From: Elusimicrobiota bacterium
GTDB taxonomy: Bacteria > Elusimicrobiota > Elusimicrobia > UBA1565 > JACRDR01
Assembly: GCA_041694815.1 (NCBI GenBank)
Contig: JBGFSC010000004.1
Coordinates: forward strand, 50,667 to 114,666
DNA: 64,000 bases
Direction: 5' to 3'
Made by a program: the position numbers and the translations under genes. Positions 1-64,000 of the stretch are shown here, piece by piece (positions within the stretch are counted from its first letter, which is position 1; each line of letters opens with the position of its first letter). The notes beneath the pieces were generated by a model. The model made no database searches and was not told the DNA's origin. It saw only the letters and a program-made list of their open reading frames with translations.

Positions 1-2
1 CC

Positions 3-2786
<2,784 letters not shown>

Positions 2787-2874
2787 AGACGTTTAAATTT
2801 CCCCTTTTACCAGCGGCTACTCCTTGATAAGAGGCGGTAGAGGCCTTATACTCCTTGCGTCCAAGGAGGAGGGA

Positions 2875-3105
2875 ATGAAAGCGTTTGTCCTTTGCCGTCT
2901 GGTGGCGGGCTTGGAGCAGAAGGCGCTGGCCCAGATCCGCAGCATCAAGGGGGTCAACGACGTTTATTTGACCTTCGGTCATTGGGACGCCGTCCTGAGC
3001 GCCGAGGCCGACACCATCGACAAGCTCAGCGGGCTGATCGTGCGCGAGGTGCGGGGCATTCACGGGGTGCAGAGCACCGAGACCCTCGTCACCACTAATC
3101 TTTAG
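2875..3105 (+). CDS. Stand-alone Lrp/AsnC ligand-binding domain protein
   Basis: AGGAGG SD before ATG 2875. MKAFVL...V..VY..FGHWDAV...VRGIHGVQSTETL matches the AsnC C-terminal domain; no HTH. Confidence 0.85.
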   Translation: MKAFVLCRLVAGLEQKALAQIRSIKGVNDVYLTFGHWDAVLSAEADTIDKLSGLIVREVRGIHGVQSTETLVTTNL

Positions 3106-3183
3106 CCGACCGTTTTTGACGCCTATTGACTGGGAGTCGAATGACGTCCCGCGGGGAAATGTTGTATAGTGGGCGCGTTCCGC

Positions 3184-3830
3184 ATGAGGTGGTTTTTCCC
3201 TTTCCTGACTTCATCGATCGGCAAGAAACTGCAGGTCGCCGCCGCGGGGCTGCTGTTGTGCGTATTCCTCGTATCCCATCTGGCCGGCAATCTTCTTCTC
3301 TATTTCGGCCCCGAAACGTTTAACCTGTACGCTGAAAAGCTGGCTAAAAATATATTCCTGCCCATCGCCGAAGTAGGATTGTTGGCCCTCTTCCTGCTCC
3401 ATATCGCCTCCGCCCTTTGGGTACGTTATGAGGATATCAAGGCCCGTCCCGTGCCGTATCAGAGCTACCGGTCGTTGGGGGGGCGCAGCCTCGGGTCGAG
3501 GACGATGGCCGCCTCGGGCATCCTGCTGTTGGCGTTTTTGATCGTCCACGTCAAGACCTTCCGCTTCACCCCCAACGAGAACCTCTACTACCACGTCATC
3601 GGCAGCTTCAGGAGCGTCCCCTACGCCCTGTTTTACCTCGCCGCCATGGCGGCGTTGGGGCTGCACTTGAGCCACGGCGTGCAAAGCGCTTTCCGCACTT
3701 TCGGTGTCGAGCACCCGAAATATACCCCCGCCATCGAGCGCGCCGGCTGGGCCTTCGCGGGCGTCATCGCGGCGGGATTCGCCTCGATCGTGGTCTGGGC
3801 CGGCTGGTTCGCCGCGAGAAGCTGCTGCCA

Positions 3831-3834
<4 letters not shown>
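3184..3834 (+). CDS. sdhC: Succinate dehydrogenase cytochrome b subunit
   Basis: SSIGKK, HLAGNL and LHLSHG..SAF.T.G motifs; 5 predicted TM helices; precedes sdhA. Confidence 0.93.
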
Positions 3835-5768
<1,934 letters not shown>

Positions 5769-5769
5769 C

Positions 5770-6519
5770 ATGAACCTCACGCTGCGGGTCTGGCGGCAGA
5801 AGGATTCCTCCTCCCCCGGACGGATGGTCGCCTACGAGGCCGGCGGGGTTTCCCCCGATATGTCTTTCTTGGAGATGCTCGATACCGTCAACGAGGCGCT
5901 TATCCGCAAGGGGGAGGACCCGATCGCCTTCGACCACGACTGCCGCGAGGGCATCTGCGGCATGTGCAGCCTCGTCATCAACGGGCAGGCCCACGGCCCG
6001 GAGAGGAACTCGACCGTCTGCCAGCTGCACATGCGCCATTTCAAGGACGGCGATACCATCACCATCGAGCCGTGGCGCGCCCGCGCCTTCCCGGTGGTCA
6101 AGGACTTGGTCATCGACCGATCCTCCTTCGACCGGATCATGCAGAAGGGCGGCTACGTGTCCGTGCCCACCGGCTCGGCGCCCGACGGCAACTGCCTGCT
6201 CGTGCCGAAGGGGCGCTCCGAGGCGGCGATGGACGCTGCGGCCTGCATTGGCTGCGGCGCCTGCGTGGCGGCCTGCCCGAACGCCTCGGCGACGCTGTTC
6301 GTCGCCGCCAAGATATCCCATTTGGCCCTGCTCCCCCAAGGGGGGCCCGAGCGCGAGCGCCGCGCGGCGTCCATGACGAGAGCCATGCAGGAGGAGGGCT
6401 TCGGGCATTGCACGCACGAGGCCGAATGCGAGGCGGCCTGCCCGAAGGGCATCAAGCTCTCCAACATCGCGCGCATGAACCGCGAGTTCCTCCGCGCCAG
6501 CCTCCTGTCGCGTGAATGA
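5770..6519 (+). CDS. sdhB: Succinate dehydrogenase/fumarate reductase iron-sulfur subunit
   Basis: Start at ATG 5770. [20 protein letters not shown] and C....EC...CPKGI cluster motifs. Confidence 0.96.
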
Positions 6520-6589
6520 TTCGCGTCGGACGCCTAGACGAAGATATTCCCCTCATTTTGAGCGCTTCACGTCCCGCCAGGCGCCGAGA

Positions 6590-6952
6590 CTAGACCTTTT
6601 CATCCCATAGTCCGCGGCGCTTGGGCTTTTCGATCCATCGCGCGGCTACCATATCTCCCAGATGTCGCCGGGCCCGGGGCAAAATCACAAGGTCGCAGAG
6701 CATCGCGTCAAGCAGTCGCCGCAAGGTCGAGACTTGGACGTCTATCCGGCCTTTTTCAAGGCGGGCTATATGGGCCTGCGGCACTTTTGCCCGCTGAGCT
6801 AGGATTCGTTGAGGCATTAAGAGCTTTACGCGCAGGGCCCCAACGAGTGGGCCAGGCTCAAGGGGCTCCGGTAGCTGTAGATGTTCCGCATAAATGAGCG
6901 CCTGATGCAAGCTGCGGCGCTGGCGGATCGAGATAAAGGATTGTCGGCCCAT
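6590..6952 (-). CDS. XRE-family HTH protein (mobile mystery protein A-like), orphan
   Basis: LR..LLMPQRILAQRAKVPQAHIARLEKG...VSTLRRLLDAM.CDLV HTH_XRE pattern. Confidence 0.8.
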   Translation of the reverse strand: MGRQSFISIRQRRSLHQALIYAEHLQLPEPLEPGPLVGALRVKLLMPQRILAQRAKVPQAHIARLEKGRIDVQVSTLRRLLDAMLCDLVILPRARRHLGDMVAARWIEKPKRRGLWDEKV

Positions 6953-6992
6953 GCCATTAATACGAATTGCCGCTGATTTAGTTCCATGGACT

Positions 6993-7156
6993 TAGAAGCC
7001 ATCCCAAAACCCGGTTGCGCCTGCAAACGCGGCTTTCGGCCTGCGCCTGCGTCGCTCCTCGCTTGCGTACCTTTCAGGTACGCAGCGCTCGTCGCTCCTT
7101 GAATCGGCTCGAAATTCGCGTTTTCGCGTTTCAACCGGGTTTTAGGGTGGCTTCTA
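6993..7156. mobile_element. MITE-like non-autonomous element (160-bp core, TA flanks)
   Basis: 25-bp terminal inverted repeats at 6993-7017 and 7132-7156 (23/25 match), TA|GAAGCC...GGCTTC|TA. Internal hairpin 7064-7084; 10-bp direct repeats 7050-7059 and 7090-7099. Confidence 0.75.
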
Positions 7157-7303
7157 GTCAACCACTCGCGAATCCTTCTAGCTTTAATATGTTTAAGCGC
7201 ATAAATCCCAGAAGGATTTTGAGTGCCTTATCTACATAGCGGACGATCGCTCGACTCGGTGGGGCGCATTTTGTACACTTCCGTGCGATATTTTCGCGCT
7301 CCT

Positions 7304-7735
7304 ATGGAGAAAAAAACGCAGCCTCGGCCCGGCGAAGGCAAGGTGGTGATGGTCGTCGACGATGACGAATCCATCCGCGAGCTGCTGGAGTACGTGGTCA
7401 AGAAGGAGGGCTTTGGCGTCGTCAAGGCCGTCGACGGCGAGGACGCCCTCCGGAAGATCGACGAGGCCTCGCCGCATTTGATCCTCCTGGACCTGATGCT
7501 GCCTCGCTACGGGGGATTCGAGGTGCTGCGCAAGCTCCAGGCCGGCCCCACGGCCAGCATTCCGATCGTCGTCGTCACGGGCCGCTATACCGAGCGGACG
7601 ACGATGGAAATGATCCGCCAGGAATCGAACGTCGTCGAGTTCCTGGAGAAGCCGCTCAAGACCCCGGTGCTGGCGGCGCTGCTCCACCGCATTTTGGGCG
7701 GCGAGCCGGCCGGCTCGAAGCCGGCCAAGGGCTGA
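7304..7735 (+). CDS. Single-domain response regulator (receiver)
   Basis: VVDDD, LLDLMLP, VVTG and EKP receiver motifs. Confidence 0.92.
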   Translation: MEKKTQPRPGEGKVVMVVDDDESIRELLEYVVKKEGFGVVKAVDGEDALRKIDEASPHLILLDLMLPRYGGFEVLRKLQAGPTASIPIVVVTGRYTERTTMEMIRQESNVVEFLEKPLKTPVLAALLHRILGGEPAGSKPAKG

Positions 7736-7736
7736 C

Positions 7737-8189
7737 ATGGAAGAACAGGGCGCGCTGGCCGATCCCAAGGAGAAGCTGATCCTCATCGTCGACGACGACG
7801 AAAGCATCCTGGACCTCATGGAGCACGTCGTCAAGAAGGAGGGCTTCCGCGTCGAGCGCGGCTCCGACGGGCAGGAGGCGGTCAGCAAGGCGCAGGCCTT
7901 GAACCCCGATTTGATCATACTGGACTTCATGCTCCCGGGGATGGGCGGCTACGAGGTCGTCAAGGAGCTCCAAGGCGAGCGCTCCGCGATCCCCATCCTC
8001 GTCATCACGGGCCGGCACCTCGACCGCCAGTCGATCGACATGGTCAAGCGCGAGAGCAACGTCCGGGAATTCATGGAGAAGCCGATCAAGCCCGTGCTCT
8101 TGGGCGCCACCCTGCACCGTATCCTCAAGACCCGCCCGCCCGAGATAAACCGCGCCGCCGACCGCGGGCCCTTGGGCGGCCGGTGGTGA
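7737..8189 (+). CDS. Single-domain response regulator (receiver), tandem paralog
   Basis: IVDDD, ILDFMLP, VITG and EKP. Shares VVKKEGF and ESNV.EF.EKP with the upstream gene. Confidence 0.92.
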   Translation: MEEQGALADPKEKLILIVDDDESILDLMEHVVKKEGFRVERGSDGQEAVSKAQALNPDLIILDFMLPGMGGYEVVKELQGERSAIPILVITGRHLDRQSIDMVKRESNVREFMEKPIKPVLLGATLHRILKTRPPEINRAADRGPLGGRW

Positions 8190-8238
8190 CGCTCGCCCCT
8201 CCCGCGGGGAAGCGAGTAGCCGAGGGGAATCGTCCTTC

Positions 8239-8664
8239 ATGAAGTGGTTGTTGTTGCCGTTAGTTCTCTACGGCCTCGCCGCCGCGGACCTCGCCCTTCG
8301 CGCTCGGCGCGCCTGCGCCGAGGGAGAGAAATACATGCTTTGGCATTCGGACCCGGCCTCCAAGCGCGGCTTTTACGAGGCCCTGCTCGCACGGCGCAAA
8401 TCGGAGCTCTTAGCCGAGCGCGAGTCGGGCTTGGGTGAAGCGCAGTACCGTCGCAAGCTGGCGTTGGCCGAGGTGGAGAAGGAGCACGCCGTCTCCGAGA
8501 GCTCGCTTAAATTCGCCGTGCGGTGGTTTGAGACCTGCGCCGACCTTTTCTCGCCGCCGGAGAACCCTTGGGTGCGACGCTGCCGCCGCCGCCTCGAGGA
8601 GGCGCGGGTACAATGGGACCGCGAGCTGCGCTCCGCCAAGGTCCCAGAGCCCCGGCCGCGTTGA
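8239..8664 (+). CDS. Hypothetical protein with N-terminal hydrophobic anchor
   Basis: GAGGGG upstream; hydrophobic N-terminus; fits operon spacing. Confidence 0.65.
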   Translation: MKWLLLPLVLYGLAAADLALRARRACAEGEKYMLWHSDPASKRGFYEALLARRKSELLAERESGLGEAQYRRKLALAEVEKEHAVSESSLKFAVRWFETCADLFSPPENPWVRRCRRRLEEARVQWDRELRSAKVPEPRPR

Positions 8665-9380
8665 ACCGTTCCGCTTACCGGTGGGCCAAATGGGTCTTCG
8701 GGGCCGCCGGCCTTCCTCTGGCCGCTGGCGCCGTGGCGGCCGCGGCCCTGTCGCTGCTGCAGCTGGCCAGCCGACCTCGCGAGACGGTTTTTTTCCTCGG
8801 AGGTTTCCTGGCGTATCCGCTCTGGCGCCTGGCCTCCGCGGTGCGGCAGGGCCGGCTCTACGTTCTCGGCCACGAGCTCGCCCATGCCATGGCCGCCTGG
8901 GCGAGCGGCTATCGCGTCCATCGCATTTCCGTGGGGCGCCGCGGCGGGCATGTGGATTTATCCGGCAGCAACGCCGCCGTCGCCCTGGCTCCCTACGTGC
9001 TGCCGACCTACACCCTGATGGCGGTCGTCGCCTACCGGCTTTGGCTGCTGCGCTTCGAGGCCGCCCCCTGGTCGGAGGCAACGTTTCTTTCCCTCGCCGG
9101 GCTTTCGCTGTCCTTCCACCTGGTCGCGACCGCCGAGATACTGCTGGGGCGCCGGCAGTCCGACCTGGCGGCGGCGGGGGGAGTTCTCTTCTCGCTGACG
9201 GCCATCGGCCTTTGCAACGGCGTTTTCGTGGTGCTGCTGCTTAAATGCCTGTTCCCCGGGGCCGTGTCGGTGGCCGCGGCGCATCGGACGGCGTTCGGCT
9301 TCGCCGAGGCTTGCCTTGGGGCGCTGGAGTGGTCAGTCGAGGGCGTCCGAGCCCTGTGGGTTTTTTTTAAAGTAAAATGA
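8661..9380 (+). CDS. M50-like membrane zinc metallopeptidase
   Basis: HELAH motif, ALAPY and multiple TM segments. TTG start overlaps the upstream TGA. Confidence 0.75.
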   Translation: MNRSAYRWAKWVFGAAGLPLAAGAVAAAALSLLQLASRPRETVFFLGGFLAYPLWRLASAVRQGRLYVLGHELAHAMAAWASGYRVHRISVGRRGGHVDLSGSNAAVALAPYVLPTYTLMAVVAYRLWLLRFEAAPWSEATFLSLAGLSLSFHLVATAEILLGRRQSDLAAAGGVLFSLTAIGLCNGVFVVLLLKCLFPGAVSVAAAHRTAFGFAEACLGALEWSVEGVRALWVFFKVK

Positions 9381-9384
9381 AGGC

Positions 9385-11640
9385 GTGGCGGCCTTCAAAT
9401 ACACGAAAAAAACCTTGTCTCGCGTCTTCAGGGCGCTGAAAATACTGCTTCGGGCGGCGGCATTTTTACTGCTTTTGGCCGTCTTTCTGGTCGGCTCGGC
9501 GGTCCTGGCTTTGCGCTTTTTGGTTACACCGGAGCACGTGCGCGCGTTCGTGTCGACCGAGTTGCAGGAGATACTCCATCGCCCCGTCCAGATCGGCAGC
9601 ATTGACTTATTGGTTTTCCAAGGATTGCGCGTGCGCGGCCTGCGCGTATTGGAGTCGCCCGATTTTCCGGGCCAGGAGTTCATCACTAGCGAGGTGCTTC
9701 TCGCCAAATACCAATGGAGGGCGCTGCTCAACGGCCGCCTCGACTTCACCGAATTGCGCCTGGTAGCGCCGCGAATCCGCCTGCTACGCCGCGAGGACGG
9801 GCGATGGAATATCGAGGATATTTTTTCGGAGAAGGCCAGTGGCGGCGCTATGCCCCGGGTGCCCTTAAGCGCCCTCCCGGTTTCGCTGGTGGCCGACATG
9901 CTTTCCGTCGACCACGGCGACGTTGAGATCGACGACCGCAAGGAGGGGCAGCGCCGCCTCATCCGGGATTTCAACCTGGAGGTCCGTCGTTTCAACACTA
10001 AAGGACCCTTCGCGGCGAAATTTTCCTTCCAAACCTCCGGATCGCTCGGTGGGAAACCGATCCGTTTGGCGGCGGCGGCCACCGGCAGCCTTTCGCTGGC
10101 CGGCTTCAGGTGGGCGGAGGCCTTTTTCCAGGCTGAGAAAATACGCGCCGTCGTCGATGGCGAGAGGCTTTCGGGCTCGGGCAGCCTCAAGAACTTCACG
10201 GCCCCCCAAGTCGACTTGAGGGTGGAACTGCCCCGGATCGACTCGGCCACCCTCTCGCGTTACCGTTCAGTGCCTTCGGGAATCGCGATCCCGGCGTCGC
10301 AGCTGCGGCTGAAGGCGCGCATGCCGGCGCCGGGAGATTTCCGGGTCGACCTGCTTGAATGGTGGGCCGATCCGTTGAGGTTGAGAGCCAAGCTCGCTTA
10401 TTATCCCGTCAAGAACGGTCGGGCCTTCGAGCTCTCGGCCGGCGCGCCCGCCTTGTCGCTGCAGAGGATCTCGCAGCTATGGACAGGGCTGGAGCGCTAC
10501 CGTCTCGCCGGCAGCGCCGACGCGAACGTCATCCTTTATGGAGTACCGCAAGACCCCAATTCCCCCATCGGCATCAAGAAACTGATGATTCAAGCCCGAG
10601 GATTGAGCCTTTCCTTGCCGAAAGACAGGCGCTTCTCGGCGGCCAATATCCGCTTCACCGCGCAGAGGCGCTTCGCGGAGACCAGCCTGCAGGCCAGCGG
10701 CGCGGCCGTGAACGCTTACGGCAGCCGCTTTGCCGATATCAATGCCGGAGTGACATCCCGGCAGGAGAAAGTCGAGGTCGAACGCCTGGATTTCTCCTGG
10801 AATGGATCACACGTGAAGCTCAAAGGCAAGCTGGAGGGGCTGGCCTCTCCCAAGTCCGTCTACGTGGAAGGGTCGGTAGATAGGCTCGCCTTGAAGGAGG
10901 CCATCCGCGCGGTCTCGGGTATCGTCGAAGAGTTGCGTGGCGCGCCGGGAGCATCCCCCGCTCCAGCTCCCGCCGGGCCCAGGAAATGGTCGCAGGTTTT
11001 GAAGTACTCTATCCCCAAGACATTCCCGGCGATCTCGGGCCGCCTTCGGATCTCCGATCTCGTCTATCCCAATTTCAATACTTTCAATTTGGAACTCTCC
11101 TGGCAGCTCACGGGCATTTCGACGGGCTTGCGCAAGGCCAGCGGCAGCGTCCGGACGGCGTTCGGGCCGGGCCGAGTCAGCAATATCCCGGAGTTGCAGA
11201 ACGAGGGGAAGGTGCTGCGCGTCCTCTTCCTCCCTTTCGTGTTCATGCACCGTTTGAACAACTCCGTCGTCTTCAGCCTGCAGACGGCCTACCCCAAGAC
11301 CCTGGATTTCACGAGGCTTTATGGGGAATACGGCCTGCGGCAGGGGGTCGTCGACGTCCGGATGTTTTACGTCGACAGCCCGCAGCTGCTGGCGTTCGCC
11401 GACGGGAAGGTGGACTTCCCCCGTGAGAAGGTGGATATGCACGTTCTGACCCGGCTGACCTCCTCAAGGGGCCCTCTGCCCGAGGCGCTTTCCGACGAAA
11501 AGGGCCGGCCCTCGATCGGCTTCTTCGTGCGGCAGGACTTAAATAAGCCGACGGTGGAGGTGCAGTTCCGGAAAATGGGCGCCAACGCCATCGAGGACGC
11601 CCTGCAGCAGGCGCTTCGACGGACGGGGAAGTCTTTTTGA
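9385..11640 (+). CDS. AsmA-family protein
   Basis: N-terminal TM, RPVQIGSI, P.I.L.RREDGRWNI and a beta-rich C-terminus with G.VDF. Confidence 0.8.
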   Translation: MAAFKYTKKTLSRVFRALKILLRAAAFLLLLAVFLVGSAVLALRFLVTPEHVRAFVSTELQEILHRPVQIGSIDLLVFQGLRVRGLRVLESPDFPGQEFITSEVLLAKYQWRALLNGRLDFTELRLVAPRIRLLRREDGRWNIEDIFSEKASGGAMPRVPLSALPVSLVADMLSVDHGDVEIDDRKEGQRRLIRDFNLEVRRFNTKGPFAAKFSFQTSGSLGGKPIRLAAAATGSLSLAGFRWAEAFFQAEKIRAVVDGERLSGSGSLKNFTAPQVDLRVELPRIDSATLSRYRSVPSGIAIPASQLRLKARMPAPGDFRVDLLEWWADPLRLRAKLAYYPVKNGRAFELSAGAPALSLQRISQLWTGLERYRLAGSADANVILYGVPQDPNSPIGIKKLMIQARGLSLSLPKDRRFSAANIRFTAQRRFAETSLQASGAAVNAYGSRFADINAGVTSRQEKVEVERLDFSWNGSHVKLKGKLEGLASPKSVYVEGSVDRLALKEAIRAVSGIVEELRGAPGASPAPAPAGPRKWSQVLKYSIPKTFPAISGRLRISDLVYPNFNTFNLELSWQLTGISTGLRKASGSVRTAFGPGRVSNIPELQNEGKVLRVLFLPFVFMHRLNNSVVFSLQTAYPKTLDFTRLYGEYGLRQGVVDVRMFYVDSPQLLAFADGKVDFPREKVDMHVLTRLTSSRGPLPEALSDEKGRPSIGFFVRQDLNKPTVEVQFRKMGANAIEDALQQALRRTGKSF

Positions 11641-11663
11641 GCCTCTAGGCGGGAGACGAGACA

Positions 11664-12251
11664 ATGAAACGGATGGAGAAATCCGACGTGATCAGCATGC
11701 TACAGGAGCACGGGGCCCTCATCAACGGTCACTTCGAGCTGAGGAGCGGCCTGCATAGCCCCACCTATATCGAAGTGGCGGTGGTGCTCCAATACCCCTA
11801 CATGGCCCAGCGGTTGGCGCGCGGCCTGGCCGCGAAATTTCCCCAAGAGGTCGACGTGGTCGTGTCGCCGGCCATGGGGGGCGTCGTCATAGGCCAGGAG
11901 GTGGCGCGCGCCAAGAAATGCCGCGCGATTTTCGCGGAGCGCTCGGGGGCCTCCATGGGATTTAGGCGTGATTTTAAACTGTCTAGGGGCGAGCGGGTCC
12001 TGGTAGTCGAGGACGTATTGACCACGGGACACTCCACCGGCCAGGTCGTCAGCCTCGCCGCGGTCTATGGGGCGAAGGTTATCGGGGTCTGCGCCATTAT
12101 CGATCGCTCGATGAACGCCCTCCCGCTGCGGGTTCCCGTCCGCGCCTTGGCCTCCTATCCTGTCGAGGTGTTCCCACCGGAATCCTGCCCCCAGTGCGCG
12201 GCGGCCGTCCCGTTGACCCGTCCTTCCAGAGGAGGCTCGGAATCGGACTGA
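11664..12251 (+). CDS. pyrE: Orotate phosphoribosyltransferase
   Basis: GHFELRSGLHS..Y and PRPP motif VLVVEDVLTTG.S. Confidence 0.93.
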   Translation: MKRMEKSDVISMLQEHGALINGHFELRSGLHSPTYIEVAVVLQYPYMAQRLARGLAAKFPQEVDVVVSPAMGGVVIGQEVARAKKCRAIFAERSGASMGFRRDFKLSRGERVLVVEDVLTTGHSTGQVVSLAAVYGAKVIGVCAIIDRSMNALPLRVPVRALASYPVEVFPPESCPQCAAAVPLTRPSRGGSESD

Positions 12252-13480
12252 ATTCGCGCCGCGTTTGGGTCCTTTTCGCCTGCCAAGCCCTGATCGCTGG
12301 GGGCATGGCGCTGTCGTTCCCTTTTTTGGCGATCTACCTGCACCGGCAGCGCGGCATCCCGATGAGCTGGGTCGGCGGGGCTTTGGCGGCCAGCGTGGTG
12401 GTGACCTCCTTTAGCCACGGCCTCGGCGGGGAATTGTCGGACTTGATCGGCCGCAAGCGGGTGCTTCTGCTCTCGATGGCCCTACGCTCCTTGAGCGTGC
12501 TGGCAATGGCGGCCGCGGTATGGGGCGAGGCATCGTTTCCCGCCTTGACGGCCATCCATGTGCTCTCGAACTTTGTCGGCAATTTCTTCGATCCCGCCGC
12601 CCGCGGATGGATTGCGGACCACTGCGGGCCGAACGAGCGCTCGAGGGCCTATGGCCTGCTGCGCATCGCGGTTAATCTGGGCTGGGCCGCGGGGCCGGCG
12701 CTGGGCGGCGCGCTGGCCGCGAGCTCCTACCCCTTGATGTTCGCGCTCTCGGCCCTGGCGTGCGCGGCCTGCGCCGTGCTCGTTGCCCTCTATCTTGAGG
12801 ATCGCCCGGGCGCGCGGCGCCAAGGCGATTTCAATTTCGGCGCCCTCTGGCGCGTCGCCGAGGATCGGCGCTTCATGCGCCTATGCTTTTTCGACGTGCT
12901 AATCGCGCTCGTGATGGCGCAGCTGGTGGTGTCGATGTCGGTGCACGCTACCACCTTCGCCGGCTTGAGCGAGGCGCAGGTGGGGATCCTGTTTTCGATC
13001 AACGGCCTTATCGTCGTGCTGCTGCAGTACCCGGTCGGGCGGCTTTGCGAGCGCTGGAAGATCAGCTCCGCCTTGGCGGCGGGCAGCCTGCTCTACGCCG
13101 GCGGCTACGGGGGCGTGGGCTTTTCCAAAAGCATGGCGACGCTCTCCGGGGCAATCGTGGTCGTGACCCTAGGCGAGATCGTGATGTCCCCCGGGCTTCA
13201 GGCGCTGGCCGCCAACATGGCGCCTCACGGCCTCAAGGGGCGCTACCTTGGAGCTCTCGGTTTTTCCCATCAGTTCGGGACGGCGCTGGGCCCTTTGATC
13301 GGCGGACTGGGCTTGGAGCACTTAAGCCCCGCTTGGGCCCCCGGACCGTGGGTCGTCCTCGCGGCGGTGGCCGTCTTGGCCGCAGGCGGGTTCGCATCCG
13401 TCGCTCGAGAGCTGAGCCCGGCCGAGGAAGGACTTTCGAGCGTCCCGGCCGCGGGAGTGTTGTCGAAAGAGGCGGTTTAA
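12248..13480 (+). CDS. MFS transporter (start uncertain; CTG overlapping the pyrE stop proposed)
   Basis: GELSDLIGRKRVL motif A; about 12 TM segments. Confidence 0.88.
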   Translation: MNSRRVWVLFACQALIAGGMALSFPFLAIYLHRQRGIPMSWVGGALAASVVVTSFSHGLGGELSDLIGRKRVLLLSMALRSLSVLAMAAAVWGEASFPALTAIHVLSNFVGNFFDPAARGWIADHCGPNERSRAYGLLRIAVNLGWAAGPALGGALAASSYPLMFALSALACAACAVLVALYLEDRPGARRQGDFNFGALWRVAEDRRFMRLCFFDVLIALVMAQLVVSMSVHATTFAGLSEAQVGILFSINGLIVVLLQYPVGRLCERWKISSALAAGSLLYAGGYGGVGFSKSMATLSGAIVVVTLGEIVMSPGLQALAANMAPHGLKGRYLGALGFSHQFGTALGPLIGGLGLEHLSPAWAPGPWVVLAAVAVLAAGGFASVARELSPAEEGLSSVPAAGVLSKEAV

Positions 13481-13493
13481 TCATGGAGGGATC

Positions 13494-14804
13494 GTGATCG
13501 AGCGTTATGCGAGGCCGCAAATGGCCCGGATCTGGTCGGAGGAGAACCGCCTCAAGCGGATGCTGGAGGTGGAGATTGCCCTTCTGAGGGCCTTGGCGCC
13601 GAAGAAGAGCATTCCGCCCGCGGAGATTTCGACGGTCGAAAACCTGTTGAGGAAATCGATGGTGGACGCCGTCAAGCGCGGGGAGGCCAAGAGCGGCCAT
13701 GAGGTGGTCAGCCTGATTCAGGCGGTTTCGGCGCAGGTATCGAAGCAGGCCCCCGCTGTGCACCGCTATTTCCATTACGGTTTGACGTCCTCGGACGTGC
13801 TCGACACCGCCTTCGCGCTGCAGCTAGTCGAGGCCGCCGCGCTCCTGCTGGAAGGGTGGAAATCGGTCGCTTCCAAGATTCGGGCGCTCGCGCGGCGACA
13901 TGAGGGCGCCTGGATGGCGGGGCGCACCCATGGGGTCCACGCCGAGCCGATCACTTTCGGCGCCAAACTGGCCGGCTGGCACGCGGAGGCGCTGCGCAAC
14001 GAGGAGCGCCTGCGGCGCGCCAAGGGCCTCATCGCTTTCGGGAAGGCCTCCGGCGCAGTGGGAGCATTCACCCAGCTGACCCCTGATCTGGAGCGGGAGC
14101 TCTGCCGCGCGCTCAAGCTGGAGCCCGAGCCCGTCAGCACCCAGGTCGTGCCGAGGGACCGGCATGCCGATTATTTCCACGCCCTGGTGCTTTCGGCCGC
14201 CGCGATAGAGCGCTTCGCCGTCGAGATCCGGCACTTGCAGAAGACGGAGGTCCTGGAGCTCGAGGAGCCCTTTTCGGAGAATCAGAAGGGCTCCTCCGCC
14301 ATGCCCCACAAGCGCAATCCCGTCTTGTGCGAGAACCTATGCGGGCTTTCCAGGATGATCCGCTCCTACGAATCCGCGGTGGTGGAAAACGTGCCCTTAT
14401 GGCACGAGCGGGATATCACGCACTCCTCGGTGGAGCGCGTGGTCTTTCCCGACGCCTGCCTGCTTTTGGACTTCATGCTCCATCGCTTCGCCTCCGTCCT
14501 CGACGGCCTGCAAGTCTATCCCAAGCGGATGCGCGCCAACCTCGAGAGCTCGCTCGGGTTGATCTTCTCACAGCGCGTGTTGCTGCGCTTGATCGACCGG
14601 GGCCTGGGGCGCTTGGAGGCCTACGACGCGGTTCAGCGCTGCGCCATGAAGGCGTTCAAGCGCCGCGAGCCCCTGCTCGGCGTGCTCCTCGCCGATAAGA
14701 CGGTCGCGCGCTCCCTCTCCCCTAAGGAGCTGCGCGAATGCTTCGAGCTTTCCGGGTATAAGAAGGCAGTCCAGGATATCCTCAAGCGCGGGGGCGTGCT
14801 CTGA
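13494..14804 (+). CDS. purB: Adenylosuccinate lyase
   Basis: MIERY, HYGLTSSD, GRTHGVHAEP and signature GSSAMPHKRNP. Confidence 0.96.
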   Translation: MIERYARPQMARIWSEENRLKRMLEVEIALLRALAPKKSIPPAEISTVENLLRKSMVDAVKRGEAKSGHEVVSLIQAVSAQVSKQAPAVHRYFHYGLTSSDVLDTAFALQLVEAAALLLEGWKSVASKIRALARRHEGAWMAGRTHGVHAEPITFGAKLAGWHAEALRNEERLRRAKGLIAFGKASGAVGAFTQLTPDLERELCRALKLEPEPVSTQVVPRDRHADYFHALVLSAAAIERFAVEIRHLQKTEVLELEEPFSENQKGSSAMPHKRNPVLCENLCGLSRMIRSYESAVVENVPLWHERDITHSSVERVVFPDACLLLDFMLHRFASVLDGLQVYPKRMRANLESSLGLIFSQRVLLRLIDRGLGRLEAYDAVQRCAMKAFKRREPLLGVLLADKTVARSLSPKELRECFELSGYKKAVQDILKRGGVL

Positions 14805-15556
14805 CCATCGCCCTGCTCACGGATTTCGGCTTGCGCGATCCCTTCGTGGGGATCGTCAAGGGCGTGATTCTATCGCGCTCGCCGTCGGCGCGCATCGTGG
14901 ACTTGTCCCATGGAATCCCCCCGCAGGATCTGCGCGCGGCCGCCTTGGCGCTGCGCTCGGCCGTCGATTATTTCCCGGAGAATACCCTTTTCGTCTGCGT
15001 TGTTGATCCGGGGGTCGGCTCCCAGCGCAGGATCTTGTGGGCCCGCTCGGACCGCCACCAGTTCCTGGCCCCCGACAACGGCCTCTTGAGCTGGGCGGCG
15101 GCCCTTCGCCCGCTCAAGGAGCTGCGAGAGGTGCGCAACCGCCGCCTATTTTTGAGAGGCGTCGGCTCGACCTTTCACGGGAGGGACCGCTTCGCGCCCG
15201 TCGCGGCCCAGCTGCACGAGGGGCTGGAGCCTGCCCGGCTCGGGCCGAGGGTGCGCTCCTTCGCGCGCATCCCTTTTCCCCCCGTCCAGCGCTCCGGCCG
15301 TGCGCTCATCGGCGAGATACTGGTGGTCGATCATTTCGGCAACGCGGTGACGAATTTGGAGTCCTCCCGGCTTAAGGGCCGAAGGATCCGTTTCGCCGGC
15401 CGCGACCTGGGTCCCCTGCGGCCTAGCTACTCTTCAGTGCCGAGAGGAAGTGCAGTGGTCGTCTCGGGCTCCCTGGGCCTGGCGGAGCTGTCGGTGCGCG
15501 AAGGCGATTTCGCGCGGGACTTTGCGGCAAGAGTGGGGGACCCTGTCCATGCCTGA
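14801..15556 (+). CDS. SAM hydroxide adenosyltransferase / SAM-dependent halogenase family (DUF62)
   Basis: The frame extends upstream of the ORF-track start to LTIALLTDFGLRDPFVG. Motifs VVDPGVG, APDNG, TFHGRDRFAP and DHFGN. Confidence 0.9.
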   Translation: MTIALLTDFGLRDPFVGIVKGVILSRSPSARIVDLSHGIPPQDLRAAALALRSAVDYFPENTLFVCVVDPGVGSQRRILWARSDRHQFLAPDNGLLSWAAALRPLKELREVRNRRLFLRGVGSTFHGRDRFAPVAAQLHEGLEPARLGPRVRSFARIPFPPVQRSGRALIGEILVVDHFGNAVTNLESSRLKGRRIRFAGRDLGPLRPSYSSVPRGSAVVVSGSLGLAELSVREGDFARDFAARVGDPVHA

Positions 15557-16739
15557 TGCCTTGCTTACCGTACGGCTTAAGCCCAACGAGGAGAAACGGA
15601 TCTTGGCGGGTCACGCGTGGGTATTTTCCAACGAGATCGAGTCGGTGACGGGAGCTCCCGGCCCCGGAGACGCCGTCGTGGCCGAAACCTCCCGGGGGGC
15701 CCTTCTCGGCATCGGCTTTTACCACCCCCACAGCCTCATCGCCTGGCGGCTCCTATCGAGGCGTGCGGAACCGCTGGACCTGGAATTCTTCAAGCGCCGC
15801 CTGGGCCGCGCGGCGCAGTACCGCGAGTCCCTGTACCCCGGGCTCAGGTCGTATCGCCTTTGCTTCGGCGAGTCCGACGCTTTGCCCGGACTGGTGATCG
15901 ACCGCTATGAGGACGTCTTCGTGCTCGAGCTTCTTTCGGCGGGCATGGAACGGCGGTTGGAGCTCATCGCCCAGGCGCTGGAGGAATTGTTCTCCCCGCG
16001 CGGCGTCTATCTCAAAAACGACCATCCGGCGCGTTCGCTCGAGGGGCTGTCGCTCCAGTCGCGCGTCCTTTCGGGGGAAGTGCCTCCGCGCGTGCAGATC
16101 GAGGAGGGGGGGCTGCGCTTCTCCGTGGGGCTGACGGAAGGGCAGAAAACTGGCTTTTACTTCGACCAGCGGGACAACCGCGCCTGCCTGCAGCCCTACT
16201 TTAAGGGCCGCAACGTGCTCGACCTCTACAGCTATGTGGGAGCTTTCGCGCTGCGCGCGGCCAAAGCCGGGGCGCGGCAGGTCTTCGGGCTCGACAGCTC
16301 GGCCGCGGCGATTGGCCTGGCCCGGGAGAACGCGGCGCTTAACGGCCTCGAGCAGCTCTGCCACTTCGACGAGGGCGACGCCGAGGAGGTGCTGGAGGCT
16401 TTCGGGTCTTCCGCGCAGCCCTTCGCTCCCGATTTCATCCTTCTCGATCCGCCGAGCTTCGCCCCTTCCAAGAAGCACCTGCTCAAGGCCCTGCGCGCCT
16501 ATACGCGCCTTAACACCGCCGCGGCCCGCTGCCTTCCGCCGGGGGGGCTATTGGCGTCGAGCACCTGTTCGCACCACGTCGGCAGGGAGGCGTTCGTCGG
16601 CATGCTGCGCGAGGCCACGGCGAAGGCCGGCCGCTCCTGCCGCCTCTTGGAGCTGCGCACGCAGGCCAAGGACCATCCGATCCTGCTCGCGATGCCGGAG
16701 ACGCAGTACCTCCACTTCGCGCTGCTCGAAGTCACGTGA
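15549..16739 (+). CDS. rlmI: RlmI-like class I SAM-dependent rRNA methyltransferase
   Basis: GHAWVFSNEI PUA domain, ESDALPGLVIDRY, GQKTGFYFDQR, LDPPSF and DHP. Confidence 0.85.
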   Translation: MPDALLTVRLKPNEEKRILAGHAWVFSNEIESVTGAPGPGDAVVAETSRGALLGIGFYHPHSLIAWRLLSRRAEPLDLEFFKRRLGRAAQYRESLYPGLRSYRLCFGESDALPGLVIDRYEDVFVLELLSAGMERRLELIAQALEELFSPRGVYLKNDHPARSLEGLSLQSRVLSGEVPPRVQIEEGGLRFSVGLTEGQKTGFYFDQRDNRACLQPYFKGRNVLDLYSYVGAFALRAAKAGARQVFGLDSSAAAIGLARENAALNGLEQLCHFDEGDAEEVLEAFGSSAQPFAPDFILLDPPSFAPSKKHLLKALRAYTRLNTAAARCLPPGGLLASSTCSHHVGREAFVGMLREATAKAGRSCRLLELRTQAKDHPILLAMPETQYLHFALLEVT

Positions 16740-18499
16740 GAGGCGACGGCGCGCTGCAGCGGCTGCTGCGCGTCATCCAACGCAAGCATGAGGCAGGCCT
16801 CGCCGAGAAGCGCCTCCGGTACGCGGCGGAGCTCTCCTTGCGCGTGGCCGCCGGTACGGCCTTAGACGGCCTGCGCTTTTTGGGCTCCGAAAGGCAGGGC
16901 GGCGCCGAGGAGCTGTTGTTCGCCTGCCCGCGAAACGATTCGAGGCTAAGGCCGGGCAGCCGCCTGCTGCTGAGCCGCGGCGACCCGAGTCGTCCGGCCG
17001 CCAGGGTCGAACTCGTCGATGACCGCGTCGAGAACGGGGGTTGCGTATTGCGCCTGGCCCTGTTGGCGCGAGAGGACGGCTCGGCTTGGTCGGGCGACGG
17101 GTGGGTCCTAGACGAGGACCACGTCGACCTTCGAGGGATCGAGCTGTCGATATTGGATTTGTCGGCCGAGGCGGGGCTCGAGTCCTGGCTGGAGGGAGGC
17201 GATAGGCCTTCGGCCCCGGAAGGCGCTATGGGGCAGGGCGGATTGGACGAGGCCTTTGACCGCGCTTCCTTGGACGGGCCGTGGGACGCCTTCCAGGGGC
17301 CGCCGGGTACAGGGAAGACTCATTTGTTGGCCCGGGTCGCCTTGGACGCGGCGTTGAACAAGGGGCGGCGAGTGCTGGTCACGGCCGTCTCGCACCAGGC
17401 GATCGGCAACGCGCTTTCCCAGTGCTACTGGCATGCGGCCGAAAGGAGCGACGAGGCCGCAAGGGCCCTGAGGCGTGAGGGATTTTTCAAGATCGGCAGT
17501 TCCCGCGTGGCGATGGCGGCCCTTCCCGCCGATATCCGCTCGGCTAGGCGCCTGCCGAAGGCGCCGGGCCCCTGGATCGCGGGAGCCACCCTGTACGCGC
17601 TTTTTGCCGGCGTGGAGGAGTCCTCGCAGCTTCCGCTCGCCGATCTCGCGCTGTTTGACGAGGCCGGTCAAGCGCCGCTTGTCTTGGGTTTGGGCGCGCG
17701 TCTGGCCGCTCGGCGCGCCGTTTTTATCGGCGATGATCGGCAGCTCCCTCCCGTTCATGCCCTATCGTCGGAGGAGGAACGGGAGGAGGCGGCGTCCGAG
17801 TCCGTGCTGCAGATGGTCCGCGCGCGCTACGGTCCGCCCTTTTTTCTCAGCCAAACGCGGCGCATGAACGCGGAACTATGCCGCGCCGTCAGTGACTGCT
17901 TCTACGGGGGCGGGCTCTCCTCCGTCGAGTCGGCGGCCAGCAGGCGCCTGCCGCTCCGAGGGCCGCCGAGGCCCCCTTTCGACGGGATCTTGGCCGCCGA
18001 GCACAGCCTCGTCTTCCTGGACGTGAGGGAAAAGGCCTCGCGCTCCTTCTCGGATTCCCAGGCGCGCTGGGCCGCAGCGGCGGCCGCGGAGGCGGTGCGT
18101 TGCGGCATCGCGCCGCGAGAGATCGGGTTCATATCGCCGTTCAGGGCGCAGTGCAACCGCATCCGCAGGCATCTGCAGGAAATCGGCGTGGCCCATGAAG
18201 AGATGCTGGTGAGCACCGTCGAACGGTTCCAGGGGCAGGAGCGCGAGATGATCGTACTCTCCTGGGCATCCTCGGACGCGTCGTACCTTGCCCGGACCAG
18301 GGGCTTTTTGTTCTCGGCCCAGCGCCTCAATGTCGCCGTTAGCCGCGCCAGGACCAAGGTGCTTTTTATCGGAGCCCTCGAGCCCTTGGAGGAATTCGCG
18401 CGCTCCGCGGATCCGGACGATCCGGCGGCCGAGGGTGCCAGGGCCTTCTTGCGCCTGCTCTCGCATGCCAGGGTGTTCCGGGGACTGGAGCCGGCATGA
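16736..18499 (+). CDS. SF1 helicase, Upf1/Dna2-like (AAA_11/AAA_12)
   Basis: GPPGTGKT, DEAGQ, GDDRQLPP, SPFRAQ, STVERFQGQE and RLNVAVSRAR. Confidence 0.88.
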   Translation: MRGDGALQRLLRVIQRKHEAGLAEKRLRYAAELSLRVAAGTALDGLRFLGSERQGGAEELLFACPRNDSRLRPGSRLLLSRGDPSRPAARVELVDDRVENGGCVLRLALLAREDGSAWSGDGWVLDEDHVDLRGIELSILDLSAEAGLESWLEGGDRPSAPEGAMGQGGLDEAFDRASLDGPWDAFQGPPGTGKTHLLARVALDAALNKGRRVLVTAVSHQAIGNALSQCYWHAAERSDEAARALRREGFFKIGSSRVAMAALPADIRSARRLPKAPGPWIAGATLYALFAGVEESSQLPLADLALFDEAGQAPLVLGLGARLAARRAVFIGDDRQLPPVHALSSEEEREEAASESVLQMVRARYGPPFFLSQTRRMNAELCRAVSDCFYGGGLSSVESAASRRLPLRGPPRPPFDGILAAEHSLVFLDVREKASRSFSDSQARWAAAAAAEAVRCGIAPREIGFISPFRAQCNRIRRHLQEIGVAHEEMLVSTVERFQGQEREMIVLSWASSDASYLARTRGFLFSAQRLNVAVSRARTKVLFIGALEPLEEFARSADPDDPAAEGARAFLRLLSHARVFRGLEPA

Positions 18500-19296
18500 G
18501 GCTGCGCTGGAAAATGGCCGTGGGCGCGGGCTCGATCTTGGCTTCAGCGACCGCCGCCTATATCCTATGGCTTCCCGACGTGTCCTTCCTCGCGCTCGAG
18601 AACCCCAGGTCCACCGCCTATATCGAGCATTACGTCAAGCGCAGCGTCCGCCAGGGGAGGAAGCCCGCGGTATTCATGCGATGGGTCCCCTTGTCGCACA
18701 TCTCTCCCCACTTGGCCCATGCCGTGGTGATCGCCGAAGACGACATGTTCTACCGGCATGGGGGCGTGGATTGGGAGTCCCTGCAGAAGGCCTTCGATTA
18801 CAACCTCCGACGAGGCCGTTTCGCGCGCGGCGCGAGCACTATCACCCAGCAGACCGCCCGCAACCTCTTTCTGTCTCCTTCGAGGAACCCTTTGCGCAAG
18901 ATAAAGGAGACGCTCATCGCATGGAAGCTGGAGCGGGCCCTGACCAAGGACCGCATCCTGGAGATCTATCTCAATATCGCGGAGTGGGGCGTCGGGATCT
19001 ACGGGGTCCAGGCCGCCAGCCGCGCGTATTTCGGCAAGGATGCTTCCCAGATCAATCCCGAGGAGGCCGCCGCCCTCGCGGCCGCCCTGCCGAGCCCCTG
19101 GCGCTGGAACCCCTTGCGGGAGGCGGGGCCGAAGATGCTCCGCCGGCGCGAGGTGCTTCTCGAGCGCATGCAGCGCGCCGGCTACCTTCCGGGCGGCGAC
19201 TTAGCTGAGGTGGCGCGGGTGGACATGTCGACGACTCCGGTGCGCCCCTCGCCTCGTCGGCCCGCAGCCGAACAATATAGGTCCTTAGACCCATAA
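18496..19296 (+). CDS. mtgA: Monofunctional peptidoglycan transglycosylase
   Basis: AEDDMFYRHGG, GASTITQQTARNLFL, RK..E and LEIYLNIAEWG. Confidence 0.93.
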   Translation: MRLRWKMAVGAGSILASATAAYILWLPDVSFLALENPRSTAYIEHYVKRSVRQGRKPAVFMRWVPLSHISPHLAHAVVIAEDDMFYRHGGVDWESLQKAFDYNLRRGRFARGASTITQQTARNLFLSPSRNPLRKIKETLIAWKLERALTKDRILEIYLNIAEWGVGIYGVQAASRAYFGKDASQINPEEAAALAAALPSPWRWNPLREAGPKMLRRREVLLERMQRAGYLPGGDLAEVARVDMSTTPVRPSPRRPAAEQYRSLDP

Positions 19297-19350
19297 CGTG
19301 AGGACCTTTGGACCCATGCGCGTCCTAGGCCTTTTCAGTATCCTGCCCGC

Positions 19351-20628
19351 ATGAAGCGGTTCTCAGGGAGGGAGAAAATCATGAGGGGTTGGATCACGCT
19401 CGTTTTCGTCTTGTGCCACGCGTCCATCGGCTCGGCGCAGCTGACCGTCAAGGGCCAGAAGAGCCCGCGCTCGGAGCGGCGCATCCTCGTCGGCTTCAAG
19501 CCGGGAGTCGACAGGGGAGAGCGCGTCAGCGTCTTGAAAACCCTGGGCCTGGAGCCTGCCGAGGAGATACGCTCGCTGGGGGTGGTGGTGGCGCAGCCCT
19601 CGCAAGAGGAGTTCCGCACCGCCGCCGTGGCGAGGATATCCCAGCACCCCTCCATCCTGACGGCCGAAGAGGACGTCTGGATACAATGGGATCTCGAGGA
19701 CGCTCCCGCCGGCTCCTTCCATCAGACGCCGATGCCGTCTCTCGGCGAACTTTCGGGCCAATTGCCTTCCTTCAAGCGCGAAGAGCTCGGCGACAGGGAA
19801 ATCCCCTGGGGCGTGCGGCGGGTTAACGCTCCCACGGTCTGGGCCAAGAATCGCGGAGAGGGAGTGCGCGTCGCCGTGATCGATACCGGCGTCGACTTCC
19901 GCCATCCGGACCTCGCGCCGAACCTCTCGGGCGGCCTCAATACCTTCGATGAGCAGGCCCCTCCGCTCGATGATCAGGGCCACGGCACGGCGATGGCCGG
20001 CATCGTAGCGGCGGTCAAGGACGGCCGTGGCGTGGTGGGGGTGGCGCCCAAGGCGAAGCTTTACGCCGTGAAGGTGGCCGACGCCACCGGCGGCGGACGG
20101 CTCTCAAACATGATCGAGGGCATACTCTGGTGCGCCGATCAGCGCATGCATGTCGCCAACATCTCGATGGGCATGAAGATGGACAGCGCCTTCCTCAACC
20201 GCGCGATCAAGTACGCGGTGAGCCGAGGCGTCACGATCGTGGCGGCCGCCGGGAATTCCGGCCGAACCGTCGACCCCTCCGTGTCTTATCCGGCGGCCTA
20301 CCCCGAGGTTATCGCGGTCTCGGCGGGCGATCCCAACGATCAAATCGCCGGTTTCTCGAGCCGGGGACCTGAGATCGACTTCCTGGCGCCTGGGGTGCAG
20401 ATCCTTTCCGCCGAGATGGGCGGAGGTACGGCGGCGCATTCGGGGACTTCCCCGGCCGCCCCGCACGTGGCGGGCCTGGCGGCGCTGGCCGTCGCGCAGG
20501 GAGCCAAGAGCCCTGCCGCCGTGCGCTCGGCCTTGGACGCGGCTGCGGTCAAGGTCAGCGGGCTCGGCCCGGCGGAGCAGGGTGCCGGCGTCATCGACGC
20601 CGCGCGGCTGATCCATAAAGCTCGTTAG
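19351..20628 (+). CDS. Secreted subtilisin-like S8 serine peptidase (alternative start 19381)
   Basis: Catalytic triad motifs IDTG, HGT and SGTSPAAPHVAG; AAAGN; signal peptide. Confidence 0.93.
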   Translation: MKRFSGREKIMRGWITLVFVLCHASIGSAQLTVKGQKSPRSERRILVGFKPGVDRGERVSVLKTLGLEPAEEIRSLGVVVAQPSQEEFRTAAVARISQHPSILTAEEDVWIQWDLEDAPAGSFHQTPMPSLGELSGQLPSFKREELGDREIPWGVRRVNAPTVWAKNRGEGVRVAVIDTGVDFRHPDLAPNLSGGLNTFDEQAPPLDDQGHGTAMAGIVAAVKDGRGVVGVAPKAKLYAVKVADATGGGRLSNMIEGILWCADQRMHVANISMGMKMDSAFLNRAIKYAVSRGVTIVAAAGNSGRTVDPSVSYPAAYPEVIAVSAGDPNDQIAGFSSRGPEIDFLAPGVQILSAEMGGGTAAHSGTSPAAPHVAGLAALAVAQGAKSPAAVRSALDAAAVKVSGLGPAEQGAGVIDAARLIHKAR

Positions 20629-20665
20629 CCTGGGCCCCGGGCGCGGGTCTGTCGTCAATATTCTG

Positions 20666-21394
20666 GTGACGACCCGAGGCATTTTTGTAGTCGGGCTTTT
20701 GTTCCTCGCGTATGGGACGAGTGCGGCGGAGTCCACAGGCACCGCCAAGAACTGGAAGGAATCGGCCGAACTCACACTGATCAATACCACCGGCAACAGC
20801 CGCGCTACGACTTACGGGGCCAAGCAGCTCTTCACCTATAACCGAGGCCGTGCCGGCGTCGAAGTCAAGGCGGGCGCGTTGGGTTCGAAAAGCGGGCGTT
20901 CGGTCACCGCCGAGCAGTATAACGCCAGCGAGAAGGTGACCTGGAAAATCCGGGGGGCTTTCTATAACTTCGAGCGCTTCGCCTGGGACAAGAACCGCTT
21001 CGCCGGCATTCTCAACCGTTACGACGCTTCGGGAGGGTTCGGTTGGGGGTTTTTCGAGAATAGGTCGAACCAGCTGCTGGTGGAGTTCGGCGGCGCCTAT
21101 ATCAGCGAGGAGCGCAGCGCGTCGGGGAAGAACGAGTTCGCTTCCGGTAGGGCCTTCACGAAATTCACCAGGGCCCTGGGGCCGAATTCGCGTTTCGTCC
21201 AAGAAGGGACCTACAATCGCAATTTCAAGGACGGCCGCGATTACCGCGTCCACACCGACACGGCTTTGATCGCCTCGATCTCCACCCACCTGTCGCTGAA
21301 GGTCTCCTACGAGTGGAGGCGGGTCAACCGGCCGCCGGCGGGATTCGTCAAGGACGACACCATCACGGCCATGGCCATCATTTTAAATTACTAA
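20666..21394 (+). CDS. DUF481 / YdiY-like outer-membrane beta-barrel
   Basis: Signal peptide, TTGNS, D.FAGI..RY and terminal D..T...I..NY. Confidence 0.82.
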   Translation: MTTRGIFVVGLLFLAYGTSAAESTGTAKNWKESAELTLINTTGNSRATTYGAKQLFTYNRGRAGVEVKAGALGSKSGRSVTAEQYNASEKVTWKIRGAFYNFERFAWDKNRFAGILNRYDASGGFGWGFFENRSNQLLVEFGGAYISEERSASGKNEFASGRAFTKFTRALGPNSRFVQEGTYNRNFKDGRDYRVHTDTALIASISTHLSLKVSYEWRRVNRPPAGFVKDDTITAMAIILNY

Positions 21395-21493
21395 GGCGGT
21401 TGACGGTCCAGGTTCTCAAGGCAGCGTTTACGCGCTTCGGGCGCGTGGCTCGGCTATAGCGAGGGTCGGGCGAAAAATTCTAAAGTTATCCTG

Positions 21494-21973
21494 ATGCCGG
21501 CGATCTCGGAGCAATTCATGCAGCTGGCCATCGAGGCGGCCCGCAAGGGCTGTTCGGAGGGGGCGGGCGGCCCCTTCGGGGCCTGCATCGTCCACAAGGG
21601 GAAGGTGCTGTCGGTCGGCCACAACACGGTGCTCCGCGGGAAGAACCCGACCTTGCACGCGGAGATCTGCGCGATTAATTCGGCGACGCTTAAGCTCGGC
21701 ACGCACGAGCTATCCGGCTGCGATATCTATTCGACTACGGAGCCCTGCGTGATGTGCTTTGCGGCCATCAATTGGGCCAAGATCGGCCGCGTCTATTTCG
21801 GAACTAGGGTCAACGACGTCAAAAGGCTGGGCTTCAACGAGCTCACCATTTCCAACCGCACCCTCAAGCGGCTCGGCCGAAGCAACATCCGCCTCTATCC
21901 CGGGTTCCGCCGGAAGGAATGCCTCGAGCTGCTCGATTATTGGAAAGGCCTGCCGGGCCGCCGCACCTATTGA
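21494..21973 (+). CDS. guaD: Guanine deaminase (cytidine deaminase superfamily)
   Basis: GGPFGA, HAEI.AI and EPCVMC..AI.WA; first gene of the purine catabolism operon. Confidence 0.85.
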   Translation: MPAISEQFMQLAIEAARKGCSEGAGGPFGACIVHKGKVLSVGHNTVLRGKNPTLHAEICAINSATLKLGTHELSGCDIYSTTEPCVMCFAAINWAKIGRVYFGTRVNDVKRLGFNELTISNRTLKRLGRSNIRLYPGFRRKECLELLDYWKGLPGRRTY

Positions 21974-22785
21974 TGGCCTCCTCCCAGACTCTCGCCGACT
22001 GGGTGCGCGATCTCCCCAAGCCCGCCGTCGCCTGCACCTTGGTGGAGGTAGTCGGGAGCGCGCCGCAGTCGGTCGGCGCCAGGATGTGGGTCGGAGCCGA
22101 GCGCTTCCTGGGCACGCTGGGCGGGGGGGAATTCGAACGGCGGGTCCTCGATCACGCTAGGCGAATGCTGCGCGAGGGGCGCCAAGCCCCGGCGCTCATG
22201 GAATTCGTGCTCTGCAAGGAGATGGGGCAATGCTGCGGCGGCCGCGCCCGCGTGTTCTTCGAGCCGGTGCTTCCTAAGAAATCGGCGGTCCTCTTCGGCG
22301 CGGGCCATGTGGGCCGCGCCGTGGCCGAAGTGCTCGCGGGAACTCCCGCCGATGTCCTGCTCGTCGACGGACGGCCGGAATGGGCGAAGGCCGAAGACCT
22401 GCCCTCGGGGGTCGAATCGAGGCTCGAGGACCCGCTCGCCTACGCGCGCTCGAGGCGTTGGGGGGAGCGCGACGCCTGCTGCGTCTTCACCCACAGCCAC
22501 GAGCTCGATTTCCAGCTCGTTTCTTTTCTATTGCCCCAACCCCTCGGATTCCTGGGCTTGATTGGTTCCGAGCACAAGGCCGCGGTGTTCCGCGCCCGCT
22601 TGGGCTCCGGACCAGACGGGTCGGAGCTGCAGGCACTCTGGGACGAGAAGATGCATTGCCCCCTGGGCATCCCCTTGGACAGCAAGAATCCGAAGGTGAT
22701 CGCCGTCTCCATCGCCGCGGAATTGCTTCGGGAATGGGGCCTTCGCGAACCGGAAGCTCCCGAGCTCCATGGCGCCGCTCGCTAG
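21973..22785 (+). CDS. xdhC: Xanthine dehydrogenase accessory protein
   Basis: GSAP..VGARM, GTLGGG..E, MGQCCGG, FGAGHVG, THSHELD and GLIGS..K. Confidence 0.92.
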   Translation: MASSQTLADWVRDLPKPAVACTLVEVVGSAPQSVGARMWVGAERFLGTLGGGEFERRVLDHARRMLREGRQAPALMEFVLCKEMGQCCGGRARVFFEPVLPKKSAVLFGAGHVGRAVAEVLAGTPADVLLVDGRPEWAKAEDLPSGVESRLEDPLAYARSRRWGERDACCVFTHSHELDFQLVSFLLPQPLGFLGLIGSEHKAAVFRARLGSGPDGSELQALWDEKMHCPLGIPLDSKNPKVIAVSIAAELLREWGLREPEAPELHGAAR

Positions 22786-23350
22786 CCAGGTCTATCTCCT
22801 GGCGGCTGGGGAAGGCCGGCGGGCCGGCGGGCCGAAGGCCTGGCGGCTATTCGAAGGGCGCTCCTTGCTCGAGCGCCAAGTGGAATTCCTTTCCCGGCTT
22901 TTTCGCCCCGAGGACATCGCCGTGACCGTGCAGGAGGGATGGCAGGAGCGCGTCCGAAAAATCGACCCGGATATCCTCTGGATTCCGGAGGATCCGAAAC
23001 AGACAGCTTTGGGCGCGTTGCAGGCCCTGCTGCTCCGCTCGCCGATCCGGGATTGGGCCTTCCTCTATCACGTCGACATGCCCGTTTGGGAGAAGGGACT
23101 GTTCGAAGGGCTTTACAAGCATATCCCGGCGGCCCGGTCGCGGGGCGAGGAATCGATCGCGCCGAGCCATGGCGGGAGGAAAGGGCATCCGGTGCTGATA
23201 GCCGCCCCCCTGGCCCCGGGCATCGCCGCCCTGGACCCGTCCACAGGCAGGCTCGACCATTGGTTGAGGGAGCGGCGGCAATCCGTCGTCGAGCTGCCGT
23301 ATCCTTGCATCCATTCCAATTGGAACCATGCCAACCTTCGCGCTGCGTAG
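22769..23350 (+). CDS. MocA/MobA-like molybdenum cofactor nucleotidyltransferase
   Basis: LAAGEGRR.GGPKA, VDMP and GRKGHPV. Confidence 0.85.
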   Translation: MAPLASQVYLLAAGEGRRAGGPKAWRLFEGRSLLERQVEFLSRLFRPEDIAVTVQEGWQERVRKIDPDILWIPEDPKQTALGALQALLLRSPIRDWAFLYHVDMPVWEKGLFEGLYKHIPAARSRGEESIAPSHGGRKGHPVLIAAPLAPGIAALDPSTGRLDHWLRERRQSVVELPYPCIHSNWNHANLRAA

Positions 23351-24680
23351 CCGGCGCGTCGTGACGCCGCAGGGCCTGCGGCCGGCCACGGTGCTGGTCC
23401 GCGACGGCAAAATCGAGGCCGTCGAGCCGTTCGAGTCCTCCGCCGGAACTTTTGGACTTTTAGACGCCGCGGAGAAGCTGTTGATGCCGGCCCTGGTGGA
23501 TACCCATGTGCACGTCAACGAGCCGGGCCGCGCCGAATGGGAGGGCTTCGAAACCGCTACCCAGGCGGCGGCGGCCGGCGGCGTGTCGACGCTCGTCGAT
23601 ATGCCGCTCAACAGCGTCCCGGTCACGACCAGCCTCCGGGCACTCGAGGCGAAACGCCGCTCGGCGCAGGGCAAGTGCTGGGTCGATTGCGGGTTTTGGG
23701 GCGGAGTGGTGCCAGGCAACCGGGGCGAGCTCGAGGCGATGATCGACGCGGGGGTTTTCGGCTTCAAGGCCTTCCTGATCGATTCGGGAATCCCGGAATT
23801 CCCGGCGGTCGAGGAGCGCGATCTCAGGGAGGCGATGCCCGTGCTTGCGCGCCGCGGCGTGCCTCTGCTGGCGCACGCCGAGCTTTGCGGCCCGGCGCCC
23901 ATTCCCCGGAATTCCCGCCGCTATAAGGATTACCTCGATTCCAGGCCCAAGGCATGGGAGAACGAGGCGGTGCGGATGCTCTCGAGGCTTTGCCGCGAGA
24001 CCGGATGCCGCGTGCACGTCGTGCACCTTTCCTCGGCGCAGGCCCTCGAGTCGCTACGCGAGGCCAAGGCGGAGGGGCTGCCCATGAGCGCCGAGACCTG
24101 CCCGCATTACCTCTGCCTCTGCGCAGAGGATGTCGGCGACGGGCGCACGGAGTTCAAGTGCGCGCCGCCCATCCGGGAGGCGGCCAATCGCGAGCGGCTC
24201 TGGGAGGCGCTGGCGGACGGGACGATCGACTTTATCGTCTCCGATCATTCCCCCTGCCTCCCCGAGCTCAAGGAGCTCGAGTCGGGCGACTTCCAGCGGG
24301 CCTGGGGCGGGATCTCCTCGCTCCAGTGGGGATTGCCGGCGGTCTGGACGGAGGCCCGCTCGCGCGGGTTCTCCGCGGAGCGCATGGCGGCGTGGATGTC
24401 CGCCGCTCCGGCGGCATTCGCCGGGCTGCGCTCGAAGGGCGCCGTGGAGGTTGGCAAGGACGCCGACCTGGTCGTCTGGGACCCCGACGCGTCCTTCACG
24501 GCCGATCCCCGGGGCCTCAAGCACCGGCATCGAGTCAGCCCTTACGCGGGACGAAAGTTCTTCGGGGTGGTGGAGACGACGTTCCTGAGAGGCGAGAAAA
24601 TATATGAGCGAGGAAATCTTGCAGGGCCTTGCGGAGTCGCCCTCCGCCGCGAAAGCGCCGCCGTTCACCGATCTGCCTGA
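23328..24680 (+). CDS. allB: Allantoinase
   Basis: DTHVHVNEPGRAEWEGF, DMPLNS, ETCPHYL, FKCAPPIR and SDHSP. Confidence 0.95.
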   Translation: MPTFALRSRRVVTPQGLRPATVLVRDGKIEAVEPFESSAGTFGLLDAAEKLLMPALVDTHVHVNEPGRAEWEGFETATQAAAAGGVSTLVDMPLNSVPVTTSLRALEAKRRSAQGKCWVDCGFWGGVVPGNRGELEAMIDAGVFGFKAFLIDSGIPEFPAVEERDLREAMPVLARRGVPLLAHAELCGPAPIPRNSRRYKDYLDSRPKAWENEAVRMLSRLCRETGCRVHVVHLSSAQALESLREAKAEGLPMSAETCPHYLCLCAEDVGDGRTEFKCAPPIREAANRERLWEALADGTIDFIVSDHSPCLPELKELESGDFQRAWGGISSLQWGLPAVWTEARSRGFSAERMAAWMSAAPAAFAGLRSKGAVEVGKDADLVVWDPDASFTADPRGLKHRHRVSPYAGRKFFGVVETTFLRGEKIYERGNLAGPCGVALRRESAAVHRSA

Positions 24681-25611
24681 CCTGGCGTCTTCCCGCCTGG
24701 GGGCGCGAGTGCTGGCGGCCAACGACGACTTCTTCGCCCCTAAGGAAAACCTGATCAAGCCGGAGCCGGCCGTCTTCATCAAGGACAAATACACCAGCCG
24801 TGGGAAATGGATGGACGGCTGGGAGACGCGTCGGCGTCGCGCGCCGGGGCATGATTGGTGCCTGTTGCGGCTCGGCTGCCGCGGCACCTTGCGTGGAGTC
24901 GACGTCGACACGAGCCACTTCCTCGGCAACTATCCCGAGCACTGCTCGATAGAGGCCTGCGACCTTCCGGTGGGAGCGTCCTTGAGGAAGCTGGAGGCCG
25001 CCTCGTGGACCGAGATTCTTCCCAAGTCGCCCCTCAAGGGGGGGACCCATAATCTCTTGGCGATAGGCAGCGCTACGCCCTGTTCCTTCCTGCGCCTGCG
25101 CATCTACCCCGACGGCGGGGTCGCGCGCCTGCGGGCCTATGGGGAGGTGGTTCCGGATTTTTCCAAGTCCCGAGGGCTCATCGACCTGGCCTCGGTGCTC
25201 AACGGTGGCTGGGTCACCGCCAACAGCGATCGTTTCTTCGGCTCCCCCGGCAACATGCTCATGCCCGGCCGGGCCCGCAACATGGGCGACGGGTGGGAGA
25301 CCAAGCGGCGCCGCGGCCCGGGGCATGATTGGGCGATCGTGCGCCTAGGTGCCGCTGGCCGGATCCAGAAGGTCGAGCTCGATACCAACCACTTCAAGGG
25401 CAATTATCCCGACGCGTGTTCGCTGGAAGGCGGCGACGGTTCGAGCTGGACCGAGATCCTTCCAAGGACCAAGCTGAGGCCCCACACGCGGCATTTTTTC
25501 CAAAAGGAGATCACCCACTCCGGTCCCTTCAGCCAGGTGCGCATCAATATCTACCCCGACGGCGGGGTGAGCCGCCTGCGGATCTATGGACTCGTTGGGC
25601 CGGTTCAATAA
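24604..25611 (+). CDS. alc: Allantoicase
   Basis: Two repeats of DGWET.RRR.PGHDW and IYPDGGV.RLR.YG. Confidence 0.96.
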   Translation: MSEEILQGLAESPSAAKAPPFTDLPDLASSRLGARVLAANDDFFAPKENLIKPEPAVFIKDKYTSRGKWMDGWETRRRRAPGHDWCLLRLGCRGTLRGVDVDTSHFLGNYPEHCSIEACDLPVGASLRKLEAASWTEILPKSPLKGGTHNLLAIGSATPCSFLRLRIYPDGGVARLRAYGEVVPDFSKSRGLIDLASVLNGGWVTANSDRFFGSPGNMLMPGRARNMGDGWETKRRRGPGHDWAIVRLGAAGRIQKVELDTNHFKGNYPDACSLEGGDGSSWTEILPRTKLRPHTRHFFQKEITHSGPFSQVRINIYPDGGVSRLRIYGLVGPVQ

Positions 25612-26098
25612 GCTCGGCGAGGCCGAGGCGCGCGAGGCGCTCTTGCGCTGCTGCGGGTCACGCCGCTGGGTGGAGGCCATGCTGGCCGAGCGCCCCTTCG
25701 CCGACAGGGAAGCGCTCATCGAGCGCGCCGGCAAGGCTTTCCTGGCGTTGGACCGAACGGACCTGCTGGAGGCTTTCTCGCAACACCCCAAGATAGGCGA
25801 CTTGCGGAGCCTCAAGGCCAAGTTCGCGGGCACCAGGGCTTGGGCCAAGGACGAGCAGGCCGGTGCCGCGCAAGCCGATGAGAGGGTGCTCGCCAGCCTG
25901 GCCGAGGCCAACGAGGCCTATGAGAGGAAATTCGGCTACATCTTCATCATCTGCGCCACTGGCAGGAGCGCGGCCGAGATGCTGCGCGAGCTCCTGCGGC
26001 GGATGGGGCAGGATCCCGAGACCGAGCTGCAAACGGCGGCGCTCGAGCAGGCCAAGATCACGAGGCTTCGGCTGGAGAAGCTGCTCAAAGATTACTAG
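25586..26098 (+). CDS. uraD: OHCU decarboxylase
   Basis: CCGS..W, HPKIG, EQAG, YE.KFGYIFIICA.G and EQ.KI..LRL. Confidence 0.94.
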   Translation: MDSLGRFNKLGEAEAREALLRCCGSRRWVEAMLAERPFADREALIERAGKAFLALDRTDLLEAFSQHPKIGDLRSLKAKFAGTRAWAKDEQAGAAQADERVLASLAEANEAYERKFGYIFIICATGRSAAEMLRELLRRMGQDPETELQTAALEQAKITRLRLEKLLKDY

Positions 26099-26109
26099 AC
26101 TAGCACCTC

Positions 26110-26445
26110 ATGAGCCTTAGCACGCACGTGCTCGACACCGCGCGCGGCCGTCCCGCGAAGGGAGTGCCCGTCACGGTCGAGATTTTCACCGAGGCCGGGT
26201 TCCGCAAGCTCGCCGAGGGCCGTACGAATGCGGACGGGCGCATCCCGGCCCTGCTCGGCTCGGGAACGATGCGCAAAGGCCTCTACCGGATCGTGTTCAA
26301 TACCAGCGCCTATTTCCGCGCGGCGAAGGTTAAGAGTTTCTTCCCGATGGTGGCCGTCAACGTCTCGATCGCCGACCCGAAGAGCCACTATCATATCCCC
26401 TTGTTGCTGAGCCCTTTCGGCTATTCGACCTATCGTGGCAGCTAG
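26110..26445 (+). CDS. uraH: 5-hydroxyisourate hydrolase (transthyretin-like)
   Basis: LSTHVLDT..G.PA, TNADGR and HYHIPLLLSPFGYSTYRGS. Confidence 0.96.
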   Translation: MSLSTHVLDTARGRPAKGVPVTVEIFTEAGFRKLAEGRTNADGRIPALLGSGTMRKGLYRIVFNTSAYFRAAKVKSFFPMVAVNVSIADPKSHYHIPLLLSPFGYSTYRGS

Positions 26446-27091
26446 GGCAATCGCGCCCGTCCTCCTGCTTGCATGTTCGGCCCTCGTCGTCCGCGCCGAA
26501 GAGCCGGCGGGCAGAGCGCTTATGCGTGCCCACGGCTGCATGAGCTGCCATCGAATCGGGGAACGGGGGGGCAACGCGGGCCCCGATTTGAGCGTCGTGG
26601 GCCTGCGACATTCCCGCGAGTGGCTCGAGCGCTGGCTCAAGGACCCCCGCGCCTGGAAGCACGATACGGCGATGCCGAATTTCCGGCTCTCCGACGGCAG
26701 CCGTTCGGCCATCGTCGATTATCTCGCTTCCCTGCGAGGCAGGGACTACATAAAGGAAAGCGCCCATGGGGATCCGCTCGAGCGGGGCCGGCGGATTTAC
26801 CTTCGCGCCGGCTGCGTCGCCTGCCACGGCGCCGGGGGGCGCGGCGGGCATCCCAACAATAACGTTGCCGGAGGCCGCATCCCGGCCTTGGATCGGGTGG
26901 CCGAGGGCTTCTCTCCGGAGGAGCTGGAGCAGCGCATCCGCCGCGGCCGCAGGCCGGACAAGGAGGACCCGCGGGGACCAGACCCATTGGTCGCGATGCC
27001 CGCCTGGGGAGCCCTGCTGTCCGACGCCGAGATCAAGGACGTCTCGGCCTATGTATCGTCGCTCAATACTGGGGCGCGCCAAGACTGGTGA
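26435..27091 (+). CDS. Exported diheme c-type cytochrome
   Basis: Signal peptide; CMSCH...GPDL...MP and CVACH...MPAW heme domains. Confidence 0.88.
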   Translation: MAARAIAPVLLLACSALVVRAEEPAGRALMRAHGCMSCHRIGERGGNAGPDLSVVGLRHSREWLERWLKDPRAWKHDTAMPNFRLSDGSRSAIVDYLASLRGRDYIKESAHGDPLERGRRIYLRAGCVACHGAGGRGGHPNNNVAGGRIPALDRVAEGFSPEELEQRIRRGRRPDKEDPRGPDPLVAMPAWGALLSDAEIKDVSAYVSSLNTGARQDW

Positions 27092-27097
27092 GGTTCG

Positions 27098-27910
27098 ATG
27101 GATATCCAATGGAATGAGTGGCTCAACCTGCTCGCGCGCTGGATCCACGTGATCGCCGGGATCATGTGGATCGGGCAGACCTATCTGTTCAACTGGATGG
27201 AGCGGGCGTTGACGCCTCCCTCCCCGGCCAAGAAGAACATCTCGGGCGAGCTATGGATGGTGCACGGCGGGGGCTTTTATCTGGTCGAGAAGCAGAAATG
27301 GCCCGAAATTATGCCTCGGAGGCTGCATTGGTTCAAATGGGAGGCGGCCTCTACCTGGCTCAGCGGCGTGTTCCTTCTAGGCGTCGTCTATTGGAGCAGG
27401 CCCATCCTGTTGGAGTACGGCTCTTCGCTCAGCCAGGCCCAGGGCGTGGCCATTTCCGTCAGCGTTCTTATCGGCGGATGGGTTCTTTATAACTTGGTCT
27501 GGCGTTCGCCGCTGGGCAAAAGCGAGCTTCTAGGCGCGGCGGTATCCTGGGCGCTGGTGCTGGCCCTGGCCTGGGGGCTCGGACAGGTGTTGAGCGATCG
27601 TGCGGCCTACCTGCATATCGGCGCGATGTTCGGCACCATCATGGTGGCCAATGTCTGGATGGTGATCCTACCCAATCAGCGCAAGATGATTGAGATCAGC
27701 AAGGCCGGCGGCGTTGCCGACCCCAGCCTGTCCGCGCGCGCGGCGCGCTGCTCGAAGCACAACACCTACATGAGCGTTCCGTTGATATTCACGATGCTCA
27801 GTAATCATTTCCCAGAAGCCACATTCGGCCGGCCTTACGGCTGGCTGGTCCTGGGCGTGCTCGTGCTGCTGGGATGGTGCGCGGCGAAACTCATCCGAGA
27901 CCATCTCTAA
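27098..27910 (+). CDS. puuD: Urate hydroxylase PuuD membrane domain (no fused cytochrome c)
   Basis: RWIHVIAGIMWIG, LWMVHGGGFY, LHWFKWEA..TWLSG, GTIM.ANVW..I.PNQ and HN.Y..P..F.M.SNH; no CxxCH. Confidence 0.9.
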   Translation: MDIQWNEWLNLLARWIHVIAGIMWIGQTYLFNWMERALTPPSPAKKNISGELWMVHGGGFYLVEKQKWPEIMPRRLHWFKWEAASTWLSGVFLLGVVYWSRPILLEYGSSLSQAQGVAISVSVLIGGWVLYNLVWRSPLGKSELLGAAVSWALVLALAWGLGQVLSDRAAYLHIGAMFGTIMVANVWMVILPNQRKMIEISKAGGVADPSLSARAARCSKHNTYMSVPLIFTMLSNHFPEATFGRPYGWLVLGVLVLLGWCAAKLIRDHL

Positions 27911-28212
27911 AGCCCCATCGCGCGGCCGCCGGCCCTGTTATATTCTGCCACGATCGCCTCCCGGGCCGCCTGATAGGCCTCCGACGTGATGGGATGGACG
28001 ATGTCGAAGTACTCCTTCTCCCGTTCCCCGGTCCCCTTGCGTTGGGGAAATGAGATGAACGGCGCCTCCTTTCCTTGCACGATGCGGATATCCTTGATGA
28101 CGAAGGAGTCGGCGACCACGAGCTCCGCGAAGCCGAGCAGCGTGCTTTTGCCGCTAGCGGCTTGGTAGAGCCTTACTTTCGCTTGTACGGCGGGTGCGCT
28201 GTTTTTGGACAT
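27907..28212 (-). CDS. spoVG: SpoVG-family protein
   Basis: FVIKDIRIVQGK...FISFP.RK....YFDIVHPIT; AAAGGAGG SD. Confidence 0.9.
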   Translation of the reverse strand: MSKNSAPAVQAKVRLYQAASGKSTLLGFAELVVADSFVIKDIRIVQGKEAPFISFPQRKGTGEREKEYFDIVHPITSEAYQAAREAIVAEYNRAGGRAMGL

Positions 28213-28356
28213 GTTATCCCTCCTTTGACGGCACCCTTATATACGAACGAGCAAGCAAAAAGTTCCAAAAATTTTGATGAGTCAAACCGCATGCCATGAG
28301 TTATTGCGACTCGATTTCGAGAAAAAAGCTTAATTTTAAAGGGCTTAGTTCTTAGA

Positions 28357-28375
28357 TTTTCCGGTGACCGGAAAA
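28357..28375. other. Short palindrome TTTTCCGG-tga-CCGGAAAA (terminator-like or protein-binding site)
   Basis: Perfect 8-bp inverted repeat just past the archaemetzincin stop, in the AT-rich spoVG upstream region. Confidence 0.4.
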
Positions 28376-28380
28376 CCGGA

Positions 28381-29277
28381 TTAGGGTACGCCTTTTCGGA
28401 CCGAACAAAATCGAGCTTCCTTTATGTAACCGTGGGCGCGGTAAAACCGCTCCAGAGTCGCATAGCGGGTCGCCGGGTCCAAGCCGATATTGAGCCTTAA
28501 TTTCTGAAGATCGACGGGACACAAATGCATCGGCTGCCGATCGCTCTCCTCAAGCGAGTTGGATCCGTTCATGACGCATTGATAGGCGAGGCAATGGTCG
28601 ATCCCCAAGACGTGGCCCAACTCGTGGACGGCGGTCGTCAGAGTCCGTTGCTCCAAGGTCGCGCCCTTGGGCTGGCCGCGGTATCGCTCGCTCAGCCGCG
28701 CCAGTGAGAAGACGCCGGCGGCCAGGTCTTCCCGAGCCAGGCCGAATACGAAGTCGTCGTCGTCCGTATAGAGATCTTCAGTCAAGAAGCCCGCGACGGC
28801 GAAGGCGTCGGTCGGTGCATTTTTGTGAAGCTGCTTCAGCAAGGATTCTGCCTCGAATTGTCGGCGCTTGGGGCGCCAGGCTCGCCGGTCGGGCTCGATT
28901 CCCGGCAGGATTTTCGCCGGGGTCCCGAAGAAGGCTTCCAAGTATTCCCGAGCCGTTTCCATCAAGCGGGCGTGTTGCGCCTCGATCCCGCCGAGCGGCT
29001 GCACATAGATCGTTCGACGGGAAGGGCGCCACTTATTTTCCAAGCCTTTGAGGTATTCCTCGACCGACTGGGGCTTCTCCTCGGGATGATCCCAGCGCCA
29101 ATCGCCTTCCTGCGGAGGCCCGAGACGCTTGAAGCCGGTGTCGTCAAGCGGGGTCCTCGTCCGAAAGTTCGTGAGATCCTTCGAGACGCTCGCCACGTCT
29201 TCATTGAAAAACGCGCGGACCGCTAGCGGATGGACGACGGTGAGGAGCACCGATGCGGCGAGGATCGAGAAGCTCAT
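28381..29277 (-). CDS. Archaemetzincin (peptidase M54) family metalloprotease, secreted
   Basis: HELGHVLGIDHC...CVMNGS...LCP.D and FVFGLA; signal peptide after ATG 29277. Confidence 0.9.
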   Translation of the reverse strand: MSFSILAASVLLTVVHPLAVRAFFNEDVASVSKDLTNFRTRTPLDDTGFKRLGPPQEGDWRWDHPEEKPQSVEEYLKGLENKWRPSRRTIYVQPLGGIEAQHARLMETAREYLEAFFGTPAKILPGIEPDRRAWRPKRRQFEAESLLKQLHKNAPTDAFAVAGFLTEDLYTDDDDFVFGLAREDLAAGVFSLARLSERYRGQPKGATLEQRTLTTAVHELGHVLGIDHCLAYQCVMNGSNSLEESDRQPMHLCPVDLQKLRLNIGLDPATRYATLERFYRAHGYIKEARFCSVRKGVP

Positions 29278-29440
29278 CCCGCTTTTATACACCGCCTACC
29301 CCCGGGGCGCAAGGGACGGCGGCTCTCGAGAATCTTGAGGAAGGACCGAGACTGGAATTCCTCTTTCCTCAAGCCGGTGGCCCGCGCCTCCTCGAGCGTG
29401 ATGGCCCCGCAGCTGAGCCCGCGTAGAAGAAATTGAGCAG
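29274..29440 (-). pseudogene. Orphaned former 3' end of the HpcH/CitE-like gene
   Basis: 29319-29440 aligns with 30066-30188 (about 103/123 nt by hand count, one 1-nt deletion). Encodes LRGLSCGAITLEEARATGL...EFQSRSFLKILE. Confidence 0.85.
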
Positions 29441-29445
29441 GCAGG

Positions 29446-30060
29446 CTAAAGATCATTCGCCTCCGAGAGTTCCTTATAACGCTCCGGATATTTTTTCTTG
29501 AAGGCGTCGACCAGTTTTTTTCGATGCGCTTTCCAGGTGGCGGCGTTTTTGCCGAGTTTGCGCTGGTTGGAGTCATAGACCAAAAACTCCCATATCGCCT
29601 TGCCCTCGGGCTTGTCGATTTTGCATCCCGGCTTCGACATCATACGTTTGACGTAACGAGACCAGACATCTGCTTCCGGTTGCCAAACGGTCGGGTCTTT
29701 GAATATTTCGGGACTCGATTTCTTCCATTCCGCAAGCGCCGCGCGTTTTAACGACATTCGTTTCTCAGGGTCATCGATGCGTTCATCATTGACGTAAGGT
29801 TCTACGAAGCGGGAGTTAAGCGGCCGAGCGGGCTGATGGCACTGGGAGCAGCGAGCCTTCAATAGCATGTACCCCTCTTTAAACCGGGAAGGATAGGCCT
29901 TCACCCTCGCATCGATCTCCTGTGGGCCAAGATCATTCGGATACGGATTCTGCGTGGCTTTTTCCTTTTCCAGCTCCGCGGCGCTCTTTTTCGTTTCCAC
30001 TCGAGGGCCTGAAATACAGATAGAAGGTAGTAAGAAGCAGGCAAGGATCAGTTTTTTCAT
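29446..30060 (-). CDS. Exported monoheme c-type cytochrome (lower GC)
   Basis: Signal peptide; CSQCH; W.RYVKRMM.KPG..I distal-Met region resembling c551-type domains. Confidence 0.8.
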   Translation of the reverse strand: MKKLILACFLLPSICISGPRVETKKSAAELEKEKATQNPYPNDLGPQEIDARVKAYPSRFKEGYMLLKARCSQCHQPARPLNSRFVEPYVNDERIDDPEKRMSLKRAALAEWKKSSPEIFKDPTVWQPEADVWSRYVKRMMSKPGCKIDKPEGKAIWEFLVYDSNQRKLGKNAATWKAHRKKLVDAFKKKYPERYKELSEANDL

Positions 30061-31409
30061 TTTTTGCGATTCTCCAATATTTTAAGGAATGACCGTGACT
30101 GGAATTCCGCCTGCGTCAACCCGGTAGCCTGGGCCTCCTCGAGCGTGATGGCCCCGCAGTTGAGCCCGCGCAGGAAGAAATTGAGCAGTCCTTGCCCCGT
30201 GGCCGCGTCGTCGAAAACGTCGCCGACCAAGGTCGCCTGGGCCGCCTTCTCGACGAAGTTCTTGAGCCGCGCCGAGGCGGCGTCCAAGCCCTTGAGGAAG
30301 AAATAGAAAACCGCCGCGTAGCGGGTCGGAAGCTGCGCGGGGTGCAGGTCCCAGCCCTCGTAAAAGCCGCCGACGAGCGAATGCTGGATATGGTCGAAGT
30401 GGAGCTTCCAGGCCCGGTGCACCGCCGCGCGATTCTCGTCGATCTGCCCGCGCGAGAGGGCCTCGCCCTGAGAGGCGCGGTGGATCGGCACCGGCATCAC
30501 GTTGGTGGCGCCGTCGGAGAGCTGTATGCCCCGCTGGGCCAGCGAGACCTGCATGGCGTGCTTGGCGAAATCGCAGGCCGGGTGGTCCATGGCCTGGTGG
30601 TTCGCCGTGATGTTGCAAAGCGCCGTGTAATCGTAGGTGCCGAAATGGGCGGCGACGCAGCGGCCTTGCAACGCGTCGACGAGCGAAGGCAATACCAACT
30701 CCCCCTTCTCGCCGAATATGGACTGGGGCGTTTCGACCATGAGCTCGACCTTCAAGGCGCCGTTTTTTAAGCGCAGCCTCCGCTCGAGCGCGCCTAGGGC
30801 CTTGGCCAGGGCGGCGGGTTGGGCGGGCGAGGTGATCTTGGGCAGGGTGACGACGAATCGCGGGGGCAGCGACTTCTTGCCGCAAGACAGGAGGGTGGTC
30901 AAGAAGATGTCGAGCGTGCGCAGCGAGCGAGCGCGCAGGGGCTCGGAGAGAGGCTTCATGCGCATGCCGATGAAGGGAGGCAGCGTCCCTTGGGCTAGAC
31001 CCTCGGCGAGCTCCACGGCGGCTTGGACCGCGTGGGCGTCCTCCTCGGCGTCCGGGCGGTTGCCGTATCCGTCCTCGAAATCGATGCGGAAATCCTCCAC
31101 GGGCTCGCTCTGGAGCTTGGCCAGGACCCGGGCGTATACCGTTTCGGCCAGCCGCCCCTCATCGATGCCGAGAGCCGATGCGAGTTCCCGGAAGGTGGGC
31201 GCGTATTCGGACAAGGACTTGAGCGCGAGCGCGCCCATCTTGCCGGCGCTGTCTCGCTTGAACAGATGCGCCCCGCCGTAGACGACGTGCACGGGCTGGC
31301 GCTCGCCCGAGTCCCCGGGATGCGAGCGCGCGAAGGCCGCGTTGCCGCGCTTAAGGGCCGAGAAAACGGGGTTTAGGTCCGCGGGTTTTAGAGAGCTTTT
31401 CGGCGTCAT
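30057..31409 (-). CDS. HpcH/HpaI aldolase-citrate lyase (CitE/malate synthase-like, DUF6986-type) enzyme
   Basis: RQPVHVVYGGAH, EDFRIDFEDGYG, LPK, MVETP, HFGTYDY, LSDGATN and GWDLHP.QL. Confidence 0.8.
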   Translation of the reverse strand: MTPKSSLKPADLNPVFSALKRGNAAFARSHPGDSGERQPVHVVYGGAHLFKRDSAGKMGALALKSLSEYAPTFRELASALGIDEGRLAETVYARVLAKLQSEPVEDFRIDFEDGYGNRPDAEEDAHAVQAAVELAEGLAQGTLPPFIGMRMKPLSEPLRARSLRTLDIFLTTLLSCGKKSLPPRFVVTLPKITSPAQPAALAKALGALERRLRLKNGALKVELMVETPQSIFGEKGELVLPSLVDALQGRCVAAHFGTYDYTALCNITANHQAMDHPACDFAKHAMQVSLAQRGIQLSDGATNVMPVPIHRASQGEALSRGQIDENRAAVHRAWKLHFDHIQHSLVGGFYEGWDLHPAQLPTRYAAVFYFFLKGLDAASARLKNFVEKAAQATLVGDVFDDAATGQGLLNFFLRGLNCGAITLEEAQATGLTQAEFQSRSFLKILENRKK

Positions 31410-32269
31410 CGTTGGTTCTCCAGGAATTCTCTGAGGAGATTGCGGGACACGGCCAGGCGGTATTCGGCCGTCGAGCGCACGTCGTCGATCGGAGAAACGT
31501 CGCGCTCGAGCAGCGTGCAGGCGTGATCGATCGCGGGGCCATCGAGCCTTTTCCCGCGGAGGAAGGACTCGGCGGACTTAAGCCTCCGCACGGTCGGGGC
31601 CATGCTGCCTAAGGCGAAACGCAGCTCCTCGACCGCGCCGCCGGAGGAAAGCCACAGGAGCCCCGCCGCCACGGTCTTAGAAAGGGCCTGAGCGGCCCGG
31701 GTGCCGACCTTGCGGAAATAGGAGCGTTTCGGGCGGGTCCGCGGGAAAGGAAGTTCGACGGCCGTGATGAGCTCGCCGGGGCGCAGCGTGGTCTTCTTGA
31801 CCCCGGCGAATATGTCCGTAAACGGCACCGCGCGCCGGCCTTCCCGGGAGGCGACATGTACGATCGCCTCGTAGACGGCCAGCGGGGGGAAGGTGTCGCC
31901 GGCTGGCGAGGCGTTGGCGATGTTTCCGCCGAGCGTGCCCCGGTTTTGGATCGCCAAGGCGCCGATGAGGGCGCAGGCCTTGGGCAGCAGGGGAAAGTCC
32001 CGCCGGATCGCGGGGTGGCGCTGGAGCGTCGAATGCGTCGCCAAGGCCCCCACGATCACCCCGGCTTTGGTCGCGTGGATCGATCCCCACTCCGCGACGC
32101 GCGAGAGATCGAGGATCGTCCTATGGTTTTGGAGGCCGGCGTTCCAGGCGACCATAAAATCGGTGCCTCCGGCCAATGGCAGGGCCTCCGGGCGTTCGGC
32201 CAGCCGCTCGAGCGCCTCCCGGGCCGAGCGGGGCCGGATCCAGGCCATGCTCTCCGCGATCCCCCTCAT
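31406..32269 (-). CDS. Xanthine dehydrogenase family FAD-binding subunit
   Basis: PLAGGTD, IQNRGTLGGNIANASPAGD and PIDDVRSTAEYR; ATGA-coupled to the FeS subunit. Confidence 0.92.
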   Translation of the reverse strand: MRGIAESMAWIRPRSAREALERLAERPEALPLAGGTDFMVAWNAGLQNHRTILDLSRVAEWGSIHATKAGVIVGALATHSTLQRHPAIRRDFPLLPKACALIGALAIQNRGTLGGNIANASPAGDTFPPLAVYEAIVHVASREGRRAVPFTDIFAGVKKTTLRPGELITAVELPFPRTRPKRSYFRKVGTRAAQALSKTVAAGLLWLSSGGAVEELRFALGSMAPTVRRLKSAESFLRGKRLDGPAIDHACTLLERDVSPIDDVRSTAEYRLAVSRNLLREFLENQR

Positions 32270-32736
32270 GCCCGCGACTTCCTTTTGCGGGCGGCCGCGA
32301 TCACGGAGTCGACGATCTGTTGGTATCCCGTGCAGCGGCAAAGATTGCCGGCCAAGGCGTTGCGCACGGCGGATGGGTCCTTGGATCCGCCGGAGCCGAG
32401 CCAATAGGAGGCGGTCATCAGCATGCCGGGAGTGCAGATGCCGCATTGCGCGCCCCCCGATTCCAGGAAGCACTGCTGCAAGGCGTTGAGGCGCTCGCCA
32501 GCGGCCAGGGATTCGACCGTTTTCACCGCTCGGCCATCGAGCTGGCCGACGGGGATGAGGCAGCTGTTCACCGGTTCGCCGTCGAGCAGCACGGTGCAGG
32601 CCCCGCACTCGCCCTCGCCGCAGCCTTCCTTCGTGCCGGTCAGTTGGAAATCCTCCCGAAGCACGTCGATGAGGCGTTTGAACGGAGGGCCGCCGAAAAT
32701 CCGCCGCTTACCGTTGACCGTTATTCTTATGGGCAT
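32266..32736 (-). CDS. Xanthine dehydrogenase family (2Fe-2S) subunit
   Basis: GTKEGCGEGECGACTV, QCGICTPG and GNLCRCTGY. Confidence 0.95.
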   Translation of the reverse strand: MPIRITVNGKRRIFGGPPFKRLIDVLREDFQLTGTKEGCGEGECGACTVLLDGEPVNSCLIPVGQLDGRAVKTVESLAAGERLNALQQCFLESGGAQCGICTPGMLMTASYWLGSGGSKDPSAVRNALAGNLCRCTGYQQIVDSVIAAARKRKSRA

Positions 32737-34930
32737 GGAGCAGTTTTTCGGGCAGTAAGGGAAGCTCGGCTATCCAGGCGCCCGTCGCGTGGCATACGGC
32801 GGCGGCGATGGCGGGGCCGGGAACGTCCATCGGTAGCTCGCCGACGCCCTTGGCGCCGAAGGGTCCTCCCGAAAATGGTTTTTCCACCACCGAGACGTCC
32901 ATCGGCGGGGTGTCGAGCGCGGTGGGGATGATGTAATTGGTGAGCTGTGGGTTGGCCATCGCCCCCGCGCGCATGACCACGTTCTCGTACAAGGCGTAAC
33001 CCACCGCTTGGGCCGTGCCCCCGGCGATCTGGCCTTTCGCCAGCAGGGGATTGACGGCCTTGCCGATGTCTTGGGCGGTCGTGATCTTCCTTACGCGCAC
33101 CTCGTAGGTCGTCTTGTCCACCTCGAGGTCGGCGACGGCGGCTGCGTAGCTATAGACGCCGTAGGCGTCTCCCCGATAGTTTTGATCGTCCCAGCGGATA
33201 TCCGGAGGATTCTGGTATTGGGCTTCGAAAATCTTCTCCTTGCCGGCGCCGCAGATTTTGCGGGCCGCCGCCCGCAGTGCCGCGGGGCTGCCCGGCGCCT
33301 TAGGGTGGGCTCCGCGCAGTTCCTTTCGCAGCTCGAGGGCGGCGCGGCGCAGCAGGCCCCCGACGACCATGCAGGTGCGGCTGGCCACCGTCGGTCCGCT
33401 GTTGGGGACCCGGCTCGTGTCCGGGGTTTCGACCCGGACCCGCTCGAGCGGCACGCCGACGCTGTCGGCGACGATCTGGGCGAACAGGGTGTTGGTGCCC
33501 TGGCCGATTTCGGTGGAGGCCGCCAAGACTCGTATCTCGCCCTCGCGGGTCAGCGAGAGGGCCGCGCGGCTGGCTAGGTGCAGCTCCCCGCTGCCGGTGA
33601 ATCCCGCGCCGTGATGCACCATCGCCAGGCCGATCCCCTTCCAAACCGGCTTCCTCGCGTCGCGGTTGAAACGCTCGTATTCCTTGCGCTTGCGGGCGTA
33701 GCCGCTGCGCGCCACGCATCGCTCCAGGCTCTCGAGCGCCCCGACGCTTTCCTTGAGGCGCTGGCCGGTGGCGGTGGTCGAGCCCTCGCGGAAGGCGTTG
33801 AGCCGGCGCAGCCTCAAGGAGTCCAATCCCGTCTCGCGGGCGATCTTCTCCCAATGGAGCTCGGCGGCGAATAGGGTTTGCGGCGCGCCGAAGCCGCGGA
33901 AGGCGCCGTTGGGCGGGGTATGCGTGGCCAGGGCCTTCGAGCGCACGCGCACGTTCGGGCACTCGTAGGGGCCGGTCGCGTGCAGCGTGCCGCGGGAGAG
34001 CACGACGGGTGTCAGGGTGACGTAGGCTCCGCCGTCCATGAGCACTTCGATGTCCTGCGCGAGCAGCCTCCCCTCGCGGCTGAGCCCCGTCCGGTGGCGG
34101 ACGATCGCGGGGTGGCGTTTGGTGGTGGCGGCCATATCCTCGGCGCGGTCGTAGACGATCTTGACAGGCCGGCCGGCCTTGCGCGAGAGCACGGCCGCGT
34201 GTCCCCCGATCATGTTAGGGTATTCTTCCTTGCCGCCAAAGCCGCCGCCGGTCGCCGTCTGCACGACCCGGAGCTTCTCATCGGGCAATTCGAAGAGGTG
34301 CTTGAGGGCCTTGTGGACGTAGTAGGGGCATTGAAGCGAGCCCATCACATGCAGGGCGCCGTCCTCCCACCAGGCGGCCATTGCGTTGTTCTCGATGTAG
34401 GCGTGCTCTTGATGGGGCACGCGGTACTCGCCCTCGACGATAAAACGGGACTCGGCCAATCCCTTCTCGACGTCACCCTTCTCGATAAGGTATTTCTTGA
34501 ATACGTTGTCGGTCGAATAGATGGCGTGCTTGACCGCCAGCGAGTCCTCGAGGGTGAGCACGCAGTCAAGCTCCTCGTACTCGACGCGCACGTGGGAGAG
34601 CGCCTCGTAGGCCAGCTCCCGCCGCGGGTGGGCGATCAAGGCGATGGGCTCGAAGGCGTGGCGGACGACGTCGTCTGCCAGGAGGGGCTGGTCGAGCTCG
34701 ATCAAGGCGACTTGATTGCGCGGTACGTCCTTGGCCGTGGCGACGACGAACTCCGACCAGGGGAAGCGGGGATCGAAGACGATCTCGCGGATGCGGGCGT
34801 GCGGCACGCTCGAACGCAGGGTGGCGCCGTAGAGGCAGCCGGGGATTTCGTAGTCGTCGAGGTACTTGGCCTCGCCGCGCAGCTTCTCCTTCCCTTCGTA
34901 GCGCAGCTCGCTTTTTCCGACGGAAGGCAT
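32708..34930 (-). CDS. Xanthine dehydrogenase family molybdopterin-binding subunit
   Basis: QEHAYIE, GGGFGGKE, AFRGFG.PQ, EIGQG, TVASR and GAKGVGE. Confidence 0.95.
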   Translation of the reverse strand: MPSVGKSELRYEGKEKLRGEAKYLDDYEIPGCLYGATLRSSVPHARIREIVFDPRFPWSEFVVATAKDVPRNQVALIELDQPLLADDVVRHAFEPIALIAHPRRELAYEALSHVRVEYEELDCVLTLEDSLAVKHAIYSTDNVFKKYLIEKGDVEKGLAESRFIVEGEYRVPHQEHAYIENNAMAAWWEDGALHVMGSLQCPYYVHKALKHLFELPDEKLRVVQTATGGGFGGKEEYPNMIGGHAAVLSRKAGRPVKIVYDRAEDMAATTKRHPAIVRHRTGLSREGRLLAQDIEVLMDGGAYVTLTPVVLSRGTLHATGPYECPNVRVRSKALATHTPPNGAFRGFGAPQTLFAAELHWEKIARETGLDSLRLRRLNAFREGSTTATGQRLKESVGALESLERCVARSGYARKRKEYERFNRDARKPVWKGIGLAMVHHGAGFTGSGELHLASRAALSLTREGEIRVLAASTEIGQGTNTLFAQIVADSVGVPLERVRVETPDTSRVPNSGPTVASRTCMVVGGLLRRAALELRKELRGAHPKAPGSPAALRAAARKICGAGKEKIFEAQYQNPPDIRWDDQNYRGDAYGVYSYAAAVADLEVDKTTYEVRVRKITTAQDIGKAVNPLLAKGQIAGGTAQAVGYALYENVVMRAGAMANPQLTNYIIPTALDTPPMDVSVVEKPFSGGPFGAKGVGELPMDVPGPAIAAAVCHATGAWIAELPLLPEKLLHAHKNNGQR

Positions 34931-34958
34931 GAGCGGATTTTAGGATATAATAGGCGCG

Positions 34959-35981
34959 TTGATAAATAACGACTGGCATAGGGTCGGGTCCTTCGCCGCC
35001 GCCTCCTCCGCTTTCGAGATCGGTGCCGGCAGCCTCCTGCATTCGTTGCGCGTTCCCCTGCGCGGCCATCTGTTGGCCAACCTGCAGGGGGCCGTGCTAT
35101 CGGCCTATCTCGACCGGAGGCGGGCGCGCTGCCGGCGCGTCTTCTGGGTCTCCGCGCTGAGCGGGGCGCTCAAGAGCCTATCGCCCGCCGGCTCGCGCCT
35201 TAGGCCGATGCTCGCCATATTCATGCAAGGCGCCTTATTCCATGGCGCGGTTAATCTGCTGGGACCCGGGCTGGCCGGCGTTTCGGTCGGGCACGCGATG
35301 ATCGGCGCCTGGTGCGGTTTCCAGACTTTTTTCTTCCAGTACCTGTTGTTCGGCTCCGACTTGCTGAGAGGATACGAATCCTTATTTCGCTGGGCGGCAA
35401 GCTTCGTCCCGCTGCCGTCTCCGGGGGCGGCTCTGGCCGGATGGGTGGCGGCGAGCTCGCTGTTTTCGGCGGCGTTGGGTACCACCTTCTTCCTTGGCTT
35501 TTTCCGCTTGGAGAACTTCCGCGTCCCAGCGCTCGAGCTCGCGCCGCCGCGAGGCGGAGGCTGGGCGCAAAGCGCGCGCTCGGCGATGGGCGAGCTGCGC
35601 AGGCCTTATTTCCTTGGGCCGCTCGCTTTCATGGTTTTTTTCACGATACTGACGGGTCGAGGATGGGAGCGCGCCGCGTGGATCTCGGCCCGGGCGCTGC
35701 TCTTCGCATTCGCGGCGGCCCTGCTCGTGCGCCGCATCGAATTGGCGCGCGTCGCCGCATGGTTGAGCCGGAAGGGCTTCAGCGGTCCGGCGACGGCCTT
35801 GGAAGTAGCGCTATCAGGAGCCGCGGGAGCGGTGCACCAGCGCGGGCCATACGTCGAAAAGGGAGATGAACATCGCCGTCAGTATGGGCCCGATGAACAC
35901 GCCGAAAAGGCCGAAGAAGGATATGCCCCCCAGGATCGAAAGCAGCGCGACGAAGGGGTGCATGCCCTCGCCTCCCCGTAG
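34959..35981 (+). CDS. Hypothetical multi-TM membrane protein
   Basis: Many hydrophobic segments; TATAAT 7 nt before the TTG. The last ~55 codons are antisense to the AI-2E gene. Confidence 0.6.
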   Translation: MINNDWHRVGSFAAASSAFEIGAGSLLHSLRVPLRGHLLANLQGAVLSAYLDRRRARCRRVFWVSALSGALKSLSPAGSRLRPMLAIFMQGALFHGAVNLLGPGLAGVSVGHAMIGAWCGFQTFFFQYLLFGSDLLRGYESLFRWAASFVPLPSPGAALAGWVAASSLFSAALGTTFFLGFFRLENFRVPALELAPPRGGGWAQSARSAMGELRRPYFLGPLAFMVFFTILTGRGWERAAWISARALLFAFAAALLVRRIELARVAAWLSRKGFSGPATALEVALSGAAGAVHQRGPYVEKGDEHRRQYGPDEHAEKAEEGYAPQDRKQRDEGVHALASP

Positions 35982-36854
35982 CACCAACGGCCGGACGATG
36001 TTGTCGATGAGCCCGGCGGCCGCCATCACCACGATCATGCCCGCCATCCGTAGGCCCGCGCCTTGGGCGTAGAGCACGATCACTCCCGTCAACGTCACCG
36101 GCAAGGTGCCGACCATCGGGATCCAGGCCAGGATGAAGGCCGCGCCCCCGGCGAGAAAGGCGGCCGGCAGGCCCAGGATCAGGTAACCCAGGAATACGAT
36201 GAGCGCCTGCGAGCTCGAGGCGGCCAGGCTCGCCCAGACCGTGGCGATCGCCGTGCCGTGCAGGGATTTGACGAGCCGCTGGCGCACGTCCGGGTCCAGG
36301 CCGCTTCGATCCAGGGCCCATTCGACGAAGCGTCGGCCGTCGACGAGGAAGAAATAAAGGGCCACGACCGTAAGCAGCAATTGCAGTAGCAATCGAGGCA
36401 CTTCCCTCGCCAACGCGACCACCGTCGCCGTGATTTGTCCGGCCGATTTTCGCACGAGCTGAGCCGATTGCTGGCGCAGGGCCTCGGGATCGCCGAGCCA
36501 TTCGCCCAGCACGGGCAGCTGCTGCAGCCGGTCCAGCAGGATTTCGAGGCTCAGAGCTTCGCGTTCTGAGAGATCCTGCCCCAGGCGGATAGCCTGCCCC
36601 ACGGCCTGCGAGGTGAATAAGGCGGCCGGGGTGATGACAAGAAGCAGGATGCCGAGGCTCACCAGCACGGCGGAGAGCCGCCGTCCGGCCCCGCGCGCGA
36701 GCAGGGCGCCGTAGGCCGGATACGCGAGCGCGGCGAGAGTGGCGCCCAAGAAAAGGGCCAGCGCGTACGGCGCGAATATGCGGACGACGAAATAGCCCAG
36801 GCCGGCCAGGATGATGAGGAACGCGACGAGCGGCGTCTTGCTCGGCGCGTTCAC
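35814..36854 (-). CDS. AI-2E family transporter
   Basis: YFFLVDG, IPMVG, IDNIVRP and GG...FG..GVFIGP. Confidence 0.92.
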   Translation of the reverse strand: MNAPSKTPLVAFLIILAGLGYFVVRIFAPYALALFLGATLAALAYPAYGALLARGAGRRLSAVLVSLGILLLVITPAALFTSQAVGQAIRLGQDLSEREALSLEILLDRLQQLPVLGEWLGDPEALRQQSAQLVRKSAGQITATVVALAREVPRLLLQLLLTVVALYFFLVDGRRFVEWALDRSGLDPDVRQRLVKSLHGTAIATVWASLAASSSQALIVFLGYLILGLPAAFLAGGAAFILAWIPMVGTLPVTLTGVIVLYAQGAGLRMAGMIVVMAAAGLIDNIVRPLVLRGGEGMHPFVALLSILGGISFFGLFGVFIGPILTAMFISLFDVWPALVHRSRGS

Positions 36855-37345
36855 TTGCCGCCCGCGTCGGCTAGCGCTTCTCTGCAGTCAACGCGATTGA
36901 GGGCGAATTCATCCCTGCTCTTCTTTCCGTTCCTGGTCTTTTCCAATATGATCTTTAGGATGCTTCCGGTGCCCTCATAGACGAGCTTTTCGGTGGGAAC
37001 GCCGCGCGGGGTCTGGAAAACGACTCGCCGATCCGCGTGTTCGACGGCGTCGAATTCCACGCTTCTTTTCCCGTTTATCTCGACCCGCAGCCGCAGGCGG
37101 CCGTCTTTTTCTTGGATCCGCATCGTCTCGTAGAAGGCGGTTTCGCCCTTGTCGATCATCCGCCCCATTTGCAGCAGGGTATTCCCTTCGGGTCTCGTCC
37201 AATATTCCTCGATGGCTCCGCCGGGGAAATCCTGCTTCCAGCAGCCGGAGAGCCACGATAATCCCGCGAGCGTCCGAGCGGGCTTTCCGGCTTCGGCGGA
37301 GGCCCCGTGCGCGATTAAAAAAAGGGCTGTCAGCAGTACGGTCAT
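36851..37345 (-). CDS. Secreted DUF6265-like protein
   Basis: Signal peptide; L.WL.G.W....IEE.W..P.G; ATGA-coupled at both ends. Confidence 0.72.
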   Translation of the reverse strand: MTVLLTALFLIAHGASAEAGKPARTLAGLSWLSGCWKQDFPGGAIEEYWTRPEGNTLLQMGRMIDKGETAFYETMRIQEKDGRLRLRVEINGKRSVEFDAVEHADRRVVFQTPRGVPTEKLVYEGTGSILKIILEKTRNGKKSRDEFALNRVDCREALADAGGK

Positions 37346-37812
37346 GCTCGCTCGGCGGCCGCTTTCTTTCCGGATTGCTTCCATCGTTCAATCACGTCGA
37401 TTCCCTTCGTCCTTCGCTTTTCGAGATGCTCAAACCAGCGATCCGCAAGCTGGGTGAACTCGACCAAATTCCCGTCAGGGTCCTCGATGCTCATGCTGAG
37501 GCCGTAGCTCGGCTCCGTGATCGGCTCGATCGGGCGGACGCCGCGGGCCTTAAGCCGCTGGAGCAGGGCCCTGATGTCGAAAGTCGTGAAGGCGAGCTTG
37601 ACGGCGCCCACCCCCGCCCGTTTGTCCGGGAAGTTCTCTACGGGATGGATCGCGAAATGGATGTCGCCCAGCTCGCAGCCCCAATGGGGCTCGCTGTCGC
37701 CGTGCTTCTCGTCTTCGAGCGGCACGCCGAGCACGTCCCGATAAAAATCCGCCAGCCGCTTAGGGTTTTTAGAGACGAGCAGCACGGCCGACAAGAACTC
37801 GATCTTTTCCAT
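37342..37812 (-). CDS. VOC/glyoxalase family protein
   Basis: FYRDVLG and EDPDGNLVEF; GGAGG SD. Confidence 0.88.
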   Translation of the reverse strand: MEKIEFLSAVLLVSKNPKRLADFYRDVLGVPLEDEKHGDSEPHWGCELGDIHFAIHPVENFPDKRAGVGAVKLAFTTFDIRALLQRLKARGVRPIEPITEPSYGLSMSIEDPDGNLVEFTQLADRWFEHLEKRRTKGIDVIERWKQSGKKAAAERA

Positions 37813-37833
37813 CGCGCCTCCGGAAAAAGGATA

Positions 37834-37905
37834 TGCCGAGGGCTGGGATCGAACCAGCGACACCTGGTTTTTCAGACCAGTGCTCTACCACTGAGCTACC
37901 TCGGC
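37834..37905 (-). tRNA. tRNA-Phe (GAA), CCA not encoded
   Basis: GCCGAGGTAGCTCAGTGGTAGAGCA-CTGGT-CTGAAAA-ACCAG-GTGTC-GCTGG-TTCGATC-CCAGC-CCTCGGC-A forms a full cloverleaf. Confidence 0.97.
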
Positions 37906-38004
37906 ACGACGAGGCCCCATTAAATCAATTTGCCGTTGAGGCCGCAAATAATTCGGTAAGCACCAGACAGCAAGCGGGGCGCATGGACCACTCAGGCGAA
38001 CCGT

Positions 38005-38308
38005 TCAGGGACCGTATTCGTGTATTTCCCAGGGAACGATGTCACCGGTCTCGAGAAGATCAAAAAGCTTGCCGGCGGGATGAAGCGTGGAAAACTTTTG
38101 AAGAGCCTCGCTCCAAATATCGACCCTTTGCTTGATTGGCATGCTTTGGGGAACCCTCGAAATAATAACGGCCCCATGGTAATCGAATGGACCATCCTCA
38201 AATTCTGTGTCCTGAGTTAAGAATACCAGGTCTTTTTCCGTCAGGCGCTGCGAATCGCTTGCCGAACCTGATTGCCGGGTCCATCGAAATCCCTGGAAAA
38301 ATCTCCAT
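38005..38308 (-). pseudogene. Deleted DUF433 antitoxin / DUF5615 PIN-like toxin remnant
   Basis: ATG 38308 gives MEIFPGISMDPAIRFGK (DUF433 N-terminus). A shifted frame 38256-38005 gives ...DLVFLTQDTEF...GAVIISRV (PIN-like LT.D..F motif). Confidence 0.65.
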
Positions 38309-38387
38309 GATAGCTGCCTAAATTATAACACCTGCAAGCGCAAGGATTTTTGAGTGTAGCTTGGCGCTCTCGAAATCATACGTGCCA

Positions 38388-39614
38388 CTACAACTTGAAG
38401 CGTCTGTCGGCGCTTTCCCCGTCCGGCCGCGGCCCGATCGCGTCCACGGGTTTGGAGAGAAACTCGGAAAGGCGTTCGTTCCGGCGCTTCTCGAATTCCC
38501 GTTTTTCCTCGGGAGTCCGGTCGACGCGCCAAATCTGTATCACTCCTTTCGATGCAACCGCAAGCCTTGATCCGTCGGCATTGAACGCGATCGTTTGGCC
38601 GATAAGGGTGGGCTGAACATTTAAAATGTCGAGAGCCTCTAGGGTATTGGCGTCGAGGATCAGAATCCTGTTTGACATTATGTCGGTGGCGGCGATCTTG
38701 TCGCCGTTAGGACTGAACGCGACGCCGAGAATAAGCGGGGCCTCTAGGCTGGCAGTTTTTATCCAGCGTCTTATATCCCATGCCTCATTCCAAATTCGAT
38801 GGCTCTTTCGATCGGCGAACTGGACGTAGAGCCGGGAGTGATCCGGACTGACGACGGCATGGCTTACCGACGCGCCCAGGCTTAGCAATTTCTGGCCGCC
38901 AAAAGGCAGCTTCGAATCAAGGTCCCATGCGACCACGCTGCCCTTGGCGTCGCCTTTAATCGTGATGAGCTTGCCGCCGTCCTTCGAGAAGAAGGCGGCG
39001 AGTGCGCCGGTCCCACCCACATGAAAATGGTTTAAGGTCTTGCCGGAGTTCGTGTCAACGACGCGGACCCATCGGTCGAAGCGATCGAAGGCCGCGAATT
39101 TAGAGCCATCGGAGCTAAAAGAGATTTTGGGAGCGCTTTTTCTGTCCACGAAAAGGATGGGATCCAGCCACTCTACGGTCTTGGCGTCGAAGCGTTGGGC
39201 AGCTCCCGGAGACGACATCACGATTTTCGTTCCGTCGGGGCTGACGGCGACTCCAAAAACGTCTTTTCCACGTATATCCCTCGTAAGAAAATGGAATAAG
39301 GTCTTTACACGCTGACCAGTGGCAACATCCCAAATGATCGCCGTCCTATCCTCGCCGACGCTCACAAGGGTCGAGCCGGTCGGGTCGTACGCGACGGCAT
39401 AAACATCACCCGCATGTCCCTGCAGGGAGCGATCCAGATGCGGGTTTATTCTCTCCTCCAGGAAAAATTTCCTGATCCCTTCGCTTTTCGACTCGGTCCC
39501 ATCGAATAAATGATCGAGCATGGCCTCCTGCCCCATCGCGGGCAAGGCGGCCAGAACCAAGAAAGAAATAAGCGTTATGAAACGCATTTCCTTAAAAGGA
39601 TGCATCGGAATCAA
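38388..39614 (-). CDS. Secreted WD40/YVTN beta-propeller protein
   Basis: GHAGDVYAVAYDPTG..LVS..ED.TAIIWD and repeated (A/F)SPDG motifs; signal peptide; lower GC. Confidence 0.85.
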   Translation of the reverse strand: MIPMHPFKEMRFITLISFLVLAALPAMGQEAMLDHLFDGTESKSEGIRKFFLEERINPHLDRSLQGHAGDVYAVAYDPTGSTLVSVGEDRTAIIWDVATGQRVKTLFHFLTRDIRGKDVFGVAVSPDGTKIVMSSPGAAQRFDAKTVEWLDPILFVDRKSAPKISFSSDGSKFAAFDRFDRWVRVVDTNSGKTLNHFHVGGTGALAAFFSKDGGKLITIKGDAKGSVVAWDLDSKLPFGGQKLLSLGASVSHAVVSPDHSRLYVQFADRKSHRIWNEAWDIRRWIKTASLEAPLILGVAFSPNGDKIAATDIMSNRILILDANTLEALDILNVQPTLIGQTIAFNADGSRLAVASKGVIQIWRVDRTPEEKREFEKRRNERLSEFLSKPVDAIGPRPDGESADRRFKL

Positions 39615-39658
39615 CGGGGTAGGGAGGGCCTTTTGGTACTTCGTTTAGGCCGAAAGGC

Positions 39659-40855
39659 CTATGAGCGGGCGAGCGCCGAATACAGCCATGGGAGGAAATC
39701 CGGATCCTCCCACATGAAGGCGGTGTGGGCGCCGTGGAAGGTGTCGACGATCAGCGAGATGAGCGCGTCGTAGCGCAGGGAGAATTCCTCGAGGGTTTTG
39801 GACTGCTTGGCGGCCTGCCGCAGCGTCAGGGCGAAGCGGGGGTAATCCGCGTCGCGCTCGAGCGCCCGCATCAGGTTCTGCAGCCCTTGCTTGCGGATGA
39901 GTCCGCCCGCGGCCCAGCCGTCGAGTTTATTGAAGTCGTTCTCGCCATTTTTGAGGAATTTCCAGAGGGTGTTGAGCTCCCCATCCCCAAGCTCGGCGGA
40001 ATACCAATTGGCCACCGGCTCCAAGTAGCGCCGCTGCGGCGGGGTCTCCAACGGCCCTAAAACGCTGACGTGATGCACGACGATGCGCTTGGGCAATTGT
40101 AATCTGGCGACGGTGTTCATCTCCGGGGTCCGGTTGGCCACGGATAGGGTCGCCGGAGTCACCCGTTTTTTGATGTCTTCGGAAAACGGCAGGCGCCGCG
40201 CCAGGCCCGCGGCCGCCTCCCGAATTCCCGGAGCCATCGCCAGCCAGGGGATGTCGACGCCGCGCCACGGAGCATCGATGGCGAAAAACAGCGTTCGCGC
40301 GATCGGGCTGCGAGGGCCGTCGTGGATGATCCCGTCGCGGGCCAGATCGAACAGCATCAGGTCCGCGATCAATCCTCCGGTGCTGTGCCCCAGCACGCGT
40401 AGTTCCGGCGCCGCCGGCTCCAGGGAGCGACGGCAAGAAAGCACTTCTTTTAAGGCCGCCGCCAGGGAGCGCGCGCTGGCCTCGATCGACTGGTACTGGT
40501 CGCTGACTCCGATGAGTAATTGATACGGGCCGTCGAGTTGCGCGAGCCCATGCGCGTCTTGGAAATTCATTCCCTTGCCCGGAATAAAGACTAACAGGGG
40601 CGCGAGCGGATCGAGCGGCCTTAAGGGAACGAAGCTGGCGCGGCCCGAGCGTGCCTTGAGCCGCCTCTGCCATTCCGCCTTGGAAAGGGGTTTGTTCGCC
40701 GCTCCGAGCTTTAAAAAATCCGGATCGAGCGGTTCGAGCAGCGAGGCGCACCCGGCCACGGCTATGGGAACCGGTTCGGGCGGGGGCGGCGGGTCCTCCT
40801 GCGCCGCCGAGGGCGCGGATAGGACGAGTAGGAGCGCCAGGGCGGTCGGGAGCAT
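39659..40855 (-). CDS. Secreted alpha/beta-hydrolase-like protein
   Basis: Signal peptide; VFIPG, nucleophile elbow GHSTGG, DAPWRG and C-terminal GAH. Confidence 0.7.
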   Translation of the reverse strand: MLPTALALLLVLSAPSAAQEDPPPPPEPVPIAVAGCASLLEPLDPDFLKLGAANKPLSKAEWQRRLKARSGRASFVPLRPLDPLAPLLVFIPGKGMNFQDAHGLAQLDGPYQLLIGVSDQYQSIEASARSLAAALKEVLSCRRSLEPAAPELRVLGHSTGGLIADLMLFDLARDGIIHDGPRSPIARTLFFAIDAPWRGVDIPWLAMAPGIREAAAGLARRLPFSEDIKKRVTPATLSVANRTPEMNTVARLQLPKRIVVHHVSVLGPLETPPQRRYLEPVANWYSAELGDGELNTLWKFLKNGENDFNKLDGWAAGGLIRKQGLQNLMRALERDADYPRFALTLRQAAKQSKTLEEFSLRYDALISLIVDTFHGAHTAFMWEDPDFLPWLYSALARS

Positions 40856-40923
40856 GATCGCCTTATTGTAGGAATTTCTCCATCGGATTGGAACGAAGCG
40901 GCCGGTTTTTGTAGAGTAGCCTC

Positions 40924-41493
40924 ATGCGGACACTCGCGCTGCTGTTGGCATTGCTCGCCTCGGCCGATGGCCGCGCCGTCGAACCTGGGGGCCTCGATGA
41001 TCTGCGCGCCCGCATCCTCGCCCGGGACGACGACCCCTCCGGCTTTCTGCTGCCTAATTTCCACCGCGTCTCCGAGGGTATTTACCGCTCCGGCCAGCCC
41101 AGCCGTTCCGGAATATCAGAGCTTAAGCGCTTGGGCGTGCGCTCCGTGCTCAATCTCCGCGCGCGCACCCGCGCGGCCGAACGGGATCAGTTGCGCAAGC
41201 TCGGGATGAACTCCGTCCATGTGCCGATCCACAGCGGGAAGTTGAGCTACCAGGCCATCGACGACGCGCTCGGCAAGCTCGCCGATCCCGCGCTGCGGCC
41301 GATCTCGGTGCATTGCCGTTTCGGGAAGGACCGCACGGGCTACGTCATCGCCGCCTACCGCGTCGTCATCGAAGGATGGAGCGTAAATCGGGCCGCCGAA
41401 GAGGCCGAAAAACTGGGCTGCTGCGCCGGGAATTACCCTAAGATCCGGCCTTATTTGGAAGGTTACCGAAAGCACCGAAGCGAAAAACCGTAG
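40924..41493 (+). CDS. Exported tyrosine/dual-specificity phosphatase
   Basis: NFHRVSEGIYRSGQP, VLNLR and P-loop HCRFGKDRTG. Confidence 0.9.
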   Translation: MRTLALLLALLASADGRAVEPGGLDDLRARILARDDDPSGFLLPNFHRVSEGIYRSGQPSRSGISELKRLGVRSVLNLRARTRAAERDQLRKLGMNSVHVPIHSGKLSYQAIDDALGKLADPALRPISVHCRFGKDRTGYVIAAYRVVIEGWSVNRAAEEAEKLGCCAGNYPKIRPYLEGYRKHRSEKP

Positions 41494-42989
41494 TGGATAT
41501 TTCTCGCCGTTCCTTCATCCGCTGGGTTATCGGCGCCGGCGCTGCGGCGGCCTGCCCTTTCCCGGTACCCGCGTCCGCCAAGAAAAATGAGGAGGTTGCT
41601 CCCGAGCTCCATAGCGAGGAATGGAAGTATTGCCATCGCGTTCGGGACGGTAACGAACTGCGGGTGCCGACCCCGGATACGCGCTGCGATGTGGCGATCG
41701 TGGGCGGGGGGCCCAGCGGTCTGGCGGCCGCCGACGAGCTTAAGAACGCCGATTTCGTCCTGCTCGAAAAGGAGGCGCATCCCGGAGGAAACGCCTATAG
41801 CGAATCCTGGCAGGGGCTGCAGTATTCGACGGGTTCTGCCTGGAATTCGGCCTCGGACCCGGCGTTCGTGGAGCTGGCGCGGCGCTGGAATTTCGATTGG
41901 AAGCCGATACAAGGAGGGGACTCGGCCTATTTCGACGGCGTATGGATACGCGATTTCTGGAAGGCCGACGCCGGCCATCCCGCCTTCGAACGCCTCCCTT
42001 ACGGGAGCGCGGTAAAGGACAGTTTCCGCCGATTCCTCAAGGAGATCGAGCCGATCGATCTCGAGCGGCAGAAATCAAAGCTCGACGCGCGCCCGTTTTC
42101 CGATTTCATGAAAGGCCATGCGGCCCCCCTGAAGGCGTTTTGGGACACGTTCGGCCCGTCGAATTGGGGCGCCGATACCGAGCGGACTTCCGCATATCTG
42201 GGATTGCAAGCCGCCAAAACATGGTTCCAGGAGCCCCGCTACAGTTGGGAGGGGGGCATAGGCATTGCCTCCCGCCGGATCTACGACAGCCTTCCCGCAT
42301 GCTCGCGCGAGCGCATCAAGACCCGGGCGTCTGTTTTCCGCGTGCAGAGGAAAAAGCGCCGGGTTTGGGTCAGTTATTTCGACCAAGGAAAACCCCGCAC
42401 CCTGGAAGCACGGGCGGCGGTGATGGCCACTCCGAAATTCATCACCAAGCATTTGGTGGAAGGCCTGCCATCCGACCAGCTTGCCGCGATGCGTCAGATG
42501 CGGTATATCCCCTATCCGGTCTATAATTTATGTTTTGATCGAGTCGTATACAATCAGGGCTATGACAATTGGGTGGTCGGAGCGAGGCATTTCACGGATT
42601 TCATCCCCGCCGATTGGGTTACCCACGCCGAGGGCGGCGATTTGGGACGCAAGCAGGTGATCACGGTCTACGCGCCCAGGCCGGAATCCGAACGCGCCGA
42701 CTTTCAAGAGGATGCGAAAGCGATTGAAAAGGCCCAGGCGGCGGTGCGAGAACTTCTCGGGATTTTTCCGGGATGGCTGGATCATTTAAGCGAGGTGCGC
42801 ATCTACCGCAGGGGACACCCGATGCCCGTTTCCATGCCTGGAGTCTTCACACGGCTTCAGCCGTTGGCGGGCCGGAATCTCCCTCCCATTTTCTTCGCCC
42901 ACTCCGATTCGATGGGCGAGGTCTCCGATTTTTCTTATGCGGCGTTAAACGGCATCTCCGCCGCCCGCAAGGCATCCGGAGTGCTATAA
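41493..42989 (+). CDS. Tat-exported FAD-dependent oxidoreductase (amine oxidase-like)
   Basis: SRRSFI twin-arginine signal; GGGPSG dinucleotide-binding motif; LEKE..PGGN; FFAHSD. Confidence 0.85.
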   Translation: MDISRRSFIRWVIGAGAAAACPFPVPASAKKNEEVAPELHSEEWKYCHRVRDGNELRVPTPDTRCDVAIVGGGPSGLAAADELKNADFVLLEKEAHPGGNAYSESWQGLQYSTGSAWNSASDPAFVELARRWNFDWKPIQGGDSAYFDGVWIRDFWKADAGHPAFERLPYGSAVKDSFRRFLKEIEPIDLERQKSKLDARPFSDFMKGHAAPLKAFWDTFGPSNWGADTERTSAYLGLQAAKTWFQEPRYSWEGGIGIASRRIYDSLPACSRERIKTRASVFRVQRKKRRVWVSYFDQGKPRTLEARAAVMATPKFITKHLVEGLPSDQLAAMRQMRYIPYPVYNLCFDRVVYNQGYDNWVVGARHFTDFIPADWVTHAEGGDLGRKQVITVYAPRPESERADFQEDAKAIEKAQAAVRELLGIFPGWLDHLSEVRIYRRGHPMPVSMPGVFTRLQPLAGRNLPPIFFAHSDSMGEVSDFSYAALNGISAARKASGVL

Positions 42990-42998
42990 TCGGCTGCC

Positions 42999-43649
42999 AT
43001 GGACGCCGCCGCGCTGCAGAGAATCGCCGACGTCATCGGGCACGAGCTGCGCAATCCTCTGGCCGTCATCAACAACTCCGCTTATTTCCTCAAGGTGAAG
43101 CTGGGCGAGGGCGCGGACGCGAAGCTGCTCAAGCATATCAGCATCATCGAGTCCGAGCTGCGGCGGACCGACGCGCTGCTCGGCAGGATCCTATCCTACG
43201 CCAAGCCCTTCGAGGCGGCCCCCGAACCGCGGCCGCTGAGCGAGTTGTTGGAGGCGTATTTCGCCGAAAACGTCCTTCCGGACCGCATAAAAGCGGAGCG
43301 GGATTCGACGTGCAAAAGCGAGGTTCTGGCCGACGCCGAGGGCTTCAAGAGGGCGCTCAAGGAGCTTGTCGACAACGCCGTGGAGGCGATGGAGCAAGGG
43401 GGGACGTTGGAGACCCGTTGCTCGGTTGCGCCCGGGCGCGCCGAGATCATCTTGTCCGATAGCGGGCCGGGAATCTCTGCGGAGGTCCGGCGGCATCTCT
43501 TCGAGCCGTTTTTCACGACCAAGACCAAGAAACTGGGATTGGGCCTGGCCCTCGCGCGTAAGATCATCGAGGCCCAAGGCGGCAGCCTGGAGCATCTCGA
43601 GTCGAAGCAAGGCGCCTCATTCCGCATCGGCTTGCCCCTGACGGGCTGA
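42999..43649 (+). CDS. Sensorless histidine kinase (HisKA + HATPase)
   Basis: [27 protein letters not shown] and GLGL; no N-terminal sensor. Confidence 0.9.
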
Positions 43650-43728
43650 CGGAAAGTCAATAAAGTGGAGAAAGTGGATGCCTGGCACCATAAAATGTTT
43701 TAATAGGATCATGAGAAAAGGAGAATCC

Positions 43729-44349
43729 ATGGCCTTCATCATCCCTCAAGTCATCGAGCGCTCCAACCAAGGTTCGGTGGTCGGCTACGACATTTATTCG
43801 CGCCTGCTCAAGGACCGCATCATCTTCGTCGGCGGCTACGAAGGCGCCGTGACGACCGACTCGGCGAATGTGCTCATCGCACAGCTCTTGTACCTCGAGT
43901 CCGAGGACCCGGACAAGGACATCAACCTCTATATCAACTCCCCGGGCGGCATGGTCACCGCCGGCCTGGCTGTCTACGACACGATGCAGTACATCAAGTG
44001 TCCGATCACGACCATCTGCATCGGCATGGCCATGTCCTTCGGGGCCGTGCTGCTGGCGGCGGGAAGCAAGGGCCGGCGTTTCGCGCTGCCGCAGTCGCGG
44101 ATCATGATCCACCAGCCGCTCATCTCGGGCGAGGGCATCTCCGGCCAGGCTACCGACATCGAGGTCGAGGCCAAGGAAATGATGAAGACCAAGCAGATCC
44201 TCAACGAGATATTGGCGCGCCATACCGGCCAACCGATCGAGAAGATCGCCAAGGACGCCGAGCGCAATTTTTACCTGTCCGCCGAGGATGCCAAGAAGTA
44301 CGGGATCATCGACGAGGTCATCGAGAACGCCAAATCCGTAAAAGCGTGA
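43729..44349 (+). CDS. clpP: ATP-dependent Clp protease proteolytic subunit
   Basis: [21 protein letters not shown] and IMIHQP; AAGGAG SD. Confidence 0.96.
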
Positions 44350-44371
44350 CCTAACCGTTGCCTAGCCGGCC

Positions 44372-44401
44372 TAGACAAGCCGGGGAGGCATCCGCTATAA
44401 T
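44372..44401 (+). promoter_or_regulatory. Sigma70-type promoter of the hrcA operon
   Basis: TAGACA (44372-44377) - 18 nt - TATAAT (44396-44401). Confidence 0.7.
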
Positions 44402-44402
44402 A

Positions 44403-44429
44403 CTAGCACTCACATATTTAGAGTGCTAA
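44403..44429. promoter_or_regulatory. CIRCE element (HrcA operator)
   Basis: CTAGCACTC-N9-GAGTGCTAA versus consensus TTAGCACTC-N9-GAGTGCTAA, directly upstream of hrcA. Confidence 0.96.
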
Positions 44430-44430
44430 T

Positions 44431-45504
44431 ATGCGCCAGCTAGACCCGCGCGTCGTTGAAAAGCGCAAACGCCGGCTCCTGCAATGGGTGATCCATTCCT
44501 ACATCAAGTCATCCAAGCCCATTGCCTCGCAGGATATTTCGGAGGAAGCCGGCTTGGGGCTCTCGAGCGCTAGCATCCGCAACCTGCTCAAGGAGCTCGA
44601 GGACGAGGGATTCCTGCAGCAGCCTCACACCTCCGCCGGTCGCATCCCTACCGATAAGGGCTACCGCTTTTACGTCGATTATGTCACCCGTCTGCAGCGC
44701 CTGGCCGCCGAGGAGAAGGCCCGCATCGAAAGCGAGTACGCGAGCCGCGTCGCGGAGATGGACAACATCCTTTCCCAGACATCGCGGCTCTTGTCGCATG
44801 TTTCGCATTCCGCCGGCCTGGTGCTCTCGCCGAAAATGGAAAAGCAGCACTTAAAACGCCTCGAGCTCATCCCCCTCGGCGGTAAGCAGGTCTTGGCGGT
44901 CCTGGTCACGCAGGCCGGTTTGGTGCGGCATTGGCCGATCAATCTCAGCTTCGCGCCGACGGCCTCGCGCGTCAACATGCTCAATCGTTTTTTAAACGAC
45001 CATATCCAGGGCAAGTCGATCCAAGAGGTGCAGCAGTCGGTCGAGGCCAGGATCGAGCAGGCTTCCCGGGAGATCCAGGAGCTGGGGGATTTGGCCGGAC
45101 GGCTGCTCAAGGAGATGGCGGATTTCGCCCAGCCGGCCGAGCTGTATCTCGACGGGACGACCAACATCCTGGCTCATCCCGAGGAAATCGGCGACCCTCG
45201 CGAGATGCAGTCGCTCATACGCGTCATCGAGGAAAAGCAGGCCTTGGCCGAGGTCCTGCAGCGCATCGTCGAGGAGTCGCCGGAGAAGGGGCCCAGGGCC
45301 ATGGTGCGCATCGGTGGGGAAACGCGGCGCACCGAGCTCAAGAATTTAAGCCTAGTCGCGGCGACCTACCGCCTCAACGGCGAGGTCATCGGCGTTTTGG
45401 GGATTTTGGGGACGAAGCGGATGGAGTACTCGCGCATGATGAGCCTGGTGAGCCATGTCAGCGAGATCGTATCGCGCTCCCTGGAACACTGGAGCGAGGA
45501 ATGA
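44431..45504 (+). CDS. hrcA: Heat-inducible transcription repressor
   Basis: SSASIRN, QPHTSAGRIPTDKGYRFYVD and LG.KRMEY. Confidence 0.96.
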   Translation: MRQLDPRVVEKRKRRLLQWVIHSYIKSSKPIASQDISEEAGLGLSSASIRNLLKELEDEGFLQQPHTSAGRIPTDKGYRFYVDYVTRLQRLAAEEKARIESEYASRVAEMDNILSQTSRLLSHVSHSAGLVLSPKMEKQHLKRLELIPLGGKQVLAVLVTQAGLVRHWPINLSFAPTASRVNMLNRFLNDHIQGKSIQEVQQSVEARIEQASREIQELGDLAGRLLKEMADFAQPAELYLDGTTNILAHPEEIGDPREMQSLIRVIEEKQALAEVLQRIVEESPEKGPRAMVRIGGETRRTELKNLSLVAATYRLNGEVIGVLGILGTKRMEYSRMMSLVSHVSEIVSRSLEHWSEE

Positions 45505-45995
45505 GCGAAGAGCAGGCGCAAGCGCCCGCGGCGGCGGAGCCCGATTACTACGACCAGCTCCTGCGGCTTAAGGCGGAGTTCGAGAATTACCGCAAGCGCG
45601 TCGACCGGGAAAAGCCCGAATGGATCCAGTTGGGGCGCGCGGCGCTGCTCGACAGGCTGCTGCCGCTCTACGACGTGCTGTCTAAGGCCCATGAGCAGGT
45701 GCTCAAGGCTTCGGCGGCCGAGCAGTCCAAAGATCTCGTCGAGGGCCTGGAGCTGATCTTCAAGGAGTTCACGAAAATTTTCGAGTCGGAGGGGGTCGCG
45801 GCCATCGAAGCGATCGGCAAGCCGTACCACCACGACCTTCACGAGGTGTTGGGCTTCATCGAGACGAACGAACGTCCCGAGGGCGAAGTCGTCGAGGAGC
45901 TGCAGCGCGGCTACACCCTGCACGGGAAGGTGCTGCGCCCCGCGCGGGTGCGCATCGCCAAATCACTCGCCCCTCCCCACGGGAAGGGCGAGTAG
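45501..45995 (+). CDS. grpE: Nucleotide exchange factor GrpE
   Basis: LRLKAEFENYRKR and GY.LHGKVLRPARV; ATGA-coupled to hrcA. Confidence 0.95.
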   Translation: MSEEQAQAPAAAEPDYYDQLLRLKAEFENYRKRVDREKPEWIQLGRAALLDRLLPLYDVLSKAHEQVLKASAAEQSKDLVEGLELIFKEFTKIFESEGVAAIEAIGKPYHHDLHEVLGFIETNERPEGEVVEELQRGYTLHGKVLRPARVRIAKSLAPPHGKGE

Positions 45996-46031
45996 CGGGT
46001 GGGGCTAAATCGTTTTTAGGAGGAGAATATT

Positions 46032-47897
<1,866 letters not shown>

Positions 47898-47900
<3 letters not shown>

Positions 47901-48086
47901 CAACGGGCTCGGCGCCGACCGGAGTGTCGGCGCCGGACTTCGTCGCGCTTCGCGCGACGAAGTTCGAGGTTTCTCGCGAAGATGGTGCCAGGGATTGACT
48001 TTCGCCTAGGCTAAAGTCAATCCCTGGCACCGCGAAAACGAAGCGCGCCAAGCCACGCGCCCGAGGCGCGTAAAAGCCGCCGTTAA
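47898..48086. repeat. Palindrome array / REP- or MITE-like structured element between dnaK and dnaJ
   Basis: Perfect stems at 47910-47935 (10 bp), 47937-47963 (12 bp) and 47984-48031 (19 bp), plus a small one near 48056-48070; bounded by TTAAC...GTTAA. Confidence 0.75.
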
Positions 48087-48092
48087 ATACTA

Positions 48093-49232
48093 ATGCCGAA
48101 AGACTATTATCAGACGATTGGCGTTCCCCGAAACGCGACCGAGTCGGAAATCAAGGCCGCCTATCGGAAGATGGCGCTCAAATATCATCCCGACCGCAAC
48201 CCGGGCAGCAAGGAGGCCGAGCAGAAGTTCAAGGACGTCAACGAGGCTTATCAGGTCCTCTCCGACTCGAAAAAGCGCCAGCTCTACGACCAGTACGGCG
48301 AGGCGGGGGTCTCGGCAGGGGCTGGGGCGGGCCCCGGAGGGTTCGGCGGCTTCCAAGGGGCGCCGGACATGGGGGATATCTTCGGTGATATCTTCGAAAA
48401 CTTCTTCGGAGGCGCCGGGGGCGGCGGCGGCCGGCGTTCGCAGGCCCGTCGTGGGGCGGACTTGCGCTACGAGGCCACGATCGACTTGGAGGAGGCTTAC
48501 CACGGGACGACGGTGACCGTGGAGTACGAGCGCGTCGCCTCCTGCCCGAAATGCGGCGGCACCGGTGCCAAGCCCGGAACGGGCCTCAAGCGCTGCACCG
48601 GATGCCATGGCGCGGGGCGGGTGCAGTTCTCGCAGGGCTTCTTCTCCCTCAGCCAGACCTGCCCGCAATGCGGCGGGGTCGGAAAGATCGTCGAGCACCC
48701 ATGCAAGGACTGCCGGGGGGCCGGTCGTGTCCGCATGCCGACCAAGCGCACCGTGCGGGTACCGCCGGGCATCGAGGAGGGCTCCTCGTTGCGCATCCAA
48801 GGGGGAGGCGAGGCGGGTACGCAAGGCGCGGCGGCAGGCGATCTGTACGTGGTTATCCACGTCCGGCCCAGTACGCGCTTCGAGCGCCAGGAGGATGACC
48901 TCCTCTACCAGAGGACCATCACCTTCCCCGAGGCCGCGCTCGGCTGCACCATCGAGGTCCCTACGATTTCGGGGGAGAAGGCCTCCATCCGCGTGCCCGC
49001 CGGCGTCCAGGACGGGACCACGCTGCGCGTGCGGGAGAAGGGGATGCCCCACCTGCATGGGCGCGGCTTCGGCGACATGCTCGTCAAGCTCAAGATCGAG
49101 GTGCCCAAGCATTTGAACGAGCATCAGCGCCGGCTGTTGGAGGAATTCGCGCGCAGCCTCAATGGGGAGGACCCCGCTGCCCCCGATCCCAAGTCCGAAA
49201 GCGGCATCTTCAAGAAGATTTTCGGGGACTGA
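48093..49232 (+). CDS. dnaJ: Chaperone DnaJ (class A)
   Basis: HPD, G/F-rich linker and four CxxCxGxG repeats. Confidence 0.98.
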
Positions 49233-49241
49233 CCCGAGCCG

Positions 49242-49994
49242 ATGCCCCAGTTCCTGGTCCGTCCGGAAGTCCTCGCGGGCGAGCCCGCGAGATTTAGGAT
49301 CGACGGTCCAGAGGCGTTCCACATCGTCAAGGTACTTCGTTACGCCGAGGGGAGCCGCCTCGATCTCTTCGACGGGCGCGGCGGACGCTATCGGGGCAGG
49401 ATCTCGCGGATAGCGGGCGACGAGAGCGTGGAGGGTGTCATCGAGGAAAGGTTGGCCGATGCAAGCACCCGCAGGCTCCCTTCCGTCCGGCTGTATCAAG
49501 GCCTGCTCAAGGCGGGCCACTGGGAATGGCTGTTGGAGAAAGGCACCGAGATCGGCGTCGCGTCGTTTAGGCCGGTCTCCACCGCCCATTCGGTCGTGTC
49601 CCTGGGCTCGGAAAGGGTGAAGGCCAAGCGTGAGCGCTGGTCACGCGTGCTCCTGGGCGCTTGCAAGCAATCGGGCCGTTTGATCATCCCGGAAATCCGG
49701 GATCCCCTTCCTTTTGCCGAGGCGCTTCGGGAGGCCCGGGACGGCGTCATCCTGTTGGCGTGGGAAAAAATGTCGGGCGAGCCGGCCGGGGCCGCGCTTA
49801 AGTCCGCCCTGGCCGACCGGCCCGCTTCGGTCAACGTTTTCGTGGGCCCGGAAGGGGGGTTCTCGAAAGAGGAGGTCGCGTTGGCTTTGGGCGCCGGCGC
49901 CGTGCTTTTCGGTCTCGGACCGCAGACCTTGAGGGCCGAGACGGCGGGCATCGTCGCCTGTTCGCTGGTGCTCTATGAGCTCGGCGGACTATGA
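49242..49994 (+). CDS. rsmE: 16S rRNA m3U1498 methyltransferase
   Basis: HIVKVLR, KGTEIGV, VGPEGGFS and LRAETA. Confidence 0.94.
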   Translation: MPQFLVRPEVLAGEPARFRIDGPEAFHIVKVLRYAEGSRLDLFDGRGGRYRGRISRIAGDESVEGVIEERLADASTRRLPSVRLYQGLLKAGHWEWLLEKGTEIGVASFRPVSTAHSVVSLGSERVKAKRERWSRVLLGACKQSGRLIIPEIRDPLPFAEALREARDGVILLAWEKMSGEPAGAALKSALADRPASVNVFVGPEGGFSKEEVALALGAGAVLFGLGPQTLRAETAGIVACSLVLYELGGL

Positions 49995-50034
49995 TGGTAT
50001 GATGTAGGCGGCAAGAGGATCTTAAGGAGAATCC

Positions 50035-50244
50035 ATGAAATCTCGTAAGAAGCATAAGCCGAAGAATAAGAAAGTGCCCGCCCGCAAGGCGTCGAAGCTC
50101 AAAAAGCTCCTGACGCCCGAGCCGGGCGAAAAGGACCTGCTGCCCGAAAGCGAGATCACCGAGGACGAGCCGGAGGTCCTAGAGGAAAATGAAGAGCGCG
50201 AGCGGCAATCGACGGAAGACGAAGCTTCCGAAGAGGACGCCTGA
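50035..50244 (+). CDS. Small charge-segregated hypothetical protein
   Basis: AAGGAG SD; Lys-rich N-terminal half and Glu/Asp-rich C-terminal half. Confidence 0.55.
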   Translation: MKSRKKHKPKNKKVPARKASKLKKLLTPEPGEKDLLPESEITEDEPEVLEENEERERQSTEDEASEEDA

Positions 50245-50671
50245 GGCCTCACGCGCCCTGATCGGGACCTGGCGGCTTGTCTCCTGCGAGCACGTCTATT
50301 CGGACGGTAGGGTAGAAAGGCCTTTCGGGGACAGCCCGATCGGCCGCTTGGTGTACACTCCCGATGGGTACATGATCGTGATGCTCGGCGACCCGAATCG
50401 CCCCTTGTTCAAGTCCCACGGCATCTTCGAGGGATCCGAGGGCGAGCTGGCCGCCGCGGCGCGGGGATTTATCGCCTACAGCGGCCGATGCGAGCTTTCG
50501 GAGGACCAGGTGGTCCACCGCGTCGACGTGAGCTTGTTTCCGAACTGGATCGGGACCGCCCAGCTCCGAAAATATGAAATCAACGGCGAACGCGTGCGAT
50601 TCTCGACGCGCCCTTTCGTCTCCAACGGAATAGAGCAGACGGCGCATCTGGTATGGGAGCGCCAGCGTTGA
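50189..50671 (+). CDS. Lipocalin-like domain protein (start uncertain)
   Basis: LIGTWRLVS, G.L.YT.DG.M, AYSG, S.FPNW.G..Q.R and LVWER. Confidence 0.85.
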   Translation: MKSASGNRRKTKLPKRTPEASRALIGTWRLVSCEHVYSDGRVERPFGDSPIGRLVYTPDGYMIVMLGDPNRPLFKSHGIFEGSEGELAAAARGFIAYSGRCELSEDQVVHRVDVSLFPNWIGTAQLRKYEINGERVRFSTRPFVSNGIEQTAHLVWERQR

Positions 50672-51915
50672 AATATTTTTTCCAGACCTTCGGCTGCCGG
50701 GTCAACCAATACGAGACCGAGCTGCTTCGTGAGCGCTTGACCGGCGGCGAATCGGCGTCGGCGACCGAAGATTACGAGACGGCCGACGTGTGCGTCGTTA
50801 ACACCTGCACCGTCACGCGCGAGGCCGACAAGGACGCCTTGCGGCTAATCCGCCGCATTGGGCGGCGCAATCCCGCGGCCAAGCTGGTGGTCACGGGCTG
50901 TTTGGCCTCCCGCGCGCCCGAAGAAATCCGCGCGGCGGCCCCCGGGGCGCTGATCGTCGGCAACCGGTCGAAAGAGGACCTGCCGGCCATGCTGGGCTGC
51001 TCGCCGATGCCTGGCGCCGTCGGCATTGGCGACTTCCACGGCCATTCGCGCGCCTTCATCAAGGTCCAAGACGGCTGCAACATGAGTTGCAGCTACTGCA
51101 TCATCCCTTCGGTCCGCCCCGCGATGAGCTCCAAGCCGATCGCGGGTCTCGAGGCGGAGGCGCGCGGCCTGCTGGATCGCGGCTATCGGGAAATCGTGCT
51201 CTGCGGCATCCGGCTGGGGCGCTACCTGTCGCAGGATCCTTCCGGGCGGCGGGTGGACTTTGTCGCCATGCTCGACAGGCTGCTCGGGCTGGCGGGGGAT
51301 TTCCGGATACGCCTTTCCTCCCTCGAAATCACCGACATCACCGAGCGCTTCCTGGACCTGTTCGCCGCCTCCCAGGGCAAGTTGTGCCCCTCCTTTCACT
51401 TGCCGCTCCAATCGGGCTCCGACGCGGTCTTAAAGCGCATGGAGCGCTGGTATACCGCCGGCTTCTACGAACGCCGGATCCAGGCATTGAAGTCGCGCTG
51501 CCCCGACGCCGGCGTGTTCACGGACGTGATGGTCGGATTTCCGGGCGAGAGCGAGGGGGATTTCGACAAGACCGTCTCGCTGCTCGAGCGCTTGGAGATG
51601 TCGGGCCTGCATGTGTTCCGCTTCTCGCGGCGCGAGGGCACCCCCGCGGCGCGCTATCCCGGGCAGCTTTCGGAGGGCCGCCTTGCCGAACGCTCCGAGC
51701 GCATGCGCGCCTTGGACGCGCGCCTGCGCGCCGCCTTCGCGGCCAGGTCCGTCGGCAGTCGCAGGCGTGTGCTGCTGGAGCAGGGCGGCGAAAGCCCGGA
51801 GGCCATGACCGATCATTTTTTGCGCGTGAGGCTCGATAGGCAGCCGGGATCCCGCCTCGCATGGGCCAATATTGTCGGGGTGCAGGGCGCGGTCGCCGTC
51901 GCCAAGCTTTGTTGA
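50668..51915 (+). CDS. mtaB: MtaB/MiaB-family radical SAM methylthiotransferase
   Basis: TFGCRVNQYE, NTCTVT, TGC, KVQDGCNMSCSYC, HLPLQSGSD and MVGFPGE. Confidence 0.88.
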   Translation: MKYFFQTFGCRVNQYETELLRERLTGGESASATEDYETADVCVVNTCTVTREADKDALRLIRRIGRRNPAAKLVVTGCLASRAPEEIRAAAPGALIVGNRSKEDLPAMLGCSPMPGAVGIGDFHGHSRAFIKVQDGCNMSCSYCIIPSVRPAMSSKPIAGLEAEARGLLDRGYREIVLCGIRLGRYLSQDPSGRRVDFVAMLDRLLGLAGDFRIRLSSLEITDITERFLDLFAASQGKLCPSFHLPLQSGSDAVLKRMERWYTAGFYERRIQALKSRCPDAGVFTDVMVGFPGESEGDFDKTVSLLERLEMSGLHVFRFSRREGTPAARYPGQLSEGRLAERSERMRALDARLRAAFAARSVGSRRRVLLEQGGESPEAMTDHFLRVRLDRQPGSRLAWANIVGVQGAVAVAKLC

Positions 51916-52010
51916 CTATTTTCTCATTGTTTCTTAAGGATTTTTTATTTAAAGTTTTCGTCGAATTGAAATAAAAAGTTCGCAGAAAGGGGCCATCATT
52001 AGGGAAGTCT

Positions 52011-55000
52011 ATGGCCTCCCCAGTATCCCGTGCAAATCAATGTTTTCGCTTGCTGCTTGTTGCGTTTCTACTCAACCCAGGTCCATTCGTTTTATCGTTC
52101 ATCGTTTCTTCCACGCATGCTGCCGAATTCCAGGTCATAGACCGCTTTTCCGTCAACGGTTCCTCGCTGTTTAAAAGCTCTACCACCTGGGTCGGGGTGA
52201 CGCCTCCCCCCGTTTCCCCTTCAGGGCAGGGAGCCCTTTATTTCGATTCGGGGCAGGGTAAGTTCATGATCTCGGAAAATGGCGGAAGCTATGTCGGCCT
52301 TTTCGGGGGCCATTTCAACCGAAATTCCGGCCTTCTGTATCCGGCGAGCGTCGCCGACCGCCTGGCGCTCGGCCGGACGGATTTGACCGGGGGCATGCTT
52401 CTCGTCTCCACGAATACGAGCGCACTGCCGGCGTTGTTCGTCGAGGCCGCGACTGGGCGGATTGGAATGGCCACGACGGCTCCCGGCGATATCATGCACT
52501 TGAGGATGCCGGGAGCCTCGGCGCCCGGCATTATCCTGGACAACATCAACGTGAACCGCCAATTCAAGCTCTCCTCGGTCGGAAGCAATATCGCTGGGGC
52601 GGGCGGGTTCGGGGTCTACGACAATACGGCCGGCGGTAGCTCGAGACTGTTCATCGATAGCGTAGGTCGAGTCGGAATCGGCACGGACACGCCGTCGACC
52701 CTGTTTCAGGTCGGAACCGGCACGCTTGCCGTGACAACGTCCGGTAGCGTCGGCGTCGGAACCACGGACCCAATCACAACGCTGGAAATCCGGTCCGCCA
52801 AATCAAAAACGATCGACGGGACGATAGCGAATTGGCATGCGGCGATTTGGGATAACACGGCCATGGCTCAAGGGGTAGGAGGTGGCATCGCCTTCGTCGG
52901 GTACAAGGACAGCGGAAGCTCGCTGGCGGAGCCGTTTGCGGCTCTCGAGGGTTACAAGGAAAATTCGACGAGCAATGACGCGTCCGGCGCCTTTGTGCTC
53001 AGAACGCGTGCCAATGGCGGCGCAACGCCTTTGCAAGAGCGCCTACGCGTGAGCAGCGTCGGCAATGTCGGCATCGGAACGACGAATCCAATATCCACCA
53101 TGACGGTCGCGGGAAGCCTCGGCTTGAGCGCGATCGCCGCTCCGGCGGTGTCGCCGACCGGTACCGGGCGGATCTATTTCGATTCGGGCGCCAATGTCTT
53201 TAAGGTCTCCGAGAACGGCGGGACCTACGTGAACCTGCTCGGCGCGGCGGGGGCCTGGCAGACCACGGGAAGCATCGTCAACCTGGTTAACGGCGCCAAT
53301 AACGTCGTCGTCCAGTCGACCTTGACCGTGCAGGGCAACGCCTTCTCGGTCGGCGGGTCGACGTTCGTTGTTAATCAAGCCAACGTCGGTATCGGCACAA
53401 CGAATCCCAGTGCTATACTGCATGTAAGACCGGGAACAGACCAAAATCTTTGGATTAGAGGAGAACAAGGAGCAGGTGTAGGTACCGGGATCAGCTTAAG
53501 TTCCCTGAATAATGCGGGATCGGCGGATTCCCCAATGGAATTGCGAGCAAGTAAGTTTGTATTCAACCAAGGTAGCGTAGCAGTTAATAAAGCAGCCCCC
53601 TCTGCTACTTTGGACGTTAGTGGCGGTGCTTTAATAAGCGGCAACGTTGGCATCGGGACGACGAACCCGACCACGCAGCTATATCTGAACAACGGGGCAT
53701 ATCCTCAACTGACGATCGACGCCGCCAGCGGAAACTCGCAGGGAATCGACTTCAAGGCCGCCGGGACCCTGGCCGCTCGATTGGCCACCAATGGCAATAA
53801 TGGCGGCACCTTTTTCTTTTATAGTGCCCCGCTTACGGAATTGGCGCGCATCCAGGGAGACGGGCGAGTAGGAATCGGCAATGTGACCGCTCCGGCGGCC
53901 CGCCTTCACGTTTCGAGCGCCAACGCGGTCGCGGCCGACACGATCTTTCAGGTCTCCAGCGGCACGGTGGCCGGTCAGGAGCTGATGGTGGTCAAGGGGG
54001 ACGGCAAGGTTGGCATCGGCACTGCGAGCCCAGGGGCGAGATTCCATGTGAAGACAGGAATTGATCAGAATTACCGCATCCTCGGCCCTTCGGTATTTAC
54101 GACCGGCAACCGGATTCAAATCCTCAATGATGCCAGCGCGACGGCGCCTTTGGAGTTATCGGCCAACAGTTTCGACTTTCATAACGGGAGCGAAGTGTCC
54201 ATCCTGCGTTTGAGTAACACCGGCAACGTTGGTATTGGGACAACGAACCCCACCCATGGTCTGACTATTGGAGGCGGCACGGACTTCGGCGGGACGGAGC
54301 TCAAGATCGTTCGTGGGACAACCGAACTCGCGGCGAGTCTGGCTGGTGATGGAAGCGGTGCGAATTGGGGTACGAAGAGTAATAGTGCCTTGCAGCTTAT
54401 GACAAATAATGCCGAGAAGATGCGAATCGCCTCCGGAGGCAACGTCGGTATCGGAACGACGAATCCGGTATCCACGATGACGGTGGCTGGTTCCCTCGGT
54501 CTCAATGGGATCGCCGCTCCTTCCGTTTCACCCGCCGGCACGGGCCGCATCTATTTCGATTCGTCGGCCAATGTCTTCAAGGTCTCGGAGAATGGGAATG
54601 CCTATGTGAACCTTGTGGGAGGCGGCTCGAGCCCGTGGCAGATCGTAGGCAGCTTGGTGAACCTCGTTACTGGGACCAATAACGTCGTCGTGCAGTCCAC
54701 GCTGACCGTGCAGGGTAACTCCTTTTCGGTTGGCATTTCCACCCTTGTAGTGACCAGTGGCAACGTTGGCATCGGCATAGCATCACCAGCGAGAAGATTT
54801 GAGGTCTCTGGCGATATCGGAGTCCCTGTAGGGAATTCCATCAGTCTGCACACCGCCGATACGAATAATCGCCACTCCCTAACGACAACGACCGGTGATT
54901 GGTTAACGCTGAGGGCGACGAACAACAATATTACGACACAGGGATTCAGATTTAATCGCATCGTAACCCCCGACGTTTCCAACGACGTAACGCTTATGCA

Positions 55001-55430
55001 AATCGATAATACCGGCAACGTCGGTATCGGTACGACGAATCCGGCCACCAAGCTGACGGTACTCGACGGCGATATCCGGATCTCGACGACAAGCGGCAGC
55101 CGCGGAATTTATTTTCAGGATGGTTCGTTCCAAACGACCGCGGCAGGATCTTCCCAATGGACAACGAACGGAACCAACATCTCGAACGTAAATACCGGCA
55201 ACGTTGGCATCGGGACCACGAATCCCGGCTACAAACTACATGTTGCCGGCGGCAATATCGCCACGGACAATTATCTGCACATCGCCTCCTGGCCCGGATA
55301 CGGTAGTGGCACCGCGTGGTTCTGGTATGACGGGCTGGGCGGTTCCGGCAGCTCTCCGGAGCCTGTTTTGAGGCTGGGCGCCAGTCTCGGAGTCGTCGGC
55401 AATTTCTATACCTACGACAACACGGGATAG
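52011..55430 (+). CDS. Giant secreted GNVGIG-repeat fibre-like protein, N-terminal part
   Basis: Signal peptide ending STHA; about 14 G.VGIGT..P anchors; continues in the -1 frame into the next ORF. Confidence 0.8.
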   Translation: MASPVSRANQCFRLLLVAFLLNPGPFVLSFIVSSTHAAEFQVIDRFSVNGSSLFKSSTTWVGVTPPPVSPSGQGALYFDSGQGKFMISENGGSYVGLFGGHFNRNSGLLYPASVADRLALGRTDLTGGMLLVSTNTSALPALFVEAATGRIGMATTAPGDIMHLRMPGASAPGIILDNINVNRQFKLSSVGSNIAGAGGFGVYDNTAGGSSRLFIDSVGRVGIGTDTPSTLFQVGTGTLAVTTSGSVGVGTTDPITTLEIRSAKSKTIDGTIANWHAAIWDNTAMAQGVGGGIAFVGYKDSGSSLAEPFAALEGYKENSTSNDASGAFVLRTRANGGATPLQERLRVSSVGNVGIGTTNPISTMTVAGSLGLSAIAAPAVSPTGTGRIYFDSGANVFKVSENGGTYVNLLGAAGAWQTTGSIVNLVNGANNVVVQSTLTVQGNAFSVGGSTFVVNQANVGIGTTNPSAILHVRPGTDQNLWIRGEQGAGVGTGISLSSLNNAGSADSPMELRASKFVFNQGSVAVNKAAPSATLDVSGGALISGNVGIGTTNPTTQLYLNNGAYPQLTIDAASGNSQGIDFKAAGTLAARLATNGNNGGTFFFYSAPLTELARIQGDGRVGIGNVTAPAARLHVSSANAVAADTIFQVSSGTVAGQELMVVKGDGKVGIGTASPGARFHVKTGIDQNYRILGPSVFTTGNRIQILNDASATAPLELSANSFDFHNGSEVSILRLSNTGNVGIGTTNPTHGLTIGGGTDFGGTELKIVRGTTELAASLAGDGSGANWGTKSNSALQLMTNNAEKMRIASGGNVGIGTTNPVSTMTVAGSLGLNGIAAPSVSPAGTGRIYFDSSANVFKVSENGNAYVNLVGGGSSPWQIVGSLVNLVTGTNNVVVQSTLTVQGNSFSVGISTLVVTSGNVGIGIASPARRFEVSGDIGVPVGNSISLHTADTNNRHSLTTTTGDWLTLRATNNNITTQGFRFNRIVTPDVSNDVTLMQIDNTGNVGIGTTNPATKLTVLDGDIRISTTSGSRGIYFQDGSFQTTAAGSSQWTTNGTNISNVNTGNVGIGTTNPGYKLHVAGGNIATDNYLHIASWPGYGSGTAWFWYDGLGGSGSSPEPVLRLGASLGVVGNFYTYDNTG

Positions 55431-57157
55431 GACTCATGGACAGCGGAGGCATCGGCCCGTTCCCTTCGGCGCGTCTTCATGTCAGCAGCGCTAACGCGAC
55501 GGCGGCGACCACGTTATTTCTCGTTTCCAGCGGAACGGCCGCCGGTCAGGAACTGATGGTTGTCAAAGGCGACGGCAAGGTCGGCATCGGACTCACCGGC
55601 CCATCAAGGCCTCTGCATGTCGTCCGAAGCGACGCTGGAACATCGTCTCAAAGCGGCACGGTGGCGATGATCGACAACCCAAACAGCACGACGAATAACT
55701 GGGTCAATCTGGGGTTCATGGGTGCCAATACGTCCGGAGGGAGCCAATATTACGGATTACTCGGCTTCCAGATGACGGATCATGCAGTGACGACAGAGAA
55801 AAGCGATTTTGTGCTTCAAGTGAATTATAACCAGACTCCCACCGAACGGCTCCGCGTTACCAGCGCCGGCAACGTCGGCGTGGGGACGACGAATCCGGTG
55901 TCCACGATGACCGTGGCAGGTTCCTTTGGCCTCAACGCGATCGGAACACCGCCGGTTTCGCCTGCCGGGACCGGCCGTATCTATTTCGACTCATCGGCCA
56001 ATGTCTTCAAGGTCTCGGAGAACGGAAATGCCTATGTGAACCTGGTGGGAGGCGGCTCGAGCCCGTGGCAGACCGTAGGCAGCTTAGTGAACCTCGTCAC
56101 CGGGACCAATAACGTCGTCGTGCAGTCCACGTTGACCGTGCAGGGCAATGCCTTCTCGGTGGGTGGCTCCACGTTCGTAGTCAGCAGTGGGCAAGTCGGC
56201 ATAGGAGTAACGAACCCTGCCTCGGCATTGGACATCAACAGCGCCTTACAGCCGGCGGTAATTACTAGGAAAAACGGCAATATTAGATCCTACCTGGGGT
56301 ACGTGAGCGGAGCGGACGCCGGCAGCGTTTTGCTGTACGACACCACGGGGGACAGTCGGATCGCGTTAGACGCGGATCCAAATTGGAAATCTTGGATCGG
56401 TAGTGATGGCACCAATAGCAAGTTGGGCATCGGCACGGCGAATCCGGCGGCCGCGCTGCATGTCTCGAGCGCCAATGCCTCCGCCTCCGCGACGGTTCTG
56501 CAAATATCGACTGGCACCGGAGCTGGCCAGGAGCTTGTGGTCGTCAAGGGCGACGGAAAGGTGGGCATCGGGACAACGGCTCCTGGAGCCAGATTGCACA
56601 TCACCGGCCCGTCAGGGATAACATCGTTTACTGGCACGACAATTGGTGGTCTTTTTATCGATGGTGCGGTGGCAAACAATCAATATTCGACGATTGACTT
56701 TAAGGAATGGTCTACCGGGAATCCAGCCGTAAGAATAGGTGCGAGGATCACGGCGAGTGGATCGTTATTGTCTTTCGGCACAACCCCCACTTATGCCTCA
56801 GGTGTGACCAATACGGCTATGACGATAGACCCCAACGGCAACGTCGGCATCGCCACGACGAACCCCGTGTCCACCATGACGGTTGCCGGGAGCCTCGGCC
56901 TCAACGCGATCGCGGCGCCGCCTGTAGCGCCTGTGGGCACCGGTCGCATCTATTTCGATTCGGGAACCAACAAGTTCCGGGTTTCCGAAAACACGGGCGG
57001 CTATGTCGATCTTATCGGCGGCGGCTCGAGCCCCTGGCAGGCCGTGGGGAGCTTGGTGAATTTGGTCACCGGCACCAACAACGTGGTCGTGCAATCAACC
57101 TTGACCGTGCAGGGCAACGCCTTCTCGGTGGGCGGGTCGACGTTCGTTGTTAATCAA
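53061..57157 (+). repeat. Four ~320-bp intragenic direct repeats (GNVGIGTTNPVSTMTVAGS...GRIYFDS...VSEN...VVVQSTLTVQGNAFSVGGSTFVV)
   Basis: Copies at 53061-53378, 54438-54758, 55868-56188 and 56837-57157. A second ~120-bp module (LHVSSAN...GQELMVVKGDGKVGIG) occurs near 53900, 55470 and 56455. Confidence 0.9.
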
Positions 57158-58990
57158 GGCAACGTCGGCGTCGGCACGACGGGCCCCACGAATCCACTGC
57201 ACGTAGTGGCCACTGCGCCGGCCCTATTCCAGAGGAGTGCGACAGGAAGCAACAGTCCTGCGATCCGTTTCTATAATCCCGATACTACCGCCAACAACGC
57301 CACCGGGGCTGGATTTGCCACCGACACAACGGGCGCCGGCGCGACCACGAACATCGCGCTGGCCGACCTACAGGCGCTCTTTGTCGATCATAACCATGCG
57401 ACTCGAAAGGGCGACCTGGTTTTTCGAACGGACGGTGGATCCGGCCTAACGGAGCAGATGAGGGTAAATAATGCCGGCAACGTCGGCATAGGCGTCACCG
57501 CGCCCGCCGCCCGGCTCCATCTGAGCTCAGGAACGGTCTGGATCGACGGTGATGCGGCGAACTCTTTCCGCATAGGCATATCGTCTATGATCGTTACTTC
57601 AGCGGGCAGTGTAGGCATCGGAACGACGAATCCGTTGGGCTCCTCAATTCTCCACATGGCCAAAAACGGTTTTCCGACAGTGGTGCTGGATCGTACTGAC
57701 GCCTCGACGTATCTCGAGTTGCTTGCGGGAAGTGTCAGCCAGGGCTTGGTTTATTCGAACATCTTCGCCATCGGCAAAGATACATACGCTAACCGAGGCG
57801 CCTCGGCCGGCGGAACGAACTATTTCCAGATCGACCAAAACGGGCGCGTGGACGTATTGAGCAATACTTTTGCTGTCGGTAGTTCGACGCTGGTGGTTGC
57901 CAATGGACAGGTCGGCATCGGGACGACGAATCCTCTAGGCAAGCTCGACGTTAGAAGTCCGGCTGACTCCAGCACGGCGCTATATATAAATAAGCCCGTA
58001 CTGGACGCGACGAATAGGGATGCGATCTATCTTTTTGAAAACGACGGCCAAAGCAGCGGGAAGCAGTCGATCAGTTGGTTCAACGGCAATCAGAATTATT
58101 ATAAAGCCAGATTGTGGACAGAAGTCGGAGGCGGATACGCCGCTACGGTATTTGGCATCGATACTGCAGACGACGCGAGAAATGTGGCGACAAGATTGGC
58201 GATCAGGAATGGCAATGTCGGCATCGGCCCGACCAATCCATCAACGGTCCTGCATGTCAGCGCGGCCACCGAGCCCGTTCGGGCTCAGATCAGCGGCGCG
58301 ATCCCGGCGAGCACCTGGATTTCCGCCCTGACGCTTCAGGGCAACCCCGGCGCCAGCAACGCCCAATGGGGAGCGCGGTTTTGGGACGGAAGCGCCGATG
58401 TCGCGCGCATCGGCGCCGAGTATATCTCCGGAGGATATAACCTGAACCTCGGCACGTTGGGAGGCACGGGAGCCAACGGCATGGGCCGCATCGTTTTCAA
58501 GACGCTCGGGAACGAAAGGGCCTACATCGACCAAAACGGTTGGCTTAACTTCAGCAACGCCGCCGTGGGCATTCGCTGGCAGGACGGCAGCACTTCCACG
58601 ACATCCAGGCTGCAGAGCGCCTCCAACTGCCTCGGTTCCGCTGTAACCGTGGCGACCGCGAACACCTGGTACGACGGCCCCAGCGTCTCGCTCGGGGCGG
58701 GGACCTGGTTCGTGTCCGGCCAGATCTTGATGAGCGGTGGCGGGGGGCCGAACAGCCGCAATGCGAGGCTTTGGGACGGGAGCACGGATTACGCGACCGG
58801 ACAGGCGACAAGCGGCAGCTACAACGCGTCGATCCCCGTCTCGGCGATCATCAACTTGACCGGCACGACGACGATCAAGATCAGCGGAACCTCCGACGGC
58901 ACGGCGGCGCAGATCTTGACAGCCATCGCCAATCCGGCCGCGGGAGGCAACGTGGCCTCCTGTCTTTATGCTTTCAAAATCGGCGGCTGA
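55436..58990 (+). CDS. Giant GNVGIG-repeat fibre-like protein, C-terminal part
   Basis: No signal peptide and begins mid-repeat; about 11 anchors; distinct beta-rich C-terminal domain (SVSLGAGTWFVSGQI); no recognisable S74 SD.RLK motif. Confidence 0.8.
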   Translation: MDSGGIGPFPSARLHVSSANATAATTLFLVSSGTAAGQELMVVKGDGKVGIGLTGPSRPLHVVRSDAGTSSQSGTVAMIDNPNSTTNNWVNLGFMGANTSGGSQYYGLLGFQMTDHAVTTEKSDFVLQVNYNQTPTERLRVTSAGNVGVGTTNPVSTMTVAGSFGLNAIGTPPVSPAGTGRIYFDSSANVFKVSENGNAYVNLVGGGSSPWQTVGSLVNLVTGTNNVVVQSTLTVQGNAFSVGGSTFVVSSGQVGIGVTNPASALDINSALQPAVITRKNGNIRSYLGYVSGADAGSVLLYDTTGDSRIALDADPNWKSWIGSDGTNSKLGIGTANPAAALHVSSANASASATVLQISTGTGAGQELVVVKGDGKVGIGTTAPGARLHITGPSGITSFTGTTIGGLFIDGAVANNQYSTIDFKEWSTGNPAVRIGARITASGSLLSFGTTPTYASGVTNTAMTIDPNGNVGIATTNPVSTMTVAGSLGLNAIAAPPVAPVGTGRIYFDSGTNKFRVSENTGGYVDLIGGGSSPWQAVGSLVNLVTGTNNVVVQSTLTVQGNAFSVGGSTFVVNQGNVGVGTTGPTNPLHVVATAPALFQRSATGSNSPAIRFYNPDTTANNATGAGFATDTTGAGATTNIALADLQALFVDHNHATRKGDLVFRTDGGSGLTEQMRVNNAGNVGIGVTAPAARLHLSSGTVWIDGDAANSFRIGISSMIVTSAGSVGIGTTNPLGSSILHMAKNGFPTVVLDRTDASTYLELLAGSVSQGLVYSNIFAIGKDTYANRGASAGGTNYFQIDQNGRVDVLSNTFAVGSSTLVVANGQVGIGTTNPLGKLDVRSPADSSTALYINKPVLDATNRDAIYLFENDGQSSGKQSISWFNGNQNYYKARLWTEVGGGYAATVFGIDTADDARNVATRLAIRNGNVGIGPTNPSTVLHVSAATEPVRAQISGAIPASTWISALTLQGNPGASNAQWGARFWDGSADVARIGAEYISGGYNLNLGTLGGTGANGMGRIVFKTLGNERAYIDQNGWLNFSNAAVGIRWQDGSTSTTSRLQSASNCLGSAVTVATANTWYDGPSVSLGAGTWFVSGQILMSGGGGPNSRNARLWDGSTDYATGQATSGSYNASIPVSAIINLTGTTTIKISGTSDGTAAQILTAIANPAAGGNVASCLYAFKIGG

Positions 58991-59092
58991 TCGTGCATTG
59001 GCCAGTGGAACTATTTTCAAGGTCGATCGTATTTATGGGTAGGTCTTTTGGCCCTGTCGCGCCAGGAAACAACATGGTACCTTGGGGGACTG

Positions 59093-59446
59093 ATGAACGA
59101 CTTGAGGCTGGTTACCAAACAAGAATTCGACGAAGGCATCAAGGCCTTAGCGACGAAAAAAGAGTTCGACGAGGGCATTGCTCGGTTGGCTAAAGGTCTT
59201 GCAGATGCTCAAGCCGGATTGCATGAAGTAAAACATACCTTGGCAACCGATGTGGCCACAAAAGACGACGTATCCCGAATTCTTCGGGCCATTGATGATT
59301 TTGCCGGTAAGGCCGAAAAATATGACCGCAAGGCCTTGAGTCATGGCGAGATTCTGCGGGAGCATGATGACACTCTGCACTCCCACGAAAGGCGGATCGT
59401 TGCTTTGGAACTTAATCGACCTATCGGCCCCCCGGAGGCTGAATGA
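59093..59446 (+). CDS. Hypothetical coiled-coil protein
   Basis: GGGGGA before the ATG; TK.EFDEGI tandem repeat, VATKDD and HERRIVALE heptads; lower GC. Confidence 0.7.
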   Translation: MNDLRLVTKQEFDEGIKALATKKEFDEGIARLAKGLADAQAGLHEVKHTLATDVATKDDVSRILRAIDDFAGKAEKYDRKALSHGEILREHDDTLHSHERRIVALELNRPIGPPEAE

Positions 59447-59643
59447 CAGTCAAAACGCAAACGGCGTTAGACAAAGCGTTGGAACGGCGACGTGCGGAAG
59501 CTCACGAGTACGTGTATCGGGGTCTCATAGAAAGTAGGCGACGGCATCTTAAAGAGTGCGCGCGGGCTAAGTGCATCGAATGCAAAGACGCGAAAGTGTT
59601 GATTCCCTACTATCAAAAAATGCTTCGGCAAGGGCCTTCTTGA
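59443..59643 (+). CDS. Small Cys/His-containing hypothetical protein
   Basis: ATGA-coupled to the upstream ORF; HLKECARAKCIEC is a possible Zn site. Confidence 0.5.
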   Translation: MTVKTQTALDKALERRRAEAHEYVYRGLIESRRRHLKECARAKCIECKDAKVLIPYYQKMLRQGPS

Positions 59644-59779
59644 TTTCCAATTTCCTAGGTCTAAAGGCCTTCTGGCGGCATAGTCCAAGGACCCTTGCGG
59701 GCATACCCCGTTTATCCTATACTAGCTTCGTGCTTTGCGGGAAATCCTCCTATTTTTACGAGCTTTTTTAAGGTCGGTT

Positions 59780-60124
59780 GTGGGGGGAGATTGCCTTTTC
59801 TGCAAGATCGTCGCCGGCGATGTTCCCGCGCAGAAAGTTTTCGAGGATGACCACGTCGTAGCCTTCAAGGATATCAATCCGCAGGCTCCCACGCATCTGC
59901 TCGTCATCCCCAAAAAGCATATCCCGTCGCTCGCGGCCGCGACCGACGAGGATGCCGGGATCCTGGGCCGCCTGCAATTGGCGGCGAGGGACCTGGCCAA
60001 GCGCGGCAAGCTCGACGGGGGCTTCCGCGTGGTGACGAACAACGGCCGCGGCGCGGGCCAGTCCGTCGACCACCTGCACTACCACGTGCTGGGCGGGCGG
60101 CGGCTGAGCTGGCCTCCGGGATGA
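59780..60124 (+). CDS. Histidine triad nucleotide-binding protein (HinT-like)
   Basis: DCLFCKI, DINPQAP.H.LVIPK.H, GQSV.HLHYHVLGG and WPPG. Confidence 0.94.
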   Translation: MGGDCLFCKIVAGDVPAQKVFEDDHVVAFKDINPQAPTHLLVIPKKHIPSLAAATDEDAGILGRLQLAARDLAKRGKLDGGFRVVTNNGRGAGQSVDHLHYHVLGGRRLSWPPG

Positions 60125-60163
60125 CCGGAGAACTTAATAACGAAGGGCGGGTGATAGAACAGA

Positions 60164-60361
60164 ATGGTTTTCGTTAAATTACGCGAGGGCGAGAACATCG
60201 AGGAGGCCCTGCGGCGCTTTAAGCGAGAATGCGAGCGCAACGGCATCTTGAAAGAGATCAAGCGGCGCGAGCATTATCTTCCTCCCAGCGTGCGGCGCAA
60301 GTTGAAGGCTCAGGAAGCCCGGCGCAAAATGCGTCGGGCCAAGCGGCGGAGAACTTACTAG
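60164..60361 (+). CDS. rpsU: 30S ribosomal protein S21
   Basis: E.IEEALRRFKR....GIL.E.KRRE.Y..PS. Confidence 0.94.
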   Translation: MVFVKLREGENIEEALRRFKRECERNGILKEIKRREHYLPPSVRRKLKAQEARRKMRRAKRRRTY

Positions 60362-60422
60362 CTCCGTCTTCCAAGCATCGGCAGGATAGCGGGCGGCGCT
60401 TAACGTCGCCCGCGGGGATTGC

Positions 60423-62177
60423 ATGAAAATAGCGGAATCCTCATTGGAGGCTATTCGGCAGCGGGTCGACATCGTCGAGCTCGTGCGCGAGTTCGTCCCG
60501 TCGCTCAGGCGCGCGGGGCGGGCCCATAAGGCCTGCTGCCCCTTCCACCAGGAAAAGACGCCTTCCTTCACGGTCAACCCGGAAAGGCAGATATTCCATT
60601 GCTTCGGTTGCCAGGAGGGGGGAGACGTCTTCACCTTCCTGATGAAGATGGAGGGCTTGAACTTCTCCGAGGCCGTCGCGAAGCTGGGCGAGCGCGCGGG
60701 CGTCCGCGTGGCCCCCAGCGCCGACTCCTTGGGGCCGCGGGAGAAGGAGCAGCTGCGCATGCGGGAAGCGCTGGCCTTCGCCCGGGAATTCTACGCGGAG
60801 CTGCTCAAGCGCTCGCCCGAAGCGGGCGCGGCCCGTCGCTATCTTGACGGCCGCAAGCTAAGCCCCGAGATGCGCGAGCGCTTCGCAGTCGGCTTCGCCT
60901 TGCCCGACGGCTCCTCCTTCCTGCAGGCGGCGCTGCGCAAGGGCTTTGCCCCGGACCTGCTAGCCAAGGCGGGCCTTTTGGGATCGAAGGAGCAGGGACG
61001 TTATTACGACTATTTTCGAGGGCGCATCCTCTTCGCGATCACGAACCCGCGCGGCGAGACCGTCGGCTTCGGCGCCAGGGCCATGGGGGACGCGCAACCC
61101 AAATATCTAAACAGTCCGGACACACCGGTATTCTCGAAGGGCCGGGTCCTCTACGGCCTTTTCGAAGGGCTCCCGCAGGTTCGCAAGGCCCGCCGCCTGC
61201 TGCTGCTGGAAGGCTACATGGACGTGCTTGCCGCGCATCAGTTCGGCTTCACCCTCGCCAGCGCGCCTTTGGGCACGGCGGTGACGCCGGACCACGCCGC
61301 CTTGATCAAGCGCTACGCCGACGAGGTCGTGTTCCTCTTCGATCCCGATAACGCGGGCGCGGCTGCGGCCCTGCGCGGCGCGGAGCTTCTTTTGAGCGCG
61401 GGCCTCGGGGTGCGCATCGCGACCGTGCCCGACGCGCTCGATCCGGACGAGCTGTTGCACCGCGACGGGGCGAAGGCCCTGGAGGCCTGCCTAGACCGCG
61501 CGCAGGACCTCCCCGATTTCCAGGCCGAGCGGGCCCTGGCGGCCCGCCGAGGCCCCTTGGCCCCGCAGGATAAGTCACGGATCGCTCAGTCGGTGCTCGA
61601 GATTATCCGAAAGGCCCCCGACGAGATACTGAAGGCGGAATGGGCGCGCCGCCTGGCGCAGAAGCTCTCTTTGGACGAGGAATCGATCCTGTCGCAGATG
61701 CGCCGGGGACAGCACGCCCCGCTCAAGGCGAAGCCTCAGGCGCAAGACGCCCCCATGTCGGCGAGCGATCGCGACATACTGCGCGCCTTGTTCCAGAGCC
61801 CGGAATTGGCGATGGACGAGGGCCGCCTCGGCGCCGAGGATTTGAGCTCGCCCTCCGCGCGGCGGATATTGGCGTCCCTGCGCGCGGTGCTCAAGGGGGC
61901 CAACCGGGGGGGATGGACCGCGGAGCTGCTGAAGGCGGCCGGCGAGGACGCCCCCACCGTATCGGGGCTCTTGGTCGACGCCCAGCCGGTCGAGAACCCG
62001 GCCGAGGCGTTGGACCGGATCGTCGCCAACCTGCGCCTGCTTAAGCGCTACCGCGAGCTGCACGCGCGGATGCTGGGCGTCGACCGCGGCGAGGCGCCGA
62101 TCGACGCGGCCTTGGCCGCCGAATACGGGAAATTGCTCAAGGCCGTCAACGATCGGCGGTTGTTGGATCGGATTTGA
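60423..62177 (+). CDS. dnaG: DNA primase
   Basis: CPFH.EKTPSF, CFGC, PKYLNSP, EGYMD and D.D.AG. Confidence 0.97.
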   Translation: MKIAESSLEAIRQRVDIVELVREFVPSLRRAGRAHKACCPFHQEKTPSFTVNPERQIFHCFGCQEGGDVFTFLMKMEGLNFSEAVAKLGERAGVRVAPSADSLGPREKEQLRMREALAFAREFYAELLKRSPEAGAARRYLDGRKLSPEMRERFAVGFALPDGSSFLQAALRKGFAPDLLAKAGLLGSKEQGRYYDYFRGRILFAITNPRGETVGFGARAMGDAQPKYLNSPDTPVFSKGRVLYGLFEGLPQVRKARRLLLLEGYMDVLAAHQFGFTLASAPLGTAVTPDHAALIKRYADEVVFLFDPDNAGAAAALRGAELLLSAGLGVRIATVPDALDPDELLHRDGAKALEACLDRAQDLPDFQAERALAARRGPLAPQDKSRIAQSVLEIIRKAPDEILKAEWARRLAQKLSLDEESILSQMRRGQHAPLKAKPQAQDAPMSASDRDILRALFQSPELAMDEGRLGAEDLSSPSARRILASLRAVLKGANRGGWTAELLKAAGEDAPTVSGLLVDAQPVENPAEALDRIVANLRLLKRYRELHARMLGVDRGEAPIDAALAAEYGKLLKAVNDRRLLDRI

Positions 62178-62259
62178 TGAAGATTATTCTGAGGTTTGTA
62201 ACAACGGCATTGGCGCCCGAAGCGCGTAAGAGCTGCCGTTGTTCTAAAGGAGTAGACCT

Positions 62260-63978
62260 ATGGCAACATTAAGCAGAGCCGCCTTGCGCGATCTAATCGA
62301 GCTCGGCAAGGAGCACGGGTATTTGACGCTCGAGGAGATCAACCGCTCGCTGACGACGGCCTCGATGTCCTCCGAGGAGATCGACGGCCTGATGTCGACG
62401 CTCGAAGACCTCGGCATCGAGGTCGTCGACCGCAAGAAATACAAGGCCGTCTCGGCCGCCGAGAAGGAGGCCTACACCGAGGAATGGGACTCGAGCCCGG
62501 ACGTCTCGAGCTCCATCCGGATGTACCTCTCCGAGATGGGCAAGGTCCCCCTGCTCAACCGCGAGGAGGAGGTGACGCTGGCCCGCAACGTGCGCGAACG
62601 CGAAAAGGAGCTCCGCTTATTGGTCCTCGAGTCGCCCATCACCATGCGCGAGATCCGCAATTGGGAGACGCTTATCGCCCAGCAGGAGATGACGCCCAAG
62701 GAGCTCATGCCCAGGGGCCGCAAGACGGCCTCCGAGCTCTCGGGGATGCGGCGCAAGATGCGCACCGTGGCCCAGTTCATCACCAAATCCGAGAAGGAGA
62801 TCAACAGGCTGCGGGAGCGCCTCAAGGGAAAGCTCGGGCCCGCGCAGAAGAAGGCCGTCACCAAGGCCATCGAGTCGCGCACCAAGGAAATCGTCAATAA
62901 GATCGTCGGCCTCAACTTGAACCAGGATAAGGTCAAGCGCCTGACCAACAAGATCAAAAACCTCGCCCAGAAGATCCGCGAATGCGAGGACGAGATCGAG
63001 CGCTACGAGAAGCGCTACGGCGCCAGCTACGCGGACCTCAAGCGCTATTTCGCGCAGATCGCCAAGGGGAAGATGACGAACGAGGCGTTTCGGCAGAAGA
63101 CGGGTTACGCCCCCAGCGCCGTCGAGGCGGCTATGGAGAATTTGGCCAACGTGATCGATCGCCTCGAGCGCATGAAGCATTCGCTGCCCATCCCCGTCGA
63201 GAAGTTCCTGGAGCTCGACGACAAGATCGTCACGCTCGAGAACCAGATCCTCACCGACAAGCTCAAGCTCATCAAGGCGAACCTGCGCCTGGTCGTCTCC
63301 ATCGCCAAGAAGCATATCAACAGCAACCTGGAGCTCTCCGACCTCATCCAGGAGGGCGGGCTCGGGCTCATGAAGGCCGTCGAGAAGTTCGAGTACAAGA
63401 GGGGCTTTAAGTTCTCGACCTACGCCACCTGGTGGATACGCCAGTCCATCAACCGCGCCATCGCCGACCAGGCGCGCACCATCCGCATCCCGGTGCACAT
63501 GAAGGAGCTTATCTCCAAGCTTACCAAGGTGACGCGGCGCTACCGCCAGGAGTTCGGCCGAGACCCGATGCTCGACGAGTACACGCGGCACCTGCACATC
63601 TCGATGGATAAGGTCAAGAACGTGCTCAAGATCATGCAGGAGCCGATCTCGTTGTCGACGCCGATCGGAGAGGACGAGGACTCCTACCTGGAGGATTTCA
63701 TCGAGGACAAGGCCGGCCCCGCGCCGTCCTTGTCGGCCAACACCTACCTGCGCCGAGGCGAGGTGGACAAGGTGCTCTCCACCCTAACGGATCGGGAGGC
63801 CAAGATCATCAAGCTTAGATTCGGCATCGACTCGGGCTATCCCAGGACGCTCGAGGAGGTGGGGCGGATCTTCAAGGTCACCCGCGAGCGGGTGCGCCAG
63901 ATCGAGGCCAAGGCCATCCGCAAATTGCGCCATCCGTCGCGCTCGAAATCCCTGCGCGATTATCTCGACCAGGGCTGA
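62260..63978 (+). CDS. rpoD: RNA polymerase primary sigma factor
   Basis: Region 1.1, [34 protein letters not shown] and [10 protein letters not shown]. Confidence 0.97.
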
Positions 63979-64000
63979 TCCATGGAAAAGTTGAAGATGG

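Follow-up and report, generated by a model that had tools for sequence, protein, structure and literature searches.

A short PuuD encoded beside a separate dihaem cytochrome c suggests a two-subunit urate-oxidizing enzyme in Elusimicrobiota

The purine catabolic operon of the window, the 64,000-nucleotide stretch of Elusimicrobiota DNA analysed here, closes with two adjoining forward-strand genes, one encoding a dihaem cytochrome c predicted to be exported (26435..27091) and the other a short form of the urate oxidase PuuD (27098..27910). The pair is conserved across the window's order, and we favour, with moderate confidence, the explanation that it forms a two-subunit membrane urate oxidase or dehydrogenase, in which the dihaem subunit is a paralog recruited within the order rather than a piece split from a fused enzyme. 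The conserved pair probably carries urate electrons towards respiration.

PuuD is presented in the article text of Doniselli 2015 (PMC4562309) as the main urate oxidase of Gram-negative bacteria, an enzyme never purified and with mechanism, cofactors and electron acceptor unknown. The fused form described there has eight transmembrane helices in an N-out, C-out arrangement and a C-terminal cytochrome c with a CxxCH motif and a distal Met, and full-length DUF989 proteins are said in the same text to carry the cytochrome domain invariably (PMC4562309). The short PuuD loci reported here contradict that invariability as the article text words it. Our search of the literature, conducted largely at abstract level, did not turn up any account of a full-length PuuD lacking the cytochrome or of a cytochrome partner encoded on its own, and within that literature the cytochrome-PuuD gene pair is new to print; the supplements of PMC4562309 (Figs S6-S13, Table S1) may show more family diversity.

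The purine catabolic cluster opens, on the forward strand, with a cytidine/guanine deaminase-type gene (21494..21973; Pfam dCMP_cyt_deam_1, E 5.6e-28), followed by an xdhC-like gene (21919-22785; XdhC_C, XdhC_CoxI) and a gene for a MobA-like nucleotidyltransferase (22769-23350; NTP_transf_3), which on their domain matches are assigned to molybdenum cofactor insertion for xanthine dehydrogenase. Then come allB, for an allantoinase-type amidohydrolase (23328..24680; Amidohydro_1, E 3.3e-27, with a weak match to ALN_composite), the allantoicase gene alc (24604..25611; Allantoicase, E 1.4e-97), uraD for OHCU decarboxylase (25586..26098; OHCU_decarbox, E 4.7e-45, and NCBIfam TIGR03180 above cut-off) and uraH for 5-hydroxyisourate hydrolase (26110..26445; Transthyretin, E 2.7e-37, and TIGR02962, scoring 137.8 bits where 87.45 is the cut-off). 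The UraH N-terminus, MSLSTHVLD, shows no hydrophobic leader, and the protein is predicted to be cytoplasmic because it has no signal peptide. Gene order is thus allB-alc-uraD-uraH-cytochrome-PuuD; PuuD closes the operon, and its 3' end is marked by spoVG (27907..28212, reverse strand; SpoVG, E 1.1e-18), which overlaps the PuuD stop.

Farther along the reverse strand lie a DUF6986 gene (30057..31409; DUF6986, E 2.1e-179) and the genes for the FAD, 2Fe-2S and molybdopterin subunits of xanthine dehydrogenase (31406..34930; FAD_binding_5, CO_deh_flav_C, Fer2_2, MoCoBD_1, MoCoBD_2 and Ald_Xan_dh_C), the enzyme assigned from these matches as the pathway's source of urate. DUF6986 genes are common neighbours of PuuD in purine loci, and among the 47 short PuuD loci of other phyla that lack the cytochrome, 24 have a homolog. 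Uricase (PF01014) was not found in the window's genome, which is 97.8% complete, and no HpxO- or HpyO-like protein was found there either, FAD_binding_3 (PF01494) giving weak partial matches; the original prediction had reported all three oxidases missing from the window, and none of them was found in the genome as a whole. The same genome encodes two COX1 proteins (haem-copper oxidases) and a cytochrome c assembly protein.

Six nucleotides separate the cytochrome stop from the PuuD ATG at 27098. The 270-aa product has PF06181 (Urate_ox_N, the DUF989 core) as its sole Pfam match (E 8.8e-89; 298.3 bits with the cut-off at 26.9; covering positions 4-262 of the 295 in the profile) and contains no CxxCH, and the 120 homologs among the matches listed are likewise PF06181 only, all 265-275 aa long. 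Open reading frames and Pfam therefore agree with the arrangement first described, a haem-less PuuD placed 6 nt after a two-CxxCH cytochrome that overlaps the uraH stop. A frameshift hiding a haem domain of PuuD is excluded, because spoVG overlaps the PuuD stop and all three forward frames of 27701-28900 are free of CxxCH.

The AlphaFold2 model of the short PuuD has seven long helices (pLDDT 91.8), and tail comparison places the end of the protein after helix VII, at the point where fused forms continue with a hydrophobic helix VIII. The original assignment as a PuuD membrane domain thus stands as to family, but model and alignment indicate less than the full eight-helix domain, helix VIII and the haem domain both being missing. 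Lys and Arg number 16 on cytoplasmic and 3 on periplasmic segments, a distribution that fits a predicted N-out, C-in topology. Over 92 short, dihaem-linked and fused PuuD sequences, 23 columns are invariant, among them R14, H17, H56, E82, R168, N222 and H237.

Fold searches with the PuuD model gave no match in the PDB at E ≤0.001 with Foldseek (best 0.42) and, with VIA-align run over 48,161 chains, a top Z of 8.3, which lies within the helical-bundle background. Haem b proteins appear there mixed with ordinary four-helix bundles (a two-haem designed bundle at Z 8.2, b6f at 7.9, Dcytb at 7.4, b561 and NOX2 at 6.9) and none stands out, so that these searches identify no known fold relative and neither favour nor disfavour a haem b site. 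A similar His-containing first helix, which we took as a possible sign of kinship between DUF989 and HemJ/UPF0093, led no further: a four-helix DUF989 paralog (see below) matches PF03653 marginally (E 0.93), hhalign of the PuuD alignment with 7 HemJ-like sequences of the order returned a probability of 0.4% from shallow alignments, and the kinship is unsupported.

The cytochrome gene starts at a GTG 11 nt ahead of the uraH stop and encodes 218 aa, matched by Pfam Cytochrom_C in two stretches (E 2.4e-23), with CxxCH motifs at C35-H39 and C127-H131. Its N-terminus carries the hydrophobic leader MAARAIAPVLLLACSALVVRAEE; judged by eye, a leader of this kind is present in 12 of 12 orthologs and a lipobox-like L-x-[AG]-C in several (LLAC in the window, LAGC in L029, LAAC in L014), from which we predict a protein that is exported and possibly lipid-anchored. 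Invariant across the 12 orthologs are C35, C38, H39 and M80-P81 in the first half and C127, C130, H131 and M188-P189 in the second, where M80 and M188 would act as axial haem ligands.

No named equivalog (SoxX, CcoP, c4 or others) fits this cytochrome: its 15 NCBIfam matches all score under the cut-offs (best SoxX, 55.7 bits against 61, and ccoP, 54.5 against 179.95), and a profile search of the PDB returned partial matches (E 3e-13 to 1e-3), including the fructose dehydrogenase cytochrome subunit (1.5e-11), CcoP (6.9e-10) and cytochrome c4 (2.4e-8). Its family is lineage-specific, each genome having 2-4 full-length copies, and some of the paralogs in relatives lie directly upstream of COX2-COX1. 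The PuuD-linked members form one clade in the family tree (12/12, SH-aLRT 98).

Within the window's order, which probably is an order of Elusimicrobiota, 17 genomes carry PuuD, and in 13 of them the cytochrome gene immediately precedes it; this count adds two further Elusimicrobiota MAGs (L029 and L031) to 11 of the 15 PuuD carriers in a set of 41 genomes from that order. Gaps between the two genes range from -7 to +13 nt, whereas the flanks vary by locus and include genes for a glycogen debranching enzyme, a ClpP-like protein, an ABC transporter and response regulators; uraD-uraH precedes the pair in the window and one relative (L012) only. A constant pair amid changing flanks is the pattern of a functional two-gene cassette. 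Locus ORFs were labelled against the window's own proteins, since in GC-rich DNA antisense ORFs group with one another and make single-linkage clustering too noisy. A phylum-wide search recovered full-length PuuD in 5 of 251 genomes, namely the window's own (G000), three others of its order, and one of another order with no cytochrome adjoining.

Modelling of the PuuD-cytochrome complex gave an ipSAE of 0.75 (0.75, 0.72 and 0.75 in the individual runs), against 0.00 for the best control. Of 157 solved complexes 116 attain the ipSAE mark used, as do 2 of the 215 mismatched pairs, a calibration that is only rough for a model built from custom alignments with haem included. Contacts agree between runs to at least 98%, with a partner pLDDT of 86 or more. 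In the model, haem 1 comes to lie on the periplasmic loops of PuuD, with PuuD residues 101-110, 166-169 and 236-246 facing cytochrome residues 31-51, 79 and 123-134. These PuuD segments coincide exactly with the predicted periplasmic loops, and the interface takes in the invariant R168 and abuts the invariant H237. No PuuD-like structure was found in the PDB, so the result does not derive from a solved template, and the model supports binding between the two proteins. Gene adjacency amid differing flanks, the single cytochrome clade and this predicted complex, in a genome equipped with haem-copper oxidases and cytochrome c assembly, together favour the two-component unit put forward in the original prediction.

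We propose that the seven-helix PuuD would oxidize urate to 5-hydroxyisourate at its conserved cytoplasmic loops, after which cytoplasmic UraH and then UraD would act. Two electrons would travel through the membrane domain as far as a conserved cluster on its periplasmic face (R14, H17, R168 and H237) and from there reach haem 1 of the exported cytochrome, docked on PuuD's three periplasmic loops, before passing to haem 2 and on to a terminal haem-copper oxidase. The cytochrome itself would be a dedicated paralog of a family otherwise encoded in cytochrome oxidase operons, recruited to PuuD within the order.

The most serious competitor, if an unlikely one, is that the PuuD core is self-sufficient and delivers electrons to O2, quinone or a general periplasmic carrier, leaving the cytochrome as an optional addition that might, for instance, speed delivery to the oxidase or scavenge superoxide (for the latter, compare the article text of PMC4562309). 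Such a core would account for 47 loci with short PuuD from Acidobacteriota, Myxococcota, Bacteroidota, Verrucomicrobiota, Fidelibacterota and other phyla, none of which holds an ORF similar to the window cytochrome and 43 of which lack any CxxCH ORF of at least 80 aa in flanks of up to 4 kb. Purine genes accompany PuuD in 41 of these loci, with uraH or uraD directly upstream in 26, and some NCBI records name the proteins 'urate hydroxylase PuuD'. Five of the genomes, searched whole, yielded no full cytochrome ortholog (best score 156 bits in one, below 70 in the others). A neighbouring cytochrome is therefore not generally needed by short PuuD, and the core, judged from these loci, may be able to work without a dedicated partner. 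A short PuuD without the cytochrome beside it, which the original prediction had named as counting against its reading, is thus the case in other phyla but not generally in the order.

Genomes closer to the window point the same way. Four of the 15 PuuD genomes of the order (G004, G008, G036 and G037) have no adjacent cytochrome, and their dihaem copies are placed in other clades; PuuD in G244, from another order of the same class, also stands without one. The catalytic-looking invariant residues are, moreover, identical across core alone, core with separate cytochrome and fused enzyme. A merely optional cytochrome is harder to reconcile with a pair tightly kept while its flanks change, with linked cytochromes that form a dedicated clade, and with a predicted interface that is confident, topologically sensible and laid over invariant PuuD residues. 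In addition, fused forms always have the haem domain, and a Sinorhizobium ccmC mutant loses purine use, according to the article text of PMC4562309. These points incline us towards the two-subunit enzyme.

It is improbable that the cassette oxidizes a substrate other than urate and has its place in the purine operon by accident. Most cassettes of relatives lie outside purine operons, with a purine gene at 6 of 17 loci of the order, a count made on flanks that extend just 1.5 kb in the relatives. The window's genome and 7 relatives also encode a four-helix DUF989 paralog (partial PF06181 match) followed by its own dihaem paralog, and this second pair clearly has another role. In the window and L012, however, the PuuD pair comes directly after uraD-uraH, and in the window the start of the cytochrome gene overlaps the uraH stop; the genome has UraH and UraD with no other urate oxidase found; and the window PuuD is 45-72% identical to PuuDs of canonical purine operons, with all 23 invariant columns in common.

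Fission of a fused PuuD, with the C-terminal cytochrome domain freed and later duplicated to a dihaem protein, is very improbable, and we reject it on domain kinship, helix VIII and gene order. Both architectures do pair a DUF989 domain with a c-type cytochrome, and one fused PuuD (L082) has two CxxCH motifs, but against a profile built from 29 fused C-terminal domains the dihaem proteins reach E 0.005-0.3, much as an unrelated cytochrome c of the genome does (E 0.075), while the dihaem profile reaches L082 (E 0.0017) and no other fused form. By these profile comparisons the dihaem cytochrome resembles the fused haem domain at background level only and shows no specific relationship with it; the nearest kin of the dihaem cytochrome are paralogs in oxidase operons and beside the four-helix DUF989 paralog. 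Linker fission would have kept helix VIII, which short PuuD lacks, and the cytochrome gene precedes PuuD rather than following it. Cytochrome-less forms separate the fused and dihaem-linked clades in the free PuuD tree; joining the two clades by constraint costs 28.9 log-likelihood units and is not rejected (p-AU 0.098, with groups named after the tree had been inspected), and independent recruitment of the cytochrome is not proven by the PuuD tree. The description of a 'split' PuuD in which a dihaem protein replaces the fused haem consequently finds no support here, and we retain the two-subunit enzyme with a recruited cytochrome.

A broader reading, offered tentatively, is that the DUF989 core could be a self-contained transmembrane redox module that oxidizes urate on the cytoplasmic side and serves interchangeable periplasmic carriers recruited independently by lineage. 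These carriers might be a fused monohaem c in Proteobacteria and a separate dihaem c in the window's order, with none dedicated in many phyla. The core may then hold a cofactor of its own, for example haem b at H17/H237, with R14/R168 on the periplasmic side. Were this so, urate would be a respiratory electron donor, cytochrome c would cease to be a defining part of the enzyme, and the four-helix DUF989 protein with its dihaem cytochrome would be a second enzyme on the same plan.

Three natural architectures can now be compared: the core by itself, the core accompanied by a dihaem cytochrome from its own gene, and the core carrying a fused monohaem domain. Together they amount to a natural experiment that asks if PuuD needs the cytochrome. 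A separate soluble or lipid-anchored cytochrome can be produced and titrated alone, which makes urate-dependent haem reduction a direct assay, and the predicted interface supplies residues for mutation. The published view that full-length DUF989 always carries a cytochrome c domain is corrected, and urate catabolism in a little-studied phylum, Elusimicrobiota, would become tied to aerobic respiration.

Set against fused PuuD as portrayed in the article text of PMC4562309, the window PuuD has the same membrane domain (PF06181) and the same predicted N-out topology. The two forms have in common the invariant residues of helices I, II, V and VI and of the cytoplasmic loops, as well as a uraH/uraD context in a genome without Uox, HpxO or HpyO. 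They differ in that the window protein has seven helices rather than eight and no C-terminal monohaem domain, its haem partner being a separate dihaem protein, predicted to be exported and encoded upstream. Cytochrome-less short PuuDs of Acidobacteriota, Myxococcota, Bacteroidota and others have the same length of ~270 aa, the same seven-helix end and the same place after uraH; no cytochrome gene lies near them, whereas in the window's clade a dedicated dihaem partner was either acquired or retained.

The four-helix 'short DUF989' proteins of Doniselli 2015, which according to the article text retain helices I, II, V and VI only and occur in a different gene context (PMC4562309), belong to the same core fold family as PuuD and give partial PF06181 matches. 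Where such a protein is paired with a cytochrome, in the window's genome and its relatives, the cytochrome gene lies downstream, reversing the order of the PuuD pair, and the context is non-purine, with a rhodanese gene next. Cytochrome c4, the cbb3 oxidase protein CcoP and the cytochrome subunits of sugar and alcohol dehydrogenases share with the window cytochrome a pair of class I haem domains, both of which have a CxxCH motif and a distal Met-Pro. Unlike them, the window cytochrome scores under every NCBIfam cut-off and belongs to a lineage-specific family of its own; like the subunits of the membrane-bound sugar and alcohol dehydrogenases, it would gather electrons from a membrane-associated dehydrogenase.

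The purine catabolic cluster of the window, all on the forward strand, comprises a deaminase gene (21494–21973), xdhC (21919–22785), a MobA-like gene (22769–23350), and the genes for allantoinase (23328–24680), allantoicase (24604–25611), OHCU decarboxylase (uraD, 25586–26098), and HIU hydrolase (uraH, 26110–26445). It is followed on the same strand by a 218-aa dihaem cytochrome (26435–27091) with a hydrophobic leader at its start, two CxxCH motifs, and two Pfam Cytochrom_C matches, and by a 270-aa short PuuD (27098–27910) whose sole match is Urate_ox_N (PF06181, E = 8.8e-89). The cytochrome ORF opens with a GTG 11 nt ahead of the uraH stop, and 6 nt separate it from the PuuD ORF. The first 77 nt of the longest allantoicase ORF (24604–24680) are shared with the 3′ end of the allantoinase ORF, and the true start probably lies further downstream.

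Short PuuD contains no CxxCH, and none is encoded in any forward frame of 27701–28900. Because spoVG on the minus strand also overlaps its stop and 120 of 120 homologs among the matches listed are 265–275 aa long with PF06181 alone, a hidden haem domain, including one displaced by a frameshift, is excluded. No uricase was found in the window's genome (G000; 2.77 Mb, 97.8% complete), and FAD_binding_3 gave only weak, partial matches there, so nothing in it resembles HpxO or HpyO. ORF calls, Pfam, and the genome search thus bear out the observation behind the original prediction: a haem-less PuuD beside a two-CxxCH cytochrome, with no other urate oxidase of these kinds.

In an AlphaFold2 model computed from an alignment of 92 sequences (pLDDT 91.8, pTM 0.88), short PuuD has seven long helices and a beta-hairpin within the first long loop. 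The protein ends immediately after helix VII, whereas fused PuuDs add a hydrophobic helix VIII, a linker, and a CxxCH domain; the PF06181 match extends to position 262 of the 295 in the profile for the window PuuD and to 292–293 for fused forms. A predicted N-out, C-in topology fits the K+R counts (16 in predicted cytoplasmic segments, three in the remaining ones), and the same orientation was derived for helices I–VII of PuuD in the main text of Doniselli et al. 2015 (PMC4562309). Short, dihaem-linked, and fused sequences share 23 invariant columns, including R14, H17, H56, E82, R168, N222, and H237, indicating that the core of short PuuD is intact. The PDB yielded no convincing relative of the model (best Foldseek E = 0.42), and the best VIA-align Z of 8.3 lies within the stated helical-bundle background.

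Besides the window, we sampled 14 loci found among 41 genomes of its order, a set that includes G000, and 80 from GTDB species genomes; with ORFs called by scripts, we distinguish three architectures. In the window's order together with two Elusimicrobiota MAGs (L029, L031), the dihaem cytochrome lies directly upstream of short PuuD in 13 of 17 genomes, at gaps of −7 to +13 nt; G004, G008, G036, and G037 have short PuuD without it in that position. A second set of 47 loci, from Acidobacteriota (many Pyrinomonadaceae), Myxococcota, Bacteroidota, Ignavibacteriota, Verrucomicrobiota, Fidelibacterota, and others, encodes short PuuDs of ∼270 aa, flanked by purine genes at 41 loci and with uraH or uraD directly upstream at 26. 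None of the 47 holds an ORF resembling the dihaem cytochrome, 43 have no CxxCH ORF of at least 80 aa in their flanks (up to 4 kb), and five such genomes searched whole contain no full ortholog (best match 156 bits in one, <70 bits in the others). The third set comprises 29 loci, mostly from Pseudomonadota, with fused PuuDs of ∼400 aa carrying one CxxCH; that of a delta-proteobacterial MAG (L082:3749–5539) has two within its C-terminal extension, whose first region is Haem_bd-like and whose second matches Cytochrom_C. A dihaem partner is therefore conserved beside short PuuD in the window's order but not in the other phyla sampled. Within this sampling the cassette occurs in a single order, which by its nearest named homologs probably belongs to Elusimicrobiota. 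Full-length PuuD occurs phylum-wide in 5 of 251 sampled genomes, four of them from the window's order, counting G000. The fifth, G244, from another order of the same class, encodes a 265-aa short PuuD (L158:1474–2271, −) flanked by a peptidase-sized M16-like ORF and a histidine kinase, with neither cytochrome nor purine genes in 3.8 kb of sequence.

Two genes near the window pair are also of note. A DUF6986 gene (30057–31409, −; E = 2.1e-179) adjoins the xanthine dehydrogenase genes and has homologs in 24 of the 47 cytochrome-less loci from other phyla; its product is an uncharacterised enzyme whose gene accompanies those of urate and allantoin metabolism. Between it and an M54-type peptidase gene lies that of a 204-aa protein (29446–30060, −), which contains one CxxCH and a leader resembling a signal peptide or a lipoprotein leader. 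Pfam gave no match for this protein, and NCBIfam only a weak, SorB-like one below cut-off (E = 1.7e-4); the protein may be a further c-type cytochrome associated with the xanthine dehydrogenase/DUF6986 unit.

In many phyla, short PuuD without a cytochrome occupies the urate position of purine operons, and four genomes from the order of the window also have it, so the core may need no dedicated partner. It could then work with a general carrier, quinone, or O2, the dihaem cytochrome being an efficiency device rather than an obligate subunit, a reading we regard as rather unlikely. Four lines of evidence favour the cytochrome as a real partner of short PuuD. First, the pair is kept while its flanks change: its neighbours include genes for glycogen debranching enzyme and a ClpP-like protein (L005, L029), an ABC transporter (L031), and response regulators (L014), and uraD–uraH precede it only in the window and L012. 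Second, genomes of the window's order carry 2–4 full-length copies of the dihaem family. A tree of 58 copies unites the 12 that are linked to PuuD in a single clade (SH-aLRT 98) and places the rest in separate groups.

Third, complex models of PuuD, mature cytochrome, and two haems pass with ipSAE values of 0.75, 0.72, and 0.75, whereas each of the three controls scored 0.00. The pass mark admits 116 of 157 solved complexes, as against 2 of 215 mismatched pairs, a calibration only rough here because custom alignments and a ligand were included. Contacts agreed between runs at 98% or more, with partner pLDDT of at least 86, and since no PuuD-like structure has been solved, the result does not reproduce a known complex. 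The modelled interface takes in residues 101–110, 166–169, and 236–246 of PuuD, the three predicted periplasmic loops, which contain invariant R168 and abut invariant H237, and residues 31–51 and 79 (surrounding the CxxCH of haem 1 and the Met of that haem) and 123–134 (the haem 2 CxxCH) of the cytochrome. This predicted geometry, which was not imposed, matches the compartment that receives an exported c-type cytochrome.

Fourth, a DUF989 protein is paired with a dihaem cytochrome a second time. Outside the window, the gene of a 208-aa four-helix DUF989-type protein (G000 contig C29:50930–51556) ends 4 nt ahead of one for a 226-aa dihaem paralog with a lipobox-like LLAAAC (C29:51561–52241), and a rhodanese-domain gene comes next (C29:50930–52621 for all three, equivalent to L002:1216–2907). 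The DUF989-then-cytochrome order recurs in seven further relatives (8 of 41 genomes in all), and the cytochromes so paired group with one another in the family tree. This pair probably constitutes a second membrane oxidoreductase of the same plan, as yet uncharacterised. Another 222 nt separate a third full-length paralog (C28:223–936) from the end of its contig; the orthologs of this paralog in G001, G003, G004, and G005, all of the same family, form their own clade.

G000 carries genes for two COX1-type haem-copper oxidases and a cytochrome c assembly gene. In two relatives (G022, L133:3718–7008 and 8980–10804; G015, L150:3960–7178), dihaem paralogs lie directly upstream of COX2–COX1 and immediately after a UbiA-family gene that is probably haem O synthase. 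Given this placement, the dihaem family looks like an aerobic-chain electron carrier and appears to serve a terminal oxidase, the PuuD-linked copy looking like a specialised sibling within it. Oxidation of urate to 5-hydroxyisourate releases two electrons, both of which could sit on the two haems. Most cassettes in relatives, viewed in flanks of only 1.5 kb, lie outside purine loci, which speaks for a role unrelated to urate; we hold such a role to be improbable.

The original prediction had further taken the cytochrome to replace the haem domain of fused PuuD. Gene fission of a fused enzyme is very hard to credit, and three points lead us to reject it, namely domain kinship, the lack of helix VIII, and the order of the genes: a profile built from the C-terminal domains of all 29 fused forms finds the dihaem proteins only at E = 0.005–0.3, no better than another G000 cytochrome c (0.075), and the dihaem profile reaches L082 alone among fused forms (E = 0.0017); helix VIII is missing from short PuuD; and the cytochrome gene lies upstream of PuuD, not downstream. 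In a free ML tree of 92 membrane domains, fused forms make up one clade (SH-aLRT 99) and dihaem-linked PuuDs with two cytochrome-less relatives another (SH-aLRT 99), with cytochrome-less forms falling between them. However, an AU test, with groups named after tree inspection, did not reject a tree joining both cytochrome-associated clades (lnL difference 28.9, p = 0.098), so the tree alone is no proof of two recruitments, and the case against a split rests mainly on the other three points. The original prediction thus holds in part: a separate dihaem partner of short PuuD is probable from adjacency, clade, and model.

Our literature search found one primary description of PuuD, Doniselli et al. 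2015 (PMC4562309), and no account of a cytochrome-less full-length PuuD or a separate cytochrome subunit. The main text of that paper describes the cytochrome domain as invariably present in full-length DUF989 proteins, which both the dihaem-linked and the cytochrome-less loci contradict. The window pair is a variant of this known family, in which a seven-helix PuuD core is joined by a dedicated, separately encoded dihaem cytochrome c.
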